64,000 nt of DNA from an uncultured Alphaproteobacteria bacterium (GTDB lineage: Bacteria; Pseudomonadota; Alphaproteobacteria; HIMB59; GCA-002718135). The notes under the pieces were generated by a model, which worked only from the letters and a program-made list of their open reading frames with translations, made no database searches and had not been told where the DNA came from. The position numbers and the translations under genes were made by a program. How positions within the stretch are numbered: position 1 is the first letter of the stretch; the number at the start of each line of letters is the position of its first letter. Below, one piece after another: positions 1 through 64,000 of this stretch. Location: NCBI GenBank assembly GCA_902514875.1, contig CABXSY010000004.1, positions 16,890 to 80,889 on the forward strand, in the 5' to 3' direction.

Positions 1-1546
1 TATCATCATCTATGCCTGTTTGAACTTCCCTAAACAATTTTCTTCCAGATGAAATAGTTCTTAAAACTTTATCATTATAAGAATCTATATTTTTTACATT
101 TAAAGAGCTCATTAACTTATATCTATTTTCCATTTCTCTAACCACCCACTTAAGAGCAAATACAGCTTTCTTTGAATCAGTAACTACAGGTGTTAAAAGA
201 TGTGGAATATCTTCATAAATACTCAATTCTAACATTTTAGGATCAATTAATATCAGCTTGCATTCATTGGGTTTAAATTTGTAAAGTATGCTTAATATCA
301 TTGTGTTAATACCAACGGATTTCCCCGATCCAGTTGTCCCCGCTATTAGCAGATGAGGCATTCGTTCTAAATTTGCGAAAATACTTTTTCCAGATATATC
401 TTTTCCTAACGCAAGAGTAAGGGAGTCATTTTCAATTTCAAATTCGTCTTCTTCAATTAAATCACCAAATAAAACACTATTTCTTTTAGTATTTGGTATT
501 TCGATACCCAAGCTTGTCTTCCCGGGTTGGGTTGAAATTCTAGCAGAAATAGAAGACATCGCTCTAGCAATATCATCAGACAAGCCTATTACTTTACTAG
601 ATTTTATCCCAGCATTTGGAATAAATTCAAATAAAGTTACAATTGGACCACTACTAAAACCAACTATTTTTCCTTCAACACCATATTCAGATAGAGTTTT
701 CTCTAGCCTAATTGCAGCATCAGTGTTTATTTTTTCTAATTCTCTGTTTTTATTATTTTTTAAATTTGATTTTGAAAGTAAATTTTTAGATGGAAGACTA
801 AAGCTAAAATTATCTAGTTCTAGTTGTTTGTTAGCCTTAGTATTATTATTTTTTTTGCTTAAATTAACATAATTTCTTTTCTTAATTGTTGGCTCACTTC
901 TTAATGTTTTTTTTGTAATTTTTTTTCTAAAATTTATATATTTAATTAAACCAAATACAGAAAGTAAAAATTTAACATATTTAAAAATTTTTAAGAATGA
1001 AAATAATCTATTTATCCAAAAAAAATTTATTCTAAAAGATAAAAATATTAAAACCACACCAAATACTAAAAGTAAAAAATTTATAACTAAATAAACAAAA
1101 ATATTTTCTAATAGATTTAAATTTATGCTTGTAAATAAATCGACTAGGAATTGTGAAACTAAGCCTGTTTTAAAAAAGGTTATACCAGCTGATTTTATGG
1201 AAACATTAATAAGAATTATTCCTGCCAGGTTCGATATAAATTTTAAAATTATAAACCTGCTAGTAATACCTAAAAATAATTTACCACCTTCTAGTATTAT
1301 AAAAAACACTAATATATAACTTAGTGTTCCAATAAAAATTAATGAATAACTTGATAAATAAGCACCAAAAAAACCTATAAGATTTTGAATACTGCTGTCA
1401 TTAATATTATAATTTAATTGATTAAAACCTGGGTCATTTGATGAGTATGAGTAAAGACTGGCAAAATAAATTAGGCCAAATCCAAATAAAATTATGCCTA
1501 CCAAAAATTTAACAATAAAATTTCTAAATGAACCATACTTGAACAT
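1..1546 (-). CDS. ftsK: DNA translocase FtsK, N-terminal ~515 codons (3' end lies beyond the window start)
   Basis: Own minus-strand translation from ATG at 1546-1544: hydrophobic N-terminal TM segments, then MPHLLIAGTTGSGKSVGINTMILS (Walker A, encoded ~361-290), in frame with that ATG. Open to the window edge, so absent from the ORF track. Confidence 0.85.
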   Translation of the reverse strand, partial: MFKYGSFRNFIVKFLVGIILFGFGLIYFASLYSYSSNDPGFNQLNYNINDSSIQNLIGFFGAYLSSYSLIFIGTLSYILVFFIILEGGKLFLGITSRFIILKFISNLAGIILINVSIKSAGITFFKTGLVSQFLVDLFTSINLNLLENIFVYLVINFLLLVFGVVLIFLSFRINFFWINRLFSFLKIFKYVKFLLSVFGLIKYINFRKKITKKTLRSEPTIKKRNYVNLSKKNNNTKANKQLELDNFSFSLPSKNLLSKSNLKNNKNRELEKINTDAAIRLEKTLSEYGVEGKIVGFSSGPIVTLFEFIPNAGIKSSKVIGLSDDIARAMSSISARISTQPGKTSLGIEIPNTKRNSVLFGDLIEEDEFEIENDSLTLALGKDISGKSIFANLERMPHLLIAGTTGSGKSVGINTMILSILYKFKPNECKLILIDPKMLELSIYEDIPHLLTPVVTDSKKAVFALKWVVREMENRYKLMSSLNVKNIDSYNDKVLRTISSGRKLFREVQTGIDDD

Positions 1547-1593
1547 ATAGTTAGATTGTAATACATTTAGATTATGGTAATTCGAAGAAAATT

Positions 1594-2775
1594 ATGAAAG
1601 AAATTCAATCAAACATCAATATAATAGGAGGAGGTCTCATAGGGGCTGTTACAGCATATTCACTTTCTAAACTTGGTAATAAAGTAGTAGTTTTAGAGAA
1701 AAATGCTAAATTTAATCATAAAAATATTTTAGACAAAAGAACAACAGCCATTTCAGAAGGTACGAAAAAATTTCTTGAAGAAATAAATATTTGGAATGAA
1801 ATTAGTAATTACGCAGAACCAATAAAGAATATTCAGATAATAGATAGAAATCAATCAAACAAAATTTATTTTGACAACCAAAGAAGAAAATCCAATCTTG
1901 GATATATAGTTAAAAACGAGTTTATACTTGATTGCTTGTATAAAAAATTACAAAAACAAAAAAATTTAAAAATTTTTAACAATGTTTCCGTTAAAGATAT
2001 TTTTTATCAAGGCGATAACATCACAACCAAGCAAAATAATTTCTATGTTAATACAAATATTATATTTGCCTGTGATGGGAAAAATAGCTCCATAAGAAAA
2101 ATTTTTAAAACACCAATTTATAGAAAAGATTATAAAAAAAAAGCAATTGTAATAAATTTTTACCACTCAAAGAACCACAATAACACTGCTTACGAGTTCT
2201 TCTTTAAAAACGGACCTCTTGCAATCTTACCAATGCAAAAAAATAAAAATCAGTTTCAAAGTTCCATAGTTTGGACAAACACCAATGAATTTATAAACTC
2301 TTTACTTTCCTTAGATGATAATAATATTATTTCTATTCTAAATGATAAGATACAAGGAAGCGTAGGAGAGATAAAAAAAATAATCACCAAACAAACCTTT
2401 CCTTTAAAAGCTCATTTAAACTCTAAATTTTTTGAGAATAGAGTTATTTATTTAGGGGATTCAGCACACTCATTTCATCCAATTGCAGGACAAGGATGGA
2501 ATCTAGGAATGCAAGATGTAGAAAGTATATATAATCTTGTTAAAAAATATAACTCTCTAGGTTTGGAATTGGGAGATGAAATATTTTGTAAAGAATTTCA
2601 GAAAGATAATTTTTATAAGGCTTATAGGTTGTATCAAATCACTGATAAAGTTGATAGTGTATTTAAATTAGATAATACAATTTTTAATCATGCAAGATTT
2701 TCAGCTATCAATTTAATGGAGAAAAGCAAAAAATTGAAAAACCAGATAAGTGATTTTGCTATGGGTGTTAATTAA
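1594..2775 (+). CDS. FAD-dependent ubiquinone-biosynthesis hydroxylase (UbiH/UbiF/Coq6 family)
   Basis: N-terminal IIGGGLIGAV dinucleotide fold, DGKNSSIRK, GDSAHSFHPIAGQGWNLGMQDV motif. Confidence 0.85.
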   Translation: MKEIQSNINIIGGGLIGAVTAYSLSKLGNKVVVLEKNAKFNHKNILDKRTTAISEGTKKFLEEINIWNEISNYAEPIKNIQIIDRNQSNKIYFDNQRRKSNLGYIVKNEFILDCLYKKLQKQKNLKIFNNVSVKDIFYQGDNITTKQNNFYVNTNIIFACDGKNSSIRKIFKTPIYRKDYKKKAIVINFYHSKNHNNTAYEFFFKNGPLAILPMQKNKNQFQSSIVWTNTNEFINSLLSLDDNNIISILNDKIQGSVGEIKKIITKQTFPLKAHLNSKFFENRVIYLGDSAHSFHPIAGQGWNLGMQDVESIYNLVKKYNSLGLELGDEIFCKEFQKDNFYKAYRLYQITDKVDSVFKLDNTIFNHARFSAINLMEKSKKLKNQISDFAMGVN

Positions 2776-3361
2776 TAGTTTTACTATTATTATCTTCAAC
2801 AATCTCAAGCTCTAAAATTGAATGAAGTTTTTTATAAAAATCGTTTAAATTTTTTGTTTCCAAAAGAACCTGTTTTTCAATATCACTAAAAGGGGATATC
2901 ATTGCTATAAATTTTATAATTTGATTAAAATCAATATTTTGAATTTCTTCAAAGTTTAAATTAATTTTTTTTACTTTAATATATTGGCTATACTTATCTA
3001 GAAGATTGTTTTTTTGTTTTTCATTAATTATGTTTGTATCTTCCTCAAAATCCAACATTTCAGCTTCAATCAACCTAAACTTATATTTTTTTTCTAACTC
3101 TTTCTTAATTTTAAAACAACTAGTACCCTGTAGACTAATTAAATATCGTCCGTCTGTTGTTTCACTAAAACTATGAATTTTTCCAATACAACCAATATTA
3201 TAGAGTTTATTTTTTTCATCAGATTGTATCATGCCTATATACCTTTCCTTTGAAAGAGCGTAGTCAACCATCTCAATATATCTTTTTTCAAATATATTCA
3301 GAGGCAAGCTTGTTCCTGGAAAAAGAACGGCACCGTTTAAAGGAAAAATAGGGATTTCCAT
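2768..3361 (-). CDS. LON N-terminal substrate-binding domain protein
   Basis: IPIFPLNGAVLFPGTSLPLNIFEKRYIEMV is typical of the Lon N-domain. Conserved pairing with the upstream thioredoxin-TPR gene. Confidence 0.75.
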   Translation of the reverse strand: MEIPIFPLNGAVLFPGTSLPLNIFEKRYIEMVDYALSKERYIGMIQSDEKNKLYNIGCIGKIHSFSETTDGRYLISLQGTSCFKIKKELEKKYKFRLIEAEMLDFEEDTNIINEKQKNNLLDKYSQYIKVKKINLNFEEIQNIDFNQIIKFIAMISPFSDIEKQVLLETKNLNDFYKKLHSILELEIVEDNNSKTIN

Positions 3362-3362
3362 T

Positions 3363-4229
3363 TTATGAAAACATTAATTGTGAAAGCTTTTTTCTATATT
3401 GAATAGTAACTTGATCAGTATTTCCAAGTACAGCGAAAAATTCTACCATCTTATTTTTTATACTATCCTTGTTTTTTGGATAATTTTTTAAAAGCAAATC
3501 CATTCCATTTTCATATTCTTTTATGGAAAAGTATTTATCAGAAATTTCTAAAATTAAATCAATATTATCCGGTTCATTCTCAAGCTTACCAAGTAGCTCA
3601 TTAATATTTGGTCCGGATGAATTATTTTTCACAATTTCTAATTTTTTTAAAACCTGTTTAATCTCATCCTTTTCTTGTACATCTTTTTCTAATGAACTAA
3701 TAAACATCTCAACTTCTTCAAATTGTTTAAGTTCGATCAAACACTCTAAATAAAAACAAATACCTTTAATTTCATCTGAGTTTTTAGAAATAAATTCTAG
3801 TAATGTATCTTTAGTTTCTTCAAATTTATTTTCAGACATAGCACTTTCTATTTCATTATAAAATTCAGTGAAATCTTCATTAATTTTAGAACCTAAACAC
3901 TTTTCAATAAATTCGATAATCTGACCCTCTGGAATAACACCCTGAAATGCATTAACAATTTGCTTATCTTTGAAAGCATAGACAGTAGGAATTGATTGAA
4001 TTCTTAATTGCGCAGCAATTTGTTGATTTTCATCAATATTAATTTTTACTAAGGTGATTTTATCCCCTGATTTTGATATTATTTTTTCTAAAATTGGTGT
4101 TAATTGTTTACAAGGGCCACACCAAGGAGCCCAAAAATCAACAACAATTAATTTATTTTCACTTGCCTCAATAACCTGATCATTAAACTCTGTCTCAGTA
4201 ACATCAATAATATTCGAATTTTCACTCAT
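3363..4229 (-). CDS. Thioredoxin-domain protein with C-terminal TPR-like region (YbbN/CnoX-like)
   Basis: WAPWCGPCKQL active site, followed by a ~180-aa helical C-terminal extension. Confidence 0.8.
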   Translation of the reverse strand: MSENSNIIDVTETEFNDQVIEASENKLIVVDFWAPWCGPCKQLTPILEKIISKSGDKITLVKINIDENQQIAAQLRIQSIPTVYAFKDKQIVNAFQGVIPEGQIIEFIEKCLGSKINEDFTEFYNEIESAMSENKFEETKDTLLEFISKNSDEIKGICFYLECLIELKQFEEVEMFISSLEKDVQEKDEIKQVLKKLEIVKNNSSGPNINELLGKLENEPDNIDLILEISDKYFSIKEYENGMDLLLKNYPKNKDSIKNKMVEFFAVLGNTDQVTIQYRKKLSQLMFS

Positions 4230-4738
4230 AAAGATTTAACTATACTATAACTATTTAGAGAAAAAATATGAATTTTTTTATTATTTTCAAGGAGGAAGTC
4301 TATAAACTCTGAAGTCTCTATACTTATAGTTGTAGTATTAATTAAGGGGTGGAAGTTAATTATTTCACTATTAAAAAGTTTTTCATCTAAATAAAACTCC
4401 ACAACATTATCTTTGTCATTAAGAAGAGCAAATGGCGAGACTGATCCTGGCTTTATACCCAAAAATTGTTCTAAATATTCAGCATTAGCAAATGATAAAT
4501 TCTTAGCATCGATAGATTTAGAAAATTGCTTTAAATCAACCTTTGCATTTTCATCACAACTAAAAAGAAAAAAATTATTTTTTTTATTTTTTAAAAATAA
4601 ATTTTTTGTATGCTCCCCTTTAATTTCACCTCTTAGATTTTCAGAATCTTCAACTGTAAATAAAGGATCATGATCATGAATTTGAAAATGTTTATTTTTT
4701 ACACTAAGTAATTCAAATAAATCTGTCTTTGTAAGCAT
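4226..4738 (-). CDS. YbaK/ProX-type aminoacyl-tRNA editing domain protein
   Basis: Size and HTKNLFLKNKK..FFL and GSVSPFAL motifs typical of prolyl-tRNA synthetase-associated domain proteins. ATGA overlap with the downstream gene. Confidence 0.65.
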   Translation of the reverse strand: MLTKTDLFELLSVKNKHFQIHDHDPLFTVEDSENLRGEIKGEHTKNLFLKNKKNNFFLFSCDENAKVDLKQFSKSIDAKNLSFANAEYLEQFLGIKPGSVSPFALLNDKDNVVEFYLDEKLFNSEIINFHPLINTTTISIETSEFIDFLLENNKKIHIFSLNSYSIVKSL

Positions 4739-4795
4739 AAATAATATTATATTTATTAAGAAATAAGGTATTTAAATACAATTAGAAAATTAACA

Positions 4796-6280
4796 ATGGA
4801 AAAAAAAGCAGTAGTTATAGGAAGTGGTTTTGGAGGCATTGCGATTAGTTTAAGATTAAAAAAATTAGGCTATGAAACAACAATTATTGAAAAACTAGAT
4901 GAGCTCGGAGGAAGAGCAAGAGTTTTTGAAGTAAATGGTTTTAAACATGACGCTGGACCAACGGTCATAACAGCACCATTTCTTTTTGATGAATTATTTA
5001 GTTTATTTGGAAAAAAAAGAGATAATTATTTGAAATTTGTTCCTCTTGAACCTTGGTATAGGTACTATTTTCATGATGGTAAAACATTTGATTATTGTTC
5101 TACCATCGAAAAAACTAACAGAGAAATCAGTAAATTTGATAAGAAAGATATAAAAGGTTACTATAAACTTTTAAATCAATCAAAAAAAATATTTGATGTG
5201 GGGTTTACACAATTAGCCGATAAACCATTCATTTCTTTTTTTAAAATGTTGGGAGTTATTCCTAATTTGATAATTTTGAAAAGTTTTTTAACAGTATCTC
5301 AACTTGTAAATAGTTATCTAAAAAACCCATATCTTAGAAAAGCATTTTCAATTCATCCACTTTTAGTTGGGGGAGATCCGCACACAACAACATCTATTTA
5401 TGCTTTAATTCATTATTTAGAGAGAAAATGGGGGGTATTTTTTTGTATGGGTGGAACTGGTAAAATCGTATCTGAATTAAAAAAATTGATGATTGATTGT
5501 GGTATTAAAATTAAAACAAACACAGAGGCAAAAGAATTTATTGTTGAAAATAATAGAATAACAAAAATTTTAACAAACAATGAAGAAATTTCCAATATAG
5601 ATCTAGTTGTTTGTAATGCTGATCCACCCATGGTTTACTCCAAACTTTTAAAAAAACAAAACTTAAGAAGACCTGTATTAAAAGAAAAAAACTTATTATA
5701 CTCAATGGGACTTTTTGTTCTTTTTTTTGGTACGAAAAAACAATACCATAAAGTTGCTCATCATACTATTTGGATGACTGAACGATTTAAATCTTTACTT
5801 CATGATATATTTAAAAATAAAGTTTTATCTGATGATTTTTCTTTATATATTCACAGACCTACCGCAACAGACAAGTCATTTGCTCCAAAAGGATGCGATA
5901 GTTTTTATGTTCTATGCCCAGTACCAAATTTAAAAGGTAAAATTGATTGGGATGTTGAATCAGAAAACCTAAAAAATAAGATAGTTAAAGAATTATCGCA
6001 AACAATTATGCCAGATTTAGAAGATAGCATTACAGATGTTTTTTGGATGAATCCTAAAGATTTTAAAAATGATTACAATTCTATGCACGGAGCTGGTTTT
6101 TCTATAGCTCCGATCTTCACACAGTCAGCCTGGTTTAGGTATCACAACAAAGATAAAAAAATCAAAAACCTATATTTTTCGGCAGCAGGATCTCATCCAG
6201 GCGCAGGAATACCAGGCGTGCTGTCTTCTGCAAAAGTAGTTGAAAATATCATTAAAGCTGAATTAAAAATTAATGATTGA
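4796..6280 (+). CDS. crtI: Phytoene desaturase
   Basis: VIGSGFGGIAISLRL..GGRA FAD fold, C-terminal AAGSHPGAGIPGVLSSAKV, operon context. Confidence 0.93.
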   Translation: MEKKAVVIGSGFGGIAISLRLKKLGYETTIIEKLDELGGRARVFEVNGFKHDAGPTVITAPFLFDELFSLFGKKRDNYLKFVPLEPWYRYYFHDGKTFDYCSTIEKTNREISKFDKKDIKGYYKLLNQSKKIFDVGFTQLADKPFISFFKMLGVIPNLIILKSFLTVSQLVNSYLKNPYLRKAFSIHPLLVGGDPHTTTSIYALIHYLERKWGVFFCMGGTGKIVSELKKLMIDCGIKIKTNTEAKEFIVENNRITKILTNNEEISNIDLVVCNADPPMVYSKLLKKQNLRRPVLKEKNLLYSMGLFVLFFGTKKQYHKVAHHTIWMTERFKSLLHDIFKNKVLSDDFSLYIHRPTATDKSFAPKGCDSFYVLCPVPNLKGKIDWDVESENLKNKIVKELSQTIMPDLEDSITDVFWMNPKDFKNDYNSMHGAGFSIAPIFTQSAWFRYHNKDKKIKNLYFSAAGSHPGAGIPGVLSSAKVVENIIKAELKIND

Positions 6281-7154
6281 TTTAAAGCTTAATTCATCGA
6301 CTGATCTTAAGAGGGAAGGTAAGAGTTTTTACTGGGCAAGTTTTTTTTTACCAAAAGCATCAAAAAAGAATGCAGGTATTCTTTATTCAATTTGTAGATA
6401 TTTTGATGATATTGCTGACAAGTATAGTGAAGATCAAACCACTTATCTTAAAAGTTCAATTGAAGAAATAAGAACCAATAAGAATAATAAAGTAAATATT
6501 TTTTTGCAAAAAAATAAAATTAATAATTTAATTTTTATAGATTTAATAGAGGGATTAATCTTGGATCAAAAAAAAATAAGAATTCAAAATGAGGAAGAGC
6601 TAATAAAATACTCTTATCATGTTGCTGGTACTGTTGGATTAATGATGTCTAAAATTATAGGAGCAAAAGATAAAAAGGCAGCACGATCCGCAATTGATTT
6701 AGGTATTGGAATGCAGCTAACAAATATAGCAAGAGATGTTTATGAAGATTCTAAAATGAAAAGAATATATTTACCTGCCAATTGGATACCTGAAATATCA
6801 TTAAAAAATTTAACTGATCTTAATAACAAAAGCTCATACAAAGATGAAAGAATATCAAATGCAATTTATGAAGTAGTAGGTCTTTCAGATAAGTTTTATA
6901 AAAATGGTTTTGCTGGTTTAAAATATATCCCACTATCTACCAGACTAGGCATATTTATTGCAGCTAATGTTTATAGAGGTATAGGTATTAAGATAAAATC
7001 CAATAAAAAAAAATATTTAAGAGAAAGAGTATATTTAAATTTATTAGAAAAATCTTTAATTACAATTAAATCAATTTTACTTTTTATTTTTATCCCCTTC
7101 ATGAAATATGAGTATCAAAAAATTAGAGATAATCTTCCAAATGAAAATTTATAA
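6273..7154 (+). CDS. crtB: Phytoene synthase
   Basis: YSICRYFDDIAD and MQLTNIARDVYED Asp-rich motifs. 8-nt overlap with crtI. Confidence 0.92.
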   Translation: MIDLKLNSSTDLKREGKSFYWASFFLPKASKKNAGILYSICRYFDDIADKYSEDQTTYLKSSIEEIRTNKNNKVNIFLQKNKINNLIFIDLIEGLILDQKKIRIQNEEELIKYSYHVAGTVGLMMSKIIGAKDKKAARSAIDLGIGMQLTNIARDVYEDSKMKRIYLPANWIPEISLKNLTDLNNKSSYKDERISNAIYEVVGLSDKFYKNGFAGLKYIPLSTRLGIFIAANVYRGIGIKIKSNKKKYLRERVYLNLLEKSLITIKSILLFIFIPFMKYEYQKIRDNLPNENL

Positions 7155-8223
7155 AGCTGCAATTATTGGCTTAGGACCTAGTGGTTTAGCTGTAAATAAA
7201 ATTCTTTACGGAGATAATTATAACGAAATCATAGCGTTTGAAAGTGGAGATATAAACAAAAGAGATAATTTTTTTGGTTTTTGGTTAACTGATTGGATGA
7301 AGCCATTTGAGAAAATTATTGAAAAAAAATGGCACAAATGGACAATTGGTAACACAAATACTAAGGTGACTCATACAAGTTTAGATAAACCTTATTGTGT
7401 CATTAGTTTTAAAACGTGGAAAAAATTTTGCTTAGAAACAAAAAATAAATTAGAAATTATAAACAAACAAGTTGTTCAATATTTTCCTGAAGAAAATTAT
7501 TTTAAAATAATCACTGCTGATGACAAAGTATATTATGCTGAAAATATATATGACTCACGATCAGCTAAAGAAAAAAAAGGTGAGCTATTACAACATTTTT
7601 TTGGAATTAACATTACTGTGGCAGATAATACTTTTAATGAAAATAAATTGACCTTGATGCACTTTACGGAAGAAAACAATGTTTTACATTTTATATACAT
7701 CCTGCCATTTAGTCATAATAAAGCGCTAGTTGAATCTACGGTCTTTTCAAAAGATGTTTTTCACAACTCTTGGTATAGAGAAAAAATAAAAGATTACTTA
7801 AAGAAAAATAACATTAATAAATTTAAAGAGCAGAGCTCAGAAAAAGGAGTAATACCTATGTTTTTTGCGGGAGAGAAAAAATCGATCAATTCTAATATCT
7901 TCAATATTGGTATTAGAGGAGGTGCATGCAAGCCCTCTACTGGATATGCCTTTTCATTTCTTATAAAGCAAATCCAATTGTTAAAAAATTCAAAGAAAAA
8001 CTATGTAAATATCCATAATTTTTTAGAAAGAAAAATGGATAAAGTTTTTATTAATTTTTTAAAAAATAACAGAGAAGATGGAAGATCATTTTTAAAGCTC
8101 GCTTCTAATCTAAATGGAAATGAATTTCAAAGCTTTATGATGGGTGAATCAAATTTACTAACTAAGGTAAAAATTATAAATAGTATGCCCAAGCTTCCTT
8201 TTATAAAAGAATTATTTAGATAA
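7141..8223 (+). CDS. crtY: Lycopene beta-cyclase (ORF opens at 7108; ATG at 7141 places the GxGxxG motif at the N-terminus)
   Basis: MKIYKAAIIGLGPSGLA FAD fold, GGACKPSTGYAF motif, position between crtB and blh. Confidence 0.85.
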   Translation: MKIYKAAIIGLGPSGLAVNKILYGDNYNEIIAFESGDINKRDNFFGFWLTDWMKPFEKIIEKKWHKWTIGNTNTKVTHTSLDKPYCVISFKTWKKFCLETKNKLEIINKQVVQYFPEENYFKIITADDKVYYAENIYDSRSAKEKKGELLQHFFGINITVADNTFNENKLTLMHFTEENNVLHFIYILPFSHNKALVESTVFSKDVFHNSWYREKIKDYLKKNNINKFKEQSSEKGVIPMFFAGEKKSINSNIFNIGIRGGACKPSTGYAFSFLIKQIQLLKNSKKNYVNIHNFLERKMDKVFINFLKNNREDGRSFLKLASNLNGNEFQSFMMGESNLLTKVKIINSMPKLPFIKELFR

Positions 8224-8224
8224 T

Positions 8225-9043
8225 ATGTTAGGGGACCTCTCAATTATAAATATTATTTCTTTTTTATTAATTTTTTTCATTGGTCTTCCACATGGTTCGT
8301 TTGATGGCGCAGTTGCTTCTTTAGTAGGTTTTACTAACAGAATTCAATTTCTACAATTTATACTTTACTACTTAATTTTATTTTTTCTAGTCATTTTATT
8401 TTGGTTATATTTTCCTATTATTTCGCTAACGATTTTTATTATAATGACTATTGCCCATTTTGGATTATGTGATTGGACAAACTTTAAAATAAATAAATAC
8501 AAGTATTCTATAAGCTTTACTTATGGAATGACTATTATTTTTGGGATAATATTTTTCAATGAAGATAAATCTTTTTTGATATTTGAATATCTCACAAATA
8601 AAAATATTTACTCAATCCAAAAATATTTTTTCATTCCATATTTTTTAACAGTATTATCTCTAATATATTTTATTTATCTCTCATTTTTTGAAAAGAAATT
8701 ACGAAAAGGAATTATTGAGATTTTATTTCTTTTAATAATTTTTTATTTTTTTGATCCGTTATTTAGCTTTGCAATATATTTCTGTTTTTTTCACACTTAC
8801 AAACACTTAAAACATTTGATTAAAAATATTTATTTAAATTTAAAAAACAAATACTTTGTTATTTACTCCACTATAATTTTTACAGTAATTTCTTGGATTG
8901 GGGGTTTAGGAATTTTTTACTATTTAGTTCAAAATTTATCATTATATGAGTCAATATTAAAAGTAGTTTTTATTGGACTTGCTGCATTAACCCTTCCTCA
9001 TATGCTACTTGTTGATATTGTTTACAGAAGAAGATTTAAATAA
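8225..9043 (+). CDS. blh: Beta-carotene 15,15'-dioxygenase (Brp/Blh family), retinal-forming
   Basis: Polytopic membrane protein with four His motifs (GLPHGSFD, IAHFG, FFHTYKH, LPHM), directly after crtIBY. Confidence 0.88.
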   Translation: MLGDLSIINIISFLLIFFIGLPHGSFDGAVASLVGFTNRIQFLQFILYYLILFFLVILFWLYFPIISLTIFIIMTIAHFGLCDWTNFKINKYKYSISFTYGMTIIFGIIFFNEDKSFLIFEYLTNKNIYSIQKYFFIPYFLTVLSLIYFIYLSFFEKKLRKGIIEILFLLIIFYFFDPLFSFAIYFCFFHTYKHLKHLIKNIYLNLKNKYFVIYSTIIFTVISWIGGLGIFYYLVQNLSLYESILKVVFIGLAALTLPHMLLVDIVYRRRFK

Positions 9044-9095
9044 ATCATTTGCTCATATTGACTTATAAATTCAAAATGGTAATTGTGTGCTTAAA

Positions 9096-9170
9096 GCGGG
9101 CGTAGCTCAGGGGTAGAGCGCAACCTTGCCAAGGTTGAAGTCGAGGGTTCGAATCCCTTCGCCCGCTCCA
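9096..9170 (+). tRNA. tRNA-Gly (anticodon GCC), CCA encoded
   Basis: Hand-folded cloverleaf: acceptor GCGGGCG/CGCCCGC, D arm GCTC..GAGC, anticodon stem CAACC/GGTTG with loop TTGCCAA, T arm GAGGG-TTCGAAT-CCCTT, discriminator T plus CCA. Confidence 0.95.
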
Positions 9171-10522
9171 ATAAAGAGCAAGCGAACACGTACCTCCGAC
9201 ACTTCTACGACAGTCGAGCTTTATTTTAACTCTAGTAAAAATATTAATTGATTAAATTTAGAAATCTTTTTCTAATGATCTTGGGCCTAATATGTCTTCG
9301 TAGAGTCCATTAAAGTACATTAATTGTAATTTAGTATAAGCATCAATTTGATTATTATAAGTACCTGTAGATTTTATAATATCTAGATACCCTGAGGTTT
9401 CAGAATTAAATGATTCAGAAGCAGCTGACCAAATTTCTTCATCATTTATATTATTAGAGGATTTAATTTTATTTTCTATTTCTCTCATTTGTTTTTTTAT
9501 ATCTGACATTTTTGAATAGGTTATATATTGAATTGCATAGTCTTTTCTTGCTTCATATAATTCACGAATTATTAAATAAGTTTTATAAGAATTAAAAAGT
9601 TGACCATAAGCTGAATTATTAAATTCTTCAGCTTCTTTGTAAGCTCTCTCTTGTTCTAGTCTTTGTTTTTCAGCAAGTTCTTTTTCATATTTCTCTCTTT
9701 CAATTCTTTCTTTTTTAATTCTTTCTTCCTCAGCCTTTTTTTCAGCTAATAATCTTCTCTCTTCTTCCTCTTTAGCTTTTCTTTCCTCTTCTATTTTTGC
9801 AATAAGTATTTCCCTTTGTTCTGTATAAGTTAAATTAGTTTTTAGATTTGAGTAACCTATTATCTCCAATTCAGTTAAAAACTTATGACAAATTGGGTTC
9901 ATTTCATTGTGGCAATCCTGCAGACCCTGCTGGTAAAAAACTACTTTATAGAAATATTGATCAGAGTAAAAATTTGATCCTTCAAATCCAAACTTTAGTA
10001 AATATTCCTCTGTATTATTTTCACCAGCTAAGATCTTAAAAGTAGATTCGTAAGGTGTGTTTTGATATTCCCATTGAAGAACCTCTTGTTCGCACGTAGC
10101 TAAATTAGTAGAAATTAAATCTCCATTATCCTTAAAAATTAATTCATTTTGTCCATTATTTTCAAAGTTATTAGTAACAATACCAAAGTTTTTTAGAATA
10201 CTCTCTAGTTCTGATAAATATTTTTCAGGTCCTATCATATTATAATATTCATCAGTTTCATTGTAAAAAGTAATATTTTTTTTAGTACCGCAAATATTTT
10301 TATTAGCTAAAGAATTAGAAGAAAAAAAAATAATAAATATAAAGCTAATTGTTATTCTTATCATAAAAACGAATTATAAATCTTAATATGCATTTCTGCA
10401 ATTTTTAAGATATAATTAAATTAAGCACTTTATTTAACCGACACCTCTCCGACAGTTCAAATTAAAAATAATTAAATTAGAAGCAAAATATCATTGAATT
10501 ATCTTCGCTCAATTGTACATGA
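9171..10522. mobile_element. Putative remnant of a tRNA-Gly-integrated element (att-bracketed 1.35-kb insert, no integrase)
   Basis: Bounded by a perfect 50-nt direct repeat, 9121-9170 (inside the tRNA) and 10523-10572. Contains one ORF. Confidence 0.45.
9258..10364 (-). CDS. Hypothetical secreted protein with a central highly charged E/K/R coiled-coil
   Basis: Signal-peptide-like N-terminus (ISFIFIIFFSSNSLA), 4 Cys in the N-domain, ~60-aa EERKAKEEEERRLLAEKKAEEERIKKERIEREKYEKELAEKQRLEQER helix. No family recognised. Confidence 0.6.
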   Translation of the reverse strand: MIRITISFIFIIFFSSNSLANKNICGTKKNITFYNETDEYYNMIGPEKYLSELESILKNFGIVTNNFENNGQNELIFKDNGDLISTNLATCEQEVLQWEYQNTPYESTFKILAGENNTEEYLLKFGFEGSNFYSDQYFYKVVFYQQGLQDCHNEMNPICHKFLTELEIIGYSNLKTNLTYTEQREILIAKIEEERKAKEEEERRLLAEKKAEEERIKKERIEREKYEKELAEKQRLEQERAYKEAEEFNNSAYGQLFNSYKTYLIIRELYEARKDYAIQYITYSKMSDIKKQMREIENKIKSSNNINDEEIWSAASESFNSETSGYLDIIKSTGTYNNQIDAYTKLQLMYFNGLYEDILGPRSLEKDF

Positions 10523-10572
10523 CAACCTTGCCAAGGTTGAAGTCGAGGGTTCGAATCCCTTCGCCCGCTCCA
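10523..10572 (+). repeat. Orphan copy of the 3' half of tRNA-Gly(GCC) (anticodon stem through CCA); att-like direct repeat
   Basis: 50/50 identity to 9121-9170. The 25 nt upstream match the tRNA 5' half at only 12/25 positions, so it is not a functional tRNA. Confidence 0.9.
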
Positions 10573-10688
10573 AATTCGAGATCGATTTAAGGATAACGCC
10601 CAACATAGGTACAAGTTTAGTTATTATATTTAATATTATAAAAAATATAGTTTAATAACTTCAATATTATTATAACCATTAATAAGCC

Positions 10689-11480
10689 ATGAAGACTTTA
10701 TTTTTTAAAATATTTTATATCATAAGAAAATTACCATTACTTAAAAGACTATCTAACTCTCTTTTAAGAAGAATTCTTTTTAAGATTAACAAAGATAAAT
10801 TTTGTTATAGTTTTAAAGATGTAAAATTTTTTTTGAACATTAGAGATTCAATAGATAGAGAATTATTTATGAATGGTTATTATGAGGAAAAACAACTTAA
10901 TATACTTTCGAAAAGTATAAAAAAATATTCAATTAATAATTTTATAGATATTGGATCAAATATAGGAATTTATTCTATTTTGATGGCTAAAAATCATTCT
11001 AATTTAACTATATACGCATTTGAACCTCACAAAGACGCTTTTAAAAGATTAAAAAAAAATGTGAATTTAAATGATTTTAGCAATAAAATTTACTTATATG
11101 ATTATGCGCTATCAAGTAAAGATGGAGAAAGTTTCCTTGAAACGAAAAATAGATTTGGACTTAGTCAATCTGGGGGGGCTAAAATCAGTGATAATGGGAA
11201 TATAAAAATAAAATATAAAACTGGGGATGATTTAATAAAAATTAAAAATGAAAATATTGCTATAAAAATTGACACGGAAGGTCATGAACTATTTGTTCTC
11301 CATGGCATAAAAAATTTACTTGTTTATAATAAAATCTTTTTGCAAATAGAAATCTTTCCACAGAACATAACTGTTGTAACTCAATTTTTAAATAATTTAG
11401 GGTTTAAATTAATAACCAAAAGTCAATTTACTCATCAAAAAGATATTTTAGACTATTTTTTCGAAAAAAATTTTTCTTAA
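10689..11480 (+). CDS. FkbM-family SAM-dependent methyltransferase
   Basis: IDIGSNIGIYSI, AFEPHKDAFKRLKKNVNLN, IKIDTEGHELFVLHG. Confidence 0.8.
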   Translation: MKTLFFKIFYIIRKLPLLKRLSNSLLRRILFKINKDKFCYSFKDVKFFLNIRDSIDRELFMNGYYEEKQLNILSKSIKKYSINNFIDIGSNIGIYSILMAKNHSNLTIYAFEPHKDAFKRLKKNVNLNDFSNKIYLYDYALSSKDGESFLETKNRFGLSQSGGAKISDNGNIKIKYKTGDDLIKIKNENIAIKIDTEGHELFVLHGIKNLLVYNKIFLQIEIFPQNITVVTQFLNNLGFKLITKSQFTHQKDILDYFFEKNFS

Positions 11481-11585
11481 ACATTGTCTTCTAAGCTATA
11501 AACTTTAGTTTTTGATTAAAAGAAATTATAATATAAATTTAAATATACTATAATATCCTTGTAATTTACGTATATTAATAAATTC

Positions 11586-12392
11586 ATGTTCATAAATAAA
11601 AACATAGACGCTGATAGATTAAAAAACGAAACTAATAATAAGCCAAGTAAGAAGATACCAGTTTCAGGAATTTTTAGAGTAAAAACAAAAAATACAAGCT
11701 TTGATATGTTGGTGGTTAATAGCGATGACACGTCCATATCTGATAGATTTTGGGATGAAAATTATTTTGATTACAGCCTCGAGAAATGGTGTGAATGGTG
11801 CAAGCAAGAAGGTATATATATAGATGTTGGAGCTCACACTGGTTTTTATACTATATCAGCTTTAGTATGTAACAGTAAAAATCATATTATTTCTATAGAA
11901 CCATTCCCTTTAAATTTTCATAGAATAATAACAAATTTAAGATTAAACAATTTTAATAACAAAAATGCAACTTTATTCAATGTTGCAGTATCAAATACTG
12001 ATAAGGAAGTTAAGTTCGATAATAATACATCCCAATATTGGTCTTATTTATCTAAAGGTGGAAAAATAAGTGATAAAGGAAAAGATATTAAAGCAATTAA
12101 GCTAGACAGCATAAATTTTATAAATAACAAAATTGATTTGAAAGGAATCAAAATAGATACTGAGGGTGAAGATCTAAATGTTATTTTTGGAGCTGAAAAA
12201 ATGATTGAGAGTTACAAGCCAAAAATTATAATAGAATGCAGAAAAAACAATATTTTAGACATACTAAAATATTTATCTAAATTTGGTTATAAAAAGATTT
12301 ATGATGAATATGGTAATCGAATAGGTGAAGAAAAATTAGTTTATTTCAATGATGGAGAAAACTCAAAAAACCTATTTTTTGAAATATCGTAG
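11586..12392 (+). CDS. FkbM-family SAM-dependent methyltransferase (divergent paralogue)
   Basis: IDVGAHTGFYTI, SIEPFPLNFHRIITNLRLN, IKIDTEGEDLNVIFG. Confidence 0.8.
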   Translation: MFINKNIDADRLKNETNNKPSKKIPVSGIFRVKTKNTSFDMLVVNSDDTSISDRFWDENYFDYSLEKWCEWCKQEGIYIDVGAHTGFYTISALVCNSKNHIISIEPFPLNFHRIITNLRLNNFNNKNATLFNVAVSNTDKEVKFDNNTSQYWSYLSKGGKISDKGKDIKAIKLDSINFINNKIDLKGIKIDTEGEDLNVIFGAEKMIESYKPKIIIECRKNNILDILKYLSKFGYKKIYDEYGNRIGEEKLVYFNDGENSKNLFFEIS

Positions 12393-12404
12393 ACATACTT
12401 TATC

Positions 12405-12980
12405 TTATTCATTAAAATATATATACTGGTTTATATTTGGGTATTTCTGTTTAAATTCTAAAAAAATTTTTTTCCATTCTTCCTGATCCTTCAAAGAGAG
12501 ATGTATATTTTTACCATCTTCAAAATATTTAGAAGCTGGCATTGTTGCTATAACCACAAAAATAAATTTATTTGATAATTTAAATAATTCCTCAATAAAA
12601 TTTAGTACGTCCTCTTCAGGAATGTGTTCAACTACATCAGTACAAATTATACCATCATACTTTTTTTGTGGATACGTAGAGTATTCTTCCAGCCCAGGAT
12701 CATACAAATAAATATTTTCTATATCCCAAAAAGAACCCAGGTTTGTAAATTCTTTATCCCCAATCCTAAGTTTATTTTTATATAAAAATGCTTTTCCACA
12801 TCCGAAATCTAATAATGAATTGCAATTATTCATTTTAATTATGTCTCGTATCTTTACTACCCATTTAGTAAGAGAATAACCTAAAAAAGTACGCGGCCCC
12901 GGAAGTTTTTTAGTACCATTTTCATGAAAGTCTTTATATTTTTTTATAACATCATAATAGTATTTAGAAAACTCATTCAT
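12405..12980 (-). CDS. Class I SAM-dependent methyltransferase
   Basis: LLDFGCGKAF motif I and DGIICTDVVEHIPEED motif. Confidence 0.75.
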   Translation of the reverse strand: MNEFSKYYYDVIKKYKDFHENGTKKLPGPRTFLGYSLTKWVVKIRDIIKMNNCNSLLDFGCGKAFLYKNKLRIGDKEFTNLGSFWDIENIYLYDPGLEEYSTYPQKKYDGIICTDVVEHIPEEDVLNFIEELFKLSNKFIFVVIATMPASKYFEDGKNIHLSLKDQEEWKKIFLEFKQKYPNINQYIYFNE

Positions 12981-13168
12981 AATTATTTATTATAACAAGT
13001 TAAATCAATTATATATATAAATCTAATTAATAAATATAAAAAAAACCCAACATAACATCTTTTAATTCAGCATTTGTCGCTAATATTTTCAATTTAAAAT
13101 ATGATGATAGAAGAAGCTTCAAAAGGAGCAAATTTATTATTATAAGTTTCATAATAATAATAAATTCA

Positions 13169-13930
13169 ATGGAAAAACCTATTGTAGTCTATACTGATCA
13201 TATAATTAATAAAACTTTGTGTTATCATTTTGCAAAGGGATCAGATTCACTTTTATGCCATGTTAGTAAATTTAAAGATTTTAACAAATCAATTGCCACA
13301 TATGGTGTTCTTAGGGGTACTCTTGAAGTTATTAGGAATGTTAAAAATTATTATTACATGGACCATGGTTATTTCAATCAATCAAAAAGATCTTTTGAAA
13401 ATAATCGCACTAATGTAATTAATTTAGATGGATATTTCAGAATAGTTCATAATAATTTTATTCATAATGGCGTTGGTAAATTTCCAGACGATAGATTAAA
13501 AAAGCTTAACCTTGAAATACTTGAGCAAAAGAAAAACGGTAGTTACATTATTTTGTCTGAACCCTCAGATGCAATGAAAAAAGTTTATAATGTTCCAACT
13601 TGGGCAGAAGATACAATAAAACTAGTAAAAAGGTATACGGATAGAAAAATTATATTGCATAATAAATTTTCTAAAGACCCTTTAAAAATTTTATTAAAAG
13701 ATGCATGGGCTTTTATTAGTTTGCAATCTACAGCAGGTTTTATGGCAATGTTAAACGGTGTTCCTTCATACTTTACTGATCCATCACTTAAAAATATAAG
13801 TAAAATAAAAGATATTGAAGACCCAATAATTGACTATAATATATTTAACAGTTTAGCTTATGGCCAGTGGACACTAAAAGAGATGGAATCTGGTGAAGCT
13901 TGGGAAACTATTTCTAAGAATAAAGATTAA
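13169..13930 (+). CDS. Hypothetical protein (possibly glycosyltransferase-like C-terminal half)
   Basis: Long ORF with coding-like composition. ISLQSTAGFMAMLNGVPSY resembles a GT-B donor-binding segment. No firm family assignment. Confidence 0.5.
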   Translation: MEKPIVVYTDHIINKTLCYHFAKGSDSLLCHVSKFKDFNKSIATYGVLRGTLEVIRNVKNYYYMDHGYFNQSKRSFENNRTNVINLDGYFRIVHNNFIHNGVGKFPDDRLKKLNLEILEQKKNGSYIILSEPSDAMKKVYNVPTWAEDTIKLVKRYTDRKIILHNKFSKDPLKILLKDAWAFISLQSTAGFMAMLNGVPSYFTDPSLKNISKIKDIEDPIIDYNIFNSLAYGQWTLKEMESGEAWETISKNKD

Positions 13931-13940
13931 AAAAAAATGT

Positions 13941-14543
13941 TTAATTTGATTTGTTTTGAATTGTAATATTGAAGCTTATTACAATTCTTTCTTCATTAGA
14001 AAGATTTTCATTTACTGAGTGATCAAGATAGCTTGGAAATAATACTAAAGCACCTTCTTTTGGACTTATTCCATTTACTTGAGCATTAAGCAAATTAGGT
14101 TTCTGTGCTTTTGGATATGTATAAACAGGTGCTGGCCTTGGATCATAAAAAACAATATTTCCTGAGTTCTTTGGAGCACGAACATAATATGCTCCACTTA
14201 TTGTGCTATTACCATGTTGGTGTCTTAAATTTGCAGAACCTCCTGTATTTATTATTGCCCACATATTATTTATATTGATTGATTGTTTTTGTTTTTCCCA
14301 ATTCATATCAGTGATTACTTGCTCAATAGCTGGCAATATAAATTTTATAAAATTTTTAGGTTCATTTTCTTGCATATTAAAGTCTTTTGAATGCCAACCT
14401 TTAATATTACTTTTACTAATTCCTTGCTGATCTTTTGATTGAGTAATTTTAATAAATTTATACATTTGTTTGTTAATTGACTGATAATCACTTAATTGAA
14501 GTGTCCAAACAGGTGTGGGGAAAAAAAGATTTGGTTTGTTCAT
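13941..14543 (-). CDS. 2OG-Fe(II) oxygenase superfamily protein (TIGR02466/2OG-FeII_Oxy_5-like)
   Basis: FPTPVW N-terminus, HQHGNSTISGAYYV, LVLFPSYLDHSVNEN His/Asp-His facial-triad context. Confidence 0.75.
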   Translation of the reverse strand: MNKPNLFFPTPVWTLQLSDYQSINKQMYKFIKITQSKDQQGISKSNIKGWHSKDFNMQENEPKNFIKFILPAIEQVITDMNWEKQKQSININNMWAIINTGGSANLRHQHGNSTISGAYYVRAPKNSGNIVFYDPRPAPVYTYPKAQKPNLLNAQVNGISPKEGALVLFPSYLDHSVNENLSNEERIVISFNITIQNKSN

Positions 14544-14614
14544 AAATTATTTCTATATCAATTTATTACTTCAGTAAACTAGTCTAATTGAATCTATTAA
14601 AATAATCAATTTTC

Positions 14615-14770
14615 TTAATTCTTTTTGGAACGAAAATATTTTTTTATTAAATCTATTGTCTTATTTACTCTCCATTCGTAGAAATAGAATCTTTTCCTCC
14701 CAGATGCAATTTTCGGATTATCCTTAATCAGGGTTTTTATGTAATCTGGAATTTTATATCTGTTACTCAA
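14615..14770 (-). CDS. Possible small basic protein (51 aa, TTG start overlapping the purH stop as TTGA)
   Basis: Own translation: (M)SNRYKIPDYIKTLIKDNPKIASGRKRFYFYEWRVNKTIDLIKKYFRSKKN. 52 stop-free codons in a locally GC-richer stretch. No homology recognised. Confidence 0.25.
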   Translation of the reverse strand: MSNRYKIPDYIKTLIKDNPKIASGRKRFYFYEWRVNKTIDLIKKYFRSKKN

Positions 14771-15684
14771 TGTTTGAAAAGTCTATTTTTAATAAAATAC
14801 AATGAAATTTTATTTTCTATAGAATAAGAAATTATTTTTTTATCATTTATTGAACCTTTTGGCTGTGCTATAATATTACAACCTTTTTTATTAAGTAATC
14901 TTATACTATCTGTGAATGGGAAAAAACCATCAGAAGCACAAACAAATTGTTTTTTTTTAAAATATTTATTCATATTTTTTATTGCAAAATTAAGTGCATC
15001 AAATCTGTTTGTTTGGCCATGACCCAGCCCTACAGTTTGTTTATTTCTTGAAAGTACTACAGCGTTTGATTTTAAGTGTTTAGCCACTTTGAGTGAAAAT
15101 ATTAAATCATCAATCAATTTTGACGATGCTTTTTTAACTGAAGCTAAATTAAGAAACTTTTTATTAATAGGTGTCAAGTCTTTGGTTTGATACAAATCAC
15201 CAAAAAGAGTAGATTTATATTCAATATTTTGTTTTTTAATTTTCGGTATTTTTAATAAAATTAATTTTTTCTTTTGTTTTAAAATATTTAATGCATTTTT
15301 ATCAAAATCAGGTGAAACAACCATTTCATAAAATTTTTTATGTATTTTTTTTGCTAATTGTAAATCTACTTTTCTATTTAAAAAAATTATTCCCCCAAAA
15401 GCACTTTTAGGGTCGCTATTATAAGATTTAATAAAAGCACTTGTAATATTATTAGATGAAGCAACACCACAAGGATTTGTATGTTTAACAATTATTGATG
15501 TAGGTTCCCTAAACTCTTCTAAGCATTTTAGACCACTATCAAGATCAATTAAATTATTATAACTTATAATTTTTCCACTCAGTTGAAAATTAAAAATAGA
15601 ACTTTTTTGTTTGTTAATTAAGTATGCTTTTTGATTTGGATTTTCACCATATCTTAGTATAACTTTTTTATTTTTGGTTTTCAT
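14767..15684 (-). CDS. purH: AICAR formyltransferase domain of PurH (separate ORF)
   Basis: LRYGENPNQKAY near the N-terminus, C-terminal ..RLFKH as in PurH. In a different frame from the upstream IMP cyclohydrolase ORF. Confidence 0.88.
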   Translation of the reverse strand: MKTKNKKVILRYGENPNQKAYLINKQKSSIFNFQLSGKIISYNNLIDLDSGLKCLEEFREPTSIIVKHTNPCGVASSNNITSAFIKSYNSDPKSAFGGIIFLNRKVDLQLAKKIHKKFYEMVVSPDFDKNALNILKQKKKLILLKIPKIKKQNIEYKSTLFGDLYQTKDLTPINKKFLNLASVKKASSKLIDDLIFSLKVAKHLKSNAVVLSRNKQTVGLGHGQTNRFDALNFAIKNMNKYFKKKQFVCASDGFFPFTDSIRLLNKKGCNIIAQPKGSINDKKIISYSIENKISLYFIKNRLFKH

Positions 15685-16273
15685 CTAACCAATCAGAAAT
15701 TAATTTATCATAACTAGAAGTACCTTTAAAAATTTTATAAGCCATTTTTTTTCTAAAAGAAAGGTCAGTAACCCCATTATTTTTTTTTAAATTACTAATA
15801 AGTTTCTTATAGTCCTTAACATCCATAATGGGAGTAATATATCTAAAGTTCTTACCAGATGCTCTAAGTAGACTTGGGCCGCCAATGTCAATCATTTCTA
15901 TTTTATCATTAATATCTTTTCTTTTTAAGTATTTATGAAAAGGATATAAATTTACGATAATAATATCAATTTCAGGAATTTTTAATGATAGAAATTGTTT
16001 TTTATGAAATCCATTTTCTCGTTTATAAAGAAGAGAGCTATATATTAATGGATTTATTGTTTTAACTCTTCCATCAAACATTTCTTTATATTTAGTAATT
16101 TTAGAAACATCCTTACATTTAAAACCCATATCTCTTATTTTTTCACCAGTTGACCCAGTTGAAATAAATTTATAATTATATTTACTTAGATTAGCACAAA
16201 GATATCGTAAATTTTTTTTGTCAAATACTGATATTAGAGCATATTTCTGTTTTAAATTTTTTGTAATGACCAT
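15668..16273 (-). CDS. purH: IMP cyclohydrolase (MGS-like) domain of PurH (separate ORF)
   Basis: ALISVFDKKNL, STGSTG, FDGRVKTINP, VNLYPF, IDIGGPSLLRA. Confidence 0.88.
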   Translation of the reverse strand: MVITKNLKQKYALISVFDKKNLRYLCANLSKYNYKFISTGSTGEKIRDMGFKCKDVSKITKYKEMFDGRVKTINPLIYSSLLYKRENGFHKKQFLSLKIPEIDIIIVNLYPFHKYLKRKDINDKIEMIDIGGPSLLRASGKNFRYITPIMDVKDYKKLISNLKKNNGVTDLSFRKKMAYKIFKGTSSYDKLISDWLDENQK

Positions 16274-17784
16274 TTTCTTATAATTTTTTTATCAGATAAA
16301 ATACCTTTTATAACAATTTGTTTTGTTGGTTTAGTTTTATTATTATCAACAATTATACTATCTTCTACAATTAATTCCATATCACTTTTAAAAAGCCAAA
16401 TATTATTTAAACTTGTTTTTAAAATTATATTTTTTTTACTATTTGTAAAATTAAACACCATTCCTTCTGCTAAGTGAAACCTAATATGGTAAACTAATCT
16501 ATTAGCTGTATTTTTATAAGAAATAAGACTGTCCTCACCTTCTAATTTATCAAAATCTTTATTTATGATTAATTTTCTTTTAATTACTTTATTAAATTTG
16601 TTTAAATATCCATTGTGTGAACCTTCAAATATTTCTTCACTTGTGTTACTTTCTCTTCTAAAGACTACTGATTGAGGAAACTTTATGTGAGGGTTACCCT
16701 CCTTTATCTCACTTATATTTGTATTTTGTAAAATAATAGTAGAATGAGCTGCACTATATCTTAGGTATTCAGGATTTTTACCAAAATTTTCAGATGCACC
16801 ACAATTCGTAAATATTTTTTCACCAAAACCACTTAATTCTAAGGATAAAGTACCTGCACTTAGATTAGAACTTACCATATCTTTATTTGGTTGAACTACA
16901 TCAAAAAAAACCTTTTTATTTTTATCAGCATAAAACGCAATACCATTATCTACATTCGCAAATATTCTTTTTTTTAAAAACTTTTCCTTATTTAAAGAGT
17001 TATAAATTTCTTTTGTATAAATATTATTAGAGCCATTAAACAAAGGAATGGATCCATCTTTATGAAAATATTCATTTAAAACAGAAGTCATCTTCAATAT
17101 TAATGCATCAAAAATGTTTGCTTCTTTATATTGATAAAAAAGAAAGATATTTTTAATTTCAATTAAGTTATTTATAAATTTTGAATGCTCCAGCACATTA
17201 TAACTTTTATGCATTCCCAACTTATCAACTTGATTTACACAAATAAATTTTGCATATTCTATATTTTTATTATTTATTCTTTTGGTTATGAAACATGATA
17301 ATAAATATGCAACAATATCAAACGAAGTTATTTGAGTAATTTTTTTGTTATTAAAATCAAATAAAACTCTTCGAATATGAAAATAAATTATTGAGTCTAG
17401 TTTTTTTTTATCTTTTAGACTGGATGATGAATTTATATATTCATAATTATATAAAAGATTAATAAGTCTTTTTGACTGTAAATCCTCTATCCATGGAAAA
17501 ACCAATTTATTCTTATTAATTTGAAACCATCCGAAAATAGATTCTTTTGATAAATTTATACCAATTTTACCTCCCAACTTATTTGAAAAGTTCAAAAAAT
17601 CAAAGTTATGTATATTTTTATTATTATTCTTGTAAAAATTATTTTTGAAAATATATGACTTAACTTGATCATAATTTGTGTAATCAATTTTTCTAAAATT
17701 CAAATCATTATATGACAAATTTTTATTTGACTTAAATTTGAAAATTATAAAAACAAAAATTAATTTTTTAATTAATAAAATCAT
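16252..17784 (-). CDS. Heparinase II/III-like family protein (conserved alphaproteobacterial rsmB-X-purH neighbour)
   Basis: C-terminal segment ..AGTLSLELSGFGEKIFTNCGAS..YSAAHSTIIL resembles the Hepar_II_III domain. Supported by synteny. Confidence 0.6.
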   Translation of the reverse strand: MILLIKKLIFVFIIFKFKSNKNLSYNDLNFRKIDYTNYDQVKSYIFKNNFYKNNNKNIHNFDFLNFSNKLGGKIGINLSKESIFGWFQINKNKLVFPWIEDLQSKRLINLLYNYEYINSSSSLKDKKKLDSIIYFHIRRVLFDFNNKKITQITSFDIVAYLLSCFITKRINNKNIEYAKFICVNQVDKLGMHKSYNVLEHSKFINNLIEIKNIFLFYQYKEANIFDALILKMTSVLNEYFHKDGSIPLFNGSNNIYTKEIYNSLNKEKFLKKRIFANVDNGIAFYADKNKKVFFDVVQPNKDMVSSNLSAGTLSLELSGFGEKIFTNCGASENFGKNPEYLRYSAAHSTIILQNTNISEIKEGNPHIKFPQSVVFRRESNTSEEIFEGSHNGYLNKFNKVIKRKLIINKDFDKLEGEDSLISYKNTANRLVYHIRFHLAEGMVFNFTNSKKNIILKTSLNNIWLFKSDMELIVEDSIIVDNNKTKPTKQIVIKGILSDKKIIRKWSLQKI

Positions 17785-19052
17785 TTTATTTTTTTAAGAT
17801 ATGCAGCAAAGTATCCATCTATATTATTATTTAATATTCTATCTGGGATTGTGATCATCAGATTCTTTTTTACAAATTTTGAAAAATTGTAATTTTCTTC
17901 TGTTAATATAAAATTTTCAACTAAAAAATTATCATTTTTTTTAAGGAACTCATTAATCTGATCAAAAGTCTCATTTTCTATAAATGAACAAGTCATATAA
18001 AGTATATTTCCACCTACATTTAATAAAAGAGCAGCTTTCTCTAACATATTTTGTTGTAGATTATTAAGTCCATCAAAATCAGGAATTTTACTTTTAAAAA
18101 ATATTTCAGGATTTTTCCTTATTGTTCCAATAGCTGAACAAGGAGCATCAATTATAATGAAATCAAACTTTTCATTTTTATCAAATTTTATAAAATCTTT
18201 ATTTAATACTTTTGGATTAAATTTAAGACGATTTAAATTAGACTTAAGAGTTTGTATTCTTCTTTTGCTTCTATCATTAAGTGTAACTTTTAAGTTTTTT
18301 GACAGGAGCTGGAATGCTTTCCCCCCAGGTGCAGCACAAGCATCCAATAACTTTAAGTCTTGATTTCTAAATTCAATATTATTTATTGGAAAGAACGAAG
18401 AAAAATCTTGTACCCACCAATCACCTCTTATAAATGATTTTTTACCTTCTATTTCCTTCTTATCTATTAAAAAACCTGATGTACTACTCGTTTTAATTAA
18501 ACCCTCATCAAATTTATTTAATTTCTCCTTATTTTTAAAAACTATATGAACATCTGGTTCTTTATAAAAATTTTCAAGAAATTGTTTTTTTTCATGTATT
18601 GTTAAAGAGGTCGTCCTTTTTCTAAACCATAGAGGCAAATCATTATAACTAATTTTAATATTTTTTAATTTTTTTTTATTTTTAGCTATCGCCTTTAAGC
18701 TAGCATTTATAAGTGCCGGATAGAGTTTTAGTTTTTTTGAAATTTCAACTGAACAGTTTATAACAGCATATTCTTTAAAATTTAAAAATACAATTTGAGT
18801 GATAGCACTGATTAATAAAATTTTCTCATGATCTCTTAATTTTTTCTTTATATATTTTTTCAATATTTCTAAGCTATGTATATGAAGCCTCATTGAGCTT
18901 AAGGTTACATTAAATATGAAAGAAACATCTTCTTTTTTATGTTTATCAATTATTTTTTTTATAGATGTATTTTCTAATGTATTATTAAATTTATAGATCG
19001 AAAATAAAATATTATGAATATCAAATCTTACTTTTTCACCTTTAATCATCAT
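17781..19052 (-). CDS. rsmB: 16S rRNA (cytosine-C5)-methyltransferase RsmB/Sun
   Basis: LDACAAPGGKAFQL SAM motif and IIIDAPCSAIGTIRKNPE catalytic Cys motif. NusB-like N-terminal domain. Confidence 0.88.
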   Translation of the reverse strand: MMIKGEKVRFDIHNILFSIYKFNNTLENTSIKKIIDKHKKEDVSFIFNVTLSSMRLHIHSLEILKKYIKKKLRDHEKILLISAITQIVFLNFKEYAVINCSVEISKKLKLYPALINASLKAIAKNKKKLKNIKISYNDLPLWFRKRTTSLTIHEKKQFLENFYKEPDVHIVFKNKEKLNKFDEGLIKTSSTSGFLIDKKEIEGKKSFIRGDWWVQDFSSFFPINNIEFRNQDLKLLDACAAPGGKAFQLLSKNLKVTLNDRSKRRIQTLKSNLNRLKFNPKVLNKDFIKFDKNEKFDFIIIDAPCSAIGTIRKNPEIFFKSKIPDFDGLNNLQQNMLEKAALLLNVGGNILYMTCSFIENETFDQINEFLKKNDNFLVENFILTEENYNFSKFVKKNLMITIPDRILNNNIDGYFAAYLKKIK

Positions 19053-19119
19053 TTTTAATAATCTATTATTTATTGAAATTAATTATATAATAAATATCAA
19101 AAATAAAATATATTGAGTT

Positions 19120-19671
19120 ATGCGAGGTCATCTTGAAACAATTGTTGGCGCAATGTTTGCTGGTAAAACAAGTGAATTATTAAAAAGAATACTTTGGGCT
19201 AAACATCAAAATAAAAAAATTACAGTAATCAAACCTAGTTTAGATGACAGATATTCAAATGAAAAAATCATTACTCATAATGATTTGAGTCATGAATGCT
19301 ATGCTATGAATGATTGGCCCACGACTTTAAAAAAATTTACTTTTGAAAAAAATGAAGTTGATATGGTATTCTTAGATGAAATTCAGTTTATGGATACAAA
19401 ACATACTTTAGATAATGTTGAAATTATTTTGAGTAAAGGAATAGATGTTGTTTGTGCGGGCCTAGATCAAGACTCAAGAGGAAAGCCTTGGGAAACATCC
19501 TCAATGCTTCTAGGCCTATCTGATAAAATTGTAAAAATTTATGGTTTTTGCAATGTTTGTGGTCTTGAGGCAACAAAAACGTATAGAAAAACAGAGGGCG
19601 GTGAGAGAACTCAAGTAGGAGCTGCAAATATTTATGAACCCAGGTGCCTGAAACATTGGGAGCCAAGATAG
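19120..19671 (+). CDS. tdk: Thymidine kinase
   Basis: GAMFAGKTSELL P-loop, FLDEIQF, C-terminal Cys pairs CNVCG...CLKH. Confidence 0.9.
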   Translation: MRGHLETIVGAMFAGKTSELLKRILWAKHQNKKITVIKPSLDDRYSNEKIITHNDLSHECYAMNDWPTTLKKFTFEKNEVDMVFLDEIQFMDTKHTLDNVEIILSKGIDVVCAGLDQDSRGKPWETSSMLLGLSDKIVKIYGFCNVCGLEATKTYRKTEGGERTQVGAANIYEPRCLKHWEPR

Positions 19672-19678
19672 TTTGTTT

Positions 19679-21601
19679 TTATTTATTTTGTCTGTTTTTT
19701 ATTAAATTATCTACAACAGATGGATCTGCTAATGTTGAAGTGTCTCCTAAATTTTCAAAATCATTTGAGGCAATTTTTCTTAAAATTCGTCTCATAATTT
19801 TTCCAGATCTTGTCTTTGGCAGTCCAGCGGTAATATGTATAAAGTCTGGTGTAGCAATAGGACCAATTTTTTCTCTAATAGTTTTTTTCAAATCCAATGC
19901 TAAATCATCAGAAGAATCAACACCAACTTTGAGAGATACATAACAATATAAACCATTGCCTTTAACGTCATGAGGATACCCCACTACTGCAGCTTCAGAA
20001 ACATCCTTATGAGATACAAAAGCACTTTCTATTTCAGCAGTACCTAAATTATGCCCAGATACAATTATTACATCATCTACTCTGCCTGTTATCCAATAAT
20101 ATCCATCTTTATCTCTCTTACATCCATCACCTGTAAAATATTTACCGTCAAATTGTGAAAAATAAGTATCAATAAATCTTTTATGATCTCCATAAACAGT
20201 TCTCATTTGACCTGGCCATGATCGTTTCATACATAACATACCTTCACATTCACCTTCTATTTCATTTCCTTCTTTATCAACTATGCAAGGTTCAATACCA
20301 AAAAAAGGTTTTGAAGCAGAACCAGGTTTTAATTTTATAGCACCAGTTTGAGGAGAAATTAAAATTCCCCCTGTTTCTGTTTGCCACCAAGTATCAACAA
20401 TTGGACATTTTGAATTACCTGGTACTTCATAGTACCACTTCCAAGCTTCTGGATTTATTGGTTCACCAACTGTACCTAAAAGTTTTAATGATGATCTGTT
20501 AGTTTCTGTTACAAAACTATCACCTTCTCTCATTAAAGCTCTAATAGCAGTAGGAGCTGTGTAAAATATATTTACTTCATGTTTATCAACTATTTGCCAA
20601 AATCTAGAGAAGTCAGGGTAATTAGGAACACCTTCAAACATTAAAGTTGTAGCACCATTAGCAAGCGGGCCATAAATTATATAACTGTGACCAGTAATCC
20701 AACCTATGTCTGCAGTGCACCAGTATATATCTCCATCATTGTAATTAAAGATATATTCATGTGTCATTGAAGCATAAACTATATAACCACCCGTTGTATG
20801 CATTACGCCTTTAGGCTTACCAGTTGACCCAGAGGTATATAAAATGAATAAAGGATCCTCAGCGCTTAAGACTTCTGGTTCACAAAAACTATCAACATCT
20901 TTTAAAATATCATCATAAAAGATATCTCTATCTTCCTTAAGCTCAATCTCCTTATTTGTTCTTCTAATAACTAAACATTTTTTAACATCCGGACATGTTT
21001 CTAGCGCCTTATCTGTAGTTAATTTCAAAGGAATAGTTTTTCCACCTCTAACTCCTTCATCTGCTGTTACTACATATTCTGATTTACAATCTTTTATTCT
21101 ACCTGCTATCGACTCTGCAGAAAAGCCTCCAAATATTATTGAGTGAACCGCTCCAATTCTTGCGCAGGCTAACATAATGTAGGCCAACTCAGGTATCATT
21201 GTTAAGTATATTGTTACTCGATCACCTTTTTTTACTCCAATATTTTTTAGTACATTTGCTGCTTTTGATACATTTATTAGAAGGTCTCCGTAGGTTATTT
21301 TCTTTGTTTCATTTGGATCGTCACCTTCCCAAATTATAGCAACTTTATCAGGATTATTTTCAGCATGCCTATCTATACAATTATAAGATACATTAAGATT
21401 ACCGTCTTCAAACCATTTAATACTAACATCATCTTTAGAATATTTTATATCTTTTGTTTTTGTAAATTTTTTAATCCAATCGACTCTTTGTGCTTGATCT
21501 GCCCAAAATTTATCATTGTTTTGAAGAGAATTATCATACATTGAAGAATATTTATCTTCATTAATCTTTGCATGTTCAAGCCATTCTTTTTTAATTTCCA
21601 T
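19679..21601 (-). CDS. acs: Acetyl-CoA synthetase
   Basis: 640 aa, [14 protein letters not shown]-binding motif, full-length Acs-like architecture. Confidence 0.95.
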
Positions 21602-21656
21602 AATATGAGAGTAATTCTAATTTATTTAAATATCAACAAGTAATTATTTTTTTAAG

Positions 21657-22061
21657 CTAATTTGACATCTTAATTATTATTTCCCATTCAGTTTTTTTTA
21701 AAGGCATTACAGAGAGTCTACTTTGTTTAATAAGTGCAATATCTTTTAATTTACTGTTTTCTTTTATCTGATTAAGAGAAACTGAGTTTTTTAGTTTTTT
21801 TGTTGCCTTAACATCAACTACAACAAAACGGCCTGTTTTATCCGTAGGATCTGGATAATATTCTTTTACTACTTTAACAATACCAACAATACTTCTTTCA
21901 GTAACTGAATGATAAAAAAAACATAGATCATTTTTTTTCATCTCTTTCAAATTATTTCTAGCTTGATAATTTCGGACTCCATCCCACATGGATGCACCTT
22001 CCTTGACTTGGTTATCCCAAGACCATGCATCAGGTTCAGATTTCAATAACCAGTATTTCAT
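21657..22061 (-). CDS. EVE (PUA-like) domain protein
   Basis: MKYWLLKSEPDAWSWD N-terminus, ~134 aa stand-alone EVE architecture. Confidence 0.8.
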   Translation of the reverse strand: MKYWLLKSEPDAWSWDNQVKEGASMWDGVRNYQARNNLKEMKKNDLCFFYHSVTERSIVGIVKVVKEYYPDPTDKTGRFVVVDVKATKKLKNSVSLNQIKENSKLKDIALIKQSRLSVMPLKKTEWEIIIKMSN

Positions 22062-22101
22062 TTTAATATTTATTTAGTTTAAATTATTTACAAAATTACA
22101 T

Positions 22102-23112
22102 TTATAATACACTTCTTACTCCTAATCTAGGCATTGGTTTAAAAAATAAATCATTTCTATCTTTTTTATAAAATTTCATACATGCCCATGCAATCATAGC
22201 AGCATTATCAATCATCATGTCCTTTAATGGATAGTATATCTCAATATTTTTATTAATAAAAAAATTTTCTAATTTTTTTTTTATATACTTATTATTAGAT
22301 ACACCGCCTACAACTGAAAGTGATTTAACATTTATTTTATATAATTTTAATCTTTCTAATCCTCTTTCAAGTTTTTCTATTAGTAGATCTGAAATATTTT
22401 TTTGAAAAGATGCTGATAAATCTTGAATAAACTTTTTATCAACTTTATTTTTTTTTGTTAAAAGATTTATATGTGTTTTAATCCCTGAAAAAGAAAAGTT
22501 GAAATTTTTTTCTTTTACTAGAGGTTTTGGTAAAATAAATCTATTTTCATCTCCTCTCACTGCCTCTCTTTCAATCTCAGCACCACCCGGATATGATAGT
22601 CCTATTAATTTTGCAGTTTTATCAAAAGCTTCTCCAATTGCATCATCAACGCTCTGCCCTAATAGTTCAATATTTCGCTCATCCTTCATAAGGTATACTT
22701 GAGTATGTCCCCCTGTTAAAAGTAAGACCACACTTGGGAATTTAATATCATTATTAAAACTTGTAGAAAGGATATGGCCTTCAAGATGATTGATTGGAAC
22801 GAATGGTTTTTTAAAAGAAATCGCTAAAGATTTTGTGAAAGTTGATCCAACCAATAAACTTCCTATAAGCCCTGGTCCACAAGTAGCTGAAAATACATCT
22901 ATTTCATTTGGATCTATATTTTTTCTAGAAAATAATTCGTTAGTCATAATTTGAATTTTTTCTAAATGTGACCTGGAAGCTAACTCTGGAACAACACCTC
23001 CATGTATTCTATGAATTTCCTGAGAAAAAGTAATATGTTCTACAATAGAGCTGTTTTCCATTAAACATATTGATGTTTCGTCGCACGAAGTTTCTGCAGC
23101 AAATACAAGCAT
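22102..23112 (-). CDS. tsaD: tRNA N6-adenosine threonylcarbamoyltransferase TsaD (ORF opens at 23151; ATG at 23112 gives the canonical N-terminus)
   Basis: MLVFAAETSCDETS, INHLEGH, GGVSNN motifs. Confidence 0.92.
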   Translation of the reverse strand: MLVFAAETSCDETSICLMENSSIVEHITFSQEIHRIHGGVVPELASRSHLEKIQIMTNELFSRKNIDPNEIDVFSATCGPGLIGSLLVGSTFTKSLAISFKKPFVPINHLEGHILSTSFNNDIKFPSVVLLLTGGHTQVYLMKDERNIELLGQSVDDAIGEAFDKTAKLIGLSYPGGAEIEREAVRGDENRFILPKPLVKEKNFNFSFSGIKTHINLLTKKNKVDKKFIQDLSASFQKNISDLLIEKLERGLERLKLYKINVKSLSVVGGVSNNKYIKKKLENFFINKNIEIYYPLKDMMIDNAAMIAWACMKFYKKDRNDLFFKPMPRLGVRSVL

Positions 23113-23174
23113 ATTTTTTTTGGTATAGTATTTTACACTGTTAAACAACAAACTAATAATGCTAAAAAAAGGGC

Positions 23175-24056
23175 ATGAAAAAAGTTTTTAATAGTTTTTA
23201 TGTTTTTTCTAAATTTTCTTTAAGTTTTATTCTTTTATTATGTGTTTTTTTCTTAATTTATCTTCTCTATACTAATTATCAAAATGAAAATGAAGTTTCA
23301 AAACTTCAGATTGAACTAGAAAATGAACTTAGGGAAAGTATTAATGAAAATTCTAAATTTATAAAAAATATATCTAAAGAAATATTAGAAACAAAAACAG
23401 CTTTAATAAAAATAGAAAAACTTATTAAAGAAAACTCAAATAAAGAATCAAAAGTTGATTTGATGTCAATCAATGAAAGTATAGAATTATTGAACAAGAA
23501 TTTCAACTCTCTAAGTTATGAGATTTCCTCTATAAAAAATAAAAATATTGAAGATCAGTCTAATAATAATCCTAAACTAGTAAATCAATCTATCAATGAA
23601 GTAGTTGAGTTGATAAAAATTAAATATGAAAACAACATGGATTTTGACAGGGAGCTCAATTACCTTGAAACAATTTTAAAAAATAATAAAAACCCTATTT
23701 TGGAAAAATTATCAATTCTAAAAAGAAATAAATACAAAGGTCATTCATTTTTAGAAGATCAATTTAATGAAGAAGTTAATTTATATTTGAAGAATATTAT
23801 TAATAATAATAGTTTATTTAATAAAATTTTTTTACCTTATATAAATCTTTCTCCATCTTCAGAAAATATTATTTTAGATGAAAAAATTTTAATATTAGAG
23901 CAAACTAAATTTTTTATAAAAAATAGAAATATAACTAAAGCTTATAACACTATAAGTAAGATAGAAAATTATAATGTTTTTTTTAAAGTATCGTTAAATG
24001 AAATGAAAAACTATAATACTTTTATAACAGAAATATCAAAATTAAATAATGTATAG
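23175..24056 (+). CDS. Membrane-anchored coiled-coil protein (HemX/Mic60-like position upstream of the hemY-like gene)
   Basis: One N-terminal TM (FILLLCVFFLIYLLY) followed by long helical E/K/N-rich sequence. Call rests on synteny only. Confidence 0.45.
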   Translation: MKKVFNSFYVFSKFSLSFILLLCVFFLIYLLYTNYQNENEVSKLQIELENELRESINENSKFIKNISKEILETKTALIKIEKLIKENSNKESKVDLMSINESIELLNKNFNSLSYEISSIKNKNIEDQSNNNPKLVNQSINEVVELIKIKYENNMDFDRELNYLETILKNNKNPILEKLSILKRNKYKGHSFLEDQFNEEVNLYLKNIINNNSLFNKIFLPYINLSPSSENIILDEKILILEQTKFFIKNRNITKAYNTISKIENYNVFFKVSLNEMKNYNTFITEISKLNNV

Positions 24057-25350
24057 ATTATCAATTTTTGTATTGCAGTTTCTGATATTAATCATAACAC
24101 TCACTTTTATTTTTACCAATCCATTTATTATATCCTTAGATATAGGGAATTATAAATATTCTTTTTCTTCAAATTTACTTTCTGTTGTTTTTATATCTTT
24201 TATTTTTCTATTATATTTGTTGTTTTATTTATTTTTCCAATCAAGACTTTCACTTGGTAAATATTTCTTAAAAAATAAATATAATAAAATTGAAAAAGGT
24301 TACTTACACTTTGTCGACGCAATGATAGCTGTTGCTAACAAAGATAATAAGACAGCTCTAAAATCACATAAAAAAATGGTTAGCTATCTCAAAGATGATC
24401 CATCATTATCTCTGTTACTAAAGGCTGAAGTTTTAAGGATTGAAAAAAAATTTCCAGAATTAAACAATGTTTATGAAGATATGATTAAATCAAAAAAAAC
24501 TGAAACACTTGGATATAGAGGTTTAATGGAACAAAATTTAAGAAATCAAGATTATCATCATGCCTTCTTATATGGAGAAAAATTATTTTCAATTAATCCA
24601 AATATTGAAAAACTTTATGATACACTAATATTTATTGCTGCAAAAACAAAAAACTGGAATCAAATAGTCTTATTATCAGATAAAGCTTTTTCAAATAAAA
24701 TTATAAGTAAAAATGATTTGAATGAAAATAAATCAGTAGGATTTTATGAAATAGCTAAAATTAAATATGATAGTGATATTAAGGATTCATTAAAAAATAT
24801 TTTGATAGCATTAAATTTGAAAAAAAATTTTCCTCCATACGTAAAGCTTCATCTAGAAATTATTGCTGGTTTAAATGATAAAAGAAACCTTAAAAAATTA
24901 ATTAAGAAATATTGGAGTTTAAATTCAAGTTCTCTGCTTCGTTCATTCATAATAAAAATACTTAATGATAATGATCTTACCGAGTTAAAATTTATAAATG
25001 AAATAATTAGCAATAATGCTAGCGAAGAAGAGTCCAAAAAACTTTTAATTTATTTTGCTATAAAAAATTCAAACTGGGATGTTGCTAGAAAAAATATATC
25101 AGGTATGATCGGAGTTAATCCATCAAAAGAAATTTGTTATTTTATGTCAGATATAGAACTTGGAGAAAATAATGATAAACAGAAAAGTGATGCTTGGATT
25201 ATGAGAGCTGAAAATGCTAGTATAGAAAATACTTGGATGTGTAGAATTTCTAATCAAACTCAAGATGAATGGAGCGCTTTATCTAATTCTGGAAATTATA
25301 ATTCTCTTGTTTGGACAACTCATAAAATGCTAAGACAAAATAATAATTAA
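24049..25350 (+). CDS. HemY-like TPR membrane protein (heme-biosynthesis-associated, HemY_N type)
   Basis: Two N-terminal TM helices, TPR-like body, C-terminal W.C.....W..LS motif as in alphaproteobacterial HemY-like proteins. Confidence 0.7.
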   Translation: MYRLSIFVLQFLILIITLTFIFTNPFIISLDIGNYKYSFSSNLLSVVFISFIFLLYLLFYLFFQSRLSLGKYFLKNKYNKIEKGYLHFVDAMIAVANKDNKTALKSHKKMVSYLKDDPSLSLLLKAEVLRIEKKFPELNNVYEDMIKSKKTETLGYRGLMEQNLRNQDYHHAFLYGEKLFSINPNIEKLYDTLIFIAAKTKNWNQIVLLSDKAFSNKIISKNDLNENKSVGFYEIAKIKYDSDIKDSLKNILIALNLKKNFPPYVKLHLEIIAGLNDKRNLKKLIKKYWSLNSSSLLRSFIIKILNDNDLTELKFINEIISNNASEEESKKLLIYFAIKNSNWDVARKNISGMIGVNPSKEICYFMSDIELGENNDKQKSDAWIMRAENASIENTWMCRISNQTQDEWSALSNSGNYNSLVWTTHKMLRQNNN

Positions 25351-25351
25351 T

Positions 25352-26053
25352 ATGAAACTACATTTCTTTATAGGATATGATTCTAAAGAAGATATTGCTT
25401 ACAGAGTTTGTAAACATTCACTTTTAAAACGCTCTAGTATTGATGTGAGTGTTGTTTCTTTAAAACTAGACGAACTTATAGCTAAAAACTTATATACTAG
25501 AAATGTTGATCCATTAGCTTCTACACAATTCACCTATTCCAGATTTTTAGTACCTAAACTTATGAATTATCAAGGTTGGGCAGTTTTTTGTGATTGTGAT
25601 TTTATTTTCTTAGGAGATGTTTCAAATTTATTAAATAATCTAGACGAATCAAAAGCGGCTTATTGTGTTCAGCATGACTACACACCTAAAGAAAAACATA
25701 AGATGGATGGACAAAAACAAACTATATATCCAAGAAAAAATTGGTCTAGTTTTATTTTATATAATTGTTCTCATCCAAGTACAATGAATCTAACAGTTGA
25801 AAAAGTAAATAATGAAACTGGGGCATATCTTCATCAATTTAAATGGTGCAAAGATGACGAAATTGGTTCACTAGATGAAAGATGGAATTGGTTAGAGGGT
25901 TGGACATCGGGTCACAGTAATAAAAAACCCTATGCTGTACATTATACACGAGGCGGACCTTGGTTTTCTGAATGGCAAGATGTTGAATTTGCAAAAGAGT
26001 GGCTATTGGAAAGAGATGAATATCTTTCTAAAAAATTTAATTCAAATTCCTAA
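25352..26053 (+). CDS. Putative GT-A (GT8-like) nucleotide-sugar glycosyltransferase
   Basis: FTYSRFLVP and VFCDCDFIF (DxD-like) motifs. ~230 aa. Confidence 0.5.
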   Translation: MKLHFFIGYDSKEDIAYRVCKHSLLKRSSIDVSVVSLKLDELIAKNLYTRNVDPLASTQFTYSRFLVPKLMNYQGWAVFCDCDFIFLGDVSNLLNNLDESKAAYCVQHDYTPKEKHKMDGQKQTIYPRKNWSSFILYNCSHPSTMNLTVEKVNNETGAYLHQFKWCKDDEIGSLDERWNWLEGWTSGHSNKKPYAVHYTRGGPWFSEWQDVEFAKEWLLERDEYLSKKFNSNS

Positions 26054-27829
26054 AATATTATTTAAAAATTTAGAGTCGTCTAAAAGTTTTTTTTTGTCAA
26101 TTAGTCTAATAGAGTTATACCAAGGAGTATTATCTGTTTTTTGATTCCAATAATGAAAGACAGCAAAATTTTTTGGTTTAATTAAAATCGTTTTTACACC
26201 TAATGCTCCAGCAAGATGGGCAGTACTATTACTAATAGTAACAAACACATCAAGTGATTTTAATAATGAAGCAATGCCTTCAAAATCATTATACAAATCC
26301 AGACCCTTTATATTTAGCAATTTATTCTTAGCCCTTTTGTTGAAACTATAAATTTCATCTTCAACATCGCCATATTGTAAATTAAAGATATCACAGTTAG
26401 TAAGATTAAAAACTTTATTAAGATCATTAAGGCTTAGAGATTTGTCTGAGGCAAATTTATTATTAAAACTTTTCCACGATAATCCTATTTTGTATTTCTT
26501 TTTATAAATTGACAATTTTTTTTGCATGTCTTCAAATTTTTTTTTATCTACTTTAAAAAAAGAATAATTTCTAAAATCTTTAATATTCTTGCGATAATAT
26601 CTTCCTAAGCTTCCTGCATAAATTACATTATCAATATTTTTAAACTTCTGATCATCATTTGTAAATGTTCCAAGAGCAACAAATTTCTCACTATATTTTG
26701 GGAATGATCTTTTGTATAGATTTAATAAACGAGGATCACATTCAATAACTGTATTATCAATATCATCTAAAAGATCTACATACATAGAACTATAAAGAAT
26801 TTCATCTCCAACACCCTGTTCGCGTACAATTAAAAATTTACCCCTTTTATTTTTCAGGCTACTTGATCTATATATTTTACTATTCAATTTTTTAACATAA
26901 TTACTTTTTTCTCTAAAATCTTCTAAATCTAATCTTCCATCAAAGTAATTCCAACCATTTTCGAAATCGTGATCCTTTAGATAAATAAGAGAAATTGTTT
27001 TTTGAATATCGCCATCATTATTTTTCATTTCTAAAGCTTTAAAGCTATTTTTCTTTGCTTCTTTATGGTCATCTAAATCAAAGTAAATTTTTGCCAAATT
27101 GTTATAGATATAAGCATTATTTGGATTTACTAAAAGAGCTTGTTTGTAATAGTTTATGGCTTTTTTATAAGATAATTCTTCTCTATAAAAACCTGCAATA
27201 TTATTTAATAAATAAAAAGATAACTTGTCAATTTTTAATGCTCTCAAATAATATTCTTCTGCTTTTACTCTTTCATGTTGCTCATGGTATGTCCTTGCTA
27301 AAGAATTTAATGCTGAGAGATTTTTTGAGTCTATTTTTAAAATATTTTCAAATATTTTTATTGCCTCATCATAATTACCCTCTTGGAATAAGCACTGACC
27401 TATTACACCTAGAGAAGCTAAGTCTTCATTATTTTTTTTAAGGTAAAATAAGCAAATATTTTTTGCTTCTTCAATTCTATTCAATTTGTATAGAACAAAA
27501 GCTTTGTCTTTATCTACATTTTCAATTATTTCTATTTTTAAAATACTTTCTATTATTTTAAGCGCTTCATAATAATTTCCCTCTACAATATCTATATTAT
27601 AAAGATTAATCATTGCTTTTAGATTTTTTTCAGCATTTATTAAATGATTATAATTTATTCTAGCTTCTTCATTTAAGTTTAGATTCTGCTGAATAACTGC
27701 TAGGTTATAACGTAACAAATTATTATCTTTATTTTTATTAAAAATTTTTTGAAGCTCTTTATAACTTTTTAATTTATCACCCTTTTCAAATTTTTTGAGA
27801 ATATTGTTAATTTGAGAAATTAAATTCAT
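26042..27829 (-). CDS. TPR-repeat protein with C-terminal GT9-like (heptosyltransferase-fold) glycosyltransferase domain
   Basis: ~300 aa of TPRs, then LIVREQGVGDEILYSSMY ... ISNSTAHLAGALGVKTILI. Confidence 0.65.
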   Translation of the reverse strand: MNLISQINNILKKFEKGDKLKSYKELQKIFNKNKDNNLLRYNLAVIQQNLNLNEEARINYNHLINAEKNLKAMINLYNIDIVEGNYYEALKIIESILKIEIIENVDKDKAFVLYKLNRIEEAKNICLFYLKKNNEDLASLGVIGQCLFQEGNYDEAIKIFENILKIDSKNLSALNSLARTYHEQHERVKAEEYYLRALKIDKLSFYLLNNIAGFYREELSYKKAINYYKQALLVNPNNAYIYNNLAKIYFDLDDHKEAKKNSFKALEMKNNDGDIQKTISLIYLKDHDFENGWNYFDGRLDLEDFREKSNYVKKLNSKIYRSSSLKNKRGKFLIVREQGVGDEILYSSMYVDLLDDIDNTVIECDPRLLNLYKRSFPKYSEKFVALGTFTNDDQKFKNIDNVIYAGSLGRYYRKNIKDFRNYSFFKVDKKKFEDMQKKLSIYKKKYKIGLSWKSFNNKFASDKSLSLNDLNKVFNLTNCDIFNLQYGDVEDEIYSFNKRAKNKLLNIKGLDLYNDFEGIASLLKSLDVFVTISNSTAHLAGALGVKTILIKPKNFAVFHYWNQKTDNTPWYNSIRLIDKKKLLDDSKFLNNILGI

Positions 27830-29612
27830 TATTGTTATCTAAAATATTATTTATTTGCTTAGTAGTTTCACTGATTGAATTTTCTATTCCTAAAACTCTT
27901 ATATTTTTATACCATATTGATGATTGACTTCTAGTATTCCAGTAGAAATACGTTGATGATTTTTTTGGACATATTAATATTGTAGGTATTCCAAGAGCCC
28001 CTGCAAAATGTGCTGTTGAGTTGCTAACTGTTATAAAAAGATCTAAGTTATTTAGTAAACCCATACAGGATTCAATATCATTGAATAAGTCTAAATCATC
28101 AAATATTTTTAAATACTTATCCTGACTAGATAAATATTTTTTATCATTCTCAATACTTCCATATTGTAAATTTATAATAAGTCTATCACTAGTAAATAAT
28201 GGTTCAAAATCCTTTATAGACAATGATTTTAAACTTCCGTAAATATTTATAACACTTTTCCATGAAATGCCTATTTTCAATTTTTGTTTGTAACTAGATA
28301 GTTTTTCTTTGTATTTATTAATAATATCATTTCTAGCTAATAAATAATTACTTTTATCAAAGTCCGTTTTTCCTTTTCTAAAAAATTTAACCATACTTCC
28401 AGCGTAAACAACATTATCAAATTCAGATATTTTTGAATTTTTTGAATAGTATCCATCTTCAACAAAAACATCATTATGAAATGATCGACTAAAAACTGAT
28501 ACTAATCTTTTATCAGCTTCAATTTTAATATTTTTATAATTATCAATCATATCTTTATATATAGAGCTAAACAAAATCTCTTCACCAATTCCTTGTTCTC
28601 TTAAAATCAGCAATTTATTTTCTGGATTTATTTTTAAATTGGCAAACAGGTTATTTTTAACTATTTCAAAATTATTCAATTTGACTTTATTTTTTTCAAT
28701 CAATAATCTTGAGTCAAATAAATCCCAAGAACTGGAAAAATTATTTAATTTTAGCTGTAAAGTACAATAAGCATACATAAGCTTATAATCGTACGGATTA
28801 ATTTTAATTGCCTTATCGTAATAAATTTTTGCTTCTTTTTCTTTATTTTCTCTACAATAACATATTGCTATATTAGATAAAATTTCTTGATTATTTGGGT
28901 CTAAATCTAATGCCTTATTGTAAATTTTTATAGCTTCTAAAATCTTATCTTGAAGACTTAAAACATTGCCTAAGTTTACTATAGTTTTAACATTATAAGA
29001 GTCAATCTTATGAGCATCTTTAAATACTGTATATGCTTCATCTAATTTCTCTAATTCAAGTAAACAAATGCCTAAATTATTATAACTATCAACATATTTA
29101 TTATTTATCTTAATTGCTTGTTCAAAATAATTTTTTGCTTCATGAAAGTTACTATTTTTAAAATATATCAAACCTTTAATATTATGCGCAAAGAAATCAT
29201 CCTCTTCTAATTTTGAAATATCGTCTATGTATTTTTTTGCTTTATCAAAATTATTTTTTAAAAAATAGATGTAAGCTTTATCACGAATTGCCTCATAATG
29301 ATCTTTATCTATTCTAAGAATCAAATTAATGTTTGACAATGCTTCATCTAATAGGCATTTGGTTAAGAGTAATTTATAAATTTTAGAAATACATTCGATA
29401 TTATTCTTATCGATTAACAAAATTTTTTTTAAAGAATATATTGTTGTATTTATATCACCCATTTTTTGTGATATTTGTGATAACACATTTAGAACACTAA
29501 TATTTTTATGATATTTTGCTGATAATTTTTTAATATCTTCGTAGGCAAGATTTTTATCTATCTTGTTAAATGTATTAACAATTTTTTTTAGTTTATTTTC
29601 TAAGTTAGACAT
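27807..29612 (-). CDS. TPR-repeat protein with C-terminal GT9-like glycosyltransferase domain (tandem paralogue)
   Basis: Same architecture: LILREQGIGEEILFSSIY ... VSNSTAHFAGALGIPTILI. 23-nt overlap with the downstream paralogue. Confidence 0.65.
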   Translation of the reverse strand: MSNLENKLKKIVNTFNKIDKNLAYEDIKKLSAKYHKNISVLNVLSQISQKMGDINTTIYSLKKILLIDKNNIECISKIYKLLLTKCLLDEALSNINLILRIDKDHYEAIRDKAYIYFLKNNFDKAKKYIDDISKLEEDDFFAHNIKGLIYFKNSNFHEAKNYFEQAIKINNKYVDSYNNLGICLLELEKLDEAYTVFKDAHKIDSYNVKTIVNLGNVLSLQDKILEAIKIYNKALDLDPNNQEILSNIAICYCRENKEKEAKIYYDKAIKINPYDYKLMYAYCTLQLKLNNFSSSWDLFDSRLLIEKNKVKLNNFEIVKNNLFANLKINPENKLLILREQGIGEEILFSSIYKDMIDNYKNIKIEADKRLVSVFSRSFHNDVFVEDGYYSKNSKISEFDNVVYAGSMVKFFRKGKTDFDKSNYLLARNDIINKYKEKLSSYKQKLKIGISWKSVINIYGSLKSLSIKDFEPLFTSDRLIINLQYGSIENDKKYLSSQDKYLKIFDDLDLFNDIESCMGLLNNLDLFITVSNSTAHFAGALGIPTILICPKKSSTYFYWNTRSQSSIWYKNIRVLGIENSISETTKQINNILDNNNEFNFSN

Positions 29613-29619
29613 AAAAAAA

Positions 29620-29641
29620 CCCAGTCTTTAAAAGACTGGGT
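29620..29641 (-). terminator. Rho-independent terminator downstream of the BI-1 family gene
   Basis: Perfect palindrome CCCAGTCTTTTAAAAGACTGGG, followed on the minus strand by a T-run (A7 at 29613-29619). Confidence 0.75.
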
Positions 29642-29672
29642 ATAATAAAAAGATATTTGGGTTTTAAAAGAA

Positions 29673-30425
29673 TTATCTTCTTTGGCCAAATAATTGTAGT
29701 AATAATATGAATAGATTGATGAAGTCCAAATACAGTTTTAATGCACCCATCAATGCTTTTTTTGATCCTATTTCTTCACTATCACCACCGTAATACATAT
29801 TTTTGATATTTTGAGTATCGTATGCTGTTAATCCTACAAATACTAGAACACCAATAACGGATATTGCAAATTGTAATGCTGTTGAACCAACAAAAATATT
29901 AACAACGCTAGCAATAATAATACCAATGAGTCCCATAAATAAGAAACCACCAAGTTTTGTTAAGTCTCTTTTTGTTGTATATCCATACAAGCTCATCGCA
30001 CCGAATGTACCTGCAGTAATGAAAAATACTCTTGCTATAGAAGTTTGAGTAAATTCAATAAATACTGAAGCGAGGGATAATCCCATAATACTTGCAAATA
30101 ACCAAAATGTTATTTGAGCTGCGGATACTGACATCCTATTAATTCTAGCACTCAAATAAAAAACAAATCCTAGCGGAGCTAGCATAACAATCCATTTTAG
30201 TGGAGATCCAAAAAGTAATGCACCCACTTGAGTTACACCTACGATTTGACCCATTTCATTAGTAACTATTGACGCTTTTCCAAAGAAGTAAGCGATAAAT
30301 CCAGTAAGTAACAAGCCAATTGTCATGTAATTGTAGACTTTAAGCATATACGCTCTCAAGCCTTCATCAATTGCTGTCTGATCTACTGATTTAGTATAAG
30401 ATCGTTGATTAAAGTCTAAAGCCAT
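29673..30425 (-). CDS. Bax inhibitor-1/YccA family membrane protein
   Basis: LRAYMLKVYNYMTIGLLLTG start, 7 TM segments, ~250 aa. Confidence 0.88.
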   Translation of the reverse strand: MALDFNQRSYTKSVDQTAIDEGLRAYMLKVYNYMTIGLLLTGFIAYFFGKASIVTNEMGQIVGVTQVGALLFGSPLKWIVMLAPLGFVFYLSARINRMSVSAAQITFWLFASIMGLSLASVFIEFTQTSIARVFFITAGTFGAMSLYGYTTKRDLTKLGGFLFMGLIGIIIASVVNIFVGSTALQFAISVIGVLVFVGLTAYDTQNIKNMYYGGDSEEIGSKKALMGALKLYLDFINLFILLLQLFGQRR

Positions 30426-30495
30426 AATTTCTCCTTTTAATTATAACTAATATCGCTATAAATCCGACAATTTCAAGGCATTTTGTAAAAATAGT

Positions 30496-31545
30496 ATGAA
30501 GTATAGAAAACTAGGAACCACAGATTTAGAAGTAAGTGTCATTTGTTTAGGCACAATGACTTGGGGAGAACAAAACAACCAAGACGATGGCTTTAAACAG
30601 ATGGATTATGCTTTTGAAAGAGGTATCAATTTTTTTGACACAGCTGAGGTTTACTCTATACCAACCAGAGCTGAAACCTATGGCAAAACAGAGGAAATCG
30701 TTGGTAATTGGTTTGCTCAAAACAATAAACGAAAAGATATAATTTTAGCAACTAAAATTTGCGCAAAAAGTGAAGGGAATAGTTGGATTAGAGATGGAGG
30801 ACCAAATCTAATTTTTGATAAAAAAAATATTAATGAAGCTGTTGACGGCAGTCTTAGAAGATTAAAAACTGATTATATCGATTTATATCAACTTCATGCA
30901 CCAGAGAGAAAAGTTCCAAAGTTTGGAAAACTAGATTTTGAATATGATCCTGAAGATTCATGGGTTGAGTTAGAAGAAGTGTTATCTTGTCTCCAAGATT
31001 TAATTAAGCAAGGAAAAGTAAGACACATAGGTGTCTCTAATGAAACACCTTGGGGCGTGATGAAATATATGAAATTATCTGAAGAAAAAAATCTTCCCAG
31101 GATGATGTCTATCCAAAATGTTTATAGTTTAGTAAATAGAATTTTTGATATCCATAACTCTGAAGTTTCAATAAGAGAGAATTGTGGTTTACTCGCTTAC
31201 TCCCCTTTAGCGGGTGGAAGATTAAGTGGAAAATATATTGGTGGTAAAAATCCACTAAATTCAAGATTTACATTATGGGCTAATCGCTTTGATAGACATA
31301 ATACAATGAGAGGAGAAAATGCTATTGAAAAATATGTTAATCTCGCCAACAAGCATGGCATTGCACCCTCAACCTTTGCCAACGCATTTGTGAATGATCG
31401 TCCATTTGTTACAAGTAATATAATTGGTGCTACAACTATGGACCAACTTAAAGAAAATATAGATAGCATTGATATAACACTTTCAAAAGAAATATTAAAA
31501 GAAATTGAAGATATTCATCTTTATGATCCAAACCCTTGCGTGTAA
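30496..31545 (+). CDS. NADP-dependent aldo/keto reductase (Tas-like)
   Basis: MKYRKLGTTDLEVSVICLGTMTWG, GINFFDTAEVY, YIDLYQLH. Confidence 0.9.
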   Translation: MKYRKLGTTDLEVSVICLGTMTWGEQNNQDDGFKQMDYAFERGINFFDTAEVYSIPTRAETYGKTEEIVGNWFAQNNKRKDIILATKICAKSEGNSWIRDGGPNLIFDKKNINEAVDGSLRRLKTDYIDLYQLHAPERKVPKFGKLDFEYDPEDSWVELEEVLSCLQDLIKQGKVRHIGVSNETPWGVMKYMKLSEEKNLPRMMSIQNVYSLVNRIFDIHNSEVSIRENCGLLAYSPLAGGRLSGKYIGGKNPLNSRFTLWANRFDRHNTMRGENAIEKYVNLANKHGIAPSTFANAFVNDRPFVTSNIIGATTMDQLKENIDSIDITLSKEILKEIEDIHLYDPNPCV

Positions 31546-31563
31546 TGATTGTGTATATAAAAA

Positions 31564-32616
31564 ATGAAATATAGAAAATTAGGTAATACAGATATTGACG
31601 TAAGTGTCATTTGTTTAGGTACAATGACTTTTGGTGAGCAAAATAGTCAACAAGAAGGTTTTGATCAAATGGATTATGCAGTTGAAAGAGGTATCAATTT
31701 TTTTGACACAGCTGAGCTATACGCAGTTATGCCGAGAAAAGAAACTTATGGCAAAACAGAGGAAATTGTTGGTAATTGGTTACAAGAAAGAAAAAATAGA
31801 GACAAAATTATTTTAGCTTCAAAAATAGCTTCAAAATCAGATGGCCTCGAGTGGATAAGAGAAGGATCAAAAAGTTTAGGTTTTGATAAAAAAAATATGA
31901 ATGCTGCAATAGATCAGAGTCTTAAAAGATTAAAAACTGATTATATTGATTTATATCAATTACATTGGCCAGAGAGAAAAGTACCAAAATTTGGAATTTT
32001 AGACTTTGAATATGATGCAAGTGATAATGATTGGACTACAGTAGAGGAAGTTTTATATAATCTAGATCAACTTGTGAAAACAGGTAAAATTAGATACGCT
32101 GGTTTATCTAATGAAACACCATGGGGTGTCATGAAATACCTTCAAATTTCAAAAGAAAAAAATCTTCCACGAATGATGTCAATACAGAATGTTTATAGTT
32201 TAGTTAATCGCGTATTTGATATTCATAACTCTGAAGTTTCAATAAGAGAGAATTGTGGTTTACTCGCTTACTCCCCTTTAGCAGGAGGAAGGTTAAGTGG
32301 TAAATATATTGGTGGAAAAAATCCAGAAAAAGCAAGGTATACTCTATGGCCAAGCCGTTTTTCCAGACACCATACTGAAAGAGGAGAAAGTGCAATAGAA
32401 AAATATTTTAAGCTTGCTCAAAAATATGAAATGGCACCATCTACATTTGCCAACGCATTTGTGAATGATCGTCCATTTGTTACAAGTAATATAATTGGTG
32501 CTACAACTATGGACCAACTTAAAGAAAATATAGATAGCATTGATATAACACTTTCAAAAGAAATATTAAAAGAAATTGAGGACATACACTTATTTGATCC
32601 AAATCCTTGTGTTTAA
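31564..32616 (+). CDS. NADP-dependent aldo/keto reductase (tandem paralogue)
   Basis: Same motifs. C-terminal third nearly identical to the upstream copy. Confidence 0.9.
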   Translation: MKYRKLGNTDIDVSVICLGTMTFGEQNSQQEGFDQMDYAVERGINFFDTAELYAVMPRKETYGKTEEIVGNWLQERKNRDKIILASKIASKSDGLEWIREGSKSLGFDKKNMNAAIDQSLKRLKTDYIDLYQLHWPERKVPKFGILDFEYDASDNDWTTVEEVLYNLDQLVKTGKIRYAGLSNETPWGVMKYLQISKEKNLPRMMSIQNVYSLVNRVFDIHNSEVSIRENCGLLAYSPLAGGRLSGKYIGGKNPEKARYTLWPSRFSRHHTERGESAIEKYFKLAQKYEMAPSTFANAFVNDRPFVTSNIIGATTMDQLKENIDSIDITLSKEILKEIEDIHLFDPNPCV

Positions 32617-32619
32617 TCT

Positions 32620-33495
32620 TTATATTTTTATTTCATCTAATAACTTACGAACGTTTTTAACAAAGCTTCTATCCCATAAATAAACATTTAATAACGAATA
32701 ATATAATTGATAAATTGGCTCATATTCTAAATAATTTTTATCAATACTTATAAAATCATTGTATCTATCTAAAAAATTTTTATCAATAAACCTTGGATCA
32801 AACCATCTTAAGTAGGACACTTCTAATTCATTATGACCATAAAAAGATCCTGGATCTATAAGTCCTGAAAATTTTTTATTTTTAAAAAGTATATTTCCTT
32901 CCCATAAGTCTCCATGTAATAATGATGGTTTTGGGTTATTGGGAATAAAATTATCCATTTTTTTTAACAACAAATTAATTTTAGTATTAATAGAACTATC
33001 CATTGGTTGCTTTTTATTAATTAAATCAAATATATAGTATAATCTTTTATCTCTGTAGAATTCTACCCAATTTTTTGAATAAGAATTTATTTGTCTTAAT
33101 CCACCAATTTGAGTATCAAAATCAAAACCATAATTTATACTATTTTTAGAATGAAGAGAAATTATTGCCTCTAATAAATCATCATTAATCTTATTTGGTT
33201 GATAATTATTATTGTCAATAAATGACATTATAACGAGATAATCATTGTTACTAACAATTCTTGGGAAAAAATTGAAATTATTATTATTATAAAAAACAAG
33301 GTTATTAACTTCAGATTTTATTGCATTAAATTCATATTTTTTGTCATAGTAATACTTAACAATAAATTTTTTATTATCTTCATTAACAATTTTTAGACAA
33401 TTAATGCCAAAAGAGTCTGATAATAACTTGCTATCTATAATTTTTTTATTATCTAAAAGTTTTTCAATTTCTAAAATGATACTTTGATCAATCAT
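32620..33495 (-). CDS. Fructosamine/ketosamine-3-kinase family protein
   Basis: LLHGDLWEGNILF and GLIDPGSFYGHNELE kinase motifs. Confidence 0.82.
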   Translation of the reverse strand: MIDQSIILEIEKLLDNKKIIDSKLLSDSFGINCLKIVNEDNKKFIVKYYYDKKYEFNAIKSEVNNLVFYNNNNFNFFPRIVSNNDYLVIMSFIDNNNYQPNKINDDLLEAIISLHSKNSINYGFDFDTQIGGLRQINSYSKNWVEFYRDKRLYYIFDLINKKQPMDSSINTKINLLLKKMDNFIPNNPKPSLLHGDLWEGNILFKNKKFSGLIDPGSFYGHNELEVSYLRWFDPRFIDKNFLDRYNDFISIDKNYLEYEPIYQLYYSLLNVYLWDRSFVKNVRKLLDEIKI

Positions 33496-33500
33496 ACTAA

Positions 33501-33932
33501 ATGTACAAAAAAATTAACTTTCAATTTCTAATTTCATATTTCGGATTAATACCATATGTTTTAATTTTTTTAGATAAATACTATTTTTTAGTAGTTGAGG
33601 AAGAAGATCTACTTAATTTTGTTACTTACTATAGTCTAATTATAATTGTTTTTATTGGATCAATAAACTGGAATTTAAAAATTAATCCACCCACGCATAT
33701 AGTAATTTACGGTTTTTTGCCTAGCTTATTTGCTGTTATAATTATTATATTGAGCCTTCTTAACATTAATATTTTAATAATTTTTATTTTAATAATTTTA
33801 CTTTTGTTAACTCAGTTATTTTTTGATTATATTCTATTATTTGCAAACGAAACAAATAAAAAGGCATTTTACTATCTCAGGCTGCCTCTAACGATTTTGA
33901 TTATCCTATTTTTATTTCTTATTTCATTGTAA
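33501..33932 (+). CDS. Small polytopic membrane protein (DUF3429-like)
   Basis: 4 predicted TM helices. SYFGLIPYV N-terminal motif resembles DUF3429. Confidence 0.45.
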   Translation: MYKKINFQFLISYFGLIPYVLIFLDKYYFLVVEEEDLLNFVTYYSLIIIVFIGSINWNLKINPPTHIVIYGFLPSLFAVIIIILSLLNINILIIFILIILLLLTQLFFDYILLFANETNKKAFYYLRLPLTILIILFLFLISL

Positions 33933-34914
33933 GGCTGATACGACCAATATTCCTACCTGCATGATTTTTTAACTCAAACCTTTCTTTTTTTTCTAGATTT
34001 TTTAATTCTACTTTACTCATAACTTTAAATTTTTTAAAAATATTTAGTATAGCAATTGGTATAGCTCTTTCATTTCCATCTGCAATTTTAATTACCCCAC
34101 TAATTGCCTTTTGGAAATCAACAAATAAAAAAACACCTTCAGCCCCACTTTTACAAAATATTTTTCCTTTTGAAGCTTTTATTACTTTTGTATCAAAACT
34201 CACAGTTCCTCCAATAAATTCAGGATTTATTAAAATTGAATTAACCAAAGTTCTTACTTGATCAGTATACTCATAATTATTTTTATAACTCTTAATCAAA
34301 TTATTTAATGCTTTTGATATAGATTTAATTTTAAATGAGTATTGTGGTGCACTACAACCATCTAGGGAGAAATTTTTCTTTGATAATTTGCTTTCTGTAA
34401 ATTTATTAAAAATTTTTCTGATATCTTTTTGATGTGCATGATTATAATCAAGATAGTTTATAGTGCTTTGATTATTAACCAAACAGCTTGTTAACATGCC
34501 TAAGTGCTTACCTGCACAATTGTTATGTAGTTCATTGAATTTTTTCCTAGAACATATTATTTTTTCAGAGGCGTTTTTATCTAATGGCGCATGAATACCA
34601 CATTGTAAATCTTTTGTTTTTAAGTTTATTTTTGAAATCCATTTTTTTAACTCTTTTATATGAAATTTTTCTCCTTTGTGTGAAGCACAAGCTAAAGCTA
34701 TATGTTTAGTATTTAATTTATAATTTTTGATTGCATTTGACATTGCAAAAGGAATAGCTTGAAATATTTTGATTGATGATCGAGGGAAAAAAAATTCGTT
34801 ATCATTATTTGTAGATAATAAAACTTTACCATCAACATTTGTTACTAAAGCTTTAACTTGATGTGAGCTTTCAACTCTTTTACCCCTAATAAAATCTACG
34901 TGAATTTTGGACAC
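33919..34914 (-). CDS. Asparaginase II family protein (PF06089-type)
   Basis: VESSHQV, PRSSIKIFQAIP, LACASHKGEKFH, LQCGIHAP, NNCAGKHLGML. Confidence 0.8.
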   Translation of the reverse strand: MSKIHVDFIRGKRVESSHQVKALVTNVDGKVLLSTNNDNEFFFPRSSIKIFQAIPFAMSNAIKNYKLNTKHIALACASHKGEKFHIKELKKWISKINLKTKDLQCGIHAPLDKNASEKIICSRKKFNELHNNCAGKHLGMLTSCLVNNQSTINYLDYNHAHQKDIRKIFNKFTESKLSKKNFSLDGCSAPQYSFKIKSISKALNNLIKSYKNNYEYTDQVRTLVNSILINPEFIGGTVSFDTKVIKASKGKIFCKSGAEGVFLFVDFQKAISGVIKIADGNERAIPIAILNIFKKFKVMSKVELKNLEKKERFELKNHAGRNIGRISLTMK

Positions 34915-34938
34915 GTATGAAGTTATACAATAATGTGT

Positions 34939-35568
34939 TTATTTTTGCTTAAAAAAAGATTTAATAAATGTAAATAAATTTAGGAAAGATCCATACTTAC
35001 CAAAGAATATTACATCTTTTTCGGTAATACTTAAGCATACACAACCTGTGTCTTTAGATGCTATTGGCGTATGTTTTATTTTTTGATCGTTAATCTGAAT
35101 ATCTCCTTTAGAGTATTCACCATATTCATCACAGAAACTACCATCTAGGACTAATATATACTCCTTTCCAGCATGGGAGTGCATTGGTACGGAAACTCCG
35201 GGGTCCATTTTTATTAATTTCAATTCGTCTTTATCATCGATGGATGTGGTATACTCCATGAAACCCTTATAAACTTGTTTCCAATTTAAATTATTTAGGT
35301 TGCCAAAAAAGCTGGTTACTGGGTCTTTAAGATTTGATGCAGATTTAATATTTTTATTATTCATACAGTCTGTATATTTCAAATTTTTAGGACGAATGTT
35401 CTCGTTATCCATTAAGTTTTCACCCAACATATTTTCAAATGTACTACTAATTTTAGAGGCATCTGAGTTTAATTCTAAATATGTTGAAGCAAATAGAGAC
35501 TTTGCTGGTCCTAATATTCCAGAAGCAAAATCAAATATTAGCTGGTTTTTTACTACTATTTCGTTCAT
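34939..35568 (-). CDS. chrR: ChrR-type anti-sigma-E factor (C-terminal cupin domain)
   Basis: PMHSHAGKEYILVLDGSF...KHTP cupin metal motif. ATGA-coupled to the upstream ECF sigma gene. Confidence 0.8.
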   Translation of the reverse strand: MNEIVVKNQLIFDFASGILGPAKSLFASTYLELNSDASKISSTFENMLGENLMDNENIRPKNLKYTDCMNNKNIKSASNLKDPVTSFFGNLNNLNWKQVYKGFMEYTTSIDDKDELKLIKMDPGVSVPMHSHAGKEYILVLDGSFCDEYGEYSKGDIQINDQKIKHTPIASKDTGCVCLSITEKDVIFFGKYGSFLNLFTFIKSFFKQK

Positions 35569-36101
35569 CTTAAAAATTCATGCATTTTCGTTAAAATTTG
35601 CCTTATCCTTGATTTAACTGTCCCTAATGGAATTTCAAGCTCATCTGCAATTTTTTTATGACTTTTGTTTTCAAAAAAGTTCATTTTTATCATTATTTTT
35701 TGCTGTTCATCGAGCTCATTATTTATTCTTTCTATTTGTTTTTTTGCCTCATTTTCTTCAATGAGGTCAATTTCTCTATCTAGGTACAAAAATTCTCTTA
35801 TATCTTCTTCCTTAAAGTTTATTTTTGAATTTTTCCTTAAAAAGTCTATTTTTTTGTTTCTCGCAATAGTAAATATCCATGTTGAAAGTGCTGATTTTGT
35901 TGAATCATATAGGTTTGATTTTACCCAAACAGTACTTAAGACCTCTTGTGTGAGCTCTTCAGAGCTTTCAAACTTGATCCTATTTTGAATAAAATAGGAG
36001 TTAACTTTAGGAGCAAAAAAATCAAAAATTTGCGAAAAAGCCATTTCGTCGCGGTCTTTTTGAATCCGTTTCATCAAGTCATTTAAGTTTGATTTTTCCA
36101 T
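35565..36101 (-). CDS. rpoE: ECF-type RNA polymerase sigma factor (RpoE-like)
   Basis: Region 2 (LSTWIFTIARNKKIDFLR) and region 4 HTH (KSHKKIADELEIPLGTVKSRI). Confidence 0.88.
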   Translation of the reverse strand: MEKSNLNDLMKRIQKDRDEMAFSQIFDFFAPKVNSYFIQNRIKFESSEELTQEVLSTVWVKSNLYDSTKSALSTWIFTIARNKKIDFLRKNSKINFKEEDIREFLYLDREIDLIEENEAKKQIERINNELDEQQKIMIKMNFFENKSHKKIADELEIPLGTVKSRIRQILTKMHEFLR

Positions 36102-36170
36102 AATTTAAAAAGGCTCTAACATTGACTAAACACTCTTAACTAATTGCATAAGATATACTAAAAGAAGAAA

Positions 36171-36644
36171 TTGATGAAAATTATTCTTAAGTTTTTAATA
36201 GCGCTATATGTAGCACTTCCCAGCACTTTAATGGCGCTAGAAGTTGGTAAATGGTCTTTTGAGAAAGCTGATGAGTATTGTTATATTGGTAGTTTAGCAA
36301 CAGAGACAGATTTATCCAGTGATAAGAAGAGAGGAAACTTCTACGTTTTGGTTTATAAAAATATTGGTAACCCAGAAACCGTAGTACAGATAGAAGCTGG
36401 TTATAATTATAAAGTTCCATCTGATATAATTGTAAATATTGATAATGGAGAATACAAATTTTATACAACTGAAGATGTGCCTACTGCTGCTTGGACAGAA
36501 GAAGATAATAAAGTTATTTTTGCAATGAAAAAAGGACTTGAGCTTGTAGTTAGTGGTGAATCTTCTAGAGGCACTATAACAAATGACACATACACACTCA
36601 ATGGATTTACTGCAGCTTATAATAAATTAACTGAAGAGTGTTAA
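36171..36644 (+). CDS. Secreted hypothetical protein (possibly IalB-like)
   Basis: Signal peptide (ALYVALPSTLMA), Cys near both ends, ..YTLNGFTAAYNKL C-terminal segment. Divergent from rpoE. Confidence 0.5.
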   Translation: MMKIILKFLIALYVALPSTLMALEVGKWSFEKADEYCYIGSLATETDLSSDKKRGNFYVLVYKNIGNPETVVQIEAGYNYKVPSDIIVNIDNGEYKFYTTEDVPTAAWTEEDNKVIFAMKKGLELVVSGESSRGTITNDTYTLNGFTAAYNKLTEEC

Positions 36645-37838
36645 ATGCCTAAAAAAATTGTTTTAGCATATTCTGGCGGATTAGATACTAGTGTAATTCT
36701 TAAGTGGCTTCAAAATAAATATGAATGCCAAGTGGTTACATTCACAGCTGATATAGGTCAAGGAGATGAGCTTTCACCAATTGAGGCTAAAGCTAAAAAT
36801 TTAGGTGTAGAAGAAATATTCATTGAAGATTTACAAGAAGAATTCGTTAAGAATTATGTTTTTCCAATGTTCAGGGCAAATACTCTTTACGAAGGAACAT
36901 ATTTATTGGGTACAGCTATAGCCAGACCATTGATAGCAAAAAGACAAATTGAAATAGCAAAAATTGTTGGAGCTGATGCTGTAGCTCATGGCGCTACTGG
37001 TAAAGGTAATGATCAAGTTAGATTTGAATTAGGTTATTATGCAAATAATCCTAAAATTGAAGTAATAGCACCTTGGAGAGATTGGGAGTTTCAAAGTAGA
37101 AAAGATCTAATTGAATATGCAGAAAAAAATCAGATCACAGTTCCAAAAGATAAGATGGGCGAACCTCCATTCAGTACAGATGCAAATCTTTTACATACAT
37201 CTTCTGAGGGAAAACTTCTCGAAGATCCTTGGGTAGAACCTCCTGAGTATGTTTTTTCAAGAACAAATAACATTGAAAATGCACCAGATGAAGCTGAAAC
37301 ACTAATAATAGGATTTAAAAATGGTGATCCAATTTCAATTAACGAAAAAAAGTTAAAACCACATGAGATTTTATCAAGACTAAATTCAATAGCTGGTAAG
37401 AATGCTGTTGGAAGAATAGATCTTGTTGAAAATAGATTTGTTGGAATGAAATCAAGAGGAATCTATGAAACCCCAGGTGGCACTATTTTATTAAAGGCCA
37501 GAAGAGCAATTGAAAGCATAACACTAGATAAGGGTGAAGCACATCTTAAGGATGAAATTATGCCTAAATATGCTGAGTTAATTTATAATGGTTTTTGGTT
37601 TTCATCTGAAAGAATAGCGATTCAGAACCTAATTGATTCTACTCAAAGTAAAGTAAATGGAGAAGTTAAAATCAAAATTTTTAAAGGTAATGTAATAATC
37701 TTAGGAAGAAGATCTGAAAAAAACAGTCTTTATGATAATTCGCTAGTTTCTTTTGACGAGGTTGGTGATTACAATCAAAAAGATGCGGAAGGATTTATAA
37801 AAATTAACTCACTAAGACTTAAAAAAAACAATAAATAA
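36645..37838 (+). CDS. argG: Argininosuccinate synthase
   Basis: [26 protein letters not shown]. Confidence 0.96.
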
Positions 37839-37841
37839 TTT

Positions 37842-38693
37842 ATGGGTTATGGTGATGATTTATTAGTAACCGCTTTAGCTTCAAAAATTAAAAAACAATT
37901 TCCTAATCGTCAAATTGTAATTGGTAGCGCAGAAAAAAAACGTGCATATCATTCAATTATTTATGAAAATAACCCCAACATATCAGATTGTAGGAGACTT
38001 GATAATTCTAAACCAATTCATGTTATTAATTATCATGTTGGAAATAGGCCATATATTGATTATGAAAAAAGTACTAGGTCAAAATATATTTGGAGAAAAT
38101 TTAAACCTGAACCAGGGCAGATTTTTTTTACAAAAGAAGAAAAAAATGAAGCTAAAAAAATAATTTCTCATGCTAACAAATTTTGGCAGGATCATCATCA
38201 TACCAAACACAAAGGTATAATATTCTTAGAAGCATCTTCTACAAAATTAAATGATAAACAATTTGGCATTAAGCAAAAAAACAAAGATTGGGGGTATAAT
38301 AATTGGAAAGAGTTAATAGAAAAAATAAAAGAAGATTTTTTAATAATTCAATCGATACATAAAGAAAGTAAAAAAATTCCTGGAGTTTTTACACCACACA
38401 ATATTGATTTTAGATTAGCCTGTGCCGTCCTAAATGAATCAGATCTGTATGTAGGTCCAGAGGGAGGTTTTGGTCATGTAGCTGCTGCATTAAACAAAAA
38501 GGCAGTATTATATTTTGGAGGTTGGATTTCTCCAGATGTTATAGGTTATGACTTTCACGAAAATTTATATTATAAAAATAAATTATCTCCTTGTGGAGAA
38601 TATAACAGATTATGCAAACATTGTGAGGAAGCTAGAAAAGCAATATCTGTTAATGTCTTTTTGAAACATATTTATAAAGTTACTTCCGATTAA
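37842..38693 (+). CDS. GT9-like (heptosyltransferase-fold) glycosyltransferase, short form
   Basis: MGYGDDLLVTALASKI and LYVGPEGGFGHVAAALNKKAVLYFGGW resemble GT9 N- and C-terminal motifs. C-terminal C-x7-C-x2-C. Confidence 0.5.
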   Translation: MGYGDDLLVTALASKIKKQFPNRQIVIGSAEKKRAYHSIIYENNPNISDCRRLDNSKPIHVINYHVGNRPYIDYEKSTRSKYIWRKFKPEPGQIFFTKEEKNEAKKIISHANKFWQDHHHTKHKGIIFLEASSTKLNDKQFGIKQKNKDWGYNNWKELIEKIKEDFLIIQSIHKESKKIPGVFTPHNIDFRLACAVLNESDLYVGPEGGFGHVAAALNKKAVLYFGGWISPDVIGYDFHENLYYKNKLSPCGEYNRLCKHCEEARKAISVNVFLKHIYKVTSD

Positions 38694-39567
38694 CACTAAG
38701 TTTTTTTTTACACGAAATAGAAGTATTTCTTAAAAGACAAGCAATAGTCATTGGACCAACACCTCCTGGAACTGGAGAAATAGCAGATACCCTTTTCTCA
38801 ACTTCATCGTATAATACATCTCCAACTAATTTATAATTATCTTCATTTAGCTGAACTCTATTTATACCTACATCAATTACAATCGCTCCTTCTTTCACCC
38901 AATCCTTATTAACAAACTCAGGTTTACCGATAGCAGCCACTAATATATCTGCATTTCTACAAATATTTTTTATATTAACAGTTTTAGAATGTACTATTGT
39001 AACTGTACAAGATTCTTTTAACAATAACTGAGCCATTGGTTTGCCAACAATATTTGATCTTCCAATTACAACAGCATTTTTGCCTACTAAATCAATGTTT
39101 AATTCCTTTAACATTAACAGACATCCATAAGGTGTGCATGGTATGAGTAAGTTTTCATCATTTTTTTGGCTTATAGAAAGTTTACCAACATTTATTGGAT
39201 GAAAGCCATCTGCATCTTTTGCAGAAGATATATTATCTAAAACCTCTTGTTCATTAAATGATTTAGGTAATGGAAGTTGTACAAGAATTCCATCAACATC
39301 ACTATTCTTGTTAAGTTTATCAATTAAGTCCAAAAGTTCCTTTTGACTTGTATTATTTTCAAGATGATAATCAAATACACGTATACCTACTTCTTTTGCA
39401 GCTTTCGTTTTAGCTTTTACATACACACTGCTTGCTGCAACATTTCCAACTTGGATAACAGCTAATCCTGGAACAAGTTTAAATTTTTCTTTAATATTTT
39501 CAATTTCAATTTTTAAAGTATCTTTCAATCTTTGTGCTATTTTTTTTCCATCTATAATTTTATTCAT
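38680..39567 (-). CDS. folD: Bifunctional methylenetetrahydrofolate dehydrogenase/cyclohydrolase
   Basis: PGLAVIQVG, YVKAKTKAA, GILVQLPLP, PVPGGVGPMT. Confidence 0.95.
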   Translation of the reverse strand: MNKIIDGKKIAQRLKDTLKIEIENIKEKFKLVPGLAVIQVGNVAASSVYVKAKTKAAKEVGIRVFDYHLENNTSQKELLDLIDKLNKNSDVDGILVQLPLPKSFNEQEVLDNISSAKDADGFHPINVGKLSISQKNDENLLIPCTPYGCLLMLKELNIDLVGKNAVVIGRSNIVGKPMAQLLLKESCTVTIVHSKTVNIKNICRNADILVAAIGKPEFVNKDWVKEGAIVIDVGINRVQLNEDNYKLVGDVLYDEVEKRVSAISPVPGGVGPMTIACLLRNTSISCKKKLSVNRK

Positions 39568-39851
39568 TAGTATCTAGGCCAATATTCGATTAATAAACTT
39601 TTCAAAAACCATAAACCTAAATAGACAACTATTGGAGATAAATCAATTGCACCAAAAGTAGGTAAGTATCTTCTTACAAAATTTAAACTTGGCTCACATA
39701 ATCGGTATAAGGCATCAAGGATGCTATAAACAAATCTATTACCAGTATTAATTACATTAAAGCTTACAAGCCAAGTTAAAATTATATAAATTATAAGAAC
39801 AAACTGAAATAAGTTTATAATTTGAATAATTAAATACAAAAGGGAATTCAT
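39567..39851 (-). CDS. YggT family membrane protein
   Basis: 94 aa, two TM helices, G.IDLSPIV motif. Confidence 0.8.
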   Translation of the reverse strand: MNSLLYLIIQIINLFQFVLIIYIILTWLVSFNVINTGNRFVYSILDALYRLCEPSLNFVRRYLPTFGAIDLSPIVVYLGLWFLKSLLIEYWPRY

Positions 39852-39909
39852 TATAAATTTTTATTTAATATCTACTATGCATTATGGCTGTAATTTAATC
39901 AAAAAAAAA

Positions 39910-39926
39910 GCGGTCCTTAAGACCGC
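39910..39926 (-). terminator. Rho-independent terminator after the substrate-binding protein gene
   Basis: GCGGTC-CTTAA-GACCGC hairpin flanked by A9 (upstream on plus) and T4. The T-run follows the stem on the minus strand. Confidence 0.75.
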
Positions 39927-39948
39927 TTTTATTGAAACAAAATTTGAT

Positions 39949-40782
39949 TTACATTGAGATATCTCTACCAAACCATTCTTTAGTTATTTCAGCAGTAGTT
40001 CCATCTTTAGACATTTCTGCAATTGCAGCATTCCACATCTCTAAGATATCTGTATCTTCTTTTCTTACTGCTCCACCAACACCATCACCAAAGACTCCGC
40101 CAGAAAAAGTTGGACCAGTAAATGCAACATCAACACCACCATCAGATTCCATAAAATCAATAATTGATCCGACGTCAGCTAGAACTGCATCACATCTCCC
40201 TGCAGCTAAATCCAAATTATGATCATCAACCGCTTGATATAGTTTAACTTCGACTGCACCAGACATGTGTTTTTCTAAAAAGTTTTGGTGAATTGTTGAA
40301 GATTGAACACAGACAGTTTTACCATCCATTGCAGCAATTAACTGACCGATTGCAGCTTGTTCTTTTCCGCCTGCATTATTAAGATTAACTTTAGCCATAC
40401 CTGCAATATTTAAATTTGCTAAACCACTATTTTTTAAGACAGCAAATCTAGCACCATCAGTCATGTATCCATTAGTAAAATTAACTTTTTCTTTCCTTTC
40501 TTCAGTAATAGACATTCCAGCAATAATAATGTCGTATTTACCTTGAAGAAGAGCAGGTATTATACCATCCCAATCTTGAGTTACCCATTCACAAGTAACC
40601 CCCATTCGCTTACAAGCTTCGTTACCAAAATCTATTTCAGCACCCTCAAGCTCACCAGCTGAATTAAGATTATTCCATGGTGGGTAAGCACCTTCTGTAC
40701 CAATTCTTATTGTTTGTGAATTTGCAATTGAAGCAACTCCAAAAATACCAATTGATAATAAGTATATTAAAATTTTTTTCAC
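39949..40782 (-). CDS. Periplasmic amino-acid/opine ABC transporter substrate-binding protein (family 3, OccT/HisJ-like)
   Basis: Signal peptide, IRIGTEGAYPPWN start of the mature protein, GYDIIIAGMSIT-type motif (KYDIIIAGMSITEER). Strong AAGGAGG SD. Confidence 0.85.
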   Translation of the reverse strand: MKKILIYLLSIGIFGVASIANSQTIRIGTEGAYPPWNNLNSAGELEGAEIDFGNEACKRMGVTCEWVTQDWDGIIPALLQGKYDIIIAGMSITEERKEKVNFTNGYMTDGARFAVLKNSGLANLNIAGMAKVNLNNAGGKEQAAIGQLIAAMDGKTVCVQSSTIHQNFLEKHMSGAVEVKLYQAVDDHNLDLAAGRCDAVLADVGSIIDFMESDGGVDVAFTGPTFSGGVFGDGVGGAVRKEDTDILEMWNAAIAEMSKDGTTAEITKEWFGRDISM

Positions 40783-40859
40783 GTTTCCTCCTTGAAGAAG
40801 TATTTCTAAATTATAGGGGAACCATATAAGCTAAATAAAAAAAAACAAAATAAATTGTT

Positions 40860-41246
40860 TCAGACCTTGTTTCGTTTGCTCTTAATTAATACAAAAAACA
40901 AGCCAATTATTAGTAATATAAAAGGAAAACTCCAAAGAAAGACATTATTATAATTCATTAATGGTCTAAAAAGAATGTATTCACCATATCTTTCAACTAA
41001 AAATTTCTTAATATCTCGCTCACTTTCTCCAGCTTTCAACTTATTTTTAACTATTTTTTTAATATCATTTGAGAATTCTGCATCTGAGTCATAAATGCTT
41101 TGATTTTGACACGTCATGCATCGCAACTCTAAGGTTAATTTTTTTACTCTCTCATCAATATTTTCAACTGCAAAAATTTTTAAAGTAAAAAACATAAAAC
41201 TTAAAATTATTATATGTAAAAATTTATAGAAGCGGCTCAATTTCAT
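40860..41246 (-). CDS. ccmH: Cytochrome c-type biogenesis protein CcmH
   Basis: LRCMTCQNQSIYDSDA CxxC motif, C-terminal TM. Confidence 0.9.
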   Translation of the reverse strand: MKLSRFYKFLHIIILSFMFFTLKIFAVENIDERVKKLTLELRCMTCQNQSIYDSDAEFSNDIKKIVKNKLKAGESERDIKKFLVERYGEYILFRPLMNYNNVFLWSFPFILLIIGLFFVLIKSKRNKV

Positions 41247-41748
41247 TTTTTAAAATATCCATTGTTATCGGACCCATAAATTTATAGATAATCTCACCAT
41301 CCTCATTAATTAAATATGTTTCTGGTAGACCAAAAACACCAAATTCTAATGCAATTAAACCATCAGAGTCTACACCAACAAAATCATATGGGTTTCCATC
41401 ATCCTTTAAATATTTTTTTGCATCAGAAGTTGGATCTTTGTGGTTTAATCCCAACAAATATAGTTCAGGATATTTTTTACGTATTTCAAAAAAAAGTGGA
41501 TGCTCTATTTTACAAGGACTACACCAAGAAGCAAAAAAATTAATTAAGGTCTTCTTATTTTTTATATCTTTTGTTTTGATTATATCTTTTGCATTATACA
41601 AAGAACTACTTTCAAAAATAGGAACATCTTTATTTAAGAGCGCACTCGGTGGTTTATTAGGATCTTTACCACTTAATAAATAAACTAGTGAAAAAATACA
41701 TATGATTAAAAGTACTATTAATGGTGTTAAAATAAATATCCTGTTCAT
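41224..41748 (-). CDS. ccmG: Thiol:disulfide interchange protein CcmG/DsbE (ATG at 41748 forms an ATGA overlap with the ccmF stop; ORF opens at 41802)
   Basis: FFASWCSPCKIEHP, GVFGLPETYLI. Confidence 0.9.
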   Translation of the reverse strand: MNRIFILTPLIVLLIICIFSLVYLLSGKDPNKPPSALLNKDVPIFESSSLYNAKDIIKTKDIKNKKTLINFFASWCSPCKIEHPLFFEIRKKYPELYLLGLNHKDPTSDAKKYLKDDGNPYDFVGVDSDGLIALEFGVFGLPETYLINEDGEIIYKFMGPITMDILKNEIEPLL

Positions 41749-43607
41749 CTTCTTGAAACTGCTATTAAGCCTGAATACATCATTATTATCACTCCAAGCC
41801 ATATAAAACTAACAAATGGATTAATTAAAACTTTTACAAACCACTCATTATTTTTTTGATCACCAAGGATAAAATATATGTCCTTATTCCACTGATGTAA
41901 AATACCAGCTTCAGATGTAATCATCTTTGACACTGGATAATAATTTTTTCCTGCCTCTACTTCTTTTGATTGATTTTTTTCAATATCAAATATAAATTTT
42001 CCTCTTAAAGATTGATAATTAATTTGATTAGTTGTTTCTATTTTTTCAAACAAAACTGTTTTTCCATTTACATTAAATTTATCTCCCTCATTAAGGTTAA
42101 AATCTAGCTCATTTTGAAAAACACTAGAACAAGTGATACCAATTATAGCAATACCAACTCCAATATGTGCTACATGAGGATTAATTATTTTGAAAAATTT
42201 AAAGTTAATTTTAATTTTATAGGAAGAAAATATAGCAATAATTGAAGCCAATATTATCCAAAAACCTAAAAGTAATCCAACAAAACCCCATGTATTAAAA
42301 TCCAAAAAATATGATTGAAGTATAACTAAAACACTTAAGATAATAAAAGCTAGAACATATTTTTTTGAATTATTTATCTTATTTGTTTGCCAGGATAAAA
42401 TTGGCGCAATACTCATTAATAAAAAACCAGGGATCATTATAGGAATTACTGTTGAATTAAAATAAGGGCCTCCAACCGATATTCTCTTATTATACAAAAC
42501 TTCAATTATAATTGGGTATATAGTTCCTAAAAGAATAGTTAAGGTAGCTATAATCATTAAAATATTATTTATTACAAGCGCTGAAACCTTATTGATAAAT
42601 AACAAGTTTAAAGTATTTGATTTTTTTGGTTCTTTTAACAAAAAAACTAAAAAACCAAATCCAGTTACAATAAAAAAAATTAGTAATATAAATATGCCTC
42701 TGGATGCATCTGCTGCGAATGAATGTACGCTTGTTAAAATACCAGATCTTACCAAAAATGTTCCAAAAACACTTAATGAAAAGCAAAGAATTGATAAAAA
42801 AACTATCCATTTTTTAATAGCTTGTTCACCTCTTACCATCATGAGTGAATGAACTAATGCAAGTCCAGCAATCCAAGGCATCAACGAAATATTTTCAACT
42901 GGATCCCAAAACCACCAACCACCCCATCCTAATTCATAATATGCCCAATATGAACCTAGGGCTATTCCACCAGTTAAAAAAGTCCAACTAATTAATGACC
43001 ATTTTTTAGCAACATACAGCCATTCATCATCTGTATTTTGAAATAAACCAGCTATTGCAATACTGAAAACTATAGAATAACCAACATAACCTGCATATAA
43101 AATTGGAGGATGAACAGCCAACCCAGGATCTTGTAAAATAGGATTTAAACCTAAACCCTCATTTACTAATATTGAATTAACGAGAAAAGGATTAGAGGTA
43201 AAAATTATAAATAGGCCAAACAAAGTATGAAGAAAAGCTTGAATAATCAAAGTTAATTTTTGAAAGTTATCCTCTATATTTTTAGTAAAAGAAAAAAAGA
43301 AGCTAAAAATAGATAATATACAAAGCCACAGAAGCATCGAGCCTTCATGATTCCCCCAAGTTCCTGAAATTTTATATACTAATGGTTTATTTGAGTGAGA
43401 GTTTTGAAAAACATTATAATTTGAAAAATCAGATACCACATAGGCATACATTAGTGAAAAAAAAGATAACAAAGTCAATAATGAAGAAAAGCGGATGAAT
43501 AAATTAAATTTCTGTTTTTTAAATTTAAATATGTATCTAGATAAAAATAAGTAAAAATTAATTCCTATGGCAAAAACTAAGCTTAAAAAACCAACTAATG
43601 AACTCAT
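41745..43607 (-). CDS. ccmF: Cytochrome c heme lyase subunit CcmF
   Basis: 620-aa polytopic protein, WGGWWFWDPVEN WWD motif. Confidence 0.95.
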   Translation of the reverse strand: MSSLVGFLSLVFAIGINFYLFLSRYIFKFKKQKFNLFIRFSSLLTLLSFFSLMYAYVVSDFSNYNVFQNSHSNKPLVYKISGTWGNHEGSMLLWLCILSIFSFFFSFTKNIEDNFQKLTLIIQAFLHTLFGLFIIFTSNPFLVNSILVNEGLGLNPILQDPGLAVHPPILYAGYVGYSIVFSIAIAGLFQNTDDEWLYVAKKWSLISWTFLTGGIALGSYWAYYELGWGGWWFWDPVENISLMPWIAGLALVHSLMMVRGEQAIKKWIVFLSILCFSLSVFGTFLVRSGILTSVHSFAADASRGIFILLIFFIVTGFGFLVFLLKEPKKSNTLNLLFINKVSALVINNILMIIATLTILLGTIYPIIIEVLYNKRISVGGPYFNSTVIPIMIPGFLLMSIAPILSWQTNKINNSKKYVLAFIILSVLVILQSYFLDFNTWGFVGLLLGFWIILASIIAIFSSYKIKINFKFFKIINPHVAHIGVGIAIIGITCSSVFQNELDFNLNEGDKFNVNGKTVLFEKIETTNQINYQSLRGKFIFDIEKNQSKEVEAGKNYYPVSKMITSEAGILHQWNKDIYFILGDQKNNEWFVKVLINPFVSFIWLGVIIMMYSGLIAVSRR

Positions 43608-44044
43608 TTATATTTTTTATTCCAATAACCTGTATCTTTCAGATCTTCTTTTATTGATGCAGGCATATAATTTTCATCATGTTTTGCAAAAACATTGTTT
43701 GCATTAAAAATATTTTTATCAACAAAAGCACCCTCTATCACTGCACCTTGCCCTTCTCTAAATAAATCAGGAAGAATGCCTTTGAAAGTAACAAGTATAG
43801 ATGCTTTTTCATCAGTAATTTTAAATTTAAATGAACTTGAAGAAATTTTATTAAAACTATTATTTTCTACAAAACCGCCTATTCTTATTACTTTATTTAT
43901 TATGATATCTGATTTATCAATTTCAGATGGTGTATAAAAATACGACACATTTTCTCTTGTATTATATAAAATAAGTAAGACTGCACTTAGTATAATTACT
44001 AAAGTAAGCATTATAAATAGCAATCTCTGAAATCGTAGACTCAT
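43604..44044 (-). CDS. ccmE: Heme chaperone CcmE
   Basis: N-terminal anchor, IRIGGFV, VFAKHDENYMP heme-binding His. Confidence 0.93.
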   Translation of the reverse strand: MSLRFQRLLFIMLTLVIILSAVLLILYNTRENVSYFYTPSEIDKSDIIINKVIRIGGFVENNSFNKISSSSFKFKITDEKASILVTFKGILPDLFREGQGAVIEGAFVDKNIFNANNVFAKHDENYMPASIKEDLKDTGYWNKKYK

Positions 44045-44145
44045 TTATTTTTTATTCTTCTAAGTTTTAAGTAACTAAAAAATAATAACAAAAAAATTAA
44101 AAGAAAGGCAGTGATATAAGATCCTAAAATATACCAAAAATACAT
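44041..44145 (-). CDS. ccmD: Heme exporter protein CcmD (34 aa; below the ORF-track size cut-off)
   Basis: Own translation: MYFWYILGSYITAFLLIFLLLFFSYLKLRRIKNK. Single TM plus basic tail. Stop overlaps the ccmE ATG as ATGA. Sits between ccmC and ccmE. Confidence 0.75.
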   Translation of the reverse strand: MYFWYILGSYITAFLLIFLLLFFSYLKLRRIKNK

Positions 44146-44206
44146 AGTTTCTAATATCAAAAATACTTAGGAATGATACTTAATCCAATGGACTAAAAGT
44201 CACAAA

Positions 44207-44905
44207 TTAACTTAAGTAAGATTTTCTTGAAATTATCTCTGTTTTTATTCTTAAGATGGCTATGGCTATTCCAATCATTATAAATGCAAATGTCATAATA
44301 ATTAAAGGCGTCATCATTGAAAGATCAATACTGGGTTTTGACAATTTACTTATTGTTGCTGGTTGATGTAGTGTATTCCACCAATCTACAGAAAATTTAA
44401 CTATTGGCAGGTTTACTGATCCAACAAGAATAAATATTGCGACAACTTTTTCTCTTACAATCCTATTTTCAAAAGATAAATTTATAAAAATAATAATTAG
44501 ATAAATAATAAAAAGAATTGCAACAGAAGTTAAACGAGCATCCCATACCCACCAAGTACCCCACATTGGCTTTCCCCATAAAGATCCACTTACTATACAT
44601 ATTAAAGTAAAAACCGCCCCTATTGGAGCTACTGCTGTATTAAAAATAAAACCAAATGGTATTCTAAAAGCAAGTGCCAAAATACTATAAATAGTCATTA
44701 TTGCATATGTTAGTAAAGCTAACCACGCACTCGGAACATGTACATACATTATTCTTACAGTTGATCCTTGTTGATAATCATCCGGTGATAGATAAATAGC
44801 AAACAATAATCCTAAGGCAAATAATACGATAGATAAGATTAGTATTGGTTTAAATATATAATCAGCTACTTCATTAAATTTACTTGGATTAACTAAGAAC
44901 TTCAT
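44207..44905 (-). CDS. ccmC: Heme exporter protein CcmC
   Basis: WGKPMWGTWWVWDARLTS WWD motif. Confidence 0.94.
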   Translation of the reverse strand: MKFLVNPSKFNEVADYIFKPILILSIVLFALGLLFAIYLSPDDYQQGSTVRIMYVHVPSAWLALLTYAIMTIYSILALAFRIPFGFIFNTAVAPIGAVFTLICIVSGSLWGKPMWGTWWVWDARLTSVAILFIIYLIIIFINLSFENRIVREKVVAIFILVGSVNLPIVKFSVDWWNTLHQPATISKLSKPSIDLSMMTPLIIMTFAFIMIGIAIAILRIKTEIISRKSYLS

Positions 44906-44906
44906 A

Positions 44907-45578
44907 CTAACTATTTTCTAATGAAAGTTTAAGACATAATCCGCTTGCCCAGGGATTTATAGCAAAAACTATTAATAATATTCCAAATAATATATTTATA
45001 AGAGAATTAAAGTTTTCTTCCATATTAATAATACCTACAGAAAAAATAATAATTGGAACGCTAAAGACCATAACTATGACACTACCCAGTAGAAAGTTTC
45101 TTTGATTCATTAAGTTCATAGAAGATGAAATTGAACCTAGGCAGGATAGAGTAAGTGATCCTATTCCAAAACTTGTAAATAAGTAAAACAGTTTATCATT
45201 TGGAATATTTAGTAAAATGCAGGCAATCGGTATTGATAATAAAAAAGGTACCTGTACAAAGAAAAAATGTGAAAAAGTTTTTAAAATAGTAATTAAACCA
45301 AAGCTAAACCCATTTAAATGTATAATCAAAAGATTGCCATTCTCAAAGTCATCTTGATAAAATTTTCTTAGAGATAAGGTTGAGCTTAATAGTAATAATG
45401 TCCACACTATAGCTACTCCTATTATAGAAATTGTTTCCTTATCTGGCCCAATAGAGAAAATAAAAATAAAAATTGAAACAAAAAAGAAAATTATATTTGT
45501 TAAAATATCTTGAAAGCCACTCATGTTTAATTTGTATTCTCTGTAGTAAAAGAAAATAATTTTATTTAAAAATTTCAT
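44907..45578 (-). CDS. ccmB: Heme exporter permease CcmB
   Basis: 6-TM ~220-aa protein between ccmA and ccmC. Confidence 0.85.
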   Translation of the reverse strand: MKFLNKIIFFYYREYKLNMSGFQDILTNIIFFFVSIFIFIFSIGPDKETISIIGVAIVWTLLLLSSTLSLRKFYQDDFENGNLLIIHLNGFSFGLITILKTFSHFFFVQVPFLLSIPIACILLNIPNDKLFYLFTSFGIGSLTLSCLGSISSSMNLMNQRNFLLGSVIVMVFSVPIIIFSVGIINMEENFNSLINILFGILLIVFAINPWASGLCLKLSLENS

Positions 45579-45583
45579 TATTT

Positions 45584-46189
45584 TTATAATTGTATTTCTT
45601 CTGTCACGTAAATCCCTGGATTTTGATGTGAACTAAAAATTATAGAACCTTCTTTTGCACAATGATCTGCAAAAGTCTGTTTTAATAATTCAATTGAATC
45701 TTCATCTAAATTTGAAAGAGGCTCATCTAAAATCCAAACATTTTTATTTTCTATAATTAATCTTAAAAATTCTAATTTTTTAGTTTCTCCAAAAGATATT
45801 TCTCCTACTTTTTTATTTAGGTATTTATCTAATTTTAAGGTTTTTAATGCTGTTTCAATTTGAGCATCATTAATTTTTGAAATAAAAAATTTTTTCCAAA
45901 TATTAATATTATCTTTGATGGTTAATTTTTTTAAGCTTGATGTTGTGTCTGCAATATATGTAACATGGTTATAGAAATCATATAAATTTTTATTTAATAA
46001 CTTCCCTTTCCAATATATTGATCCAAATGAAGGTTCTATTATATTTAATAATGCCTTTAATAGTGTAGTTTTGCCTGAACCATTTTTACCTTTTAAGATG
46101 GTAATATTTCCAGGCGTAAGTGAGAGATTAACATTCTCAAATATTTTTTTATCTAATCTCTCTACTGACAAATCTTTAACAATTATCAT
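45584..46189 (-). CDS. ccmA: Heme exporter ATP-binding protein CcmA
   Basis: GKNGSGKTTLLK Walker A, ISFGETKKLEF signature-like motif, WILDEP Walker B. Confidence 0.9.
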   Translation of the reverse strand: MIIVKDLSVERLDKKIFENVNLSLTPGNITILKGKNGSGKTTLLKALLNIIEPSFGSIYWKGKLLNKNLYDFYNHVTYIADTTSSLKKLTIKDNINIWKKFFISKINDAQIETALKTLKLDKYLNKKVGEISFGETKKLEFLRLIIENKNVWILDEPLSNLDEDSIELLKQTFADHCAKEGSIIFSSHQNPGIYVTEEIQL

Positions 46190-46231
46190 TATTAAGATCT
46201 AATTATTTTTTGATTTAAAACAATAAAAAAA

Positions 46232-46248
46232 ACGGGGCAGAACCCCGT
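46232..46248 (-). terminator. Rho-independent terminator after the Lys-rich repeat gene
   Basis: ACGGGG-CAGAA-CCCCGT hairpin. An A8 run on plus becomes a T-run after the stem on the minus strand (also T5 on plus). Confidence 0.8.
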
Positions 46249-46323
46249 CTTTTTATCTTTTGCTTAAAAAGATAAGAAAAAGAAAACTTTATAAAAAAGC
46301 TTTCATGAAAATTTAAAGAGATA

Positions 46324-46467
46324 CTATCTCTTCTTTTTTTTCTTTGCGGCTTTTTTCTTTTTCTTAGGAGCAGCTTTTTTCTTTTTCTTAGGAGCTGCTT
46401 TCTTTTTTTTCTTAGGAGCTGCTTTTTTCTTTTTCTTTGGAGCAGCTTTCTTTTTCTTCTTAGCCAT
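46324..46467 (-). CDS. 47-aa hyper-basic repeat protein MA(KKKKKAAP)4KKKKKAAKKKKKR (histone H1-like/Lys-rich)
   Basis: Internal ATG at 46467 preceded by AAGGAG (46479-46474) with a 6-nt spacer. Followed by a terminator. The longer ORF-track start at 46557 has no such signal. Confidence 0.65.
   Translation of the reverse strand: MAKKKKKAAPKKKKKAAPKKKKKAAPKKKKKAAPKKKKKAAKKKKKR
46330..46461 (-). repeat. 24-nt tandem repeat (about 5.5 units) encoding KKKKKAAP
   Basis: Direct reading: CTTAGGAGC(A/T)GC(T)n-CTTTTT(C/T) units repeated head-to-tail. Confidence 0.9.
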
Positions 46468-46764
46468 AAAATACTCCTTGTATTTTGTTACCCCGGAGGA
46501 ACCTCCCTCCATTATCACTAAGGCGATAATTATAAAAGGCTGAGTATTTATTCCCAAAACTTACGGTTAAAGTCAACAATATACCTATATTTTAAAATTA
46601 ATTTGAATTTAAATTTAATTACAGTTTTTTAAAAATCTTAATATAAAAAATTAATAACTTATTTTTTTATTTTTTCGCAGAAAACTAATAATAAATAAAC
46701 ATTTTGCTATACAAAATTTTATCTTCATACTATTTAATTATTATAATAATTTATTAAGTTTATC

Positions 46765-49407
46765 ATGAAAAATACAAATTCTTTTAATTCAGAAGATACA
46801 ATTGAAATAAATCATAAAAAATTTAAATATTTTGATTTAAATAAGGCGGCTGAGTATTTTCAGACTGATATTAGTAAAACTCCAATTTCAATTAAAATAA
46901 TAATTGAAAATCTTCTTAGAAATGAAGATGGAGAGAATATTACTAAAGACATGATTACTAAAGTTTTCTCTTCTTTAAAACAAACTAATAAAAGTAGAGA
47001 AAAAATTGAAATATCTTTCTTCCCAACACGTGTATTAATGCAGGATTTTACAGGTGTGCCTGCTGTTGCAGACCTTGCAGCCATGAGAAATGCATTAAAA
47101 TCAAGAGGGATTGAACCAAAAAAAATAAATCCTTTATCCAGGGTTGATCTGGTTATTGATCACTCTGTTATGGTAGATAACTATAAAGACAATAATGCAC
47201 TAAGAGAAAATGTTAGAAAGGAATTTGATAGAAACAAAGAAAGATATGAATTTCTAAAATGGGGACAAAGTTCTTTTGATAACTTTTATCTTGTGCCTCC
47301 TGGTGCAGGAATTTGCCATCAAGTAAATCTAGAAAATATCGCTAAGACTGTGTGGTTGAAGGAAATTAATAAACAAAAATATTTATTTCCAGACTCTGTG
47401 GTAGGAACTGATAGTCATACAACAATGGTCAATTCTCTCTCTGTTTTAGGATGGGGGGTTGGAGGAATAGAAGCTGAGGCAGCTATGTTAGGTCAACCAA
47501 TTTCAATGAATATTCCAGATGTAATTGGTTTTGAGCTTAATGGTTCCTTGAAAGAAGGAATTACAGCAACAGATTTAGTTTTATCTATTACTAAAATTCT
47601 TAGAGACAAAGGCGTTGTAGGTAAATTTGTAGAATTTTATGGAAAAGGTTTAAAGAATTTATCTTTAGCAGATAGGGCTACAATTTCTAATATGGCTCCA
47701 GAATATGGTGCAACGTGTGGATTTTTTCCAACGGATGAAGAAACTATTAATTATCTTAAATTAACTGGTAAAGAAAATGAGCATCTTAATATCGTTGAAG
47801 AATATTCAAAAAAACAAACTCTTTGGGCAGATGATAATTATTCGCCAGTTTTTTCTGACAAAATATTATTAGATTTAGATACAGTCGAACCCACTCTAGC
47901 TGGCCCAAAAAGACCTCAAGATAAAATTCTTTTAAAAGAAGTTCCAAATGAATTTAGCAAGATAGACAACAAAAAAATTATAAATCAGAATGAATTAAAT
48001 ACAGGTGATGTTGTAATAGCAGCTATTACTAGTTGTACTAACACATCTAATCCTAATGTTATGATTGCAGCAGGACTAGTTGCTAAAAAAGCTATTGATT
48101 ATGGTTTAAAGGTAAAACCTTGGGTCAAGACAAGCTTAGCCCCAGGTAGTAAAGTTGTTAGTGACTATCTAGACAAAGCAGGATTAACAGAATATCTTGA
48201 TATCTTAGGATTCAATACCGTTGGCTATGGATGCACAACTTGTATTGGCAACTCTGGTCCCTTAGATCAGTGGGTATCTAATGAAATTAAAAAAAATAAC
48301 TTAACTGTTTGTTCAGTTTTATCTGGAAATAGAAATTTTGAAGGCAGAGTACACCAAGAAGTGAAAGCAAATTTTCTTGCCTCACCTCCTCTTGTTGTCG
48401 CATATGCTATAGCAGGTAATATTAATGTTAACCTTACAACTGATTCCCTTGGTAAATCTAAATCTGGAAAAGAGATATTTTTAAAAGACTTATGGCCTTC
48501 AAATCAAGATGTCAATCAAACACTTAACGAGTGTTTAACTCCAAAAATGTTTAAAGAAAGATATAAAGAAATTTATAAAGGTGATGATAACTGGAAATCA
48601 ATTAACAGTTCCAGAAATACCACTTACGACTGGAACGATACTAGCACTTATATAAAGCACCCACCTTTCTTTGATGTGCAAAATAAATTTGATTTAAATG
48701 ATATAAAAGAGGCAAGAATATTAGCATTGCTTGGTGATAGTGTAACAACAGATCATATTTCTCCTGCTGGAAGTATCAAGGAAGACAGTCCAGCTGGCCA
48801 CTACTTAACAGACAGACAAATTAATTCTAGAAATTTCAATTCCTATGGTTCAAGGCGTGGTAATCATGAAATTATGATGAGAGGAACATTTGCAAATATA
48901 AGAATCAAAAATCAAATTTTAGATAATGTTGAGGGAGGCTATACTAAATCATTTATCTCAAATAAACAAACTTCGATTTATGAAGCAGCGCAAGAGTATA
49001 TAAAAAACAACATTGATACAGTAATAATAGCAGGTAAGGAATATGGTACTGGATCATCAAGGGATTGGGCAGCTAAGGGCACAAGACTATTAGGAGTAAG
49101 AGCGGTTATTGCTGAAAGTTTTGAGAGAATTCATAGATCAAATTTAATTGGAATGGGAGTTTTACCTCTTGAATTCACCCAAACAGAAAACAAAGAAAAT
49201 CTAAATATTAAAGGCGAAGAAACTATAACTATATCTGGTTTAGCTGAACTAAAGCCTGGAATAATTCTTAATTGTGAAATTAATGCAGCAAAAACTAAAG
49301 TTATAAGTTTAAAGTGTAGAATAGATACAAACAAAGAATTAGAATACTACAAAGCTGGAGGAATTTTAAACTACGTTTTAAATGAAATAATATCAGAAGC
49401 CGCTTAA
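46765..49407 (+). CDS. acnA: Aconitate hydratase A
   Basis: 880 aa, IRP/AcnA-type. ITSCTNTSNP, GCTTCIGNSG and SGNRNFEGR Fe-S ligand motifs. Confidence 0.96.
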   Translation: MKNTNSFNSEDTIEINHKKFKYFDLNKAAEYFQTDISKTPISIKIIIENLLRNEDGENITKDMITKVFSSLKQTNKSREKIEISFFPTRVLMQDFTGVPAVADLAAMRNALKSRGIEPKKINPLSRVDLVIDHSVMVDNYKDNNALRENVRKEFDRNKERYEFLKWGQSSFDNFYLVPPGAGICHQVNLENIAKTVWLKEINKQKYLFPDSVVGTDSHTTMVNSLSVLGWGVGGIEAEAAMLGQPISMNIPDVIGFELNGSLKEGITATDLVLSITKILRDKGVVGKFVEFYGKGLKNLSLADRATISNMAPEYGATCGFFPTDEETINYLKLTGKENEHLNIVEEYSKKQTLWADDNYSPVFSDKILLDLDTVEPTLAGPKRPQDKILLKEVPNEFSKIDNKKIINQNELNTGDVVIAAITSCTNTSNPNVMIAAGLVAKKAIDYGLKVKPWVKTSLAPGSKVVSDYLDKAGLTEYLDILGFNTVGYGCTTCIGNSGPLDQWVSNEIKKNNLTVCSVLSGNRNFEGRVHQEVKANFLASPPLVVAYAIAGNINVNLTTDSLGKSKSGKEIFLKDLWPSNQDVNQTLNECLTPKMFKERYKEIYKGDDNWKSINSSRNTTYDWNDTSTYIKHPPFFDVQNKFDLNDIKEARILALLGDSVTTDHISPAGSIKEDSPAGHYLTDRQINSRNFNSYGSRRGNHEIMMRGTFANIRIKNQILDNVEGGYTKSFISNKQTSIYEAAQEYIKNNIDTVIIAGKEYGTGSSRDWAAKGTRLLGVRAVIAESFERIHRSNLIGMGVLPLEFTQTENKENLNIKGEETITISGLAELKPGIILNCEINAAKTKVISLKCRIDTNKELEYYKAGGILNYVLNEIISEAA

Positions 49408-49412
49408 TCTTA

Positions 49413-51950
49413 ATGTCTAATAAAGATGAAAACTTATTAGCTATTCTTGGGCCTACTAATACTGGAAAAACCTATACAGCGTTTGAAAAACTTTTCTCAT
49501 ATTCTACAGGCATTTTTGGTTTTCCACTAAGATTACTAGCTAGAGAGAACTATGATAAAGCAGTAAAAAGAATTGGACTTAACAATGTAGCATTAATAAC
49601 AGGTGAAGAAAAAATTCTTCCAAAAGAAGCAAAATATTTTTTTTGTACTGTTGAGTCAATGCCTAAAAATATTTCTGTTGATTGCATAATAATTGATGAA
49701 GTTCAATTGGCAGCAGATTATGAAAGAGGACATATCTTTACTGATAGGATTTTAAATTTAAGGGGAAATTTTATAACTATCTTTTTAGGATCACTAAATA
49801 TTGAAAAAATACTTAAAAAAATTTATCCAAATATTATAATAGAGAAAAAAAAAAGATTTTCTCAACTTTCATTTCTGAGAAAACAAAATTTTTCTAAACT
49901 CGAACCAAGATCAGCTATAATTGCATTTAATATTAACAAAGTTTATGAAATTGCTGAAAATATTAGAACACATAAAGGTGGAACTGCTGTAGTTTTAGGT
50001 TCACTAAGTCCCAGAACTAGGAATGCTCAAGTAGAAGTATATGAAAATAAAAACGTAGATTATCTAGTAGCAACAGATGCTATTGGAATGGGCTTAAATC
50101 TTAATATTAATCATATAAGTTTTTCTGCACTAGAAAAATTTGATGGGAGATATAATCGTAATCTTGCTCCAAATGAACTAGGTCAAATTGCAGGTAGAGC
50201 AGGTAGATACAAACAAGATGGAACTTTTAGTCATACTAAAGAAGCAGGAAATTTAGATCCATTGATTATACAACAGATAGAAACACACAACTTTGATAAT
50301 ATTCAAAAAATTTATTGGAGAAATAGTGATTTAGATTTTAATTCAATAGATGCATTATTATCATCATTAAAAAAATATCCCATTCATAACTATTTTATAC
50401 ATAAAAAAAATGCTTTAGACGAACTTAATCTTCGTAATTTAATTAATGATAGTGAAGTAAAGAAATTACTTATATCAAAAAAAAATTTAAAGTTATTGTG
50501 GGAGGTATGTCAGGTTCCAGATTTTGAAAAACTTTTTAATGATAGTTATTTATTACTTTTAAAAGATATATATCTTATTTTAATTAATAATAAATATAAT
50601 ATACCTGAAGAATGGATTGATAAGAAGATCGGTAAACTTAATAATTTTGGCGTAGGTATACCTGAGCTTTCAATTAAAATTTCTCAGATACGAACATGGA
50701 CATACATATCAAATAATCATAACTGGTTAAAAAATACATACTATTGGAAAGAAAAAACTCAGCAGATAGAAAATGAATTATCTGATCAACTACATAATAG
50801 TCTTACAAAAAAATTTATAGATTATTCTTCAAAATTTTTTATAAGACAAGAGAAATTTCAAAATATTCAAGATATACTTAAAAAAAATAACAACGAAATT
50901 TTTTTAGATGATAATAAATATGGTGTTATAAAAGGTTTTGATCTTATTGAGGGCAAAAAAATATTTTCACAATCTCTTTTTTCGATTAGTAATATAAAAA
51001 AAACAGTAAGAAATATGATTAATGAAAAAGTAGATAGTTTTCTAAGTGCCCCACTTGATTCAATTAAGTTTGGTGACATCAGTAATTCTAAAATAAAAGA
51101 TGAAACTTTTATTTATTGGGGAGATGAGAGTATTGGTAAATTAAAGAAAGGTAAATCGATATATAGACCTATAGCTGAGGCTTTGAATTCTGAGTATTTA
51201 TCTTCAGAAAATAAATTATTGATTTCTGCTAAGCTACAAAAATGGTTAGAGAATGAAATAAATGATAACCTATATCCTTTAAATAAAAACCTAGATGAAG
51301 GTATTAATTCTGAAATTAGAGCAATTGCTTTTAATTGTATTGAAAATTTTGGAAATTACCCAGTAGAAAAATTCAAAGGTATTCTCAAAGGAATCACTCA
51401 AGATAGTAAGTTGCAGCTTACCAAATTAGGAATAAGGATAGGAGCAAAATATTTTTTTACACCAAGTCTATTAAAGAAAAAACCTCTTGAAATTTGTGCA
51501 ATCCTATGGAAAACTTTTTATGGAAAGGACATTGACAATTATCTACCACTTCCACAAAATGGTAGAGTATCATTTACATCAGAAATTAAAATACCTGATC
51601 ATTATTGGAAATCAATTGGATATATTAATATTAAAAATTTTTTATTCAGAATAGATGTGTTTGAAAAAATTTTTTTTCTTGCAAGACAAAAAATTAAAAA
51701 AGGTCCTTTTCTAGAATCTTCAGACCTTATGAATCCTATTGGATGCAACAGTGAACAGTTAAAAGATATTATGAAATTTTGCGGTTACGATTATGTTACT
51801 ATTTCTGATGAAAAAAAATTATTTTTCTTAAATAATAAGAAAAAAGAAACAAAAAAAAATAATAGTAAAAATAAAAACAAAAAAAATAATGACAATACTT
51901 TAAAGAAAGATCCCAATTCTCCCTTTGCAGTTTTAGAGAAACTTCTTTAA
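49413..51950 (+). CDS. SUV3-like ATP-dependent (RNA) helicase with long C-terminal extension
   Basis: GPTNTGKTYTA Walker A, IIDEVQL, VATDAIGMGLNL, QIAGRAGR. Lys/Asn-rich tail. Confidence 0.8.
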   Translation: MSNKDENLLAILGPTNTGKTYTAFEKLFSYSTGIFGFPLRLLARENYDKAVKRIGLNNVALITGEEKILPKEAKYFFCTVESMPKNISVDCIIIDEVQLAADYERGHIFTDRILNLRGNFITIFLGSLNIEKILKKIYPNIIIEKKKRFSQLSFLRKQNFSKLEPRSAIIAFNINKVYEIAENIRTHKGGTAVVLGSLSPRTRNAQVEVYENKNVDYLVATDAIGMGLNLNINHISFSALEKFDGRYNRNLAPNELGQIAGRAGRYKQDGTFSHTKEAGNLDPLIIQQIETHNFDNIQKIYWRNSDLDFNSIDALLSSLKKYPIHNYFIHKKNALDELNLRNLINDSEVKKLLISKKNLKLLWEVCQVPDFEKLFNDSYLLLLKDIYLILINNKYNIPEEWIDKKIGKLNNFGVGIPELSIKISQIRTWTYISNNHNWLKNTYYWKEKTQQIENELSDQLHNSLTKKFIDYSSKFFIRQEKFQNIQDILKKNNNEIFLDDNKYGVIKGFDLIEGKKIFSQSLFSISNIKKTVRNMINEKVDSFLSAPLDSIKFGDISNSKIKDETFIYWGDESIGKLKKGKSIYRPIAEALNSEYLSSENKLLISAKLQKWLENEINDNLYPLNKNLDEGINSEIRAIAFNCIENFGNYPVEKFKGILKGITQDSKLQLTKLGIRIGAKYFFTPSLLKKKPLEICAILWKTFYGKDIDNYLPLPQNGRVSFTSEIKIPDHYWKSIGYINIKNFLFRIDVFEKIFFLARQKIKKGPFLESSDLMNPIGCNSEQLKDIMKFCGYDYVTISDEKKLFFLNNKKKETKKNNSKNKNKKNNDNTLKKDPNSPFAVLEKLL

Positions 51951-51972
51951 TAGTATTTTAAAAGGTAAAAAA

Positions 51973-52419
51973 TTGATAAATTTATTAAAAAATGTTTTAA
52001 ATTATAAAAAATCTAAGGATGATAAAGAAGATACTAAAAATCTTGAATTAATTTGTGGATTAATGATTGAAGCTGCATATACCGATGGAACAATAGGAGA
52101 AAACGAGTTAAATAAAATTAAATTTAGTTTGATTAATGTTTTCGATGAAAATGAAGAAGAAGTTGACTTGGTTTTAAATGAGGCAATAAAAAATAAAAAT
52201 AACTCTAAGTCTCTTCACTATTATACATCTTTTATTAATAAAAATTTTGAAAGTGATAAAAAACTTCTTCTTATAGAAGCTTTATGGGAAATTGTGTTAT
52301 CTGACGGAGAAATTCATGATTTTGAGTCAAATCTTATTAGAAGGCTTGCTGGATTACTTTATATTTCTGATGTAAACTCTGGAAATGCAAGAAAAAGGGC
52401 TCTAAATAAAAATTCATAA
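51973..52419 (+). CDS. TerB-family (tellurite-resistance-like) protein, TTG start
   Basis: [34 protein letters not shown], a typical TerB motif. Confidence 0.7.
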
Positions 52420-52423
52420 TGTT

Positions 52424-52756
52424 ATGACATATGTAGTCGATGAAAAGTGTATTAAATGTAAACACATGGATTGCGTAGATGTTTGTCCAGTGGATTGTTT
52501 TTACGAAGGTGAAAATATGCTCGTAATACATCCTGATGAATGTATTGACTGCGGTGTATGTGAGCCAGAATGTCCAGCTGAGGCAATTTTATCAGACACA
52601 GAGGACGGAATAGAAAAATGGGCTGAAATTAATAGAAAATATTCAGAAATTTGGCCTAATATAAATGAAAAAAAAGACCCCCCGCCAGATGCAGAAAAAT
52701 GGCAAAATGTTAAAGATAAATATAATAAGTATTTTAGTGAAAAACCAGGAAGATAA
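52424..52756 (+). CDS. fdxA: 7Fe ferredoxin (3Fe-4S plus 4Fe-4S)
   Basis: [18 protein letters not shown] ... [12 protein letters not shown]. Confidence 0.93.
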
Positions 52757-53260
52757 ATGAAAACAAAAAAAAATTCAGAATTAAAAATAGGAGAAATTGT
52801 AGTTTATCCCAAGCATGGTGTAGGTGAAATTGTAAAAATAGAAACTATGGAAATATCAAATATTAAAACAAGTTTTTATGTTGTCAAAATGGAGCAATCC
52901 AAATTAACAATAAGAGTCCCACTCGATAAAAAAAACGAGGTTGGCTTAAGAAAAATTTCTTCAAAAAAAATTATAGAAGAAGTTTATTCTACATTAAAGT
53001 TAAAACCAAAAATAAGAAGAATAATGTGGAGTAGAAGAGCACAAGAATACGAAACAAAAATTTTCTCTGGTGATCCAATTAAAATTTCTGAAGTAGTTAG
53101 AGATTTATATAGAAAAAGTAGTCAAGCAGAACAATCTTATAGTGAGAGACAAATGTTTCAGGTCGCAATAGAACGTTTAGCAAGAGAAGTAGCTGCAGTT
53201 GAAAAAACAGATTATTTTCAATCAACAGAAAAAATTGAACAAATATTAAGTACAAAATAA
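52757..53260 (+). CDS. carD: CarD family transcriptional regulator
   Basis: VVYPKHGVGEIVKIE N-terminal Tudor-like motif, ~167 aa. Confidence 0.9.
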   Translation: MKTKKNSELKIGEIVVYPKHGVGEIVKIETMEISNIKTSFYVVKMEQSKLTIRVPLDKKNEVGLRKISSKKIIEEVYSTLKLKPKIRRIMWSRRAQEYETKIFSGDPIKISEVVRDLYRKSSQAEQSYSERQMFQVAIERLAREVAAVEKTDYFQSTEKIEQILSTK

Positions 53261-53264
53261 TATT

Positions 53265-54077
53265 TTGGATAAAGTCAGTAATTTTGTAGAATTAAAAGAA
53301 ACAAGCAAAATATGGGCTATTGGCTCAATACATTCAAATTTAAAATCATTTAGTGCAATAAAAAAATATATTTTAAATCATTTTAAAAATAGTGATAAAT
53401 TAATTTTTCTTGGCAATGTAATTGGATTAGGAGATAGCTCAAAAGAGACTCTATCTAGCGTTATTGATTTAAGATTTAAATTAATGTCTAAATTCAAACT
53501 CAAACCTGAGTCAATTGTATTTTTACGAGGTGCCCAAGAAGAGATGTTTAGCAAGTTATTGCAATTACAACTTGCCCCTAACCCAATAGAAATTCTTGAA
53601 TGGATGTTTGAGCATGGAGTTAACAAAACAATCGAATCATATGGTTTTTCAGAGAATGAGATTAAAAGTTTAGCTTCTTCAGGAACTATTAATATATCGA
53701 AATGGACATCTTCCTTGAATAAAACTATAAAGGATAATCCTGGACATATTGAGTATTTTTTAAATTTAAAGCATGCTGCATACTCTCATACAAAAAAAAT
53801 ATTATTTGTTAATAGGGGGGTTGATATAACTAGACCTCTATCAGCTCAAAATGATTGTTTTTGGTGGGGCTTTCAAAATTTTTCAACAATTCAAAATCCT
53901 TATAATACATTTTTGAGGATTGTTAGAGGATATGAGTCTGAACATTTAAATCAATCTCAAAATTCAAAAAATAATGTAGTTTGTACTTTATTTAAACAGC
54001 CTCTATCTAACAAAAATGTTTTATGTGGAATATTTACAGAAAATGGAGAAATTTTAGATTTATTTGAAAATAATTGA
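53265..54077 (+). CDS. Metallophosphoesterase-fold (PPP/ApaH-like) protein with substituted catalytic residues; TTG start
   Basis: Motif-by-motif alignment: GSIHS(GDxHG), GNVIGLG(GDxxDRG), RGAQE(GNHE), FVNRG(HAG), RGYE(GHT). Confidence 0.55.
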   Translation: MDKVSNFVELKETSKIWAIGSIHSNLKSFSAIKKYILNHFKNSDKLIFLGNVIGLGDSSKETLSSVIDLRFKLMSKFKLKPESIVFLRGAQEEMFSKLLQLQLAPNPIEILEWMFEHGVNKTIESYGFSENEIKSLASSGTINISKWTSSLNKTIKDNPGHIEYFLNLKHAAYSHTKKILFVNRGVDITRPLSAQNDCFWWGFQNFSTIQNPYNTFLRIVRGYESEHLNQSQNSKNNVVCTLFKQPLSNKNVLCGIFTENGEILDLFENN

Positions 54078-54108
54078 TCTATTTTAATTATTTTACGTAT
54101 AAATAATT

Positions 54109-54975
54109 ATGACATCAAAAAATTTTTTCTTTTCTAACAATCTAATAGAACTATCAAAAAAAGCATCAATTCTTGAAAAAGATGAGGAATTTGAGTTAAT
54201 AAATGATTGGAGAGACAACAAAACTCCCCGATCACTTCAAAAAATTCTTAATTCATATCTTCGTTTAGCCGTTTCTTATGCAAGAAGATATTCCAGTTAT
54301 GGCTTACCAATTGATGATTTAATTCATGAGGGAGTTCTTGGCATAATGCACGCACTTGAAAAATTTGATACTTCTAAAGATTTTAGACTTTCAACCTACG
54401 CTTCATGGTGGATTAGAGCATCAATACAAGATTATATTTTAAAGAACTGGTCAGTAGTTCGTACTGGATCTACAGCATCTCAAAAAGCACTATTTTTTAA
54501 TCTAAAAAAAATCAAACAACAGATTAATGATGTGTCAAGAGAATTCATGGGTCAAAATGAAATAAACAAAGTTTCTAATATGCTTAATGTCAAATCTATT
54601 GATGTTCAAAATATGGAGTCTAGGCTTACTGGGGGAGATGTTCATTTAAATCAAAAAGTTGATCATGATACAGAAAATGACTTAATGAGTTTACTCGCTG
54701 ATGAAAGACAAAATCCTGAAGAAACTTTTGAAGAATTTAACGATAAAAATATTAAAAAAGATTTTATTAATAAAGCTATAGATACTTTAAATGAAAGAGA
54801 AAAGATCATTATTCGTTTAAGAAAATTTAGAGAAAAGAGTATAACATTGGACGAACTAGGTCAAAAGTTAAAAATTAGTAAAGAGAGAGTTAGACAAATA
54901 GAAACGAAAGCATTAGATAAACTTAAAAAATCTCTATTAGAAATTTCAAATCAAAATAAAGAATTTTTTATTTGA
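54109..54975 (+). CDS. rpoH: RNA polymerase sigma-32 heat-shock factor
   Basis: RpoH box QKALFFNLKK; regions 2 and 4 present. Confidence 0.92.
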   Translation: MTSKNFFFSNNLIELSKKASILEKDEEFELINDWRDNKTPRSLQKILNSYLRLAVSYARRYSSYGLPIDDLIHEGVLGIMHALEKFDTSKDFRLSTYASWWIRASIQDYILKNWSVVRTGSTASQKALFFNLKKIKQQINDVSREFMGQNEINKVSNMLNVKSIDVQNMESRLTGGDVHLNQKVDHDTENDLMSLLADERQNPEETFEEFNDKNIKKDFINKAIDTLNEREKIIIRLRKFREKSITLDELGQKLKISKERVRQIETKALDKLKKSLLEISNQNKEFFI

Positions 54976-55006
54976 TAGCAATACCAAATAATTATAATAT
55001 AAACTT

Positions 55007-55537
55007 ATGTCTAAAATTATTTTACTTATTGTATTTTTTTTGTTTTCAACAGTTGCACATAGTAGTGGAACGAATGTTTTTGGTCTGGGAGTTTATGATA
55101 TAAAATTAGATGGTTCAGAAAAAAATCAAGCTACTGATTTTAGATACGAATTTAGAAGTAACAATTCATTACTTGATATTGGCCCAAAGGAAGATAATTT
55201 TTTTTTTTTAAAACCTTTTTTTGGAATTGAATATACAAGTGACTCCGCTTCTTATTTTTTAACTGGTATATATTTTGAAGATAATTTAGGAGAGTTATTT
55301 GAAGGTAATAAAAGTCAATATTATTTTACACCGAGTTTTGGAGCAGGATTTTACGATGATGGTTCAGGAAAAAAATTAGGTAATACTTTGCAATTTAGAA
55401 CTTCCTTTGAAGTGAGTTACGAACTAAAAAACAATAATAGAATTGGTATCTCATTTAGCCATATTTCAAACGCTAACCTAGGTGATAAAAATCCTGGTGT
55501 TGAAATTATAAGTTTTTCTTATCATGTACCTTTTTAA
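55007..55537 (+). CDS. Lipid A 3-O-deacylase (PagL)-like outer-membrane protein
   Basis: Signal peptide, beta-barrel-like alternation, SFSHISNANLGDKNPGVE motif. Confidence 0.7.
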   Translation: MSKIILLIVFFLFSTVAHSSGTNVFGLGVYDIKLDGSEKNQATDFRYEFRSNNSLLDIGPKEDNFFFLKPFFGIEYTSDSASYFLTGIYFEDNLGELFEGNKSQYYFTPSFGAGFYDDGSGKKLGNTLQFRTSFEVSYELKNNNRIGISFSHISNANLGDKNPGVEIISFSYHVPF

Positions 55538-55540
55538 AAA

Positions 55541-56515
55541 TTAAGTCAGATTTTTCTCGCTAACAAATTTTATCAATAAATCTTCAATTAAATTAATTTT
55601 TTGATCTTTCATATATTCGTTTATTTTAGATTTATAAATTTTGCTATGAGGAACAGAGAAAAAAATATGAAGAAGAGGACTTAATAATCTAAATATTGAT
55701 TCAAAATTTAATTTTGGCTTTATGTATTCGAAATAATTATAAATTATTGTTTCATCGACCAATCTACCTTTCTCTTTAAAAATTTTCCTATCAACATCTT
55801 TTAAAATGAACGGATTATTTTTAATCAATCTTCCAACCATTACCCCGTCAAATTCTTTTAGTAAGCTTTCTGCTCTTTCAAGATTATTAATGCCCCCATT
55901 AAGAATGAATGTTATTTTTGGAAATTTGTTTTTAATTTTTTTTACATAATCATAGCTAAGAGGAGGTATTGTTCTATTTGCTTGTGGACTAATACCATTT
56001 AATATTGCATTTCTTGCATGAACATAAATAATTTTAATCCCAGTTTTTGATATTTCATCAATAAATTCCTCAAAAAACTCATAATTTAATTCCTTTCCCA
56101 ATCCCAATCTACATTTTAATGTTGCTTCAATTTTATCATTTTGTAAAGCCTCTATACAATTTCTAACAAGCAGTTTATCTTTCATAAGGCATGCACCAAA
56201 ACTACCCTTTTGAACAGCTTTACTTGGACAACCAACATTTAAATTAATCTCATCATAATTATAATCAACTGCTATTTGGGATGCTTTGGTTAAGTCATCA
56301 ACTTCAGAACCACCTACTTGAAGAGCAACAGGGTTATTAAAATCATTATCAATAATATTTTCTCTACTCTTTGAGTAAATCAGTGATTTTGTTGCTATCA
56401 TTTCACTAAACAAAAAACTATTATTTGATAAAATTCTATAAAGTTTCCTTGCATATGGAGTTGTATATCCCATCATTGGAGCTACACAGAACTTTCTACT
56501 AATTTCCCTTTTCAT
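55541..56515 (-). CDS. dusA: tRNA-dihydrouridine synthase A
   Basis: FCVAPMMGYTTPYARKLYR, NLNVGCPS. Confidence 0.9.
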   Translation of the reverse strand: MKREISRKFCVAPMMGYTTPYARKLYRILSNNSFLFSEMIATKSLIYSKSRENIIDNDFNNPVALQVGGSEVDDLTKASQIAVDYNYDEINLNVGCPSKAVQKGSFGACLMKDKLLVRNCIEALQNDKIEATLKCRLGLGKELNYEFFEEFIDEISKTGIKIIYVHARNAILNGISPQANRTIPPLSYDYVKKIKNKFPKITFILNGGINNLERAESLLKEFDGVMVGRLIKNNPFILKDVDRKIFKEKGRLVDETIIYNYFEYIKPKLNFESIFRLLSPLLHIFFSVPHSKIYKSKINEYMKDQKINLIEDLLIKFVSEKNLT

Positions 56516-56555
56516 TTAATTTTGCTATATAAATAATTTTGAAAAAAATAATATT

Positions 56556-57185
56556 ATGCAAATACCAAAATTTTTAATTGAAAGATATCAATTCTGGAAA
56601 AATAATACCTTTGAAGATTACAAAGATATATATGAGCAGGCCTCTAAAACTATACAAAAACCAATTGCAATGATTATTACTTGTTGTGATTCTAGGATTC
56701 TTGAGAACACAATGTTTGGTGGAAATATAGGAGATTATTTTATTCATAGAAATATCGCTAATATTGTTCCCTCTAAAAATGATAATGATCAAAATATACA
56801 AACATTATCTGCTATAGAATATGCAATAAAAGTACTGAAAATTCCAAACTTAATTATTTTAGGTCACTCAAATTGTGGTGGTGTTGAGTATTCTTACAAA
56901 ACTTTATTAGATAAAAAAAATATAAATGATTTTGAATACATAAATCAATGGACAAGTTGTTTACAAAATTCTTACAACAACATACCTAATGATCTTTTAG
57001 AAAATGAAAAAATAACTTTTTTTGAGCAGGAAAATATAAAACAATCAATTAAAAATTTATGTGAATATGATTTCATAGATAAATTAATTAATGAAAATAA
57101 ATTGAATGTAGTTGGTCTGTGGTATCAAATTAATTCTGGTTTAATCAAGTATTTAGATAATAATAGCTTTATAGATTTAGATTAA
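56556..57185 (+). CDS. Beta-class carbonic anhydrase
   Basis: TCCDSRI and LGHSNCGG zinc-ligand motifs. Confidence 0.85.
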   Translation: MQIPKFLIERYQFWKNNTFEDYKDIYEQASKTIQKPIAMIITCCDSRILENTMFGGNIGDYFIHRNIANIVPSKNDNDQNIQTLSAIEYAIKVLKIPNLIILGHSNCGGVEYSYKTLLDKKNINDFEYINQWTSCLQNSYNNIPNDLLENEKITFFEQENIKQSIKNLCEYDFIDKLINENKLNVVGLWYQINSGLIKYLDNNSFIDLD

Positions 57186-57967
57186 TTGTAAGTAAATTTT
57201 GTACTGGGAAATTTTTTAAGCTTAACTTCTCGATTATATCTTTTAACTACATTGCTGGCAACTTTATTAAAATTAAAATAATTTTTTACAAATTTTGGTT
57301 TTTTATCATCTGTAGTTAGATTTATTAAATCATCAAATACTAAAACTTGACCATCACAATATTTTGAAGCACCTATACCTATTGTAGGTATTGAAATATT
57401 TTCTGTAATTAGTTTAGCTGTATCGGTTGTAACACATTCTAACAATACTGCTTTAGCCCCAAGTGTTTCAGATTTTTTTGCTAACTCTAATAAATTTTGT
57501 TTTTCTTTATTAGTTTTTCCTAAAACTTTAATTTTATTAAAATTCTTATAACTTTGTGGTGTTACTCCTATATGAGAAATAACATTTACTTTTTTATCTA
57601 CTAAGTGTTTTAAAACAACTAATTTCTTTTTATTAATTTCTATCTTTAATAAATCAGGCTTACAGTGATTTAAAAGTATTTTAGCATTTTTATATGCATC
57701 AATTTTATTATCATATGTTTTATATGGCATATCTAATACTTTTAAACTTTTCTTAATTGTTTTATTTACAGCTGCCCCATGATTTTTCATCATATTCATA
57801 GTAACTCCTTGAGTATTATTCATCCCATAAAGTGTTGAACCTATAGAGTCTCCAACTAGTATTAAATCAATCTTTCCATCTAAAATATTTGCAATTGATG
57901 GAGAGTATGCAGTCAAACAGCTTATCGGTTTAGAAAAACTTTTGTGTAAAATTTTAATTTTCTTCAT
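57182..57967 (-). CDS. panB: 3-methyl-2-oxobutanoate hydroxymethyltransferase
   Basis: CLTAYS, LILVGDSIGSTLYGM, IGIGAS. Confidence 0.9.
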   Translation of the reverse strand: MKKIKILHKSFSKPISCLTAYSPSIANILDGKIDLILVGDSIGSTLYGMNNTQGVTMNMMKNHGAAVNKTIKKSLKVLDMPYKTYDNKIDAYKNAKILLNHCKPDLLKIEINKKKLVVLKHLVDKKVNVISHIGVTPQSYKNFNKIKVLGKTNKEKQNLLELAKKSETLGAKAVLLECVTTDTAKLITENISIPTIGIGASKYCDGQVLVFDDLINLTTDDKKPKFVKNYFNFNKVASNVVKRYNREVKLKKFPSTKFTYN

Positions 57968-57998
57968 TTTTAAATTTCAATTAAACTTTTATTAAGAA

Positions 57999-59915
57999 TT
58001 AAGTTTTTGATTTAAAATTCTTTATATCAACAATTTTATTTTCATAAAAATTATTAATTTTTTTGATTATTGATTCCATGTCCATTTTAATATCTTGATA
58101 TTGTTCATCCGGTGTCATATGTTCAACAAAACGATCTGGAAAAATTAAATTTTTTATAACAACATTATCTTTTTTTGATCTTATATTATGGACATAATGT
58201 AAAACATGAGATGAAAACCCACCTATAGAACCTTCTTCTATAGTTAGAATATATTTATGATTATTTAATAAGTCATCTATTAATTGTGTGTCTAATGGTT
58301 TTGCAAATCTTGCATCTGCAATAGTGGGATAGATATTATTTTGATTAAGAAACTTACTAGCTTCAATACATTTTTCAAGTCTTGTTCCTAAATTTAAGAT
58401 TGCAACATCATTACCTTCAATTAGAATATATCCCTTACCTATACTGATATCTGTAGGTTGATTATTAAATAGTTCTTCTGATCCTGTTCCTCTTGGAAAT
58501 CTAAAAGCAGATGGTGCGTCATTAATCCCACAAGATAACTCTATCATACTAGATAACTCTCTTTGGTTGCTAGGTGCCATAACTATAAAGTTTGGTAATG
58601 TGGCTAAATAAGTAATATCAAATGAACCAGCATGAGTAGGACCATCTGATCCTACTAAACCTGCTCTATCAATTGCAAATCTAACAGGTAATTTTTGAAT
58701 AGCCACATCATGTACGATTTGATCGTAAGCTCTTTGTAAAAAAGTTGAATAAATTGCAACAAAAGGTTTGAAACCCTCTGTGGCTAATCCAGCTGCCATT
58801 GTAACAGCATGTTGTTCAGCAATACCAACATCAAAAAATCTTTTCTCAAAATTTTTTTGGAATAATTTTAATCCTGTTCCAGACATCATAGCGGCTGTTA
58901 TTGCTATAATTTTTTCATCATTTTCGGCAAGTTTTGATAATGTTTCACCAAAAACATTTGAATAAGATTTTAAATTTGTTTTTTTAACTGAGTTCCCAGT
59001 GTTAATATCAAACCTTTCAACTCCGTGAAATTTATCTTCTGATTTTTCTGCAGGACTATATCCTTTACCTTTTTTGGTTATACAATGAAGAAAAACTGGT
59101 TTATCAAATTTGTTATCTCTTATATTTTCTAGAACTGAAACCATATCATCTATATTATGCCCATCTATAGGACCAAGATAATAAAAACCCAATTCCTCAA
59201 ATAGAGTTCCACCAGCTATAAGTCCTTTAGAATACTCTTCTGTTCTATAAAGTGTCTTTGATAGATTTGATGGTAAGGTTTTAGATATTTTTTTAATAAT
59301 ATTTCTTAAACTTGAGTAAGATTTAGATGATAGTAACCTTGTTAGATAAGTACTCATAGCACCAACTGGTTTGTCTATTGACATTTTGTTATCGTTTAAA
59401 ATGACAATTAAACCTTTTTTTTGTGCACCTGCATTATTTAATCCTTCAAAAGCTAAACCTGCACTTAATGCACCATCTCCAACAACACATATAACTTTTG
59501 AGTTATCTTTATTTATATCTTTTGCAGCTTTAATTCCCAATCCTGCTGAAACTGCTGTTGAGCTATGGGCTGTACCAAATGGATCATATTCACTTTCTGA
59601 TCTTCTAACAAAACCATACACACCATCTTTTTTTCTCAGTGTCTCAATATTTTTTTTTCTACCTGTTATAATTTTGTGAGGATACGTTTGGTGTCCAACA
59701 TCCCAAATTAATTTATCATGAGGGGTATTAAACACATAATGAATTGCAACAGTTAATTCAACAACTCCAAGTCCTGCACCAAGATGACCGCCAGTTTTTG
59801 AAACAGTCTCAATTGTTTTAGCTCTTAATTCCTCTGAGATTTGCTTTAGGTCTTTCTTTTTAAATTCTCTTAAGTCTGATGGAAAATTAATTTTATCTAA
59901 AAGATTATAATCCAT
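57999..59915 (-). CDS. dxs: 1-deoxy-D-xylulose-5-phosphate synthase
   Basis: GGHLGAGLGVVELT, WDVGHQTYPHKI, GDGALSAG. Confidence 0.96.
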   Translation of the reverse strand: MDYNLLDKINFPSDLREFKKKDLKQISEELRAKTIETVSKTGGHLGAGLGVVELTVAIHYVFNTPHDKLIWDVGHQTYPHKIITGRKKNIETLRKKDGVYGFVRRSESEYDPFGTAHSSTAVSAGLGIKAAKDINKDNSKVICVVGDGALSAGLAFEGLNNAGAQKKGLIVILNDNKMSIDKPVGAMSTYLTRLLSSKSYSSLRNIIKKISKTLPSNLSKTLYRTEEYSKGLIAGGTLFEELGFYYLGPIDGHNIDDMVSVLENIRDNKFDKPVFLHCITKKGKGYSPAEKSEDKFHGVERFDINTGNSVKKTNLKSYSNVFGETLSKLAENDEKIIAITAAMMSGTGLKLFQKNFEKRFFDVGIAEQHAVTMAAGLATEGFKPFVAIYSTFLQRAYDQIVHDVAIQKLPVRFAIDRAGLVGSDGPTHAGSFDITYLATLPNFIVMAPSNQRELSSMIELSCGINDAPSAFRFPRGTGSEELFNNQPTDISIGKGYILIEGNDVAILNLGTRLEKCIEASKFLNQNNIYPTIADARFAKPLDTQLIDDLLNNHKYILTIEEGSIGGFSSHVLHYVHNIRSKKDNVVIKNLIFPDRFVEHMTPDEQYQDIKMDMESIIKKINNFYENKIVDIKNFKSKT

Positions 59916-60054
59916 ACTTTATTTTACTATTTTTGCCTAGATTTGATATTTTTATATCTGGAAAAAAACAAGTGTTTGTGGAAAGATTTTAGAGATAAAT
60001 TTTAAAGTTAAAACCTCTAGACTTTTTAGAATTTAAAAACTAATTATAATATTA

Positions 60055-61293
60055 ATGTTTTACGATGTAGATACAAAGAATATTGATAAACTTGCTCATC
60101 TATCTATTAAAAGAGGAGTTGCTCTTCAAAAAGGTCAAAACCTTTTAATAACAGCACCGTTAGAATCTTTACCTTTAGTTAGAAAAATAGCTCAATATGC
60201 TTACAAAGAAGGGGCTGGAATTGTGACCCCACTTTTTAGTGATTCGGATATTACATTATCTCGATTTAAGTATGGAAATGATGAATCTTTCAATGTTGCA
60301 ACAAATTGGCTTTATAATGGGATGGGTGAAGCTTTTGATAACAATACAGCTAGAATGGCAATTGCTGGTGATGATCCCATGCTATTATCTGAAATTGATC
60401 CTGATAAAGTTTCGCGTGCAAATAAAGCTAATGCTGTCGCATACAAACCAGCTAGAGAAAGAATTACAGAATTTAAAATTAATTGGAATATAATTTCGTG
60501 GCCAGGAAAAGCATGGGCAAAAAGAGTCTTCCCAGATCTTGATGATAGTGAAGCTATTAAAAAATTAGGAGATGCAATATTTCATGCATCAAGAGTTAGT
60601 AATGATGATCCTGTAAGCGAATGGGACAAACATAATAAAAATTTAAGAGATAAAACAGATTGGTTAAATGCTAAAAATTTTCATTCTTTAAAATATTCAG
60701 GTCCTGGAACATCCTTAACTGTAGGTCTTGCTGATGATCATGAGTGGATGGGAGGCGCATCAGAAGCACAGAATGGTATTGTTTGTAATCCAAATATCCC
60801 TTCTGAAGAAGTATTCACTACTCCTCATGCTAGTCGTGTAAGTGGCGAAGTTTGCTCAACCAAACCTCTATCTTATCAAGGAACACTAATTGAAGATATC
60901 AATGTACGCTTTGAAGAAGGTAAAATTGTTGATGCAAAATCTTCTAAAGGACAAGATGTTTTATTAAAAGTTCTCGATTCAGATGAAGGCTCAAGAAGAC
61001 TTGGTGAAGTAGCCTTAGTGCCTAATAGTTCACCGATTTCGCAATTAGGAATAACTTTTTATAACACTCTATTTGATGAAAATGCTGCTTCTCATATTGC
61101 TTTAGGACAGTGTTACTCAAAATGTTTCAAATCCAAGAAAGACTTATCGAAAGATGAAATTTCTCAAAGAGGTGGTAATTCAAGTATGATACACATTGAT
61201 TGGATGATTGGTTCAGGCAAAATTGATGTAGATGGTGTTGATAAAGATGGTGTTGTAACACCAATATTTAAACAAGGAGAATGGTGTAGTTAA
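60055..61293 (+). CDS. M29-family aminopeptidase (AmpS/PepS-like)
   Basis: ~410 aa, EEVFTTPH, LFDENAASHIALG. Confidence 0.85.
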   Translation: MFYDVDTKNIDKLAHLSIKRGVALQKGQNLLITAPLESLPLVRKIAQYAYKEGAGIVTPLFSDSDITLSRFKYGNDESFNVATNWLYNGMGEAFDNNTARMAIAGDDPMLLSEIDPDKVSRANKANAVAYKPARERITEFKINWNIISWPGKAWAKRVFPDLDDSEAIKKLGDAIFHASRVSNDDPVSEWDKHNKNLRDKTDWLNAKNFHSLKYSGPGTSLTVGLADDHEWMGGASEAQNGIVCNPNIPSEEVFTTPHASRVSGEVCSTKPLSYQGTLIEDINVRFEEGKIVDAKSSKGQDVLLKVLDSDEGSRRLGEVALVPNSSPISQLGITFYNTLFDENAASHIALGQCYSKCFKSKKDLSKDEISQRGGNSSMIHIDWMIGSGKIDVDGVDKDGVVTPIFKQGEWCS

Positions 61294-61298
61294 TTCTA

Positions 61299-61421
61299 CT
61301 ATTGTTTTAAATAAGGTCCAAAGCTAAGATCTAAACCAACCCCAACTCTAGCTAATGAATAAATAATAACTAAGAAAAAAATTACTATAATTAAGTTTCG
61401 TATAATTTTTTTTTCATCCAT
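61299..61421 (-). CDS. Possible 40-aa single-TM peptide downstream of the MFS gene
   Basis: Own translation: MDEKKIIRNLIIVIFFLVIIYSLARVGVGLDLSFGPYLKQ. ATG lies 4 nt after the MFS stop. No SD seen. Confidence 0.25.
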   Translation of the reverse strand: MDEKKIIRNLIIVIFFLVIIYSLARVGVGLDLSFGPYLKQ

Positions 61422-61425
61422 AAAA

Positions 61426-62679
61426 TTACGCAGTTTGTATGTTTATATTAGATAATGGTTTTTCTCTAATTGGTAAATGGATTATTGCAGAAAAGGCACC
61501 AACTCCTATACCAACCCACCATACAATATCATAACTTCCATAGATATCATAAAACAGACCACCTAACCAAACACCTACAAAAGATCCTAGCTGATGAGAA
61601 AAAAATACAATGCCATATAATGTGCCCATAAATTTTAATCCATAAATATGGCCTATAATTCCTGAAGTTAAAGGCACTGTTGCTAACCATAAAGCACCCA
61701 TAACTATTGAAAATATAGCAATAGATGTTGGTGTAATAGGTAGTAAGATAAATAAAATTGCCGCAATAGTCCTTCCAGTGTAAATTAAAGATAAAAGATA
61801 TTTTTTATAATGTCCTTTTCCTAAAGCTCCAGCAATCAAACAACCAATTATATTAAACAGTCCTATAAGAGCCATCGATAATGCTCCTAAGCCTTCTACA
61901 GAATTACAAACCAAACTTATTAAGCTTCCTTCTATAATTGGACTACTAGATTCAATAATAAAAGCTGGAAAATGTGCAGTAATAAATGCTAACTGAAAGC
62001 CGCAAGAAAAAAAACCAAAGAACAACATTAAGTATGTTGGATCTTTTAATGCAACAAATATAGCATCGGTAATTTTTTCATTTTCATTATTAATATTTGT
62101 ATTTGATAATTCTATTTTTAAAATTGGAACAAGGATTAGTGTTATTAATAATATAATTGAAAAGATTTCAAATACTGAAGACCAAGGTAAAAATGATAAT
62201 AGAAAAGAAGCAAGTGGCGGACCAACAACTTGTCCAGCTGATCCTGCAGCAGTTGTAATACCTAGTGCTAAAGATCTTTTGTCTGGAGATGCGGCTCTTC
62301 CAACTACTCCTAAAATTGGACCAAAACCACTACCAGCTATACCAAAACCAATTAATAGGTTTAAAGTTTGATGCGCCTCTGGAGTCGTAGCAGTACTACT
62401 TATGAAAATTCCAATTGCATAAAGAATTAAGCCTAGTGCTATTGCTTTTCTATCACCATATTTTTCGGCAAAAGCACTAAATAAAGGAGTGCCTACCCCC
62501 CAAGCTAAATTTTGAATAGCAATGGCAAGAGAAAATTCTGAACGATTCCATAAAAAATCAGACGCAATAGGAATTTGAAATAGGCCAAATGTTGAACGAA
62601 TTGCAAAACTTATTAAAAGAATTAAACTTCCTCCAATTAGAATAGGAGTAAATACAGAATTAATTCTCTCATCTTTCAT
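61426..62679 (-). CDS. MFS transporter
   Basis: 12 predicted TM segments. GDRKAIALG loop motif between TM2 and TM3. Confidence 0.85.
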   Translation of the reverse strand: MKDERINSVFTPILIGGSLILLISFAIRSTFGLFQIPIASDFLWNRSEFSLAIAIQNLAWGVGTPLFSAFAEKYGDRKAIALGLILYAIGIFISSTATTPEAHQTLNLLIGFGIAGSGFGPILGVVGRAASPDKRSLALGITTAAGSAGQVVGPPLASFLLSFLPWSSVFEIFSIILLITLILVPILKIELSNTNINNENEKITDAIFVALKDPTYLMLFFGFFSCGFQLAFITAHFPAFIIESSSPIIEGSLISLVCNSVEGLGALSMALIGLFNIIGCLIAGALGKGHYKKYLLSLIYTGRTIAAILFILLPITPTSIAIFSIVMGALWLATVPLTSGIIGHIYGLKFMGTLYGIVFFSHQLGSFVGVWLGGLFYDIYGSYDIVWWVGIGVGAFSAIIHLPIREKPLSNINIQTA

Positions 62680-62729
62680 ATTTAATTAGATAACAGGAAG
62701 AATTTTTATTTCTAGAATTTTTATTATTA

Positions 62730-63206
62730 TCAAATCGTATTATTTAATTCTGTCTTTTCGTTTTCTTCTTTTTCAGGAACAACATATGCAATAGCACAAT
62801 GATCTAAACAATAAGGCTTATCTTCAAACCTATCTTTACCACAAAAACGAAAGTCTGCTTCATCAGGATGACCTTCAGGCCATTCACAACCTCTCTTTGG
62901 AGCTGCAGTGAATATATTTTTAACAACCGGTTGGAAAACAGTAGGCTCTGTAGAGACAATCTCTGGTTCTTTGGTGCTTTCAAAATTTAATTTTGGCATT
63001 ACGGGAGATCTAGCTTTTTTTCGATCAGGTTTAACAGCTGTTCTTCTTATAGGTGATGGTCTTCTCTCGAGTCCAATTCTATGAGCTTTGCCAACCACTG
63101 CGTTTTTAGTGAAACCTAGTAATTTTCCAATTTGTGCCGTCGGTAGACCCTGATCCCATAAATCTCTAAGTTTTGCTACATTGTTATCATCCCAAGGCAT
63201 TATCAA
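62730..63206 (-). CDS. gcrA: Cell-cycle regulator GcrA
   Basis: MPWDDNNVAKLRDLWDQGLPTAQIGKLLG.TKNAVVGKAHRIGL; C-terminal C.WP....F.FCG. Confidence 0.9.
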   Translation of the reverse strand: MIMPWDDNNVAKLRDLWDQGLPTAQIGKLLGFTKNAVVGKAHRIGLERRPSPIRRTAVKPDRKKARSPVMPKLNFESTKEPEIVSTEPTVFQPVVKNIFTAAPKRGCEWPEGHPDEADFRFCGKDRFEDKPYCLDHCAIAYVVPEKEENEKTELNNTI

Positions 63207-63338
63207 TCTCCATTACTACATTTAGTAGCTTTAAAAAGGTTTAATATACTAAATATATGTATTAAAAAAGATAAAACTGCAATTTTTAAAAAAAAATCAA
63301 TGATTTCCTACATTTTTTTTATATACATGTGAATAGAA

Positions 63339-64000
63339 ATGAAAGAATTAAGACATCTAGACTGTAAAAATAAAAAAATAATTGTTCGAGTTGATTTAAA
63401 CGTCCCAGTTTTGGAAGGAACAATTACAGATCATTCAAGAATTCATGCTATCTTACCAACACTAGAAAAACTAATTAAAAATAAAAATAAGATATTCTTA
63501 ATTGCTCATTTTGGCCGACCTAAAGGTCAAGTTAATAAAACATATTCCATTGAGTTTTTATGTTCAGAATTAAAAAAATTTTTAAATTTAAACACAATTC
63601 ATTTTTTAGCTAACTGTGAAAAAAAAATAATTGAGAGAAAAATTGCTGAAATGGAAATGGGGGAAATTTGTCTATTAGAAAATATTCGTTTTAATGCTGA
63701 AGAAGAAAAAAATGATCTTAATTTTTCAAAAGTATTAGCTTCTAGTTTTGACATATATATTAATGACGCGTTCTCTGCATCTCATCGTAATCATGCATCT
63801 ATAGTAGGTATTACTAAATACTTACCTTCATACGCTGGATTAAGTTTCTCAAAAGAAATTGAAAATTTAGATAAATTTTTAGAAAATTCAAATAAACCAA
63901 ATTTAGCAATTATAGGTGGCTCAAAGGTTTCAACAAAAATAAAAGTTTTAGAAAATATAGTTGAAATTTTTGATTCTTTAGTGATTGGTGGTGCAATGGC
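63339..64000 (+). CDS. pgk: Phosphoglycerate kinase (5' part; continues beyond the window end)
   Basis: Own translation from ATG 63339: MKELRHLDCKNKKIIVRVDLNVPV...AHFGRPKG...NDAFSASHR. Confidence 0.92.
   Translation, partial: MKELRHLDCKNKKIIVRVDLNVPVLEGTITDHSRIHAILPTLEKLIKNKNKIFLIAHFGRPKGQVNKTYSIEFLCSELKKFLNLNTIHFLANCEKKIIERKIAEMEMGEICLLENIRFNAEEEKNDLNFSKVLASSFDIYINDAFSASHRNHASIVGITKYLPSYAGLSFSKEIENLDKFLENSNKPNLAIIGGSKVSTKIKVLENIVEIFDSLVIGGAM

Follow-up and report, generated by a model that had tools for sequence, protein, structure and literature searches.

A probable integrase-less mini integrative element at a serially used tRNA-Gly hotspot in SAR11

Results

A single-gene insert lies between tRNA-Gly and a displaced copy of its 3′ part

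The window (the whole 64-kb stretch of DNA that was analyzed) contains a single tRNA gene, tRNA-Gly(GCC), at 9096–9170 on the + strand (ARAGORN). It follows blh, which is the last gene of a crtI-crtB-crtY-blh block and makes up the conserved left flank of an integration hotspot. The features of the locus are as follows.

8225–9043, + strand: blh (beta-carotene 15,15'-dioxygenase; PF15461, E 3e-49)
9096–9170, + strand: intact tRNA-Gly(GCC) (ARAGORN); predicted integration target (attB), regenerated at attL
9121–9171, + strand: left 51-nt core, from the anticodon stem to the CCA plus one base; exact repeat
9196–9213, + strand: left arm-like pair CCGACAC-TTCT-ACGACAG, period 11, beginning 24 nt past the core
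9258–10364, − strand: ORF368, the sole cargo gene (368 aa) and the only long ORF in the insert
10438–10455, + strand: right arm-like pair CCGACAC-CTCT-CCGACAG, period 11, beginning 85 nt ahead of the core
10507–10522, + strand: tRNA-like extension of the att site, GCTCAATTGTACATGA, including a T.GTAC..G motif
10523–10573, + strand: right 51-nt core (attR), the displaced tRNA 3′ part; exact repeat, at which homology to metagenome contig L155 stops exactly
10574–13130, no strand assigned: rest of the variable island, with two FkbM-type methyltransferases and one other methyltransferase (Pfam)
13169–14543, no strand assigned: semi-conserved right flank, with a 253-aa hypothetical protein and a 2OG-Fe(II) oxygenase, ahead of purH

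An earlier note on this DNA had described a perfect 50-nt duplication of the tRNA 3′ half. The duplication is real and exact but measures 51 nt (9121–9171 = 10523–10573); it runs from the anticodon-stem base of tRNA-Gly(GCC) to one base beyond the CCA, and identity breaks at 9120/10522 (G vs A). Each 25-nt half occurs exactly twice in the 64 kb, with no occurrence expected (100 shuffles). Lengthened to 67 nt (from 9105/10507), the repeat is still 90% identical. Over the 24 nt that precede the second copy, 11 positions agree with the tRNA 5′ part, compared with 4.8 ± 1.9 for interior 24-mers; the note had counted 12/25. Its further suggestion, an attP with extended tRNA similarity, is partly borne out: the T.GTAC..G motif immediately 5′ of the core is common to unrelated cassettes, some copies reach tRNA position 3–4, and some are even called as tRNAs by ARAGORN. 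The bracketed 1.35-kb interior is unique sequence and contains no duplicated DNA. The locus thus has an intact tRNA at one end and a displaced 3′ copy at the other, as in tRNA-gene integrative elements, and the copy begins at a canonical sublocation start (tRNA position 25–26, the anticodon-stem base).

ORF368 encodes a probable exported protein. Its N terminus is hydrophobic and signal-peptide-like, its middle region is conserved and has Cys/His residues, and its C-terminal part is a long coiled coil or bundle of helices. No Pfam or NCBIfam family matched it, and an exact protein look-up returned no record. Homologs form only seven clusters, all of them metagenomic. The AlphaFold model is poor (mean pLDDT 61.8), with confidence limited to the C-terminal helices, and a Foldseek search of the PDB gave no match at E ≤ 0.001. 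Promoter and terminator scans of the cassette gave counts that were not above those of shuffles. ORF368 homologs are also located at tRNA-Leu(TAG), in a mirror-image version of the hotspot.

The remainder of the variable island, 10574–13130, is probably older island content. Its counterparts are patchy or absent in other loci, whereas 13130–14766 is present in many. No detectable tRNA copy bounds it (no tRNA-like match above background, and none further downstream in the window), and a search for a matching "GTCCAA" arm pair yielded nothing above background. A weak, unproven resemblance to the arm pair of locus L033 is present at 10605–10622.

Related SAR11 genomes have used the same tRNA-Gly site serially

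Sixty-eight syntenic SAR11 loci from single-cell genomes were fetched via blh. In the 67 that reach tRNA-Gly(GCC), the tRNA sequence is 100% identical (67/67). The blh-tRNA-Gly locus contains 0 to 5 further tRNA 3′ copies that bound modules of 0.5–7 kb, and 49 of the 67 loci have one to five. This agrees with the serially used hotspot that the earlier note had offered as one reading. The 85 copies from related loci were analyzed with the window's own (86 in total): 50 are perfect over at least 50 nt, and decayed core copies (84–96% identity) are also present. The copy boundary lies at tRNA position 25 in 52/86 (position 25–26 in 55/86) and at position 53, in the T-loop, in 11/86. The anticodon loop and the T-loop are known sublocations of tRNA-gene integration (bioRxiv 10.1101/2020.11.02.365908), and the boundaries at positions 25 and 53 fit them. 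The attL/attR signature proposed for the repeat is upheld by the anticodon-stem boundary of those 52 copies and by the tyrosine integrases that directly follow the tRNA in sister elements.

Both presence and content vary at this one site. The cassettes fall into 51 clusters; none of the 68 loci contains the window cassette. Two cassette types were found in both orders in arrays, and cassette genes lie in both orientations. The cargo of the hotspot includes restriction-modification and McrB-like defense genes, sulfotransferases, transporters and many probable exported proteins. The same 50-mer with the same content everywhere, which the note had named as the outcome that would count against integration, is the opposite of what these loci show. 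The empty-site junction that it had also proposed to look for, the tRNA joined straight to the window's right flank, was found in 0/68 loci. L058 is a near-empty site, in which the right-flank homolog begins ~270 nt past the tRNA. An age gradient along arrays, with distal copies more decayed, was not significant (Wilcoxon p = 0.24).

Sister elements carry tyrosine integrases directly after the tRNA

PF00589 tyrosine recombinases begin ~78 nt after the tRNA in L057, L066 and L031 (E 1e-16 to 1e-19). L057 and L173 have the window's left end and arm pair, followed by a tyrosine integrase directly after the tRNA. L066 encodes an integrase and a DUF5906/P4-type primase and has matched arm pairs at both ends; this element, L066_c1, is 5.8 kb long with an integrase-plus-primase gene set. 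The R-K-H-R-H-Y columns are conserved among the integrases, except that the second His is missing in L031. Alignment with lambda Int begins at about residue 60 and is preceded by a conserved, unassigned N-terminal domain of ~60 aa; the sequence evidence that this domain binds arm sites is weak, with a PF14657 match (E 0.003) for L066 only. The family is abundant in marine metagenomes, with 263 clusters at E ≤ 1e-30, the closest of which is 94% identical and has 101 member sequences.

An integrase adjacent to the att site is present in L057, L173, L066 and L031 and lacking in the window, where a sister-family integrase was undetected across the 64 kb (tblastn best E 0.38; hmmsearch best E 0.19). 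The insert is, as the earlier note had it, one long ORF and no recombinase, and like a CIME it is without recombination and transfer genes. Truncated integrase genes are common at the hotspot (L033, L018, L042, L041, L009, L039 and the second cassette of L155). No CCGACA-family element in the data is complete, in the sense of having an integrase as well as matching arms left and right; the right end of L057 belongs to another family. An integrase 85% identical to that of L057 adjoins a different arm motif, ATCGGCAC, so integrases are assigned to arm motifs by adjacency only.

Phased arm-like repeat pairs flank the cores

Each core of the window is accompanied by a 7-nt direct-repeat pair (CCGACAC/CGACAG) with a period of 11. 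The pattern CCGACACN5CGACAG occurs exactly twice in the window compared with zero expected. From their sequence and placement, the pairs at 9196–9213 and 10438–10455 may be P'-type and P-type integrase arm sites, respectively. The period is exactly 11 in 56/56 arm-like pairs. In the main families, left offsets are ~24, 36 or 47 and right offsets 84–87 or 93–97 (24 and 85 in the window); the exceptions are three cassettes with a right-end integrase or of the T-loop class. The same non-AT 6-mer is tandemly repeated at both ends of 28/86 cassettes; randomly paired ends gave 2.6 cassettes on average and 7 at most. At the sequence level, this matches the attP layout of a heterobivalent integrase, in which arm-type repeats lie at set distances to the left and right of the core.

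The left end AAAGAGCAAGCGAACACG, with a CCGACA pair after it, is common to the window, L057, L173, L032 and L043 (the pair is degenerate in L043), and L061 has CCGACA arm pairs as in the window but a different left end. The right-pair motif and 85-nt offset of the window recur in L032 and L061. The left 47 nt of the window cassette are 94% identical to L057, in which the integrase gene comes next; the window cassette thus has att sites and ends in common with a related integrase-bearing element, as expected of a CIME. In three CCGACA-family cassettes with unrelated cargo, divergence begins 1–3 nt past the arm pair. In cluster-2 cassettes, conservation spans the entire cassette and is too strong for selection on the arm pair to stand out. 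Matched arm pairs alone do not prove current mobility, because a simple internal deletion would also leave them.

Integrase-less cassettes are shared between genomes

Contig L155 from a metagenome matches 9121–10573 at 98.9% identity; it starts exactly at the core, and its right-hand neighbor differs from that in the window. A Tara contig, L069, is 98.4% identical to the window cassette, with the break inside the core. Compared with L155 and L069, the window's left pair has ACGACAG for CCGACAG in the second repeat and one spacer change. The difference between the window and L155 could reflect loss of neighboring cassettes and not movement of the window cassette itself. A metagenome scan with the left-end 18-mer gave 30 matches; 28 were chance matches in unrelated GC-rich DNA, which left only L155 and L173 of relevance. 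For the window cassette, neither a circular or attP junction nor an empty site was found.

Other integrase-less cassettes are shared horizontally. L006 and L033 have one such cassette at 99.6% identity, at array rank 1 in the former vs rank 3 in the latter, and their crtY-blh flanks are only 81.6% identical. A re-bracketed cassette was also observed (L040_c2 vs L002_c1), in which the outer arm pair is perfect and the inner, older pair decayed.

Discussion

The segment 9171–10573 is, with good confidence, an integrase-less, CIME-like mini integrative element that entered tRNA-Gly(GCC) by means of a tyrosine integrase at a serially used hotspot. The anatomy of the cassette, its family relationship, the hotspot itself and the horizontal sharing of integrase-less cassettes can be read directly from the loci compared. 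In the proposed mechanism, a tyrosine integrase would recombine the single-gene cassette into tRNA-Gly(GCC) at the anticodon-loop sublocation; integration would regenerate the tRNA (attL) and displace a copy of the tRNA 3′ part (attR). The cassette retains all that it would require in cis: its two 51-nt cores are identical, and beside each lies a CCGACA-type pair with 11-nt phasing. It is probably mobilizable in trans. The integrase gene is missing from the cassette and present in sisters with the same left end and arm pair. The repeat pairs resemble binding sites for a lambda-like (heterobivalent) integrase, and such an enzyme, acting in trans or from a neighboring element, may still excise and re-integrate the cassette. 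In related SAR11 genomes, many such cassettes and a few complete elements (with an integrase, with or without a primase) are stacked in tandem at the locus. The predicted attP junction reads ...CCGACACCTCTCCGACAG, 67 nt ending GCTCAATTGTACATGR, the 51-nt core, ATAAAGAGCAAGCGAACACGTACCTCCGACAC..., on a circle of ~1.4 kb. The earlier note had left the choice between a decayed and a recombinase-in-trans mini-island, and the matched arm-like pairs at both ends, without an integrase, together with the same end plus an integrase in L057 and L173, are in keeping with that proposal.

The alternative that survives best is an inert scar, in which a larger integrase-bearing element integrated once, after which an internal deletion removed the integrase and most other content; the immobile remnant would have been inherited vertically or moved with the island by homologous recombination. 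Such a history would account for the undetected integrase in 64 kb and the frequent truncated integrase genes at the same hotspot; matched ends are also expected after internal deletion, and the two changes in the left arm pair relative to L155 and L069 and the failure to find an attP junction point the same way. We consider it rather unlikely, though a serious contender: the displaced core is still perfect (51/51) in a 27% G+C genome, whereas decayed copies (84–96%) exist elsewhere, and both arm pairs retain the exact period and offsets. The CCGACA-family trio with unrelated cargo also splits 1–3 nt past the arm pair, whereas random deletion would give scattered end points. Genomes with ~82% identical flanks clearly have other integrase-less cassettes in common, at different array ranks.

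It is also conceivable, at a lower level of credence, that RecA-dependent homologous recombination between the 51-nt repeats (and the blh/purH flanks) after DNA uptake mainly drives cassette turnover and that the arm-like repeats are leftovers. The repeats are long and mostly perfect (50/86), repeat-mediated recombination can yield both-order arrays and deletions, and SAR11 islands reportedly lack canonical mobile elements (PMC11796062). RecA alone would not explain why many unrelated integrase-less cassettes keep the exact 11-nt period and helically phased offsets, why the re-bracketed cassette pairs a perfect outer pair with a decayed older inner one, or why this very tRNA-Gly site is occupied by an integrase family that is both abundant and diverse. 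Moreover, the second repeat class has a 23-nt core, which is rather short for efficient RecA recombination.

A cryptic prophage, the remnant of a temperate pelagiphage with tRNA-Gly as attB, is very improbable. HTVC019P-type pelagiphages do use tRNA genes as attB (bioRxiv 10.1101/410191), and the nearest phage integrases come from T7-like temperate podoviruses (32–36% identity). However, none of the 86 modules, the window cassette included, has a phage structural or replication gene or any other phage gene, and no phage with a matching attP was found. The search of pelagiphage sequences for the 50-mer as attP, a check that the earlier note had proposed, was negative: in IMG/VR the only exact match is in a GC-rich prophage that carries the whole tRNA, and AT-rich contigs lack it. 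A 23-mer scan of IMG/VR returned mostly phage-encoded tRNAs and three AT-rich attP-like sites of different sequence, and relatives of the hotspot integrases in IMG/VR reach only 29% identity. The element that is complete at this site encodes an integrase and a primase, a satellite-like or tycheposon-like gene set. Finally, single-cell and metagenome assemblies can form chimeras at repeats, but an artefact of assembly or amplification is effectively refuted, as is a partial tRNA duplication of local origin with no link to mobile DNA, by the cassette with both cores in two independent metagenome contigs, the same architecture in dozens of independent single-cell genomes and the unique, unduplicated interior.

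The mini integrative element has counterparts among known systems. CIMEs and tandem accretion were described for ICESt1-type streptococcal elements and are catalogued in ICEberg (PMC6323972). Like a CIME, the window cassette is att-flanked, has lost its own recombination module and is kin to integrase-bearing elements at the same att site, and tandem arrays result from successive integrations at one site. Unlike CIMEs, the SAR11 arrays are without conjugation or mobilization genes, their cassettes are far smaller (0.5–1.5 kb, usually one gene), many arm-motif families meet at one tRNA site, and the host is a streamlined marine oligotroph in which mobilization is putative. Tycheposons and their remnants occur in genomic islands of Prochlorococcus (Hackl et al., bioRxiv 10.1101/2020.12.28.424599). 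They too are tyrosine-recombinase elements that integrate at tRNA hotspots on island borders, and nothing but a partial tRNA copy lies between tandem neighbors. Integrase fragments and additional partial tRNAs are scattered in the islands, the cargo is adaptive or defensive, and some elements have a primase. The hallmark genes, the recombinase of the clade and the replication genes, are absent from the window cassette, which was compared with tycheposons by description. In the available text of that preprint, SAR11 is not mentioned, words that start with "arm" do not occur, and no description was found of single-gene units that lack an integrase but have conserved, phased arm pairs.

Heterobivalent integrases of the lambda, L5 and HP1 type enter tRNA genes at anticodon-loop or T-loop sublocations, a pattern that Williams reportedly set out in 2002 and that is summarized in bioRxiv 10.1101/2020.11.02.365908. 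The window shares with their attP sites an identity block that starts at the anticodon stem and reaches the 3′ end, and helically phased direct-repeat pairs on both sides; the integrase gene beside attP and the extra N-terminal domain of ~60 aa ahead of the lambda Int-aligning region are matched in the sister elements. It differs in that the window element is cut down to an attP and a single gene, and binding of its repeats by an integrase is presumed. The likeness to integron cassettes is one of function: in both, small units without a recombinase, most of them with a single gene, form promoter-proximal arrays and are swapped between genomes at one docking site. No attC hairpin, IntI or attI/Pc platform is apparent here, and an integron cassette was rejected as a candidate since the unit boundaries are 51-nt tRNA direct repeats and direct arm-like pairs. 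An integron-integrase model scored 21.6 bits against the L026 integrase (cutoff 265) and did not match that of L057.

In the same organism group, Molina-Pardines et al. (2025, PMC11796062) read partial repeats of the bordering tRNA inside SAR11 genomic islands as cassette insertion; Methylophilaceae have additive flexible islands with tRNA-Lys repeats (PMC10872708). These articles note the repeats, state that canonical mobile elements were not found and report one integrase; their accessible parts give no account of arm pairs, families of integrases, classes of repeats or cassettes that are identical across species. Pelagibacter genomes are also known to contain VEIME phage satellites and mobile regions associated with recombinases (PMC9618062, PMC11876622), and the latter regions are reported to be frequent near tRNAs (PMC11876622). 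These are likewise small integrase-plus-primase elements, and L066_c1 has the same gene set; in contrast, no capsid-interaction or packaging genes were identified here, and the window cassette has neither integrase nor primase. By analogy, VEIME-type elements are a possible vehicle for cell-to-cell transfer.

No marine bacterium is more abundant than SAR11, yet its genomic islands are usually described as free of canonical mobile elements (PMC11796062), which raises the question of how it acquires flexible genes. The locus offers a mechanism that is concrete and can be tested: a tyrosine-integrase family, diverse and abundant, uses one tRNA-Gly gene serially as a docking site, and most of what fills the site is tiny integrase-less cassettes that retain what looks like a recombination architecture. 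Between genomes with core genes that differ by almost 20%, some of these cassettes are nearly identical. The cargo is of types that one would expect to count in phage resistance and niche adaptation. With their core, arm pairs and cognate integrase, the defined sites could also serve as gene-insertion tools for SAR11. We tentatively hypothesize, with more doubt than conviction, that SAR11 runs an integron-like cassette economy in which lambda-type integrases and tRNA genes replace IntI and attC. Each integrase-less single-gene cassette would carry a complete miniature attP (a core and phased arm pairs, in many specificity families), and a minority of integrase-bearing, satellite-like elements would routinely excise cassettes, swap them between species and re-insert them at tRNA hotspots. 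If true, this would be a main mechanism of flexible-gene turnover in an organism that is usually called mobile-element-free.

A 51-nt tRNA-Gly repeat brackets a single-gene cassette

The window is AT-rich (G+C ~27%) and contains one tRNA gene, around which the features are arranged as follows.

4796–9043, crtI, crtB, crtY and blh, directly before tRNA-Gly(GCC)
9096–9170, tRNA-Gly(GCC), the sole tRNA of the window
9121–9171, left copy of the tRNA 3′ repeat (core)
9196–9213, left arm-like pair CCGACAC-TTCT-ACGACAG, starting 24 nt past the core
9258–10364, minus strand, single long ORF between the repeat copies (ORF368, 368 aa)
10438–10455, right arm-like pair CCGACAC-CTCT-CCGACAG, starting 85 nt ahead of the core
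10523–10573, right copy of the repeat

An earlier note had described a 50-nt duplication of the tRNA 3′ half; the duplication exists, but its real extent is 51 nt, one base more. The exact direct repeat starts one base into the anticodon stem, with a mismatch at 9120 (G) versus 10522 (A), and ends one base beyond CCA. Both 25-nt halves are found at exactly two places in 64 kb, where shuffled sequences predict none. The same note's proposal of one ORF and no recombinase in the bracketed DNA held up: ORF368 is the single long ORF, and no integrase of the sister-element family was detectable in the 64-kb window by tblastn or with a profile built from the integrases found later. The N-terminus of ORF368 is hydrophobic, its middle region is conserved and contains Cys/His, and its C-terminal part is long and helical; family and fold searches gave no match.

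To the right of the second copy lie three methyltransferase genes, a hypothetical gene, a 2OG-Fe(II) oxygenase gene and purH. The variable island in the window extends from 9171 to ~13130; 13130–14766 recurs in many related loci. There are hints in the sequence that the methyltransferase block may be the remains of an older cassette; its right-hand boundary was looked for and not found. Just past the right core, 10605–10622 (CGCCCAACATAGGTACAAG) weakly resembles the GTCCAACATACGTCCAAG arm pair after the last tRNA copy of related locus L033. The window purH (14767–16273, minus strand) is split into two overlapping ORFs (14767–15684 and 15668–16273) at an A-rich run, either an assembly frameshift error or a pseudogene.

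The tRNA-Gly gene is a serially used hotspot in related SAR11 loci

Sixty-eight syntenic loci were fetched with blh as the anchor (70–95% identity) from SAR11 single-cell genomes, one per species-level cluster. The tRNA-Gly is identical in all 67 loci that reach it. Further direct copies of its 3′ part lie downstream: none in 18 loci, one in 22, two in 21, three in 4, four in 1 and five in 1. By sequence, the 86 between-copy intervals (85 partial copies in related loci and one in the window) form 51 clusters of 0.5–7.5 kb, which agrees with the earlier suggestion of a serially used hotspot. Loci lacking a detectable second copy mostly start with cassette-like left ends too; truly empty sites are therefore rare. 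The nearest to one is L058, where the homolog of window 13169 onward begins ~270 nt past the tRNA.

Fifty of the 86 copies are perfect over at least 50 nt. Identity begins at tRNA position 25 in 52 copies and within positions 24–29 in 67, and a second class (11/86) begins at position 53; position 25/26 is the base (foot) of the anticodon stem and position 53 the start of the T-loop. The original classification of tRNA sublocations by integrase subfamily is reportedly that of Williams in 2002. Two symmetric sublocations, anticodon-stem and T-loop, are used by different integrase subfamilies (bioRxiv 10.1101/2020.11.02.365908). T-loop-class cassettes are bounded by just the 23 nt at the tRNA 3′ end, from T-loop to CCA (for example L044 11706–13899, L003 13221–15543, L036 10949–11742 and L016 11682–13292), and have TTGCAATATAG- or TTCAATAGAG-type arm pairs. 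Among the fetched loci, none showed an integrase assignable to this class.

Three of the 86 copies extend back to tRNA position 3–4. Displaced copies reaching this position were noted at L047 12229–12303, L026 17383–17455, L030 13428–13499 and L054 12919–12990; in L047, ARAGORN calls a second tRNA-Gly(GCC) despite the diverged 5′ half. Element-borne att sites seem to descend from whole tRNA genes.

Cassette ends carry family-specific, helically phased repeat pairs

Whether or not they encode an integrase, most cassettes have a 7–9-nt direct-repeat pair near each end, the sequence of which is specific to the cassette family (CCGACAC, GGGACAC, GTCCCAC, GTAGCC, GTGTGACA, GCAGTAG, ATCGGCA, TTGCAATATAG and others). 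The same non-AT 6-mer is tandemly repeated at both ends of 28/86 cassettes under a strict exact match, versus a mean of 2.6 and a maximum of 7 when left ends were paired with right ends of random cassettes. The repeat period is exactly 11 nt in 56/56 pairs, although 9–13 was allowed. In the main families the first repeat lies ~24, 36 or 47 nt past the left core; on the right it lies 84–87 or 93–97 nt ahead of the core in 23 of 25 scored anticodon-class cassettes. The offset steps approximate one helical turn. Other offsets occur in T-loop-class cassettes and those with a right-end integrase. This layout is that expected for the arm-type sites of heterobivalent integrases, which would bind the pairs.

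In longer modules, a tyrosine recombinase gene opens the module ~78 nt past the tRNA (e.g., L057, L066 and L031; PF00589, E 1e-16 to 1e-19); L026 and L063 have a more distant integrase at the opposite end. The catalytic columns R-K-H-R-H-Y are kept, except in L031, which is without the second His. Lambda Int carries its arm-binding domain at the N-terminus. Alignment with lambda Int begins at about residue 60 of the locus integrases, and a conserved ~60-aa N-terminal domain precedes; at the sequence level, an arm-binding fold was matched weakly and in L066 only (PF14657, E 0.003). Different integrase variants adjoin different arm motifs.

Arm motifs adjoining integrase genes in related loci and metagenome contigs
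L057, L173: CCGACAC
L066: GCGTCTCC
L031: GGTCACA
L026, L063: GTGTGACA
L186: CACACCAC
L189: ATCGGCAC

Besides its integrase, the first cassette of L066 (5.8 kb) carries a gene for an 868-aa DUF5906/P4-type primase, and the repeat pairs at its two ends match; by gene content and ends it resembles a complete element. Members of the integrase family abound in marine metagenomes (263 clusters at E <= 1e-30); the nearest cluster is 94% identical and comprises 101 member sequences, mostly on 1.1–1.5-kb contigs. The nearest cultured-phage integrases are just 32–36% identical.

Another SAR11-like lineage (L186 8839–10002, JGI Ga0211537_1000111) has tRNA-Gly(GCC) in a different synteny, with purH (undivided, one 507-aa gene) and TPR-sulfotransferase genes on one side and a ribose ABC transporter on the other. 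Its integrase directly follows the tRNA, is 70% identical to that of L057 and has its own arm pair, CACACCAC twice.

The window cassette belongs to a family with integrase-bearing sisters

The arm-pair pattern of the window cassette matches exactly its two sites in 64 kb, with none expected. Over its first 47 nt the cassette shares 94% identity with the left end of L057, in which the integrase gene comes next; in metagenome contig L173, with a full tRNA, an integrase start likewise comes after this left end. This left end is also common to L032 and L043. The 754-bp L032 cassette has a sole 154-aa ORF (11005–11469, minus strand) with a LexA DNA-binding domain (PF01726, E 4e-8); in L043 no right-hand tRNA copy was detectable despite the CCGACA-family left end. 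The cargo-bearing relatives (window, L032 and L057) diverge mutually 1–3 nt past the left pair. In L061 (761 bp), the arm pairs and the 85-nt offset on the right recur, with a different left-end sequence. The data set holds no complete CCGACA-family element, because the right end of L057 belongs to another family.

Extended tRNA similarity ahead of the second copy had also been proposed, and is partly borne out: over the 24 nt leading up to the right core, 11/24 positions agree with the tRNA 5′ part (background 4.8 ± 1.9). The last 8 nt contain a T.GTAC..G motif common to unrelated cassettes, and the extended similarity is therefore a family-wide att-site feature.

Metagenome contig L155 (3.6 kb) matches 9121–10573 at 98.9%, starting exactly at the core; past the right core it has a different neighbour, a truncated integrase followed by two decayed tRNA copies. 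This difference could reflect loss of neighbouring cassettes. Tara contig L069, from three samples, matches 9135–10480 at 98.4% and breaks inside the core.

Cassettes and cargo are shared between loci

L006 (array rank 1) and L033 (rank 3) hold copies of a sulfotransferase cassette with 99.6% identity, against 81.6% for their crtY–blh flanks; for a 0.5-kb cassette in L037 and L049, the corresponding values are 99.4% and 83.6%. Both orders of these two cassette types were seen. Such comparisons argue strongly that other integrase-less cassettes spread horizontally. Besides ORF368, cassettes encode sulfotransferases, McrB-like proteins, an MFS transporter and a flavodoxin-like protein, and restriction-modification genes of type I and C5 are also present. 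Judged crudely by hydrophobicity, 56% of cassette protein families (at least 100 aa) have an N-terminus resembling a signal peptide or transmembrane segment, versus 24% of window core ORFs.

ORF368 homologs P0004 and P0003 (49–55% identity) occur in single-gene cassettes at tRNA-Leu(TAG) on metagenome contigs (L183 1–1537 and L185 1–1676); the cassette phenomenon therefore reaches beyond the tRNA-Gly locus. The arrangement there is mirror-image, with the tRNA 5′ half and upstream region duplicated on the far side, and the arm pair TGTCCCC-N4-TGTCCCC (period 11) is the reverse complement of tRNA-Gly GGGGACA pairs.

In GTCCCAC-pair cassettes, an entire tRNA-Ser(TGA) gene lies on the minus strand at a distance of 8 nt from the right arm pair (L040 12598–12687, L034 14902–14991, L011 12617–12706, L016 14383–14472, L038 13881–13970 and L054 14081–14170). 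This tRNA may have been captured, or may be what is left of an earlier tRNA-Ser att site. Within these cassettes, the older sulfotransferase-cassette GGGGACA pair is decayed and the outer GTCCCAC pairs are perfect.

Viral contigs

The earlier note had proposed searching pelagiphage contigs for the 50-mer as attP; no matching attP was found on these or other viral contigs. AT-rich viral contigs L077 (IMGVR_UViG_3300036820_000038), L120 and L139 carry an attP-like partial tRNA-Gly(GCC), anticodon stem to CCA, with anticodon-stem and variable-region bases unlike the window tRNA; they may represent phages or satellites from other lineages with tRNA-Gly as their target too. A GC-rich, prophage-bearing IMG/VR contig, presumably from a distant bacterium, has a 75-nt tRNA-Gly(GCC) identical to the window's (L076 4318–4392) and an integrase-sized ORF (4429–5658, 409 aa, coding strand) just upstream of it.

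Discussion

The partial-tRNA island signature is classical. In the passages of earlier reports covered here, tandem accretion with integrase-less derivatives is described for CIMEs (PMC6323972), partial tRNAs between tandem elements and degenerate remnants for Prochlorococcus tycheposon islands (bioRxiv 10.1101/2020.12.28.424599), and four SAR11 islands with partial tRNA repeats, no canonical mobile elements and one integrase stated (PMC11796062); recombinase-associated mobile regions near tRNAs (PMC11876622) and VEIME satellites (PMC9618062) are described for Pelagibacter. Within those passages of the five sources, we found no description of a cassette population, mostly single-gene and integrase-less, that sits at one tRNA-Gly hotspot and whose members, in many specificity families, have conserved arm-like pairs with helical phasing.

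In the best-supported reading, 9171–10573 is a mini integrative element that lacks an integrase and occupies a tRNA-Gly attB of the anticodon-loop type; sister elements encode the integrase of its family. Several points weigh against it: neither an attP junction nor an empty site for the window cassette was found, the viral contigs yielded no matching attP, the data set holds no complete CCGACA-family element, the difference from L155 may stem from loss of neighbours, the matched ends would also survive as the leftover of a simple internal deletion, and RecA recombination between the 51-nt repeats is conceivable. Our data show how the cassette is built and to which family it is linked, that the locus is a hotspot, and that cassettes of this kind are shared horizontally. 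The window cassette may still be movable, in trans or, in the manner of CIMEs, in cis along with an integrase-bearing neighbour.

What the first reader, a model, noticed from the sequence alone, without database searches (positions are those of the whole stretch)
46324..46467. Stand-alone 47-aa poly-lysine repeat protein MA(KKKKKAAP)4KKKKKAAKKKKKR
The gene is a perfect 24-nt tandem repeat with a canonical AAGGAG SD and a GC-rich terminator, lying between the ccm operon and acnA. The product is about three-quarters lysine and resembles the AKKA/KKAAP repeats of eukaryotic histone H1 tails and bacterial H1-like proteins (chlamydial Hc2, Pseudomonas AlgP and Bordetella BpH3 types). In a genome with a reduced regulatory repertoire, such a protein could act as a nucleoid compactor, or as an RNA- or ribosome-binding polycation. 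It would also be a repeat-length-variable locus through slippage.
Basis: partly seen in the sequence, partly recalled or inferred. Interest (0 to 1): 0.62.

Follow-up and report, generated by a model that had tools for sequence, protein, structure and literature searches.

The report
Unannotated, highly expressed poly-lysine micro-protein gene
A tiny gene that no database annotates encodes a 47-residue peptide made almost only of lysine, alanine and proline; it is conserved, under protein-level selection, and is by far the most abundant transcript of this marine bacterium's 64-kb region, so it most likely makes an abundant polycation that coats DNA or RNA.

Summary
The ORF is real: 46324..46467 (-) encodes MA(KKKKKAAP)4KKKKKAAKKKKKR, with an AAGGAG SD, its own promoter and a strong terminator, between ccmA and acnA. 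Two corrections apply. The 24-nt repeat is not perfect (19-23 of 24 identical between units), and lysine is 64%, not about 75%. The host belongs to the HIMB59/AEGEAN-169 lineage (former SAR11 clade V).

All 87 related loci that could be read through carry an intact ORF of 40-82 aa. Among 28 distinct 58-codon alleles, variable sites by codon position are 1/1/26. Other clades swap K for R. AAG is 50% of Lys codons against 13% in background ORFs, placed so that A-runs stay at 8 or fewer.

In four marine metatranscriptomes the unique 5'UTR has contig depth 110-3900, against mostly 0-30 (at most about 75) for neighbouring genes. RNA starts near 46520, while DNA metagenomes cover the promoter evenly.

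Pelagibacter Ia genomes carry an analogous 24-27-aa gene that is equally strongly expressed. None of the 11 exact sequences looked up is in a 15-billion-protein collection, and no Pfam, NCBIfam, Rfam or PDB match exists.

Function is inferred only: an abundant polycation binding nucleic acids. An H1-tail-like nucleoid role is favoured (about 0.45) over a bS22/eL41-like ribosomal role (about 0.27).

The parts
46324..46467 (-). ORF of 47 codons plus TAG: MA(KKKKKAAP)4KKKKKAAKKKKKR. Mass 5.3 kDa, pI about 11.9, 31 basic residues.
   Evidence: Intact in all 87 related loci that could be read through. Variable sites by codon position are 1/1/26. AAG/AAA placement limits A-runs.
46474..46479 (-). 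Shine-Dalgarno AAGGAG, 6 nt before the ATG.
   Evidence: Invariant in 65 aligned upstream regions.
46495..46510 (-). 5'UTR hairpin GGAGG(GAGGUU)CCUCC, holding an SD-like and an anti-SD-like pentamer.
   Evidence: Predicted in the single fold and the consensus fold. The pairs are almost invariant, so there is no covariation test.
46512..46523 (-). RNA 5' ends; candidate transcription start.
   Evidence: Adapter junctions lie at about 46523 (X37) and 46512 (X35), and an X31 contig of depth 263 ends at 46519. RNA depth is zero upstream of 46530 in four runs, while DNA metagenomes cover 46518-46560 evenly.
46529..46557 (-). Promoter-like TTGGGA (46557-46552), 17 nt, TATAAT (46534-46529).
   Evidence: 10 of 12 matches. 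The -35 is invariant, and the -10 is TATAAT or TATGTT across clades. Its position fits the mapped 5' ends.
46558..46576 (-). Invariant block TTGACTTTnnnCGTAAGTT directly upstream of the -35; role unknown (UP element, activator site or second promoter).
   Evidence: The motif occurs once per genome in 65 genomes.
46511..46530 (-). Inverted repeat ATTATCAC / GTGATAAT straddling the RNA 5' end.
   Evidence: 91% of cells are paired, 4 pairs have changes on both sides, and the loop is 4-10 nt. The 5' arm appears untranscribed. Unexplained.
46255..46304 (-). Two 3'UTR hairpins (46304-46282 and 46274-46254) ahead of the terminator.
   Evidence: -31.7 kcal/mol, z = -5.5, no shuffle folds as well. Conserved in relatives. 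Covered by an X31 RNA contig down to 46263.
46226..46254 (-). Intrinsic terminator (AAAAAGACGGGG-UUC-UGCCCCGUUUUUUU), usable on both strands. The ccmA ATG follows 36 nt later at 46189.

Best explanation
Shown: this is a genuine, monocistronic, very highly transcribed protein-coding micro-gene. A promoter (TTGGGA-17-TATAAT) starts an mRNA of about 290 nt near 46520. The mRNA has a 5' hairpin and SD, the 47-codon ORF, and three 3' hairpins ending in an intrinsic terminator, a layout expected to give a stable mRNA. The Lys codons alternate AAG and AAA so that no long poly(A) run forms; this fits selection for faithful translation and replication of a poly-lysine sequence. Inferred: the product is a 5.3-kDa peptide with 31 basic and no acidic residues (net charge about +31), with no signal peptide or hydrophobic segment evident on inspection (no predictor was run), expected to be disordered, and built only from K, A and P. 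It stays in the cytoplasm and works by charge. It binds the phosphate backbone of nucleic acids non-specifically, as the K/A/P tail of linker histone H1 and the K/A/P tails of bacterial H1-like proteins do, and so neutralises and compacts them. In an ultra-small cell where chromosomal DNA is a very large share of all polyanion, the main target would be the nucleoid. The protein would then be a minimal, tail-only, linker-histone-like nucleoid compactor. Repeat number sets the charge per molecule and can drift in frame.
For: Gene and protein reality: the ORF is intact in all 87 related loci that could be read through, and every length difference is a multiple of 3. Among 28 distinct 58-codon alleles, variable sites by codon position are 1/1/26, with 25 synonymous-only codon columns against 2 with amino-acid change. 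Other clades replace K with R (KRKKAAP), which keeps the charge. AAG makes up 0.50 of Lys codons against 0.13 in the window's long ORFs; the longest A-run averages 6.3 against 12.1 when the gene's own codons are shuffled. SD and ATG are invariant. Expression: unique 5'UTR depth is 2500-3900, 224-313, 110-193 and 263 in four metatranscriptomes. Other bins between 40668 and 60000 are at most about 100, and the neighbouring genes mostly 0-30, at most about 75. The only other strongly covered gene is a solute-binding protein at 1427/67/0/0. In DNA metagenomes the same 5'UTR is at most about 6x its flanks, and the promoter is covered there but not in RNA. Oligo-dT libraries also hold the sequence, which fits an A-rich sense RNA. 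Function by analogy: the composition is restricted to K/A/P. This is the alphabet of HBHA's polyanion-binding KKAAPA/KKAAAKK repeats (PMC3293801), of PAKKA tails of mycobacterial Ku (PMC3553676, abstract listed), and of tail-only H1-like proteins of kinetoplastids, Toxoplasma and bacteria (PMC9769792). Repeat-number polymorphism resembles that of chlamydial Hc2 (PMC2848022, abstract listed).
Against: There is no direct evidence of the peptide itself, of DNA binding or of localisation. No profile or sequence search links it to any H1-like family, and low complexity makes homology untestable. The analogous Pelagibacter gene (24-27 aa, no proline) has the size and charge of small ribosomal proteins such as bS22 and eL41. 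A peptide of about +31 charge would also bind rRNA, mRNA or polyphosphate. Contig depth is a crude measure of expression and is inflated over the repeat. The argument that DNA dominates the polyanion pool in such small cells rests on general knowledge, not on data obtained here.
Confidence: 0.45

Rival explanations
1. It is a ribosome-bound micro-protein. The peptide, or its conserved N- and C-terminal parts, sits in an rRNA pocket as bS22, eL41, mS38 or Thx do, and the repeats lie on the rRNA surface. The high transcript level reflects ribosome stoichiometry.
For: Pelagibacter Ia genomes have an analogous 24-27-aa ORF (74% K/R) with the same gene layout and equally extreme RNA coverage. Stand-alone polybasic ORFs of 18-27 aa with conserved leaders occur in Planctomycetes, Verrucomicrobia, Phycisphaerales, Woeseiaceae and CPR bacteria. 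Precedent: Borrelia bS22 was unannotated, is about 30 aa and 61% K/R, has an abundant transcript, and its authors expect it to be found in more bacteria (PMC10618245).
Against: phmmer finds bS22-to-mS38 similarity in the PDB but nothing for this peptide or the Pelagibacter one at E<=10, and NCBIfam and Pfam give no hit. The peptide lacks the Met, His and Leu residues that recur in the bS22 sequences matched. It has a proline every 8 residues, and its length ranges from 40 to 82 aa within one lineage, which is unusual for a protein filling a fixed pocket. It is not linked to ribosomal genes.
Confidence: 0.27
2. It is a polycation for another partner: a polyphosphate or other anionic polymer counter-ion, a driver of RNA/protein condensates, or an exported cationic (antimicrobial or surface-binding) peptide.
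For: The extreme charge would bind any polyanion. HBHA's K/A/P repeats bind sulfated glycans outside the cell (PMC3293801). A membrane protein with a (PKKKKAA)5 tail exists (P0012).
Against: No signal peptide or dedicated exporter is evident from inspection of the sequence and flanking genes (no predictor was run). In Pelagibacter the gene is not next to any transporter. Constitutive, very high expression in several ocean data sets fits a housekeeping intracellular role better.
Confidence: 0.08
3. It is a regulatory leader ORF. Translation of 30 Lys codons senses lysyl-tRNA or ribosome supply and controls read-through of the terminator into ccmABCDEF, which starts 36 nt later.
For: Layout: a short ORF rich in one codon, then hairpins, then a terminator, then ccmA on the same strand with no room for a classical promoter. 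Weak Rfam similarity to leader families exists, well below their thresholds.
Against: In Pelagibacter the homologous or analogous gene ends convergent to carD with no downstream gene. The peptide sequence itself is under purifying selection with K-to-R swaps, which a codon sensor does not need. No antiterminator alternative was found, and the stop codon lies 70 nt before the terminator. RNA coverage ends at the terminator. Lysine has no evident link to cytochrome c maturation.
Confidence: 0.04
4. The abundant molecule acts as an RNA. The purine-rich (ARN)n tract would titrate an RNA-binding protein such as Hfq or S1, and the ORF is incidental.
For: The RNA is very abundant and has protective hairpins at both ends. 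AAG/AAA repeats fit the A-R-N motif bound by Hfq's distal face (general knowledge).
Against: The codon-position pattern 1/1/26, indels only in multiples of 3, the invariant SD and ATG, and charge-preserving K/R replacements are all properties of a translated frame. No Rfam family matches.
Confidence: 0.04

Closest known systems
C-terminal tail of linker histone H1 and tail-only 'H1-like' proteins (kinetoplastid H1, Toxoplasma TgH1-like of 91 aa, bacterial H1-like proteins)
   Same: Composition is almost entirely K, A and P in short repeats, with no globular domain and small size. These proteins are highly basic and chromatin-associated, and TgH1-like also associates with ribosomal proteins (PMC9769792).
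   Different: The window protein is shorter (47 aa) and much denser in lysine (64%, against roughly 40% for H1 tails, from general knowledge). No homology can be shown, no S/TPKK motifs are present, and DNA binding is untested.
Bacterial lysine-rich repeat proteins: chlamydial Hc2 (HctB), Pseudomonas AlgP, Bordetella BpH-type, and the K/A/P tails of mycobacterial HBHA, Hlp and Ku
   Same: All have K/A/P repeat units; HBHA has KKAAPA x3 and KKAAAKK x2. They bind polyanions (DNA, heparan sulfate) by charge. Repeat number varies between strains, e.g. Hc2 at 165-237 aa (PMC2848022, listed).
   Different: Those proteins are well over 100 aa where a size is known here (Hc2 165-237 aa; HBHA about 198 aa), or the repeats are tails on folded domains. 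Here the repeat is the whole protein. Pfam and NCBIfam searches gave no hit. Expression here looks constitutive and extreme rather than stage-specific.
Small polybasic ribosomal proteins bS22 / mS38 / eL41
   Same: They are very small and at least 60% K/R. They are often unannotated and have abundant transcripts (PMC10618245). The Pelagibacter version (24-27 aa) matches them in size.
   Different: There is no sequence similarity (against the positive control). The peptide has prolines every 8 residues, variable length, and lacks the Met, His and Leu residues that recur in the bS22 sequences matched.
Attenuation leader peptides (his, thr, phe leaders)
   Same: A short ORF dominated by one codon lies upstream of a terminator and an operon.
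   Different: The peptide sequence is conserved, no antiterminator was found, there is no downstream gene in Pelagibacter, and the transcript is far more abundant than the operon behind it.

Membership tests
Bacterial histone-H1-like lysine-rich proteins (Hc2/HctB, AlgP, BpH-type; Pfam HC2 and related) | Low-complexity K/A/P (or K/A) short tandem repeats making up most of the protein | tested here: met
   K 63.8%, A 23%, P 8.5%, with four exact KKKKKAAP units.
Bacterial histone-H1-like lysine-rich proteins (Hc2/HctB, AlgP, BpH-type; Pfam HC2 and related) | Recognised by the family's sequence profile | tested here: not met
   Pfam returned 0 families at E<=10 and NCBIfam 0. HMMER-based homologue searches found only mis-called copies of the same gene. 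Composition filters make this a weak test.
Bacterial histone-H1-like lysine-rich proteins (Hc2/HctB, AlgP, BpH-type; Pfam HC2 and related) | In-frame repeat-number polymorphism between strains | tested here: met
   31 protein variants of 40-82 aa in 88 loci (one cut by its locus end), with all length differences in multiples of 3.
Bacterial histone-H1-like lysine-rich proteins (Hc2/HctB, AlgP, BpH-type; Pfam HC2 and related) | Binds and condenses DNA; associated with the nucleoid | not testable with these tools
   This needs EMSA or compaction assays, fractionation or imaging.
bS22 / mS38 / eL41 ribosomal micro-proteins (DUF1713 / COX24_C) | Sequence similarity to the bS22/mS38 basic helix | tested here: not met
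   phmmer against the PDB gave 0 hits at E<=10 for the window peptide and the Pelagibacter peptide. A bS22 query recovers bS22 and mS38 chains. NCBIfam gave no hit.
bS22 / mS38 / eL41 ribosomal micro-proteins (DUF1713 / COX24_C) | About 24-35 aa forming a single helix of fixed length | tested here: not met
   The window protein is 47 aa with 4 prolines, and relatives range from 40 to 82 aa. The Pelagibacter analogue (24-27 aa, no Pro) would meet the size criterion. No structure prediction was possible.
bS22 / mS38 / eL41 ribosomal micro-proteins (DUF1713 / COX24_C) | Stoichiometric component of purified ribosomes | not testable with these tools
   This needs ribosome purification with MS or cryo-EM.
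Transcription-attenuation leader peptides | A terminator/antiterminator alternative coupled to ribosome position, controlling a downstream operon | tested here: not met
   Three independent hairpins were found and no competing pairing. The stop codon lies 70 nt before the terminator. The Pelagibacter version has no downstream gene.
Known RNA families (Rfam 15) | Match at the family's gathering score | tested here: not met
   The best match was wcaG at 28.3 bits against a threshold of 42, driven by the terminator. Related loci gave only tRNAs.

The most novel reading that the evidence does not exclude
This gene may be one face of an unrecognised, widespread class of stand-alone polybasic micro-proteins of 18-82 aa, starting MAK[KR]4AA. 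They are invisible to gene callers and appear in HIMB59, in SAR11 proper, and apparently in Planctomycetes, Verrucomicrobia and CPR bacteria. In the two most abundant oligotrophic alphaproteobacterial lineages of the ocean they rank among the most abundant transcripts. If so, some of the most numerous cells on Earth rely on a previously unseen major cellular component: either a minimal bacterial linker-histone analogue or a new ribosomal/rRNA-bound peptide, possibly related to the alphaproteobacterial ancestry of mitochondrial mS38.
Probability: 0.3. Interest if true: 0.88.

Novelty: new variant of a known kind. Interest (0 to 1): 0.72.

Why it matters
HIMB59/AEGEAN-169 and SAR11 are among the most abundant bacteria in the sea and have streamlined, nitrogen-frugal proteomes. 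A nitrogen-rich poly-lysine peptide whose mRNA outnumbers that of a solute-binding protein therefore points to a major cellular component that annotation and trypsin-based metaproteomics have missed. It offers a simple, testable candidate for how ultra-small cells neutralise and pack nucleic acids. It also shows that low-complexity micro-ORFs are dropped systematically: none of the 11 exact sequences looked up was among 15 billion proteins. Finally, it gives a natural example of how a poly-lysine gene avoids poly(A) runs through AAG/AAA alternation.

Tried and rejected
(1) Profile and homology searches returned nothing or only mis-called or frameshifted copies of the same gene (Pfam, NCBIfam, two billion-scale HMMER searches, PDB phmmer). 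Low-complexity filters make them uninformative.
(2) Exact look-ups of 11 variants, including upstream-start versions, found none in the collection.
(3) An N-terminal extension from the upstream in-frame ATG (MEGGSS...) is rejected. That ATG is lost in several genomes, a TAA precedes the real ATG in the distant clade, and RNA 5' ends lie at or after it.
(4) A promoter made of TTGACT (46576) with GAATAA, suggested by analogy with Pelagibacter, is not supported: RNA coverage upstream of 46530 is zero although DNA coverage is even.
(5) The weak Rfam hits (wcaG, L20 leader, Phe leader) are terminator and U-tract artefacts well below threshold.
(6) The leader-peptide model for ccm is rejected on the Pelagibacter context.
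(7) The inverted repeat at the TSS was compared from memory with Fur and DnaA boxes. The arrangement does not fit, and the variable spacing (4-10 nt) argues against a dimer operator. It is left unexplained.
(8) An apparent resemblance of the upstream block to the 16S 3' domain falls on non-conserved positions and was dropped.
(10) Literature searches for the peptide strings and for SAR11 small or lysine-rich proteins found no report.

Full report
**Observation**

AAGGAG sits 6 nt before the ATG. A 13-pair G+C-rich terminator with a U-tract lies at 46254-46226. Pfam confirms the neighbours. ccmA, ccmC and ccmE lie downstream on the same strand, with the ccmA ATG at 46189, only 36 nt after the terminator. 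Aconitase lies divergently upstream.

Two details are overstated. The 24-nt repeat has 87% matches by TRF, and its four KKKKKAAP units share 19-23 of 24 bases, differing only at synonymous positions. Lysine is 30 of 47 residues (63.8%).

**Host**

The AcnA N-terminus is 95% identical to that of SAG AG-337-I02 but only about 60% identical to Pelagibacter. AG-337-I02 is a GTDB genus of order HIMB59, also known as AEGEAN-169 or former SAR11 clade V (PMC8692485). 'SAR11' is therefore only loosely correct.

**Conservation and coding evidence**

- Every acnA locus from relatives with at least 69% AcnA identity and enough upstream sequence carries a K/R-rich ORF at the same place.
- A conserved upstream motif, TTGTTGACTTTNNNCGTAAGTTTTGGGAA, occurs once per genome in 65 species-level genomes.
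- In 88 loci the motif is followed by the ORF; all 87 that are not cut by the locus end are intact. There are 31 protein variants of 40-82 aa, and every length difference is a multiple of 3.
- More distant clades use KRKKAAP or KKKKRAAP, which keeps the charge.
- Among 28 distinct DNA alleles of the common 58-codon form, variable sites fall 1/1/26 on codon positions 1/2/3. Twenty-five codon columns vary only synonymously and 2 change the residue.
- AAG makes up 50% of Lys codons in these genes, against 13% in the window's long ORFs.
- The codons are ordered so that the longest A-run averages 6.3 (maximum 8). The expectation is 12.1 if the same codons are shuffled and 16.8 with background codon usage. 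I read this as selection against slippage and ribosome sliding on poly(A); that interpretation is an inference from published work on lysine-encoding poly(A) tracts.
- The upstream in-frame ATG (MEGGSS...) is not conserved and is closed by a TAA in the distant clade, so MAKKKKK is the start.

**Transcription**

Logan contigs of four marine metatranscriptomes were laid on the locus.

| Run | Unique 5'UTR depth (46470-46499) |
|---|---|
| X25 | 2500-3900 |
| X37 | 224-313 |
| X35 | 110-193 |
| X31 | 263 |

- Coverage stops abruptly. Adapter junctions lie at about 46523 (X37) and 46512 (X35), and an X31 contig ends at 46519. Depth upstream of 46530 is zero in all four runs.
- In 667-nt bins, the gene's bin reads 12803/1476/4689/1340 across the four runs. 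Over 1-20000 and 40001-60000, the only other high bin is a solute-binding-protein gene (39949-40782) at 1427/67/0/0. All other bins are at most about 100.
- Four DNA metagenomes serve as a control. The promoter region and 3'UTR are covered evenly at 8-80. The 5'UTR is at most about 6x the flanks, because it is conserved across strains. The repeat itself is inflated 10-50x by cross-mapping.
- The RNA excess of the unique 5'UTR over neighbouring genes is therefore real, of the order of 100-fold. The RNA start near 46520 is also real.
- This start fits the promoter TTGGGA-17-TATAAT at 46557-46529. Its -35 is invariant, and its -10 is TATAAT or TATGTT in all clades.
- Oligo-dT libraries also hold the sequence, as expected if the A-rich strand is the RNA.
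- The 3'UTR folds into two hairpins plus the terminator (z = -5.5). It is covered to 46263 in X31. No coverage continues into ccmA, although contigs cannot prove absence.

**Relatives outside the lineage**

They have a TTGACA-type promoter-like site, a 5' hairpin (ACGAATC-loop-GATTCGT), an SD, and a 24-27-aa ORF MAKRRKKAAKKKTKKKAKKKAKKRRRK followed by a strong terminator.

- All 24 such loci are intact. Their changes are mostly K-to-R swaps, and A-runs stay at 7 or fewer.
- The gene lies convergent to carD and downstream of a fadD-like acyl-CoA ligase ORF, not near ccm.
- In the same four metatranscriptomes it peaks at 5300-21663, 1175-7262, 351-1526 and 456-1936. The fadD-like ORF reads about 0-150. 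An adapter junction falls at the base of the 5' hairpin.
- Intermediate forms of 33-68 aa exist in other SAR11-like MAGs.
- Stand-alone polybasic ORFs of 18-26 aa with conserved leaders and terminators also occur in Planctomycetes, Phycisphaerales, Verrucomicrobia, Woeseiaceae and CPR bacteria. Whether these are related or convergent cannot be decided from such sequences.

**Annotation status**

- None of 11 exact variants is present among about 15 billion proteins.
- The only similar entries are frameshifted or wrong-start calls of the same gene.
- Pfam, NCBIfam, Rfam and PDB searches give nothing.
- Literature searches found no description.

**Mechanism**

What is shown is a conserved, translated-frame-constrained, very abundant small mRNA. 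What is inferred is the product's action. The peptide has 31 basic and no acidic residues (net charge about +31), contains only K, A and P plus an initial M and a final R, and shows no hydrophobic segment or signal peptide on inspection (no predictor was run). Such a peptide can hardly act other than electrostatically on polyanions.

Its alphabet and repeat style match several known polyanion binders. These are H1 C-terminal tails, tail-only H1-like proteins (PMC9769792), and the bacterial K/A/P repeats that bind DNA or sulfated glycans (HBHA KKAAPA/KKAAAKK, PMC3293801; Ku PAKKA and Hc2 polymorphism, abstracts listed).

I favour a nucleoid counter-ion/compactor role (0.45) for three reasons:

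- the composition is strictly K/A/P;
- repeat number varies freely in frame;
- in such small cells DNA is a major share of cellular polyanion (general knowledge, not measured here).

The main rival (0.27) is a ribosome- or rRNA-bound peptive of the bS22/eL41 type. It is motivated by the Pelagibacter form's size and by the Borrelia precedent of an unannotated, 61% K/R, highly transcribed bS22 (PMC10618245). Against it, a bS22 query finds mS38 in the PDB while these peptides find nothing. The prolines and the variable length also fit a fixed pocket poorly.

The leader-peptide, RNA-only and other-polyanion readings are minor, for the reasons given under the rivals.

**Unexplained features**

- An inverted repeat, ATTATCAC/GTGATAAT, straddles the RNA 5' end. 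It has compensatory changes and a variable loop, although its 5' arm appears untranscribed.
- An invariant block lies upstream of the -35.
- The almost invariant GGAGG/CCUCC hairpin next to the SD could modulate translation, but there is no covariation to test it.

**Verdict**

Its biochemical role remains an inference.

Noticed in passing
L196:4412-4495 (-), with 23 other Pelagibacteraceae loci (e.g. L150, L151, L173, L186): Pelagibacter Ia-type genomes carry an unannotated 24-27-aa ORF MAKRRKKAAKKKTKKKAKKKAKKRRRK. It has its own promoter-like site, a 5' hairpin, an SD and a terminator. It is intact in all 24 loci and extremely covered in four metatranscriptomes.
   Followed up: partly
L147, L154, L156, L166, L172, L184, L189 (Planctomycetes); L170, L182, L197 (Phycisphaerales); L183, L199 (Verrucomicrobia); L168, L227 (Woeseiaceae); L158, L171 (CPR): These loci hold stand-alone 18-26-aa polybasic ORFs (e.g. 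MAKKKKKAAKKVAKKKKGHG) with strongly conserved, structured leaders and downstream hairpins. No Rfam family covers the representatives scanned: L154, L189, L170, L199, L227 and L158.
   Followed up: partly
L196:3509-4351 versus window 52757-53260: CarD of the Pelagibacter Ia-type genome has an N-terminal extension of about 95 aa rich in K and V (KKVKKVVKKKVKPVKK...). The window's CarD (167 aa) lacks it. Both match the CarD Pfam domains.
   Followed up: no
window 46189-46226: The ccmA start codon lies only 36 nt after the terminator of the poly-lysine gene, on the same strand. This leaves no room for a classical promoter, so the ccm operon may depend on terminator read-through or on a promoter overlapping the terminator.
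   Followed up: no
window 46511-46530: The inverted repeat ATTATCAC/GTGATAAT overlaps the -10 and TSS. It has compensatory changes and a 4-10-nt loop in 65 genomes, although the 5' arm seems untranscribed. Its function is unknown.
   Followed up: partly
window 46558-46576: The block TTGACTTTnnnCGTAAGTT directly upstream of the -35 is invariant across all clades and occurs once per genome. It may be an activator or UP site, or a second promoter.
   Followed up: partly
window 39949-40782 (-): A family-3 solute-binding protein gene is the only other strongly covered gene in the RNA runs (bin depth 1427 in X25). This is the pattern expected for an oligotroph.
   Followed up: no
proteins P0012, P0004, P0006: P0012 is a small membrane protein with a (PKKKKAA)5 C-terminal tail. 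P0004 and P0006, whose source is labelled 'merc', carry repeated AKRKKKAAPKKKKKAAPKKKKKAAKKRR modules. The same repeat module therefore occurs in other contexts, or A-rich bacterial mRNA has been captured in poly(A)-selected data.
   Followed up: no
protein P0003, from a 734,670-bp contig: One relative's copy is recorded as a 114-aa product because the frame shifts near the 3' end of the lysine tract. This is either an assembly error in an A-run or a rare genuine frameshift allele.
   Followed up: no
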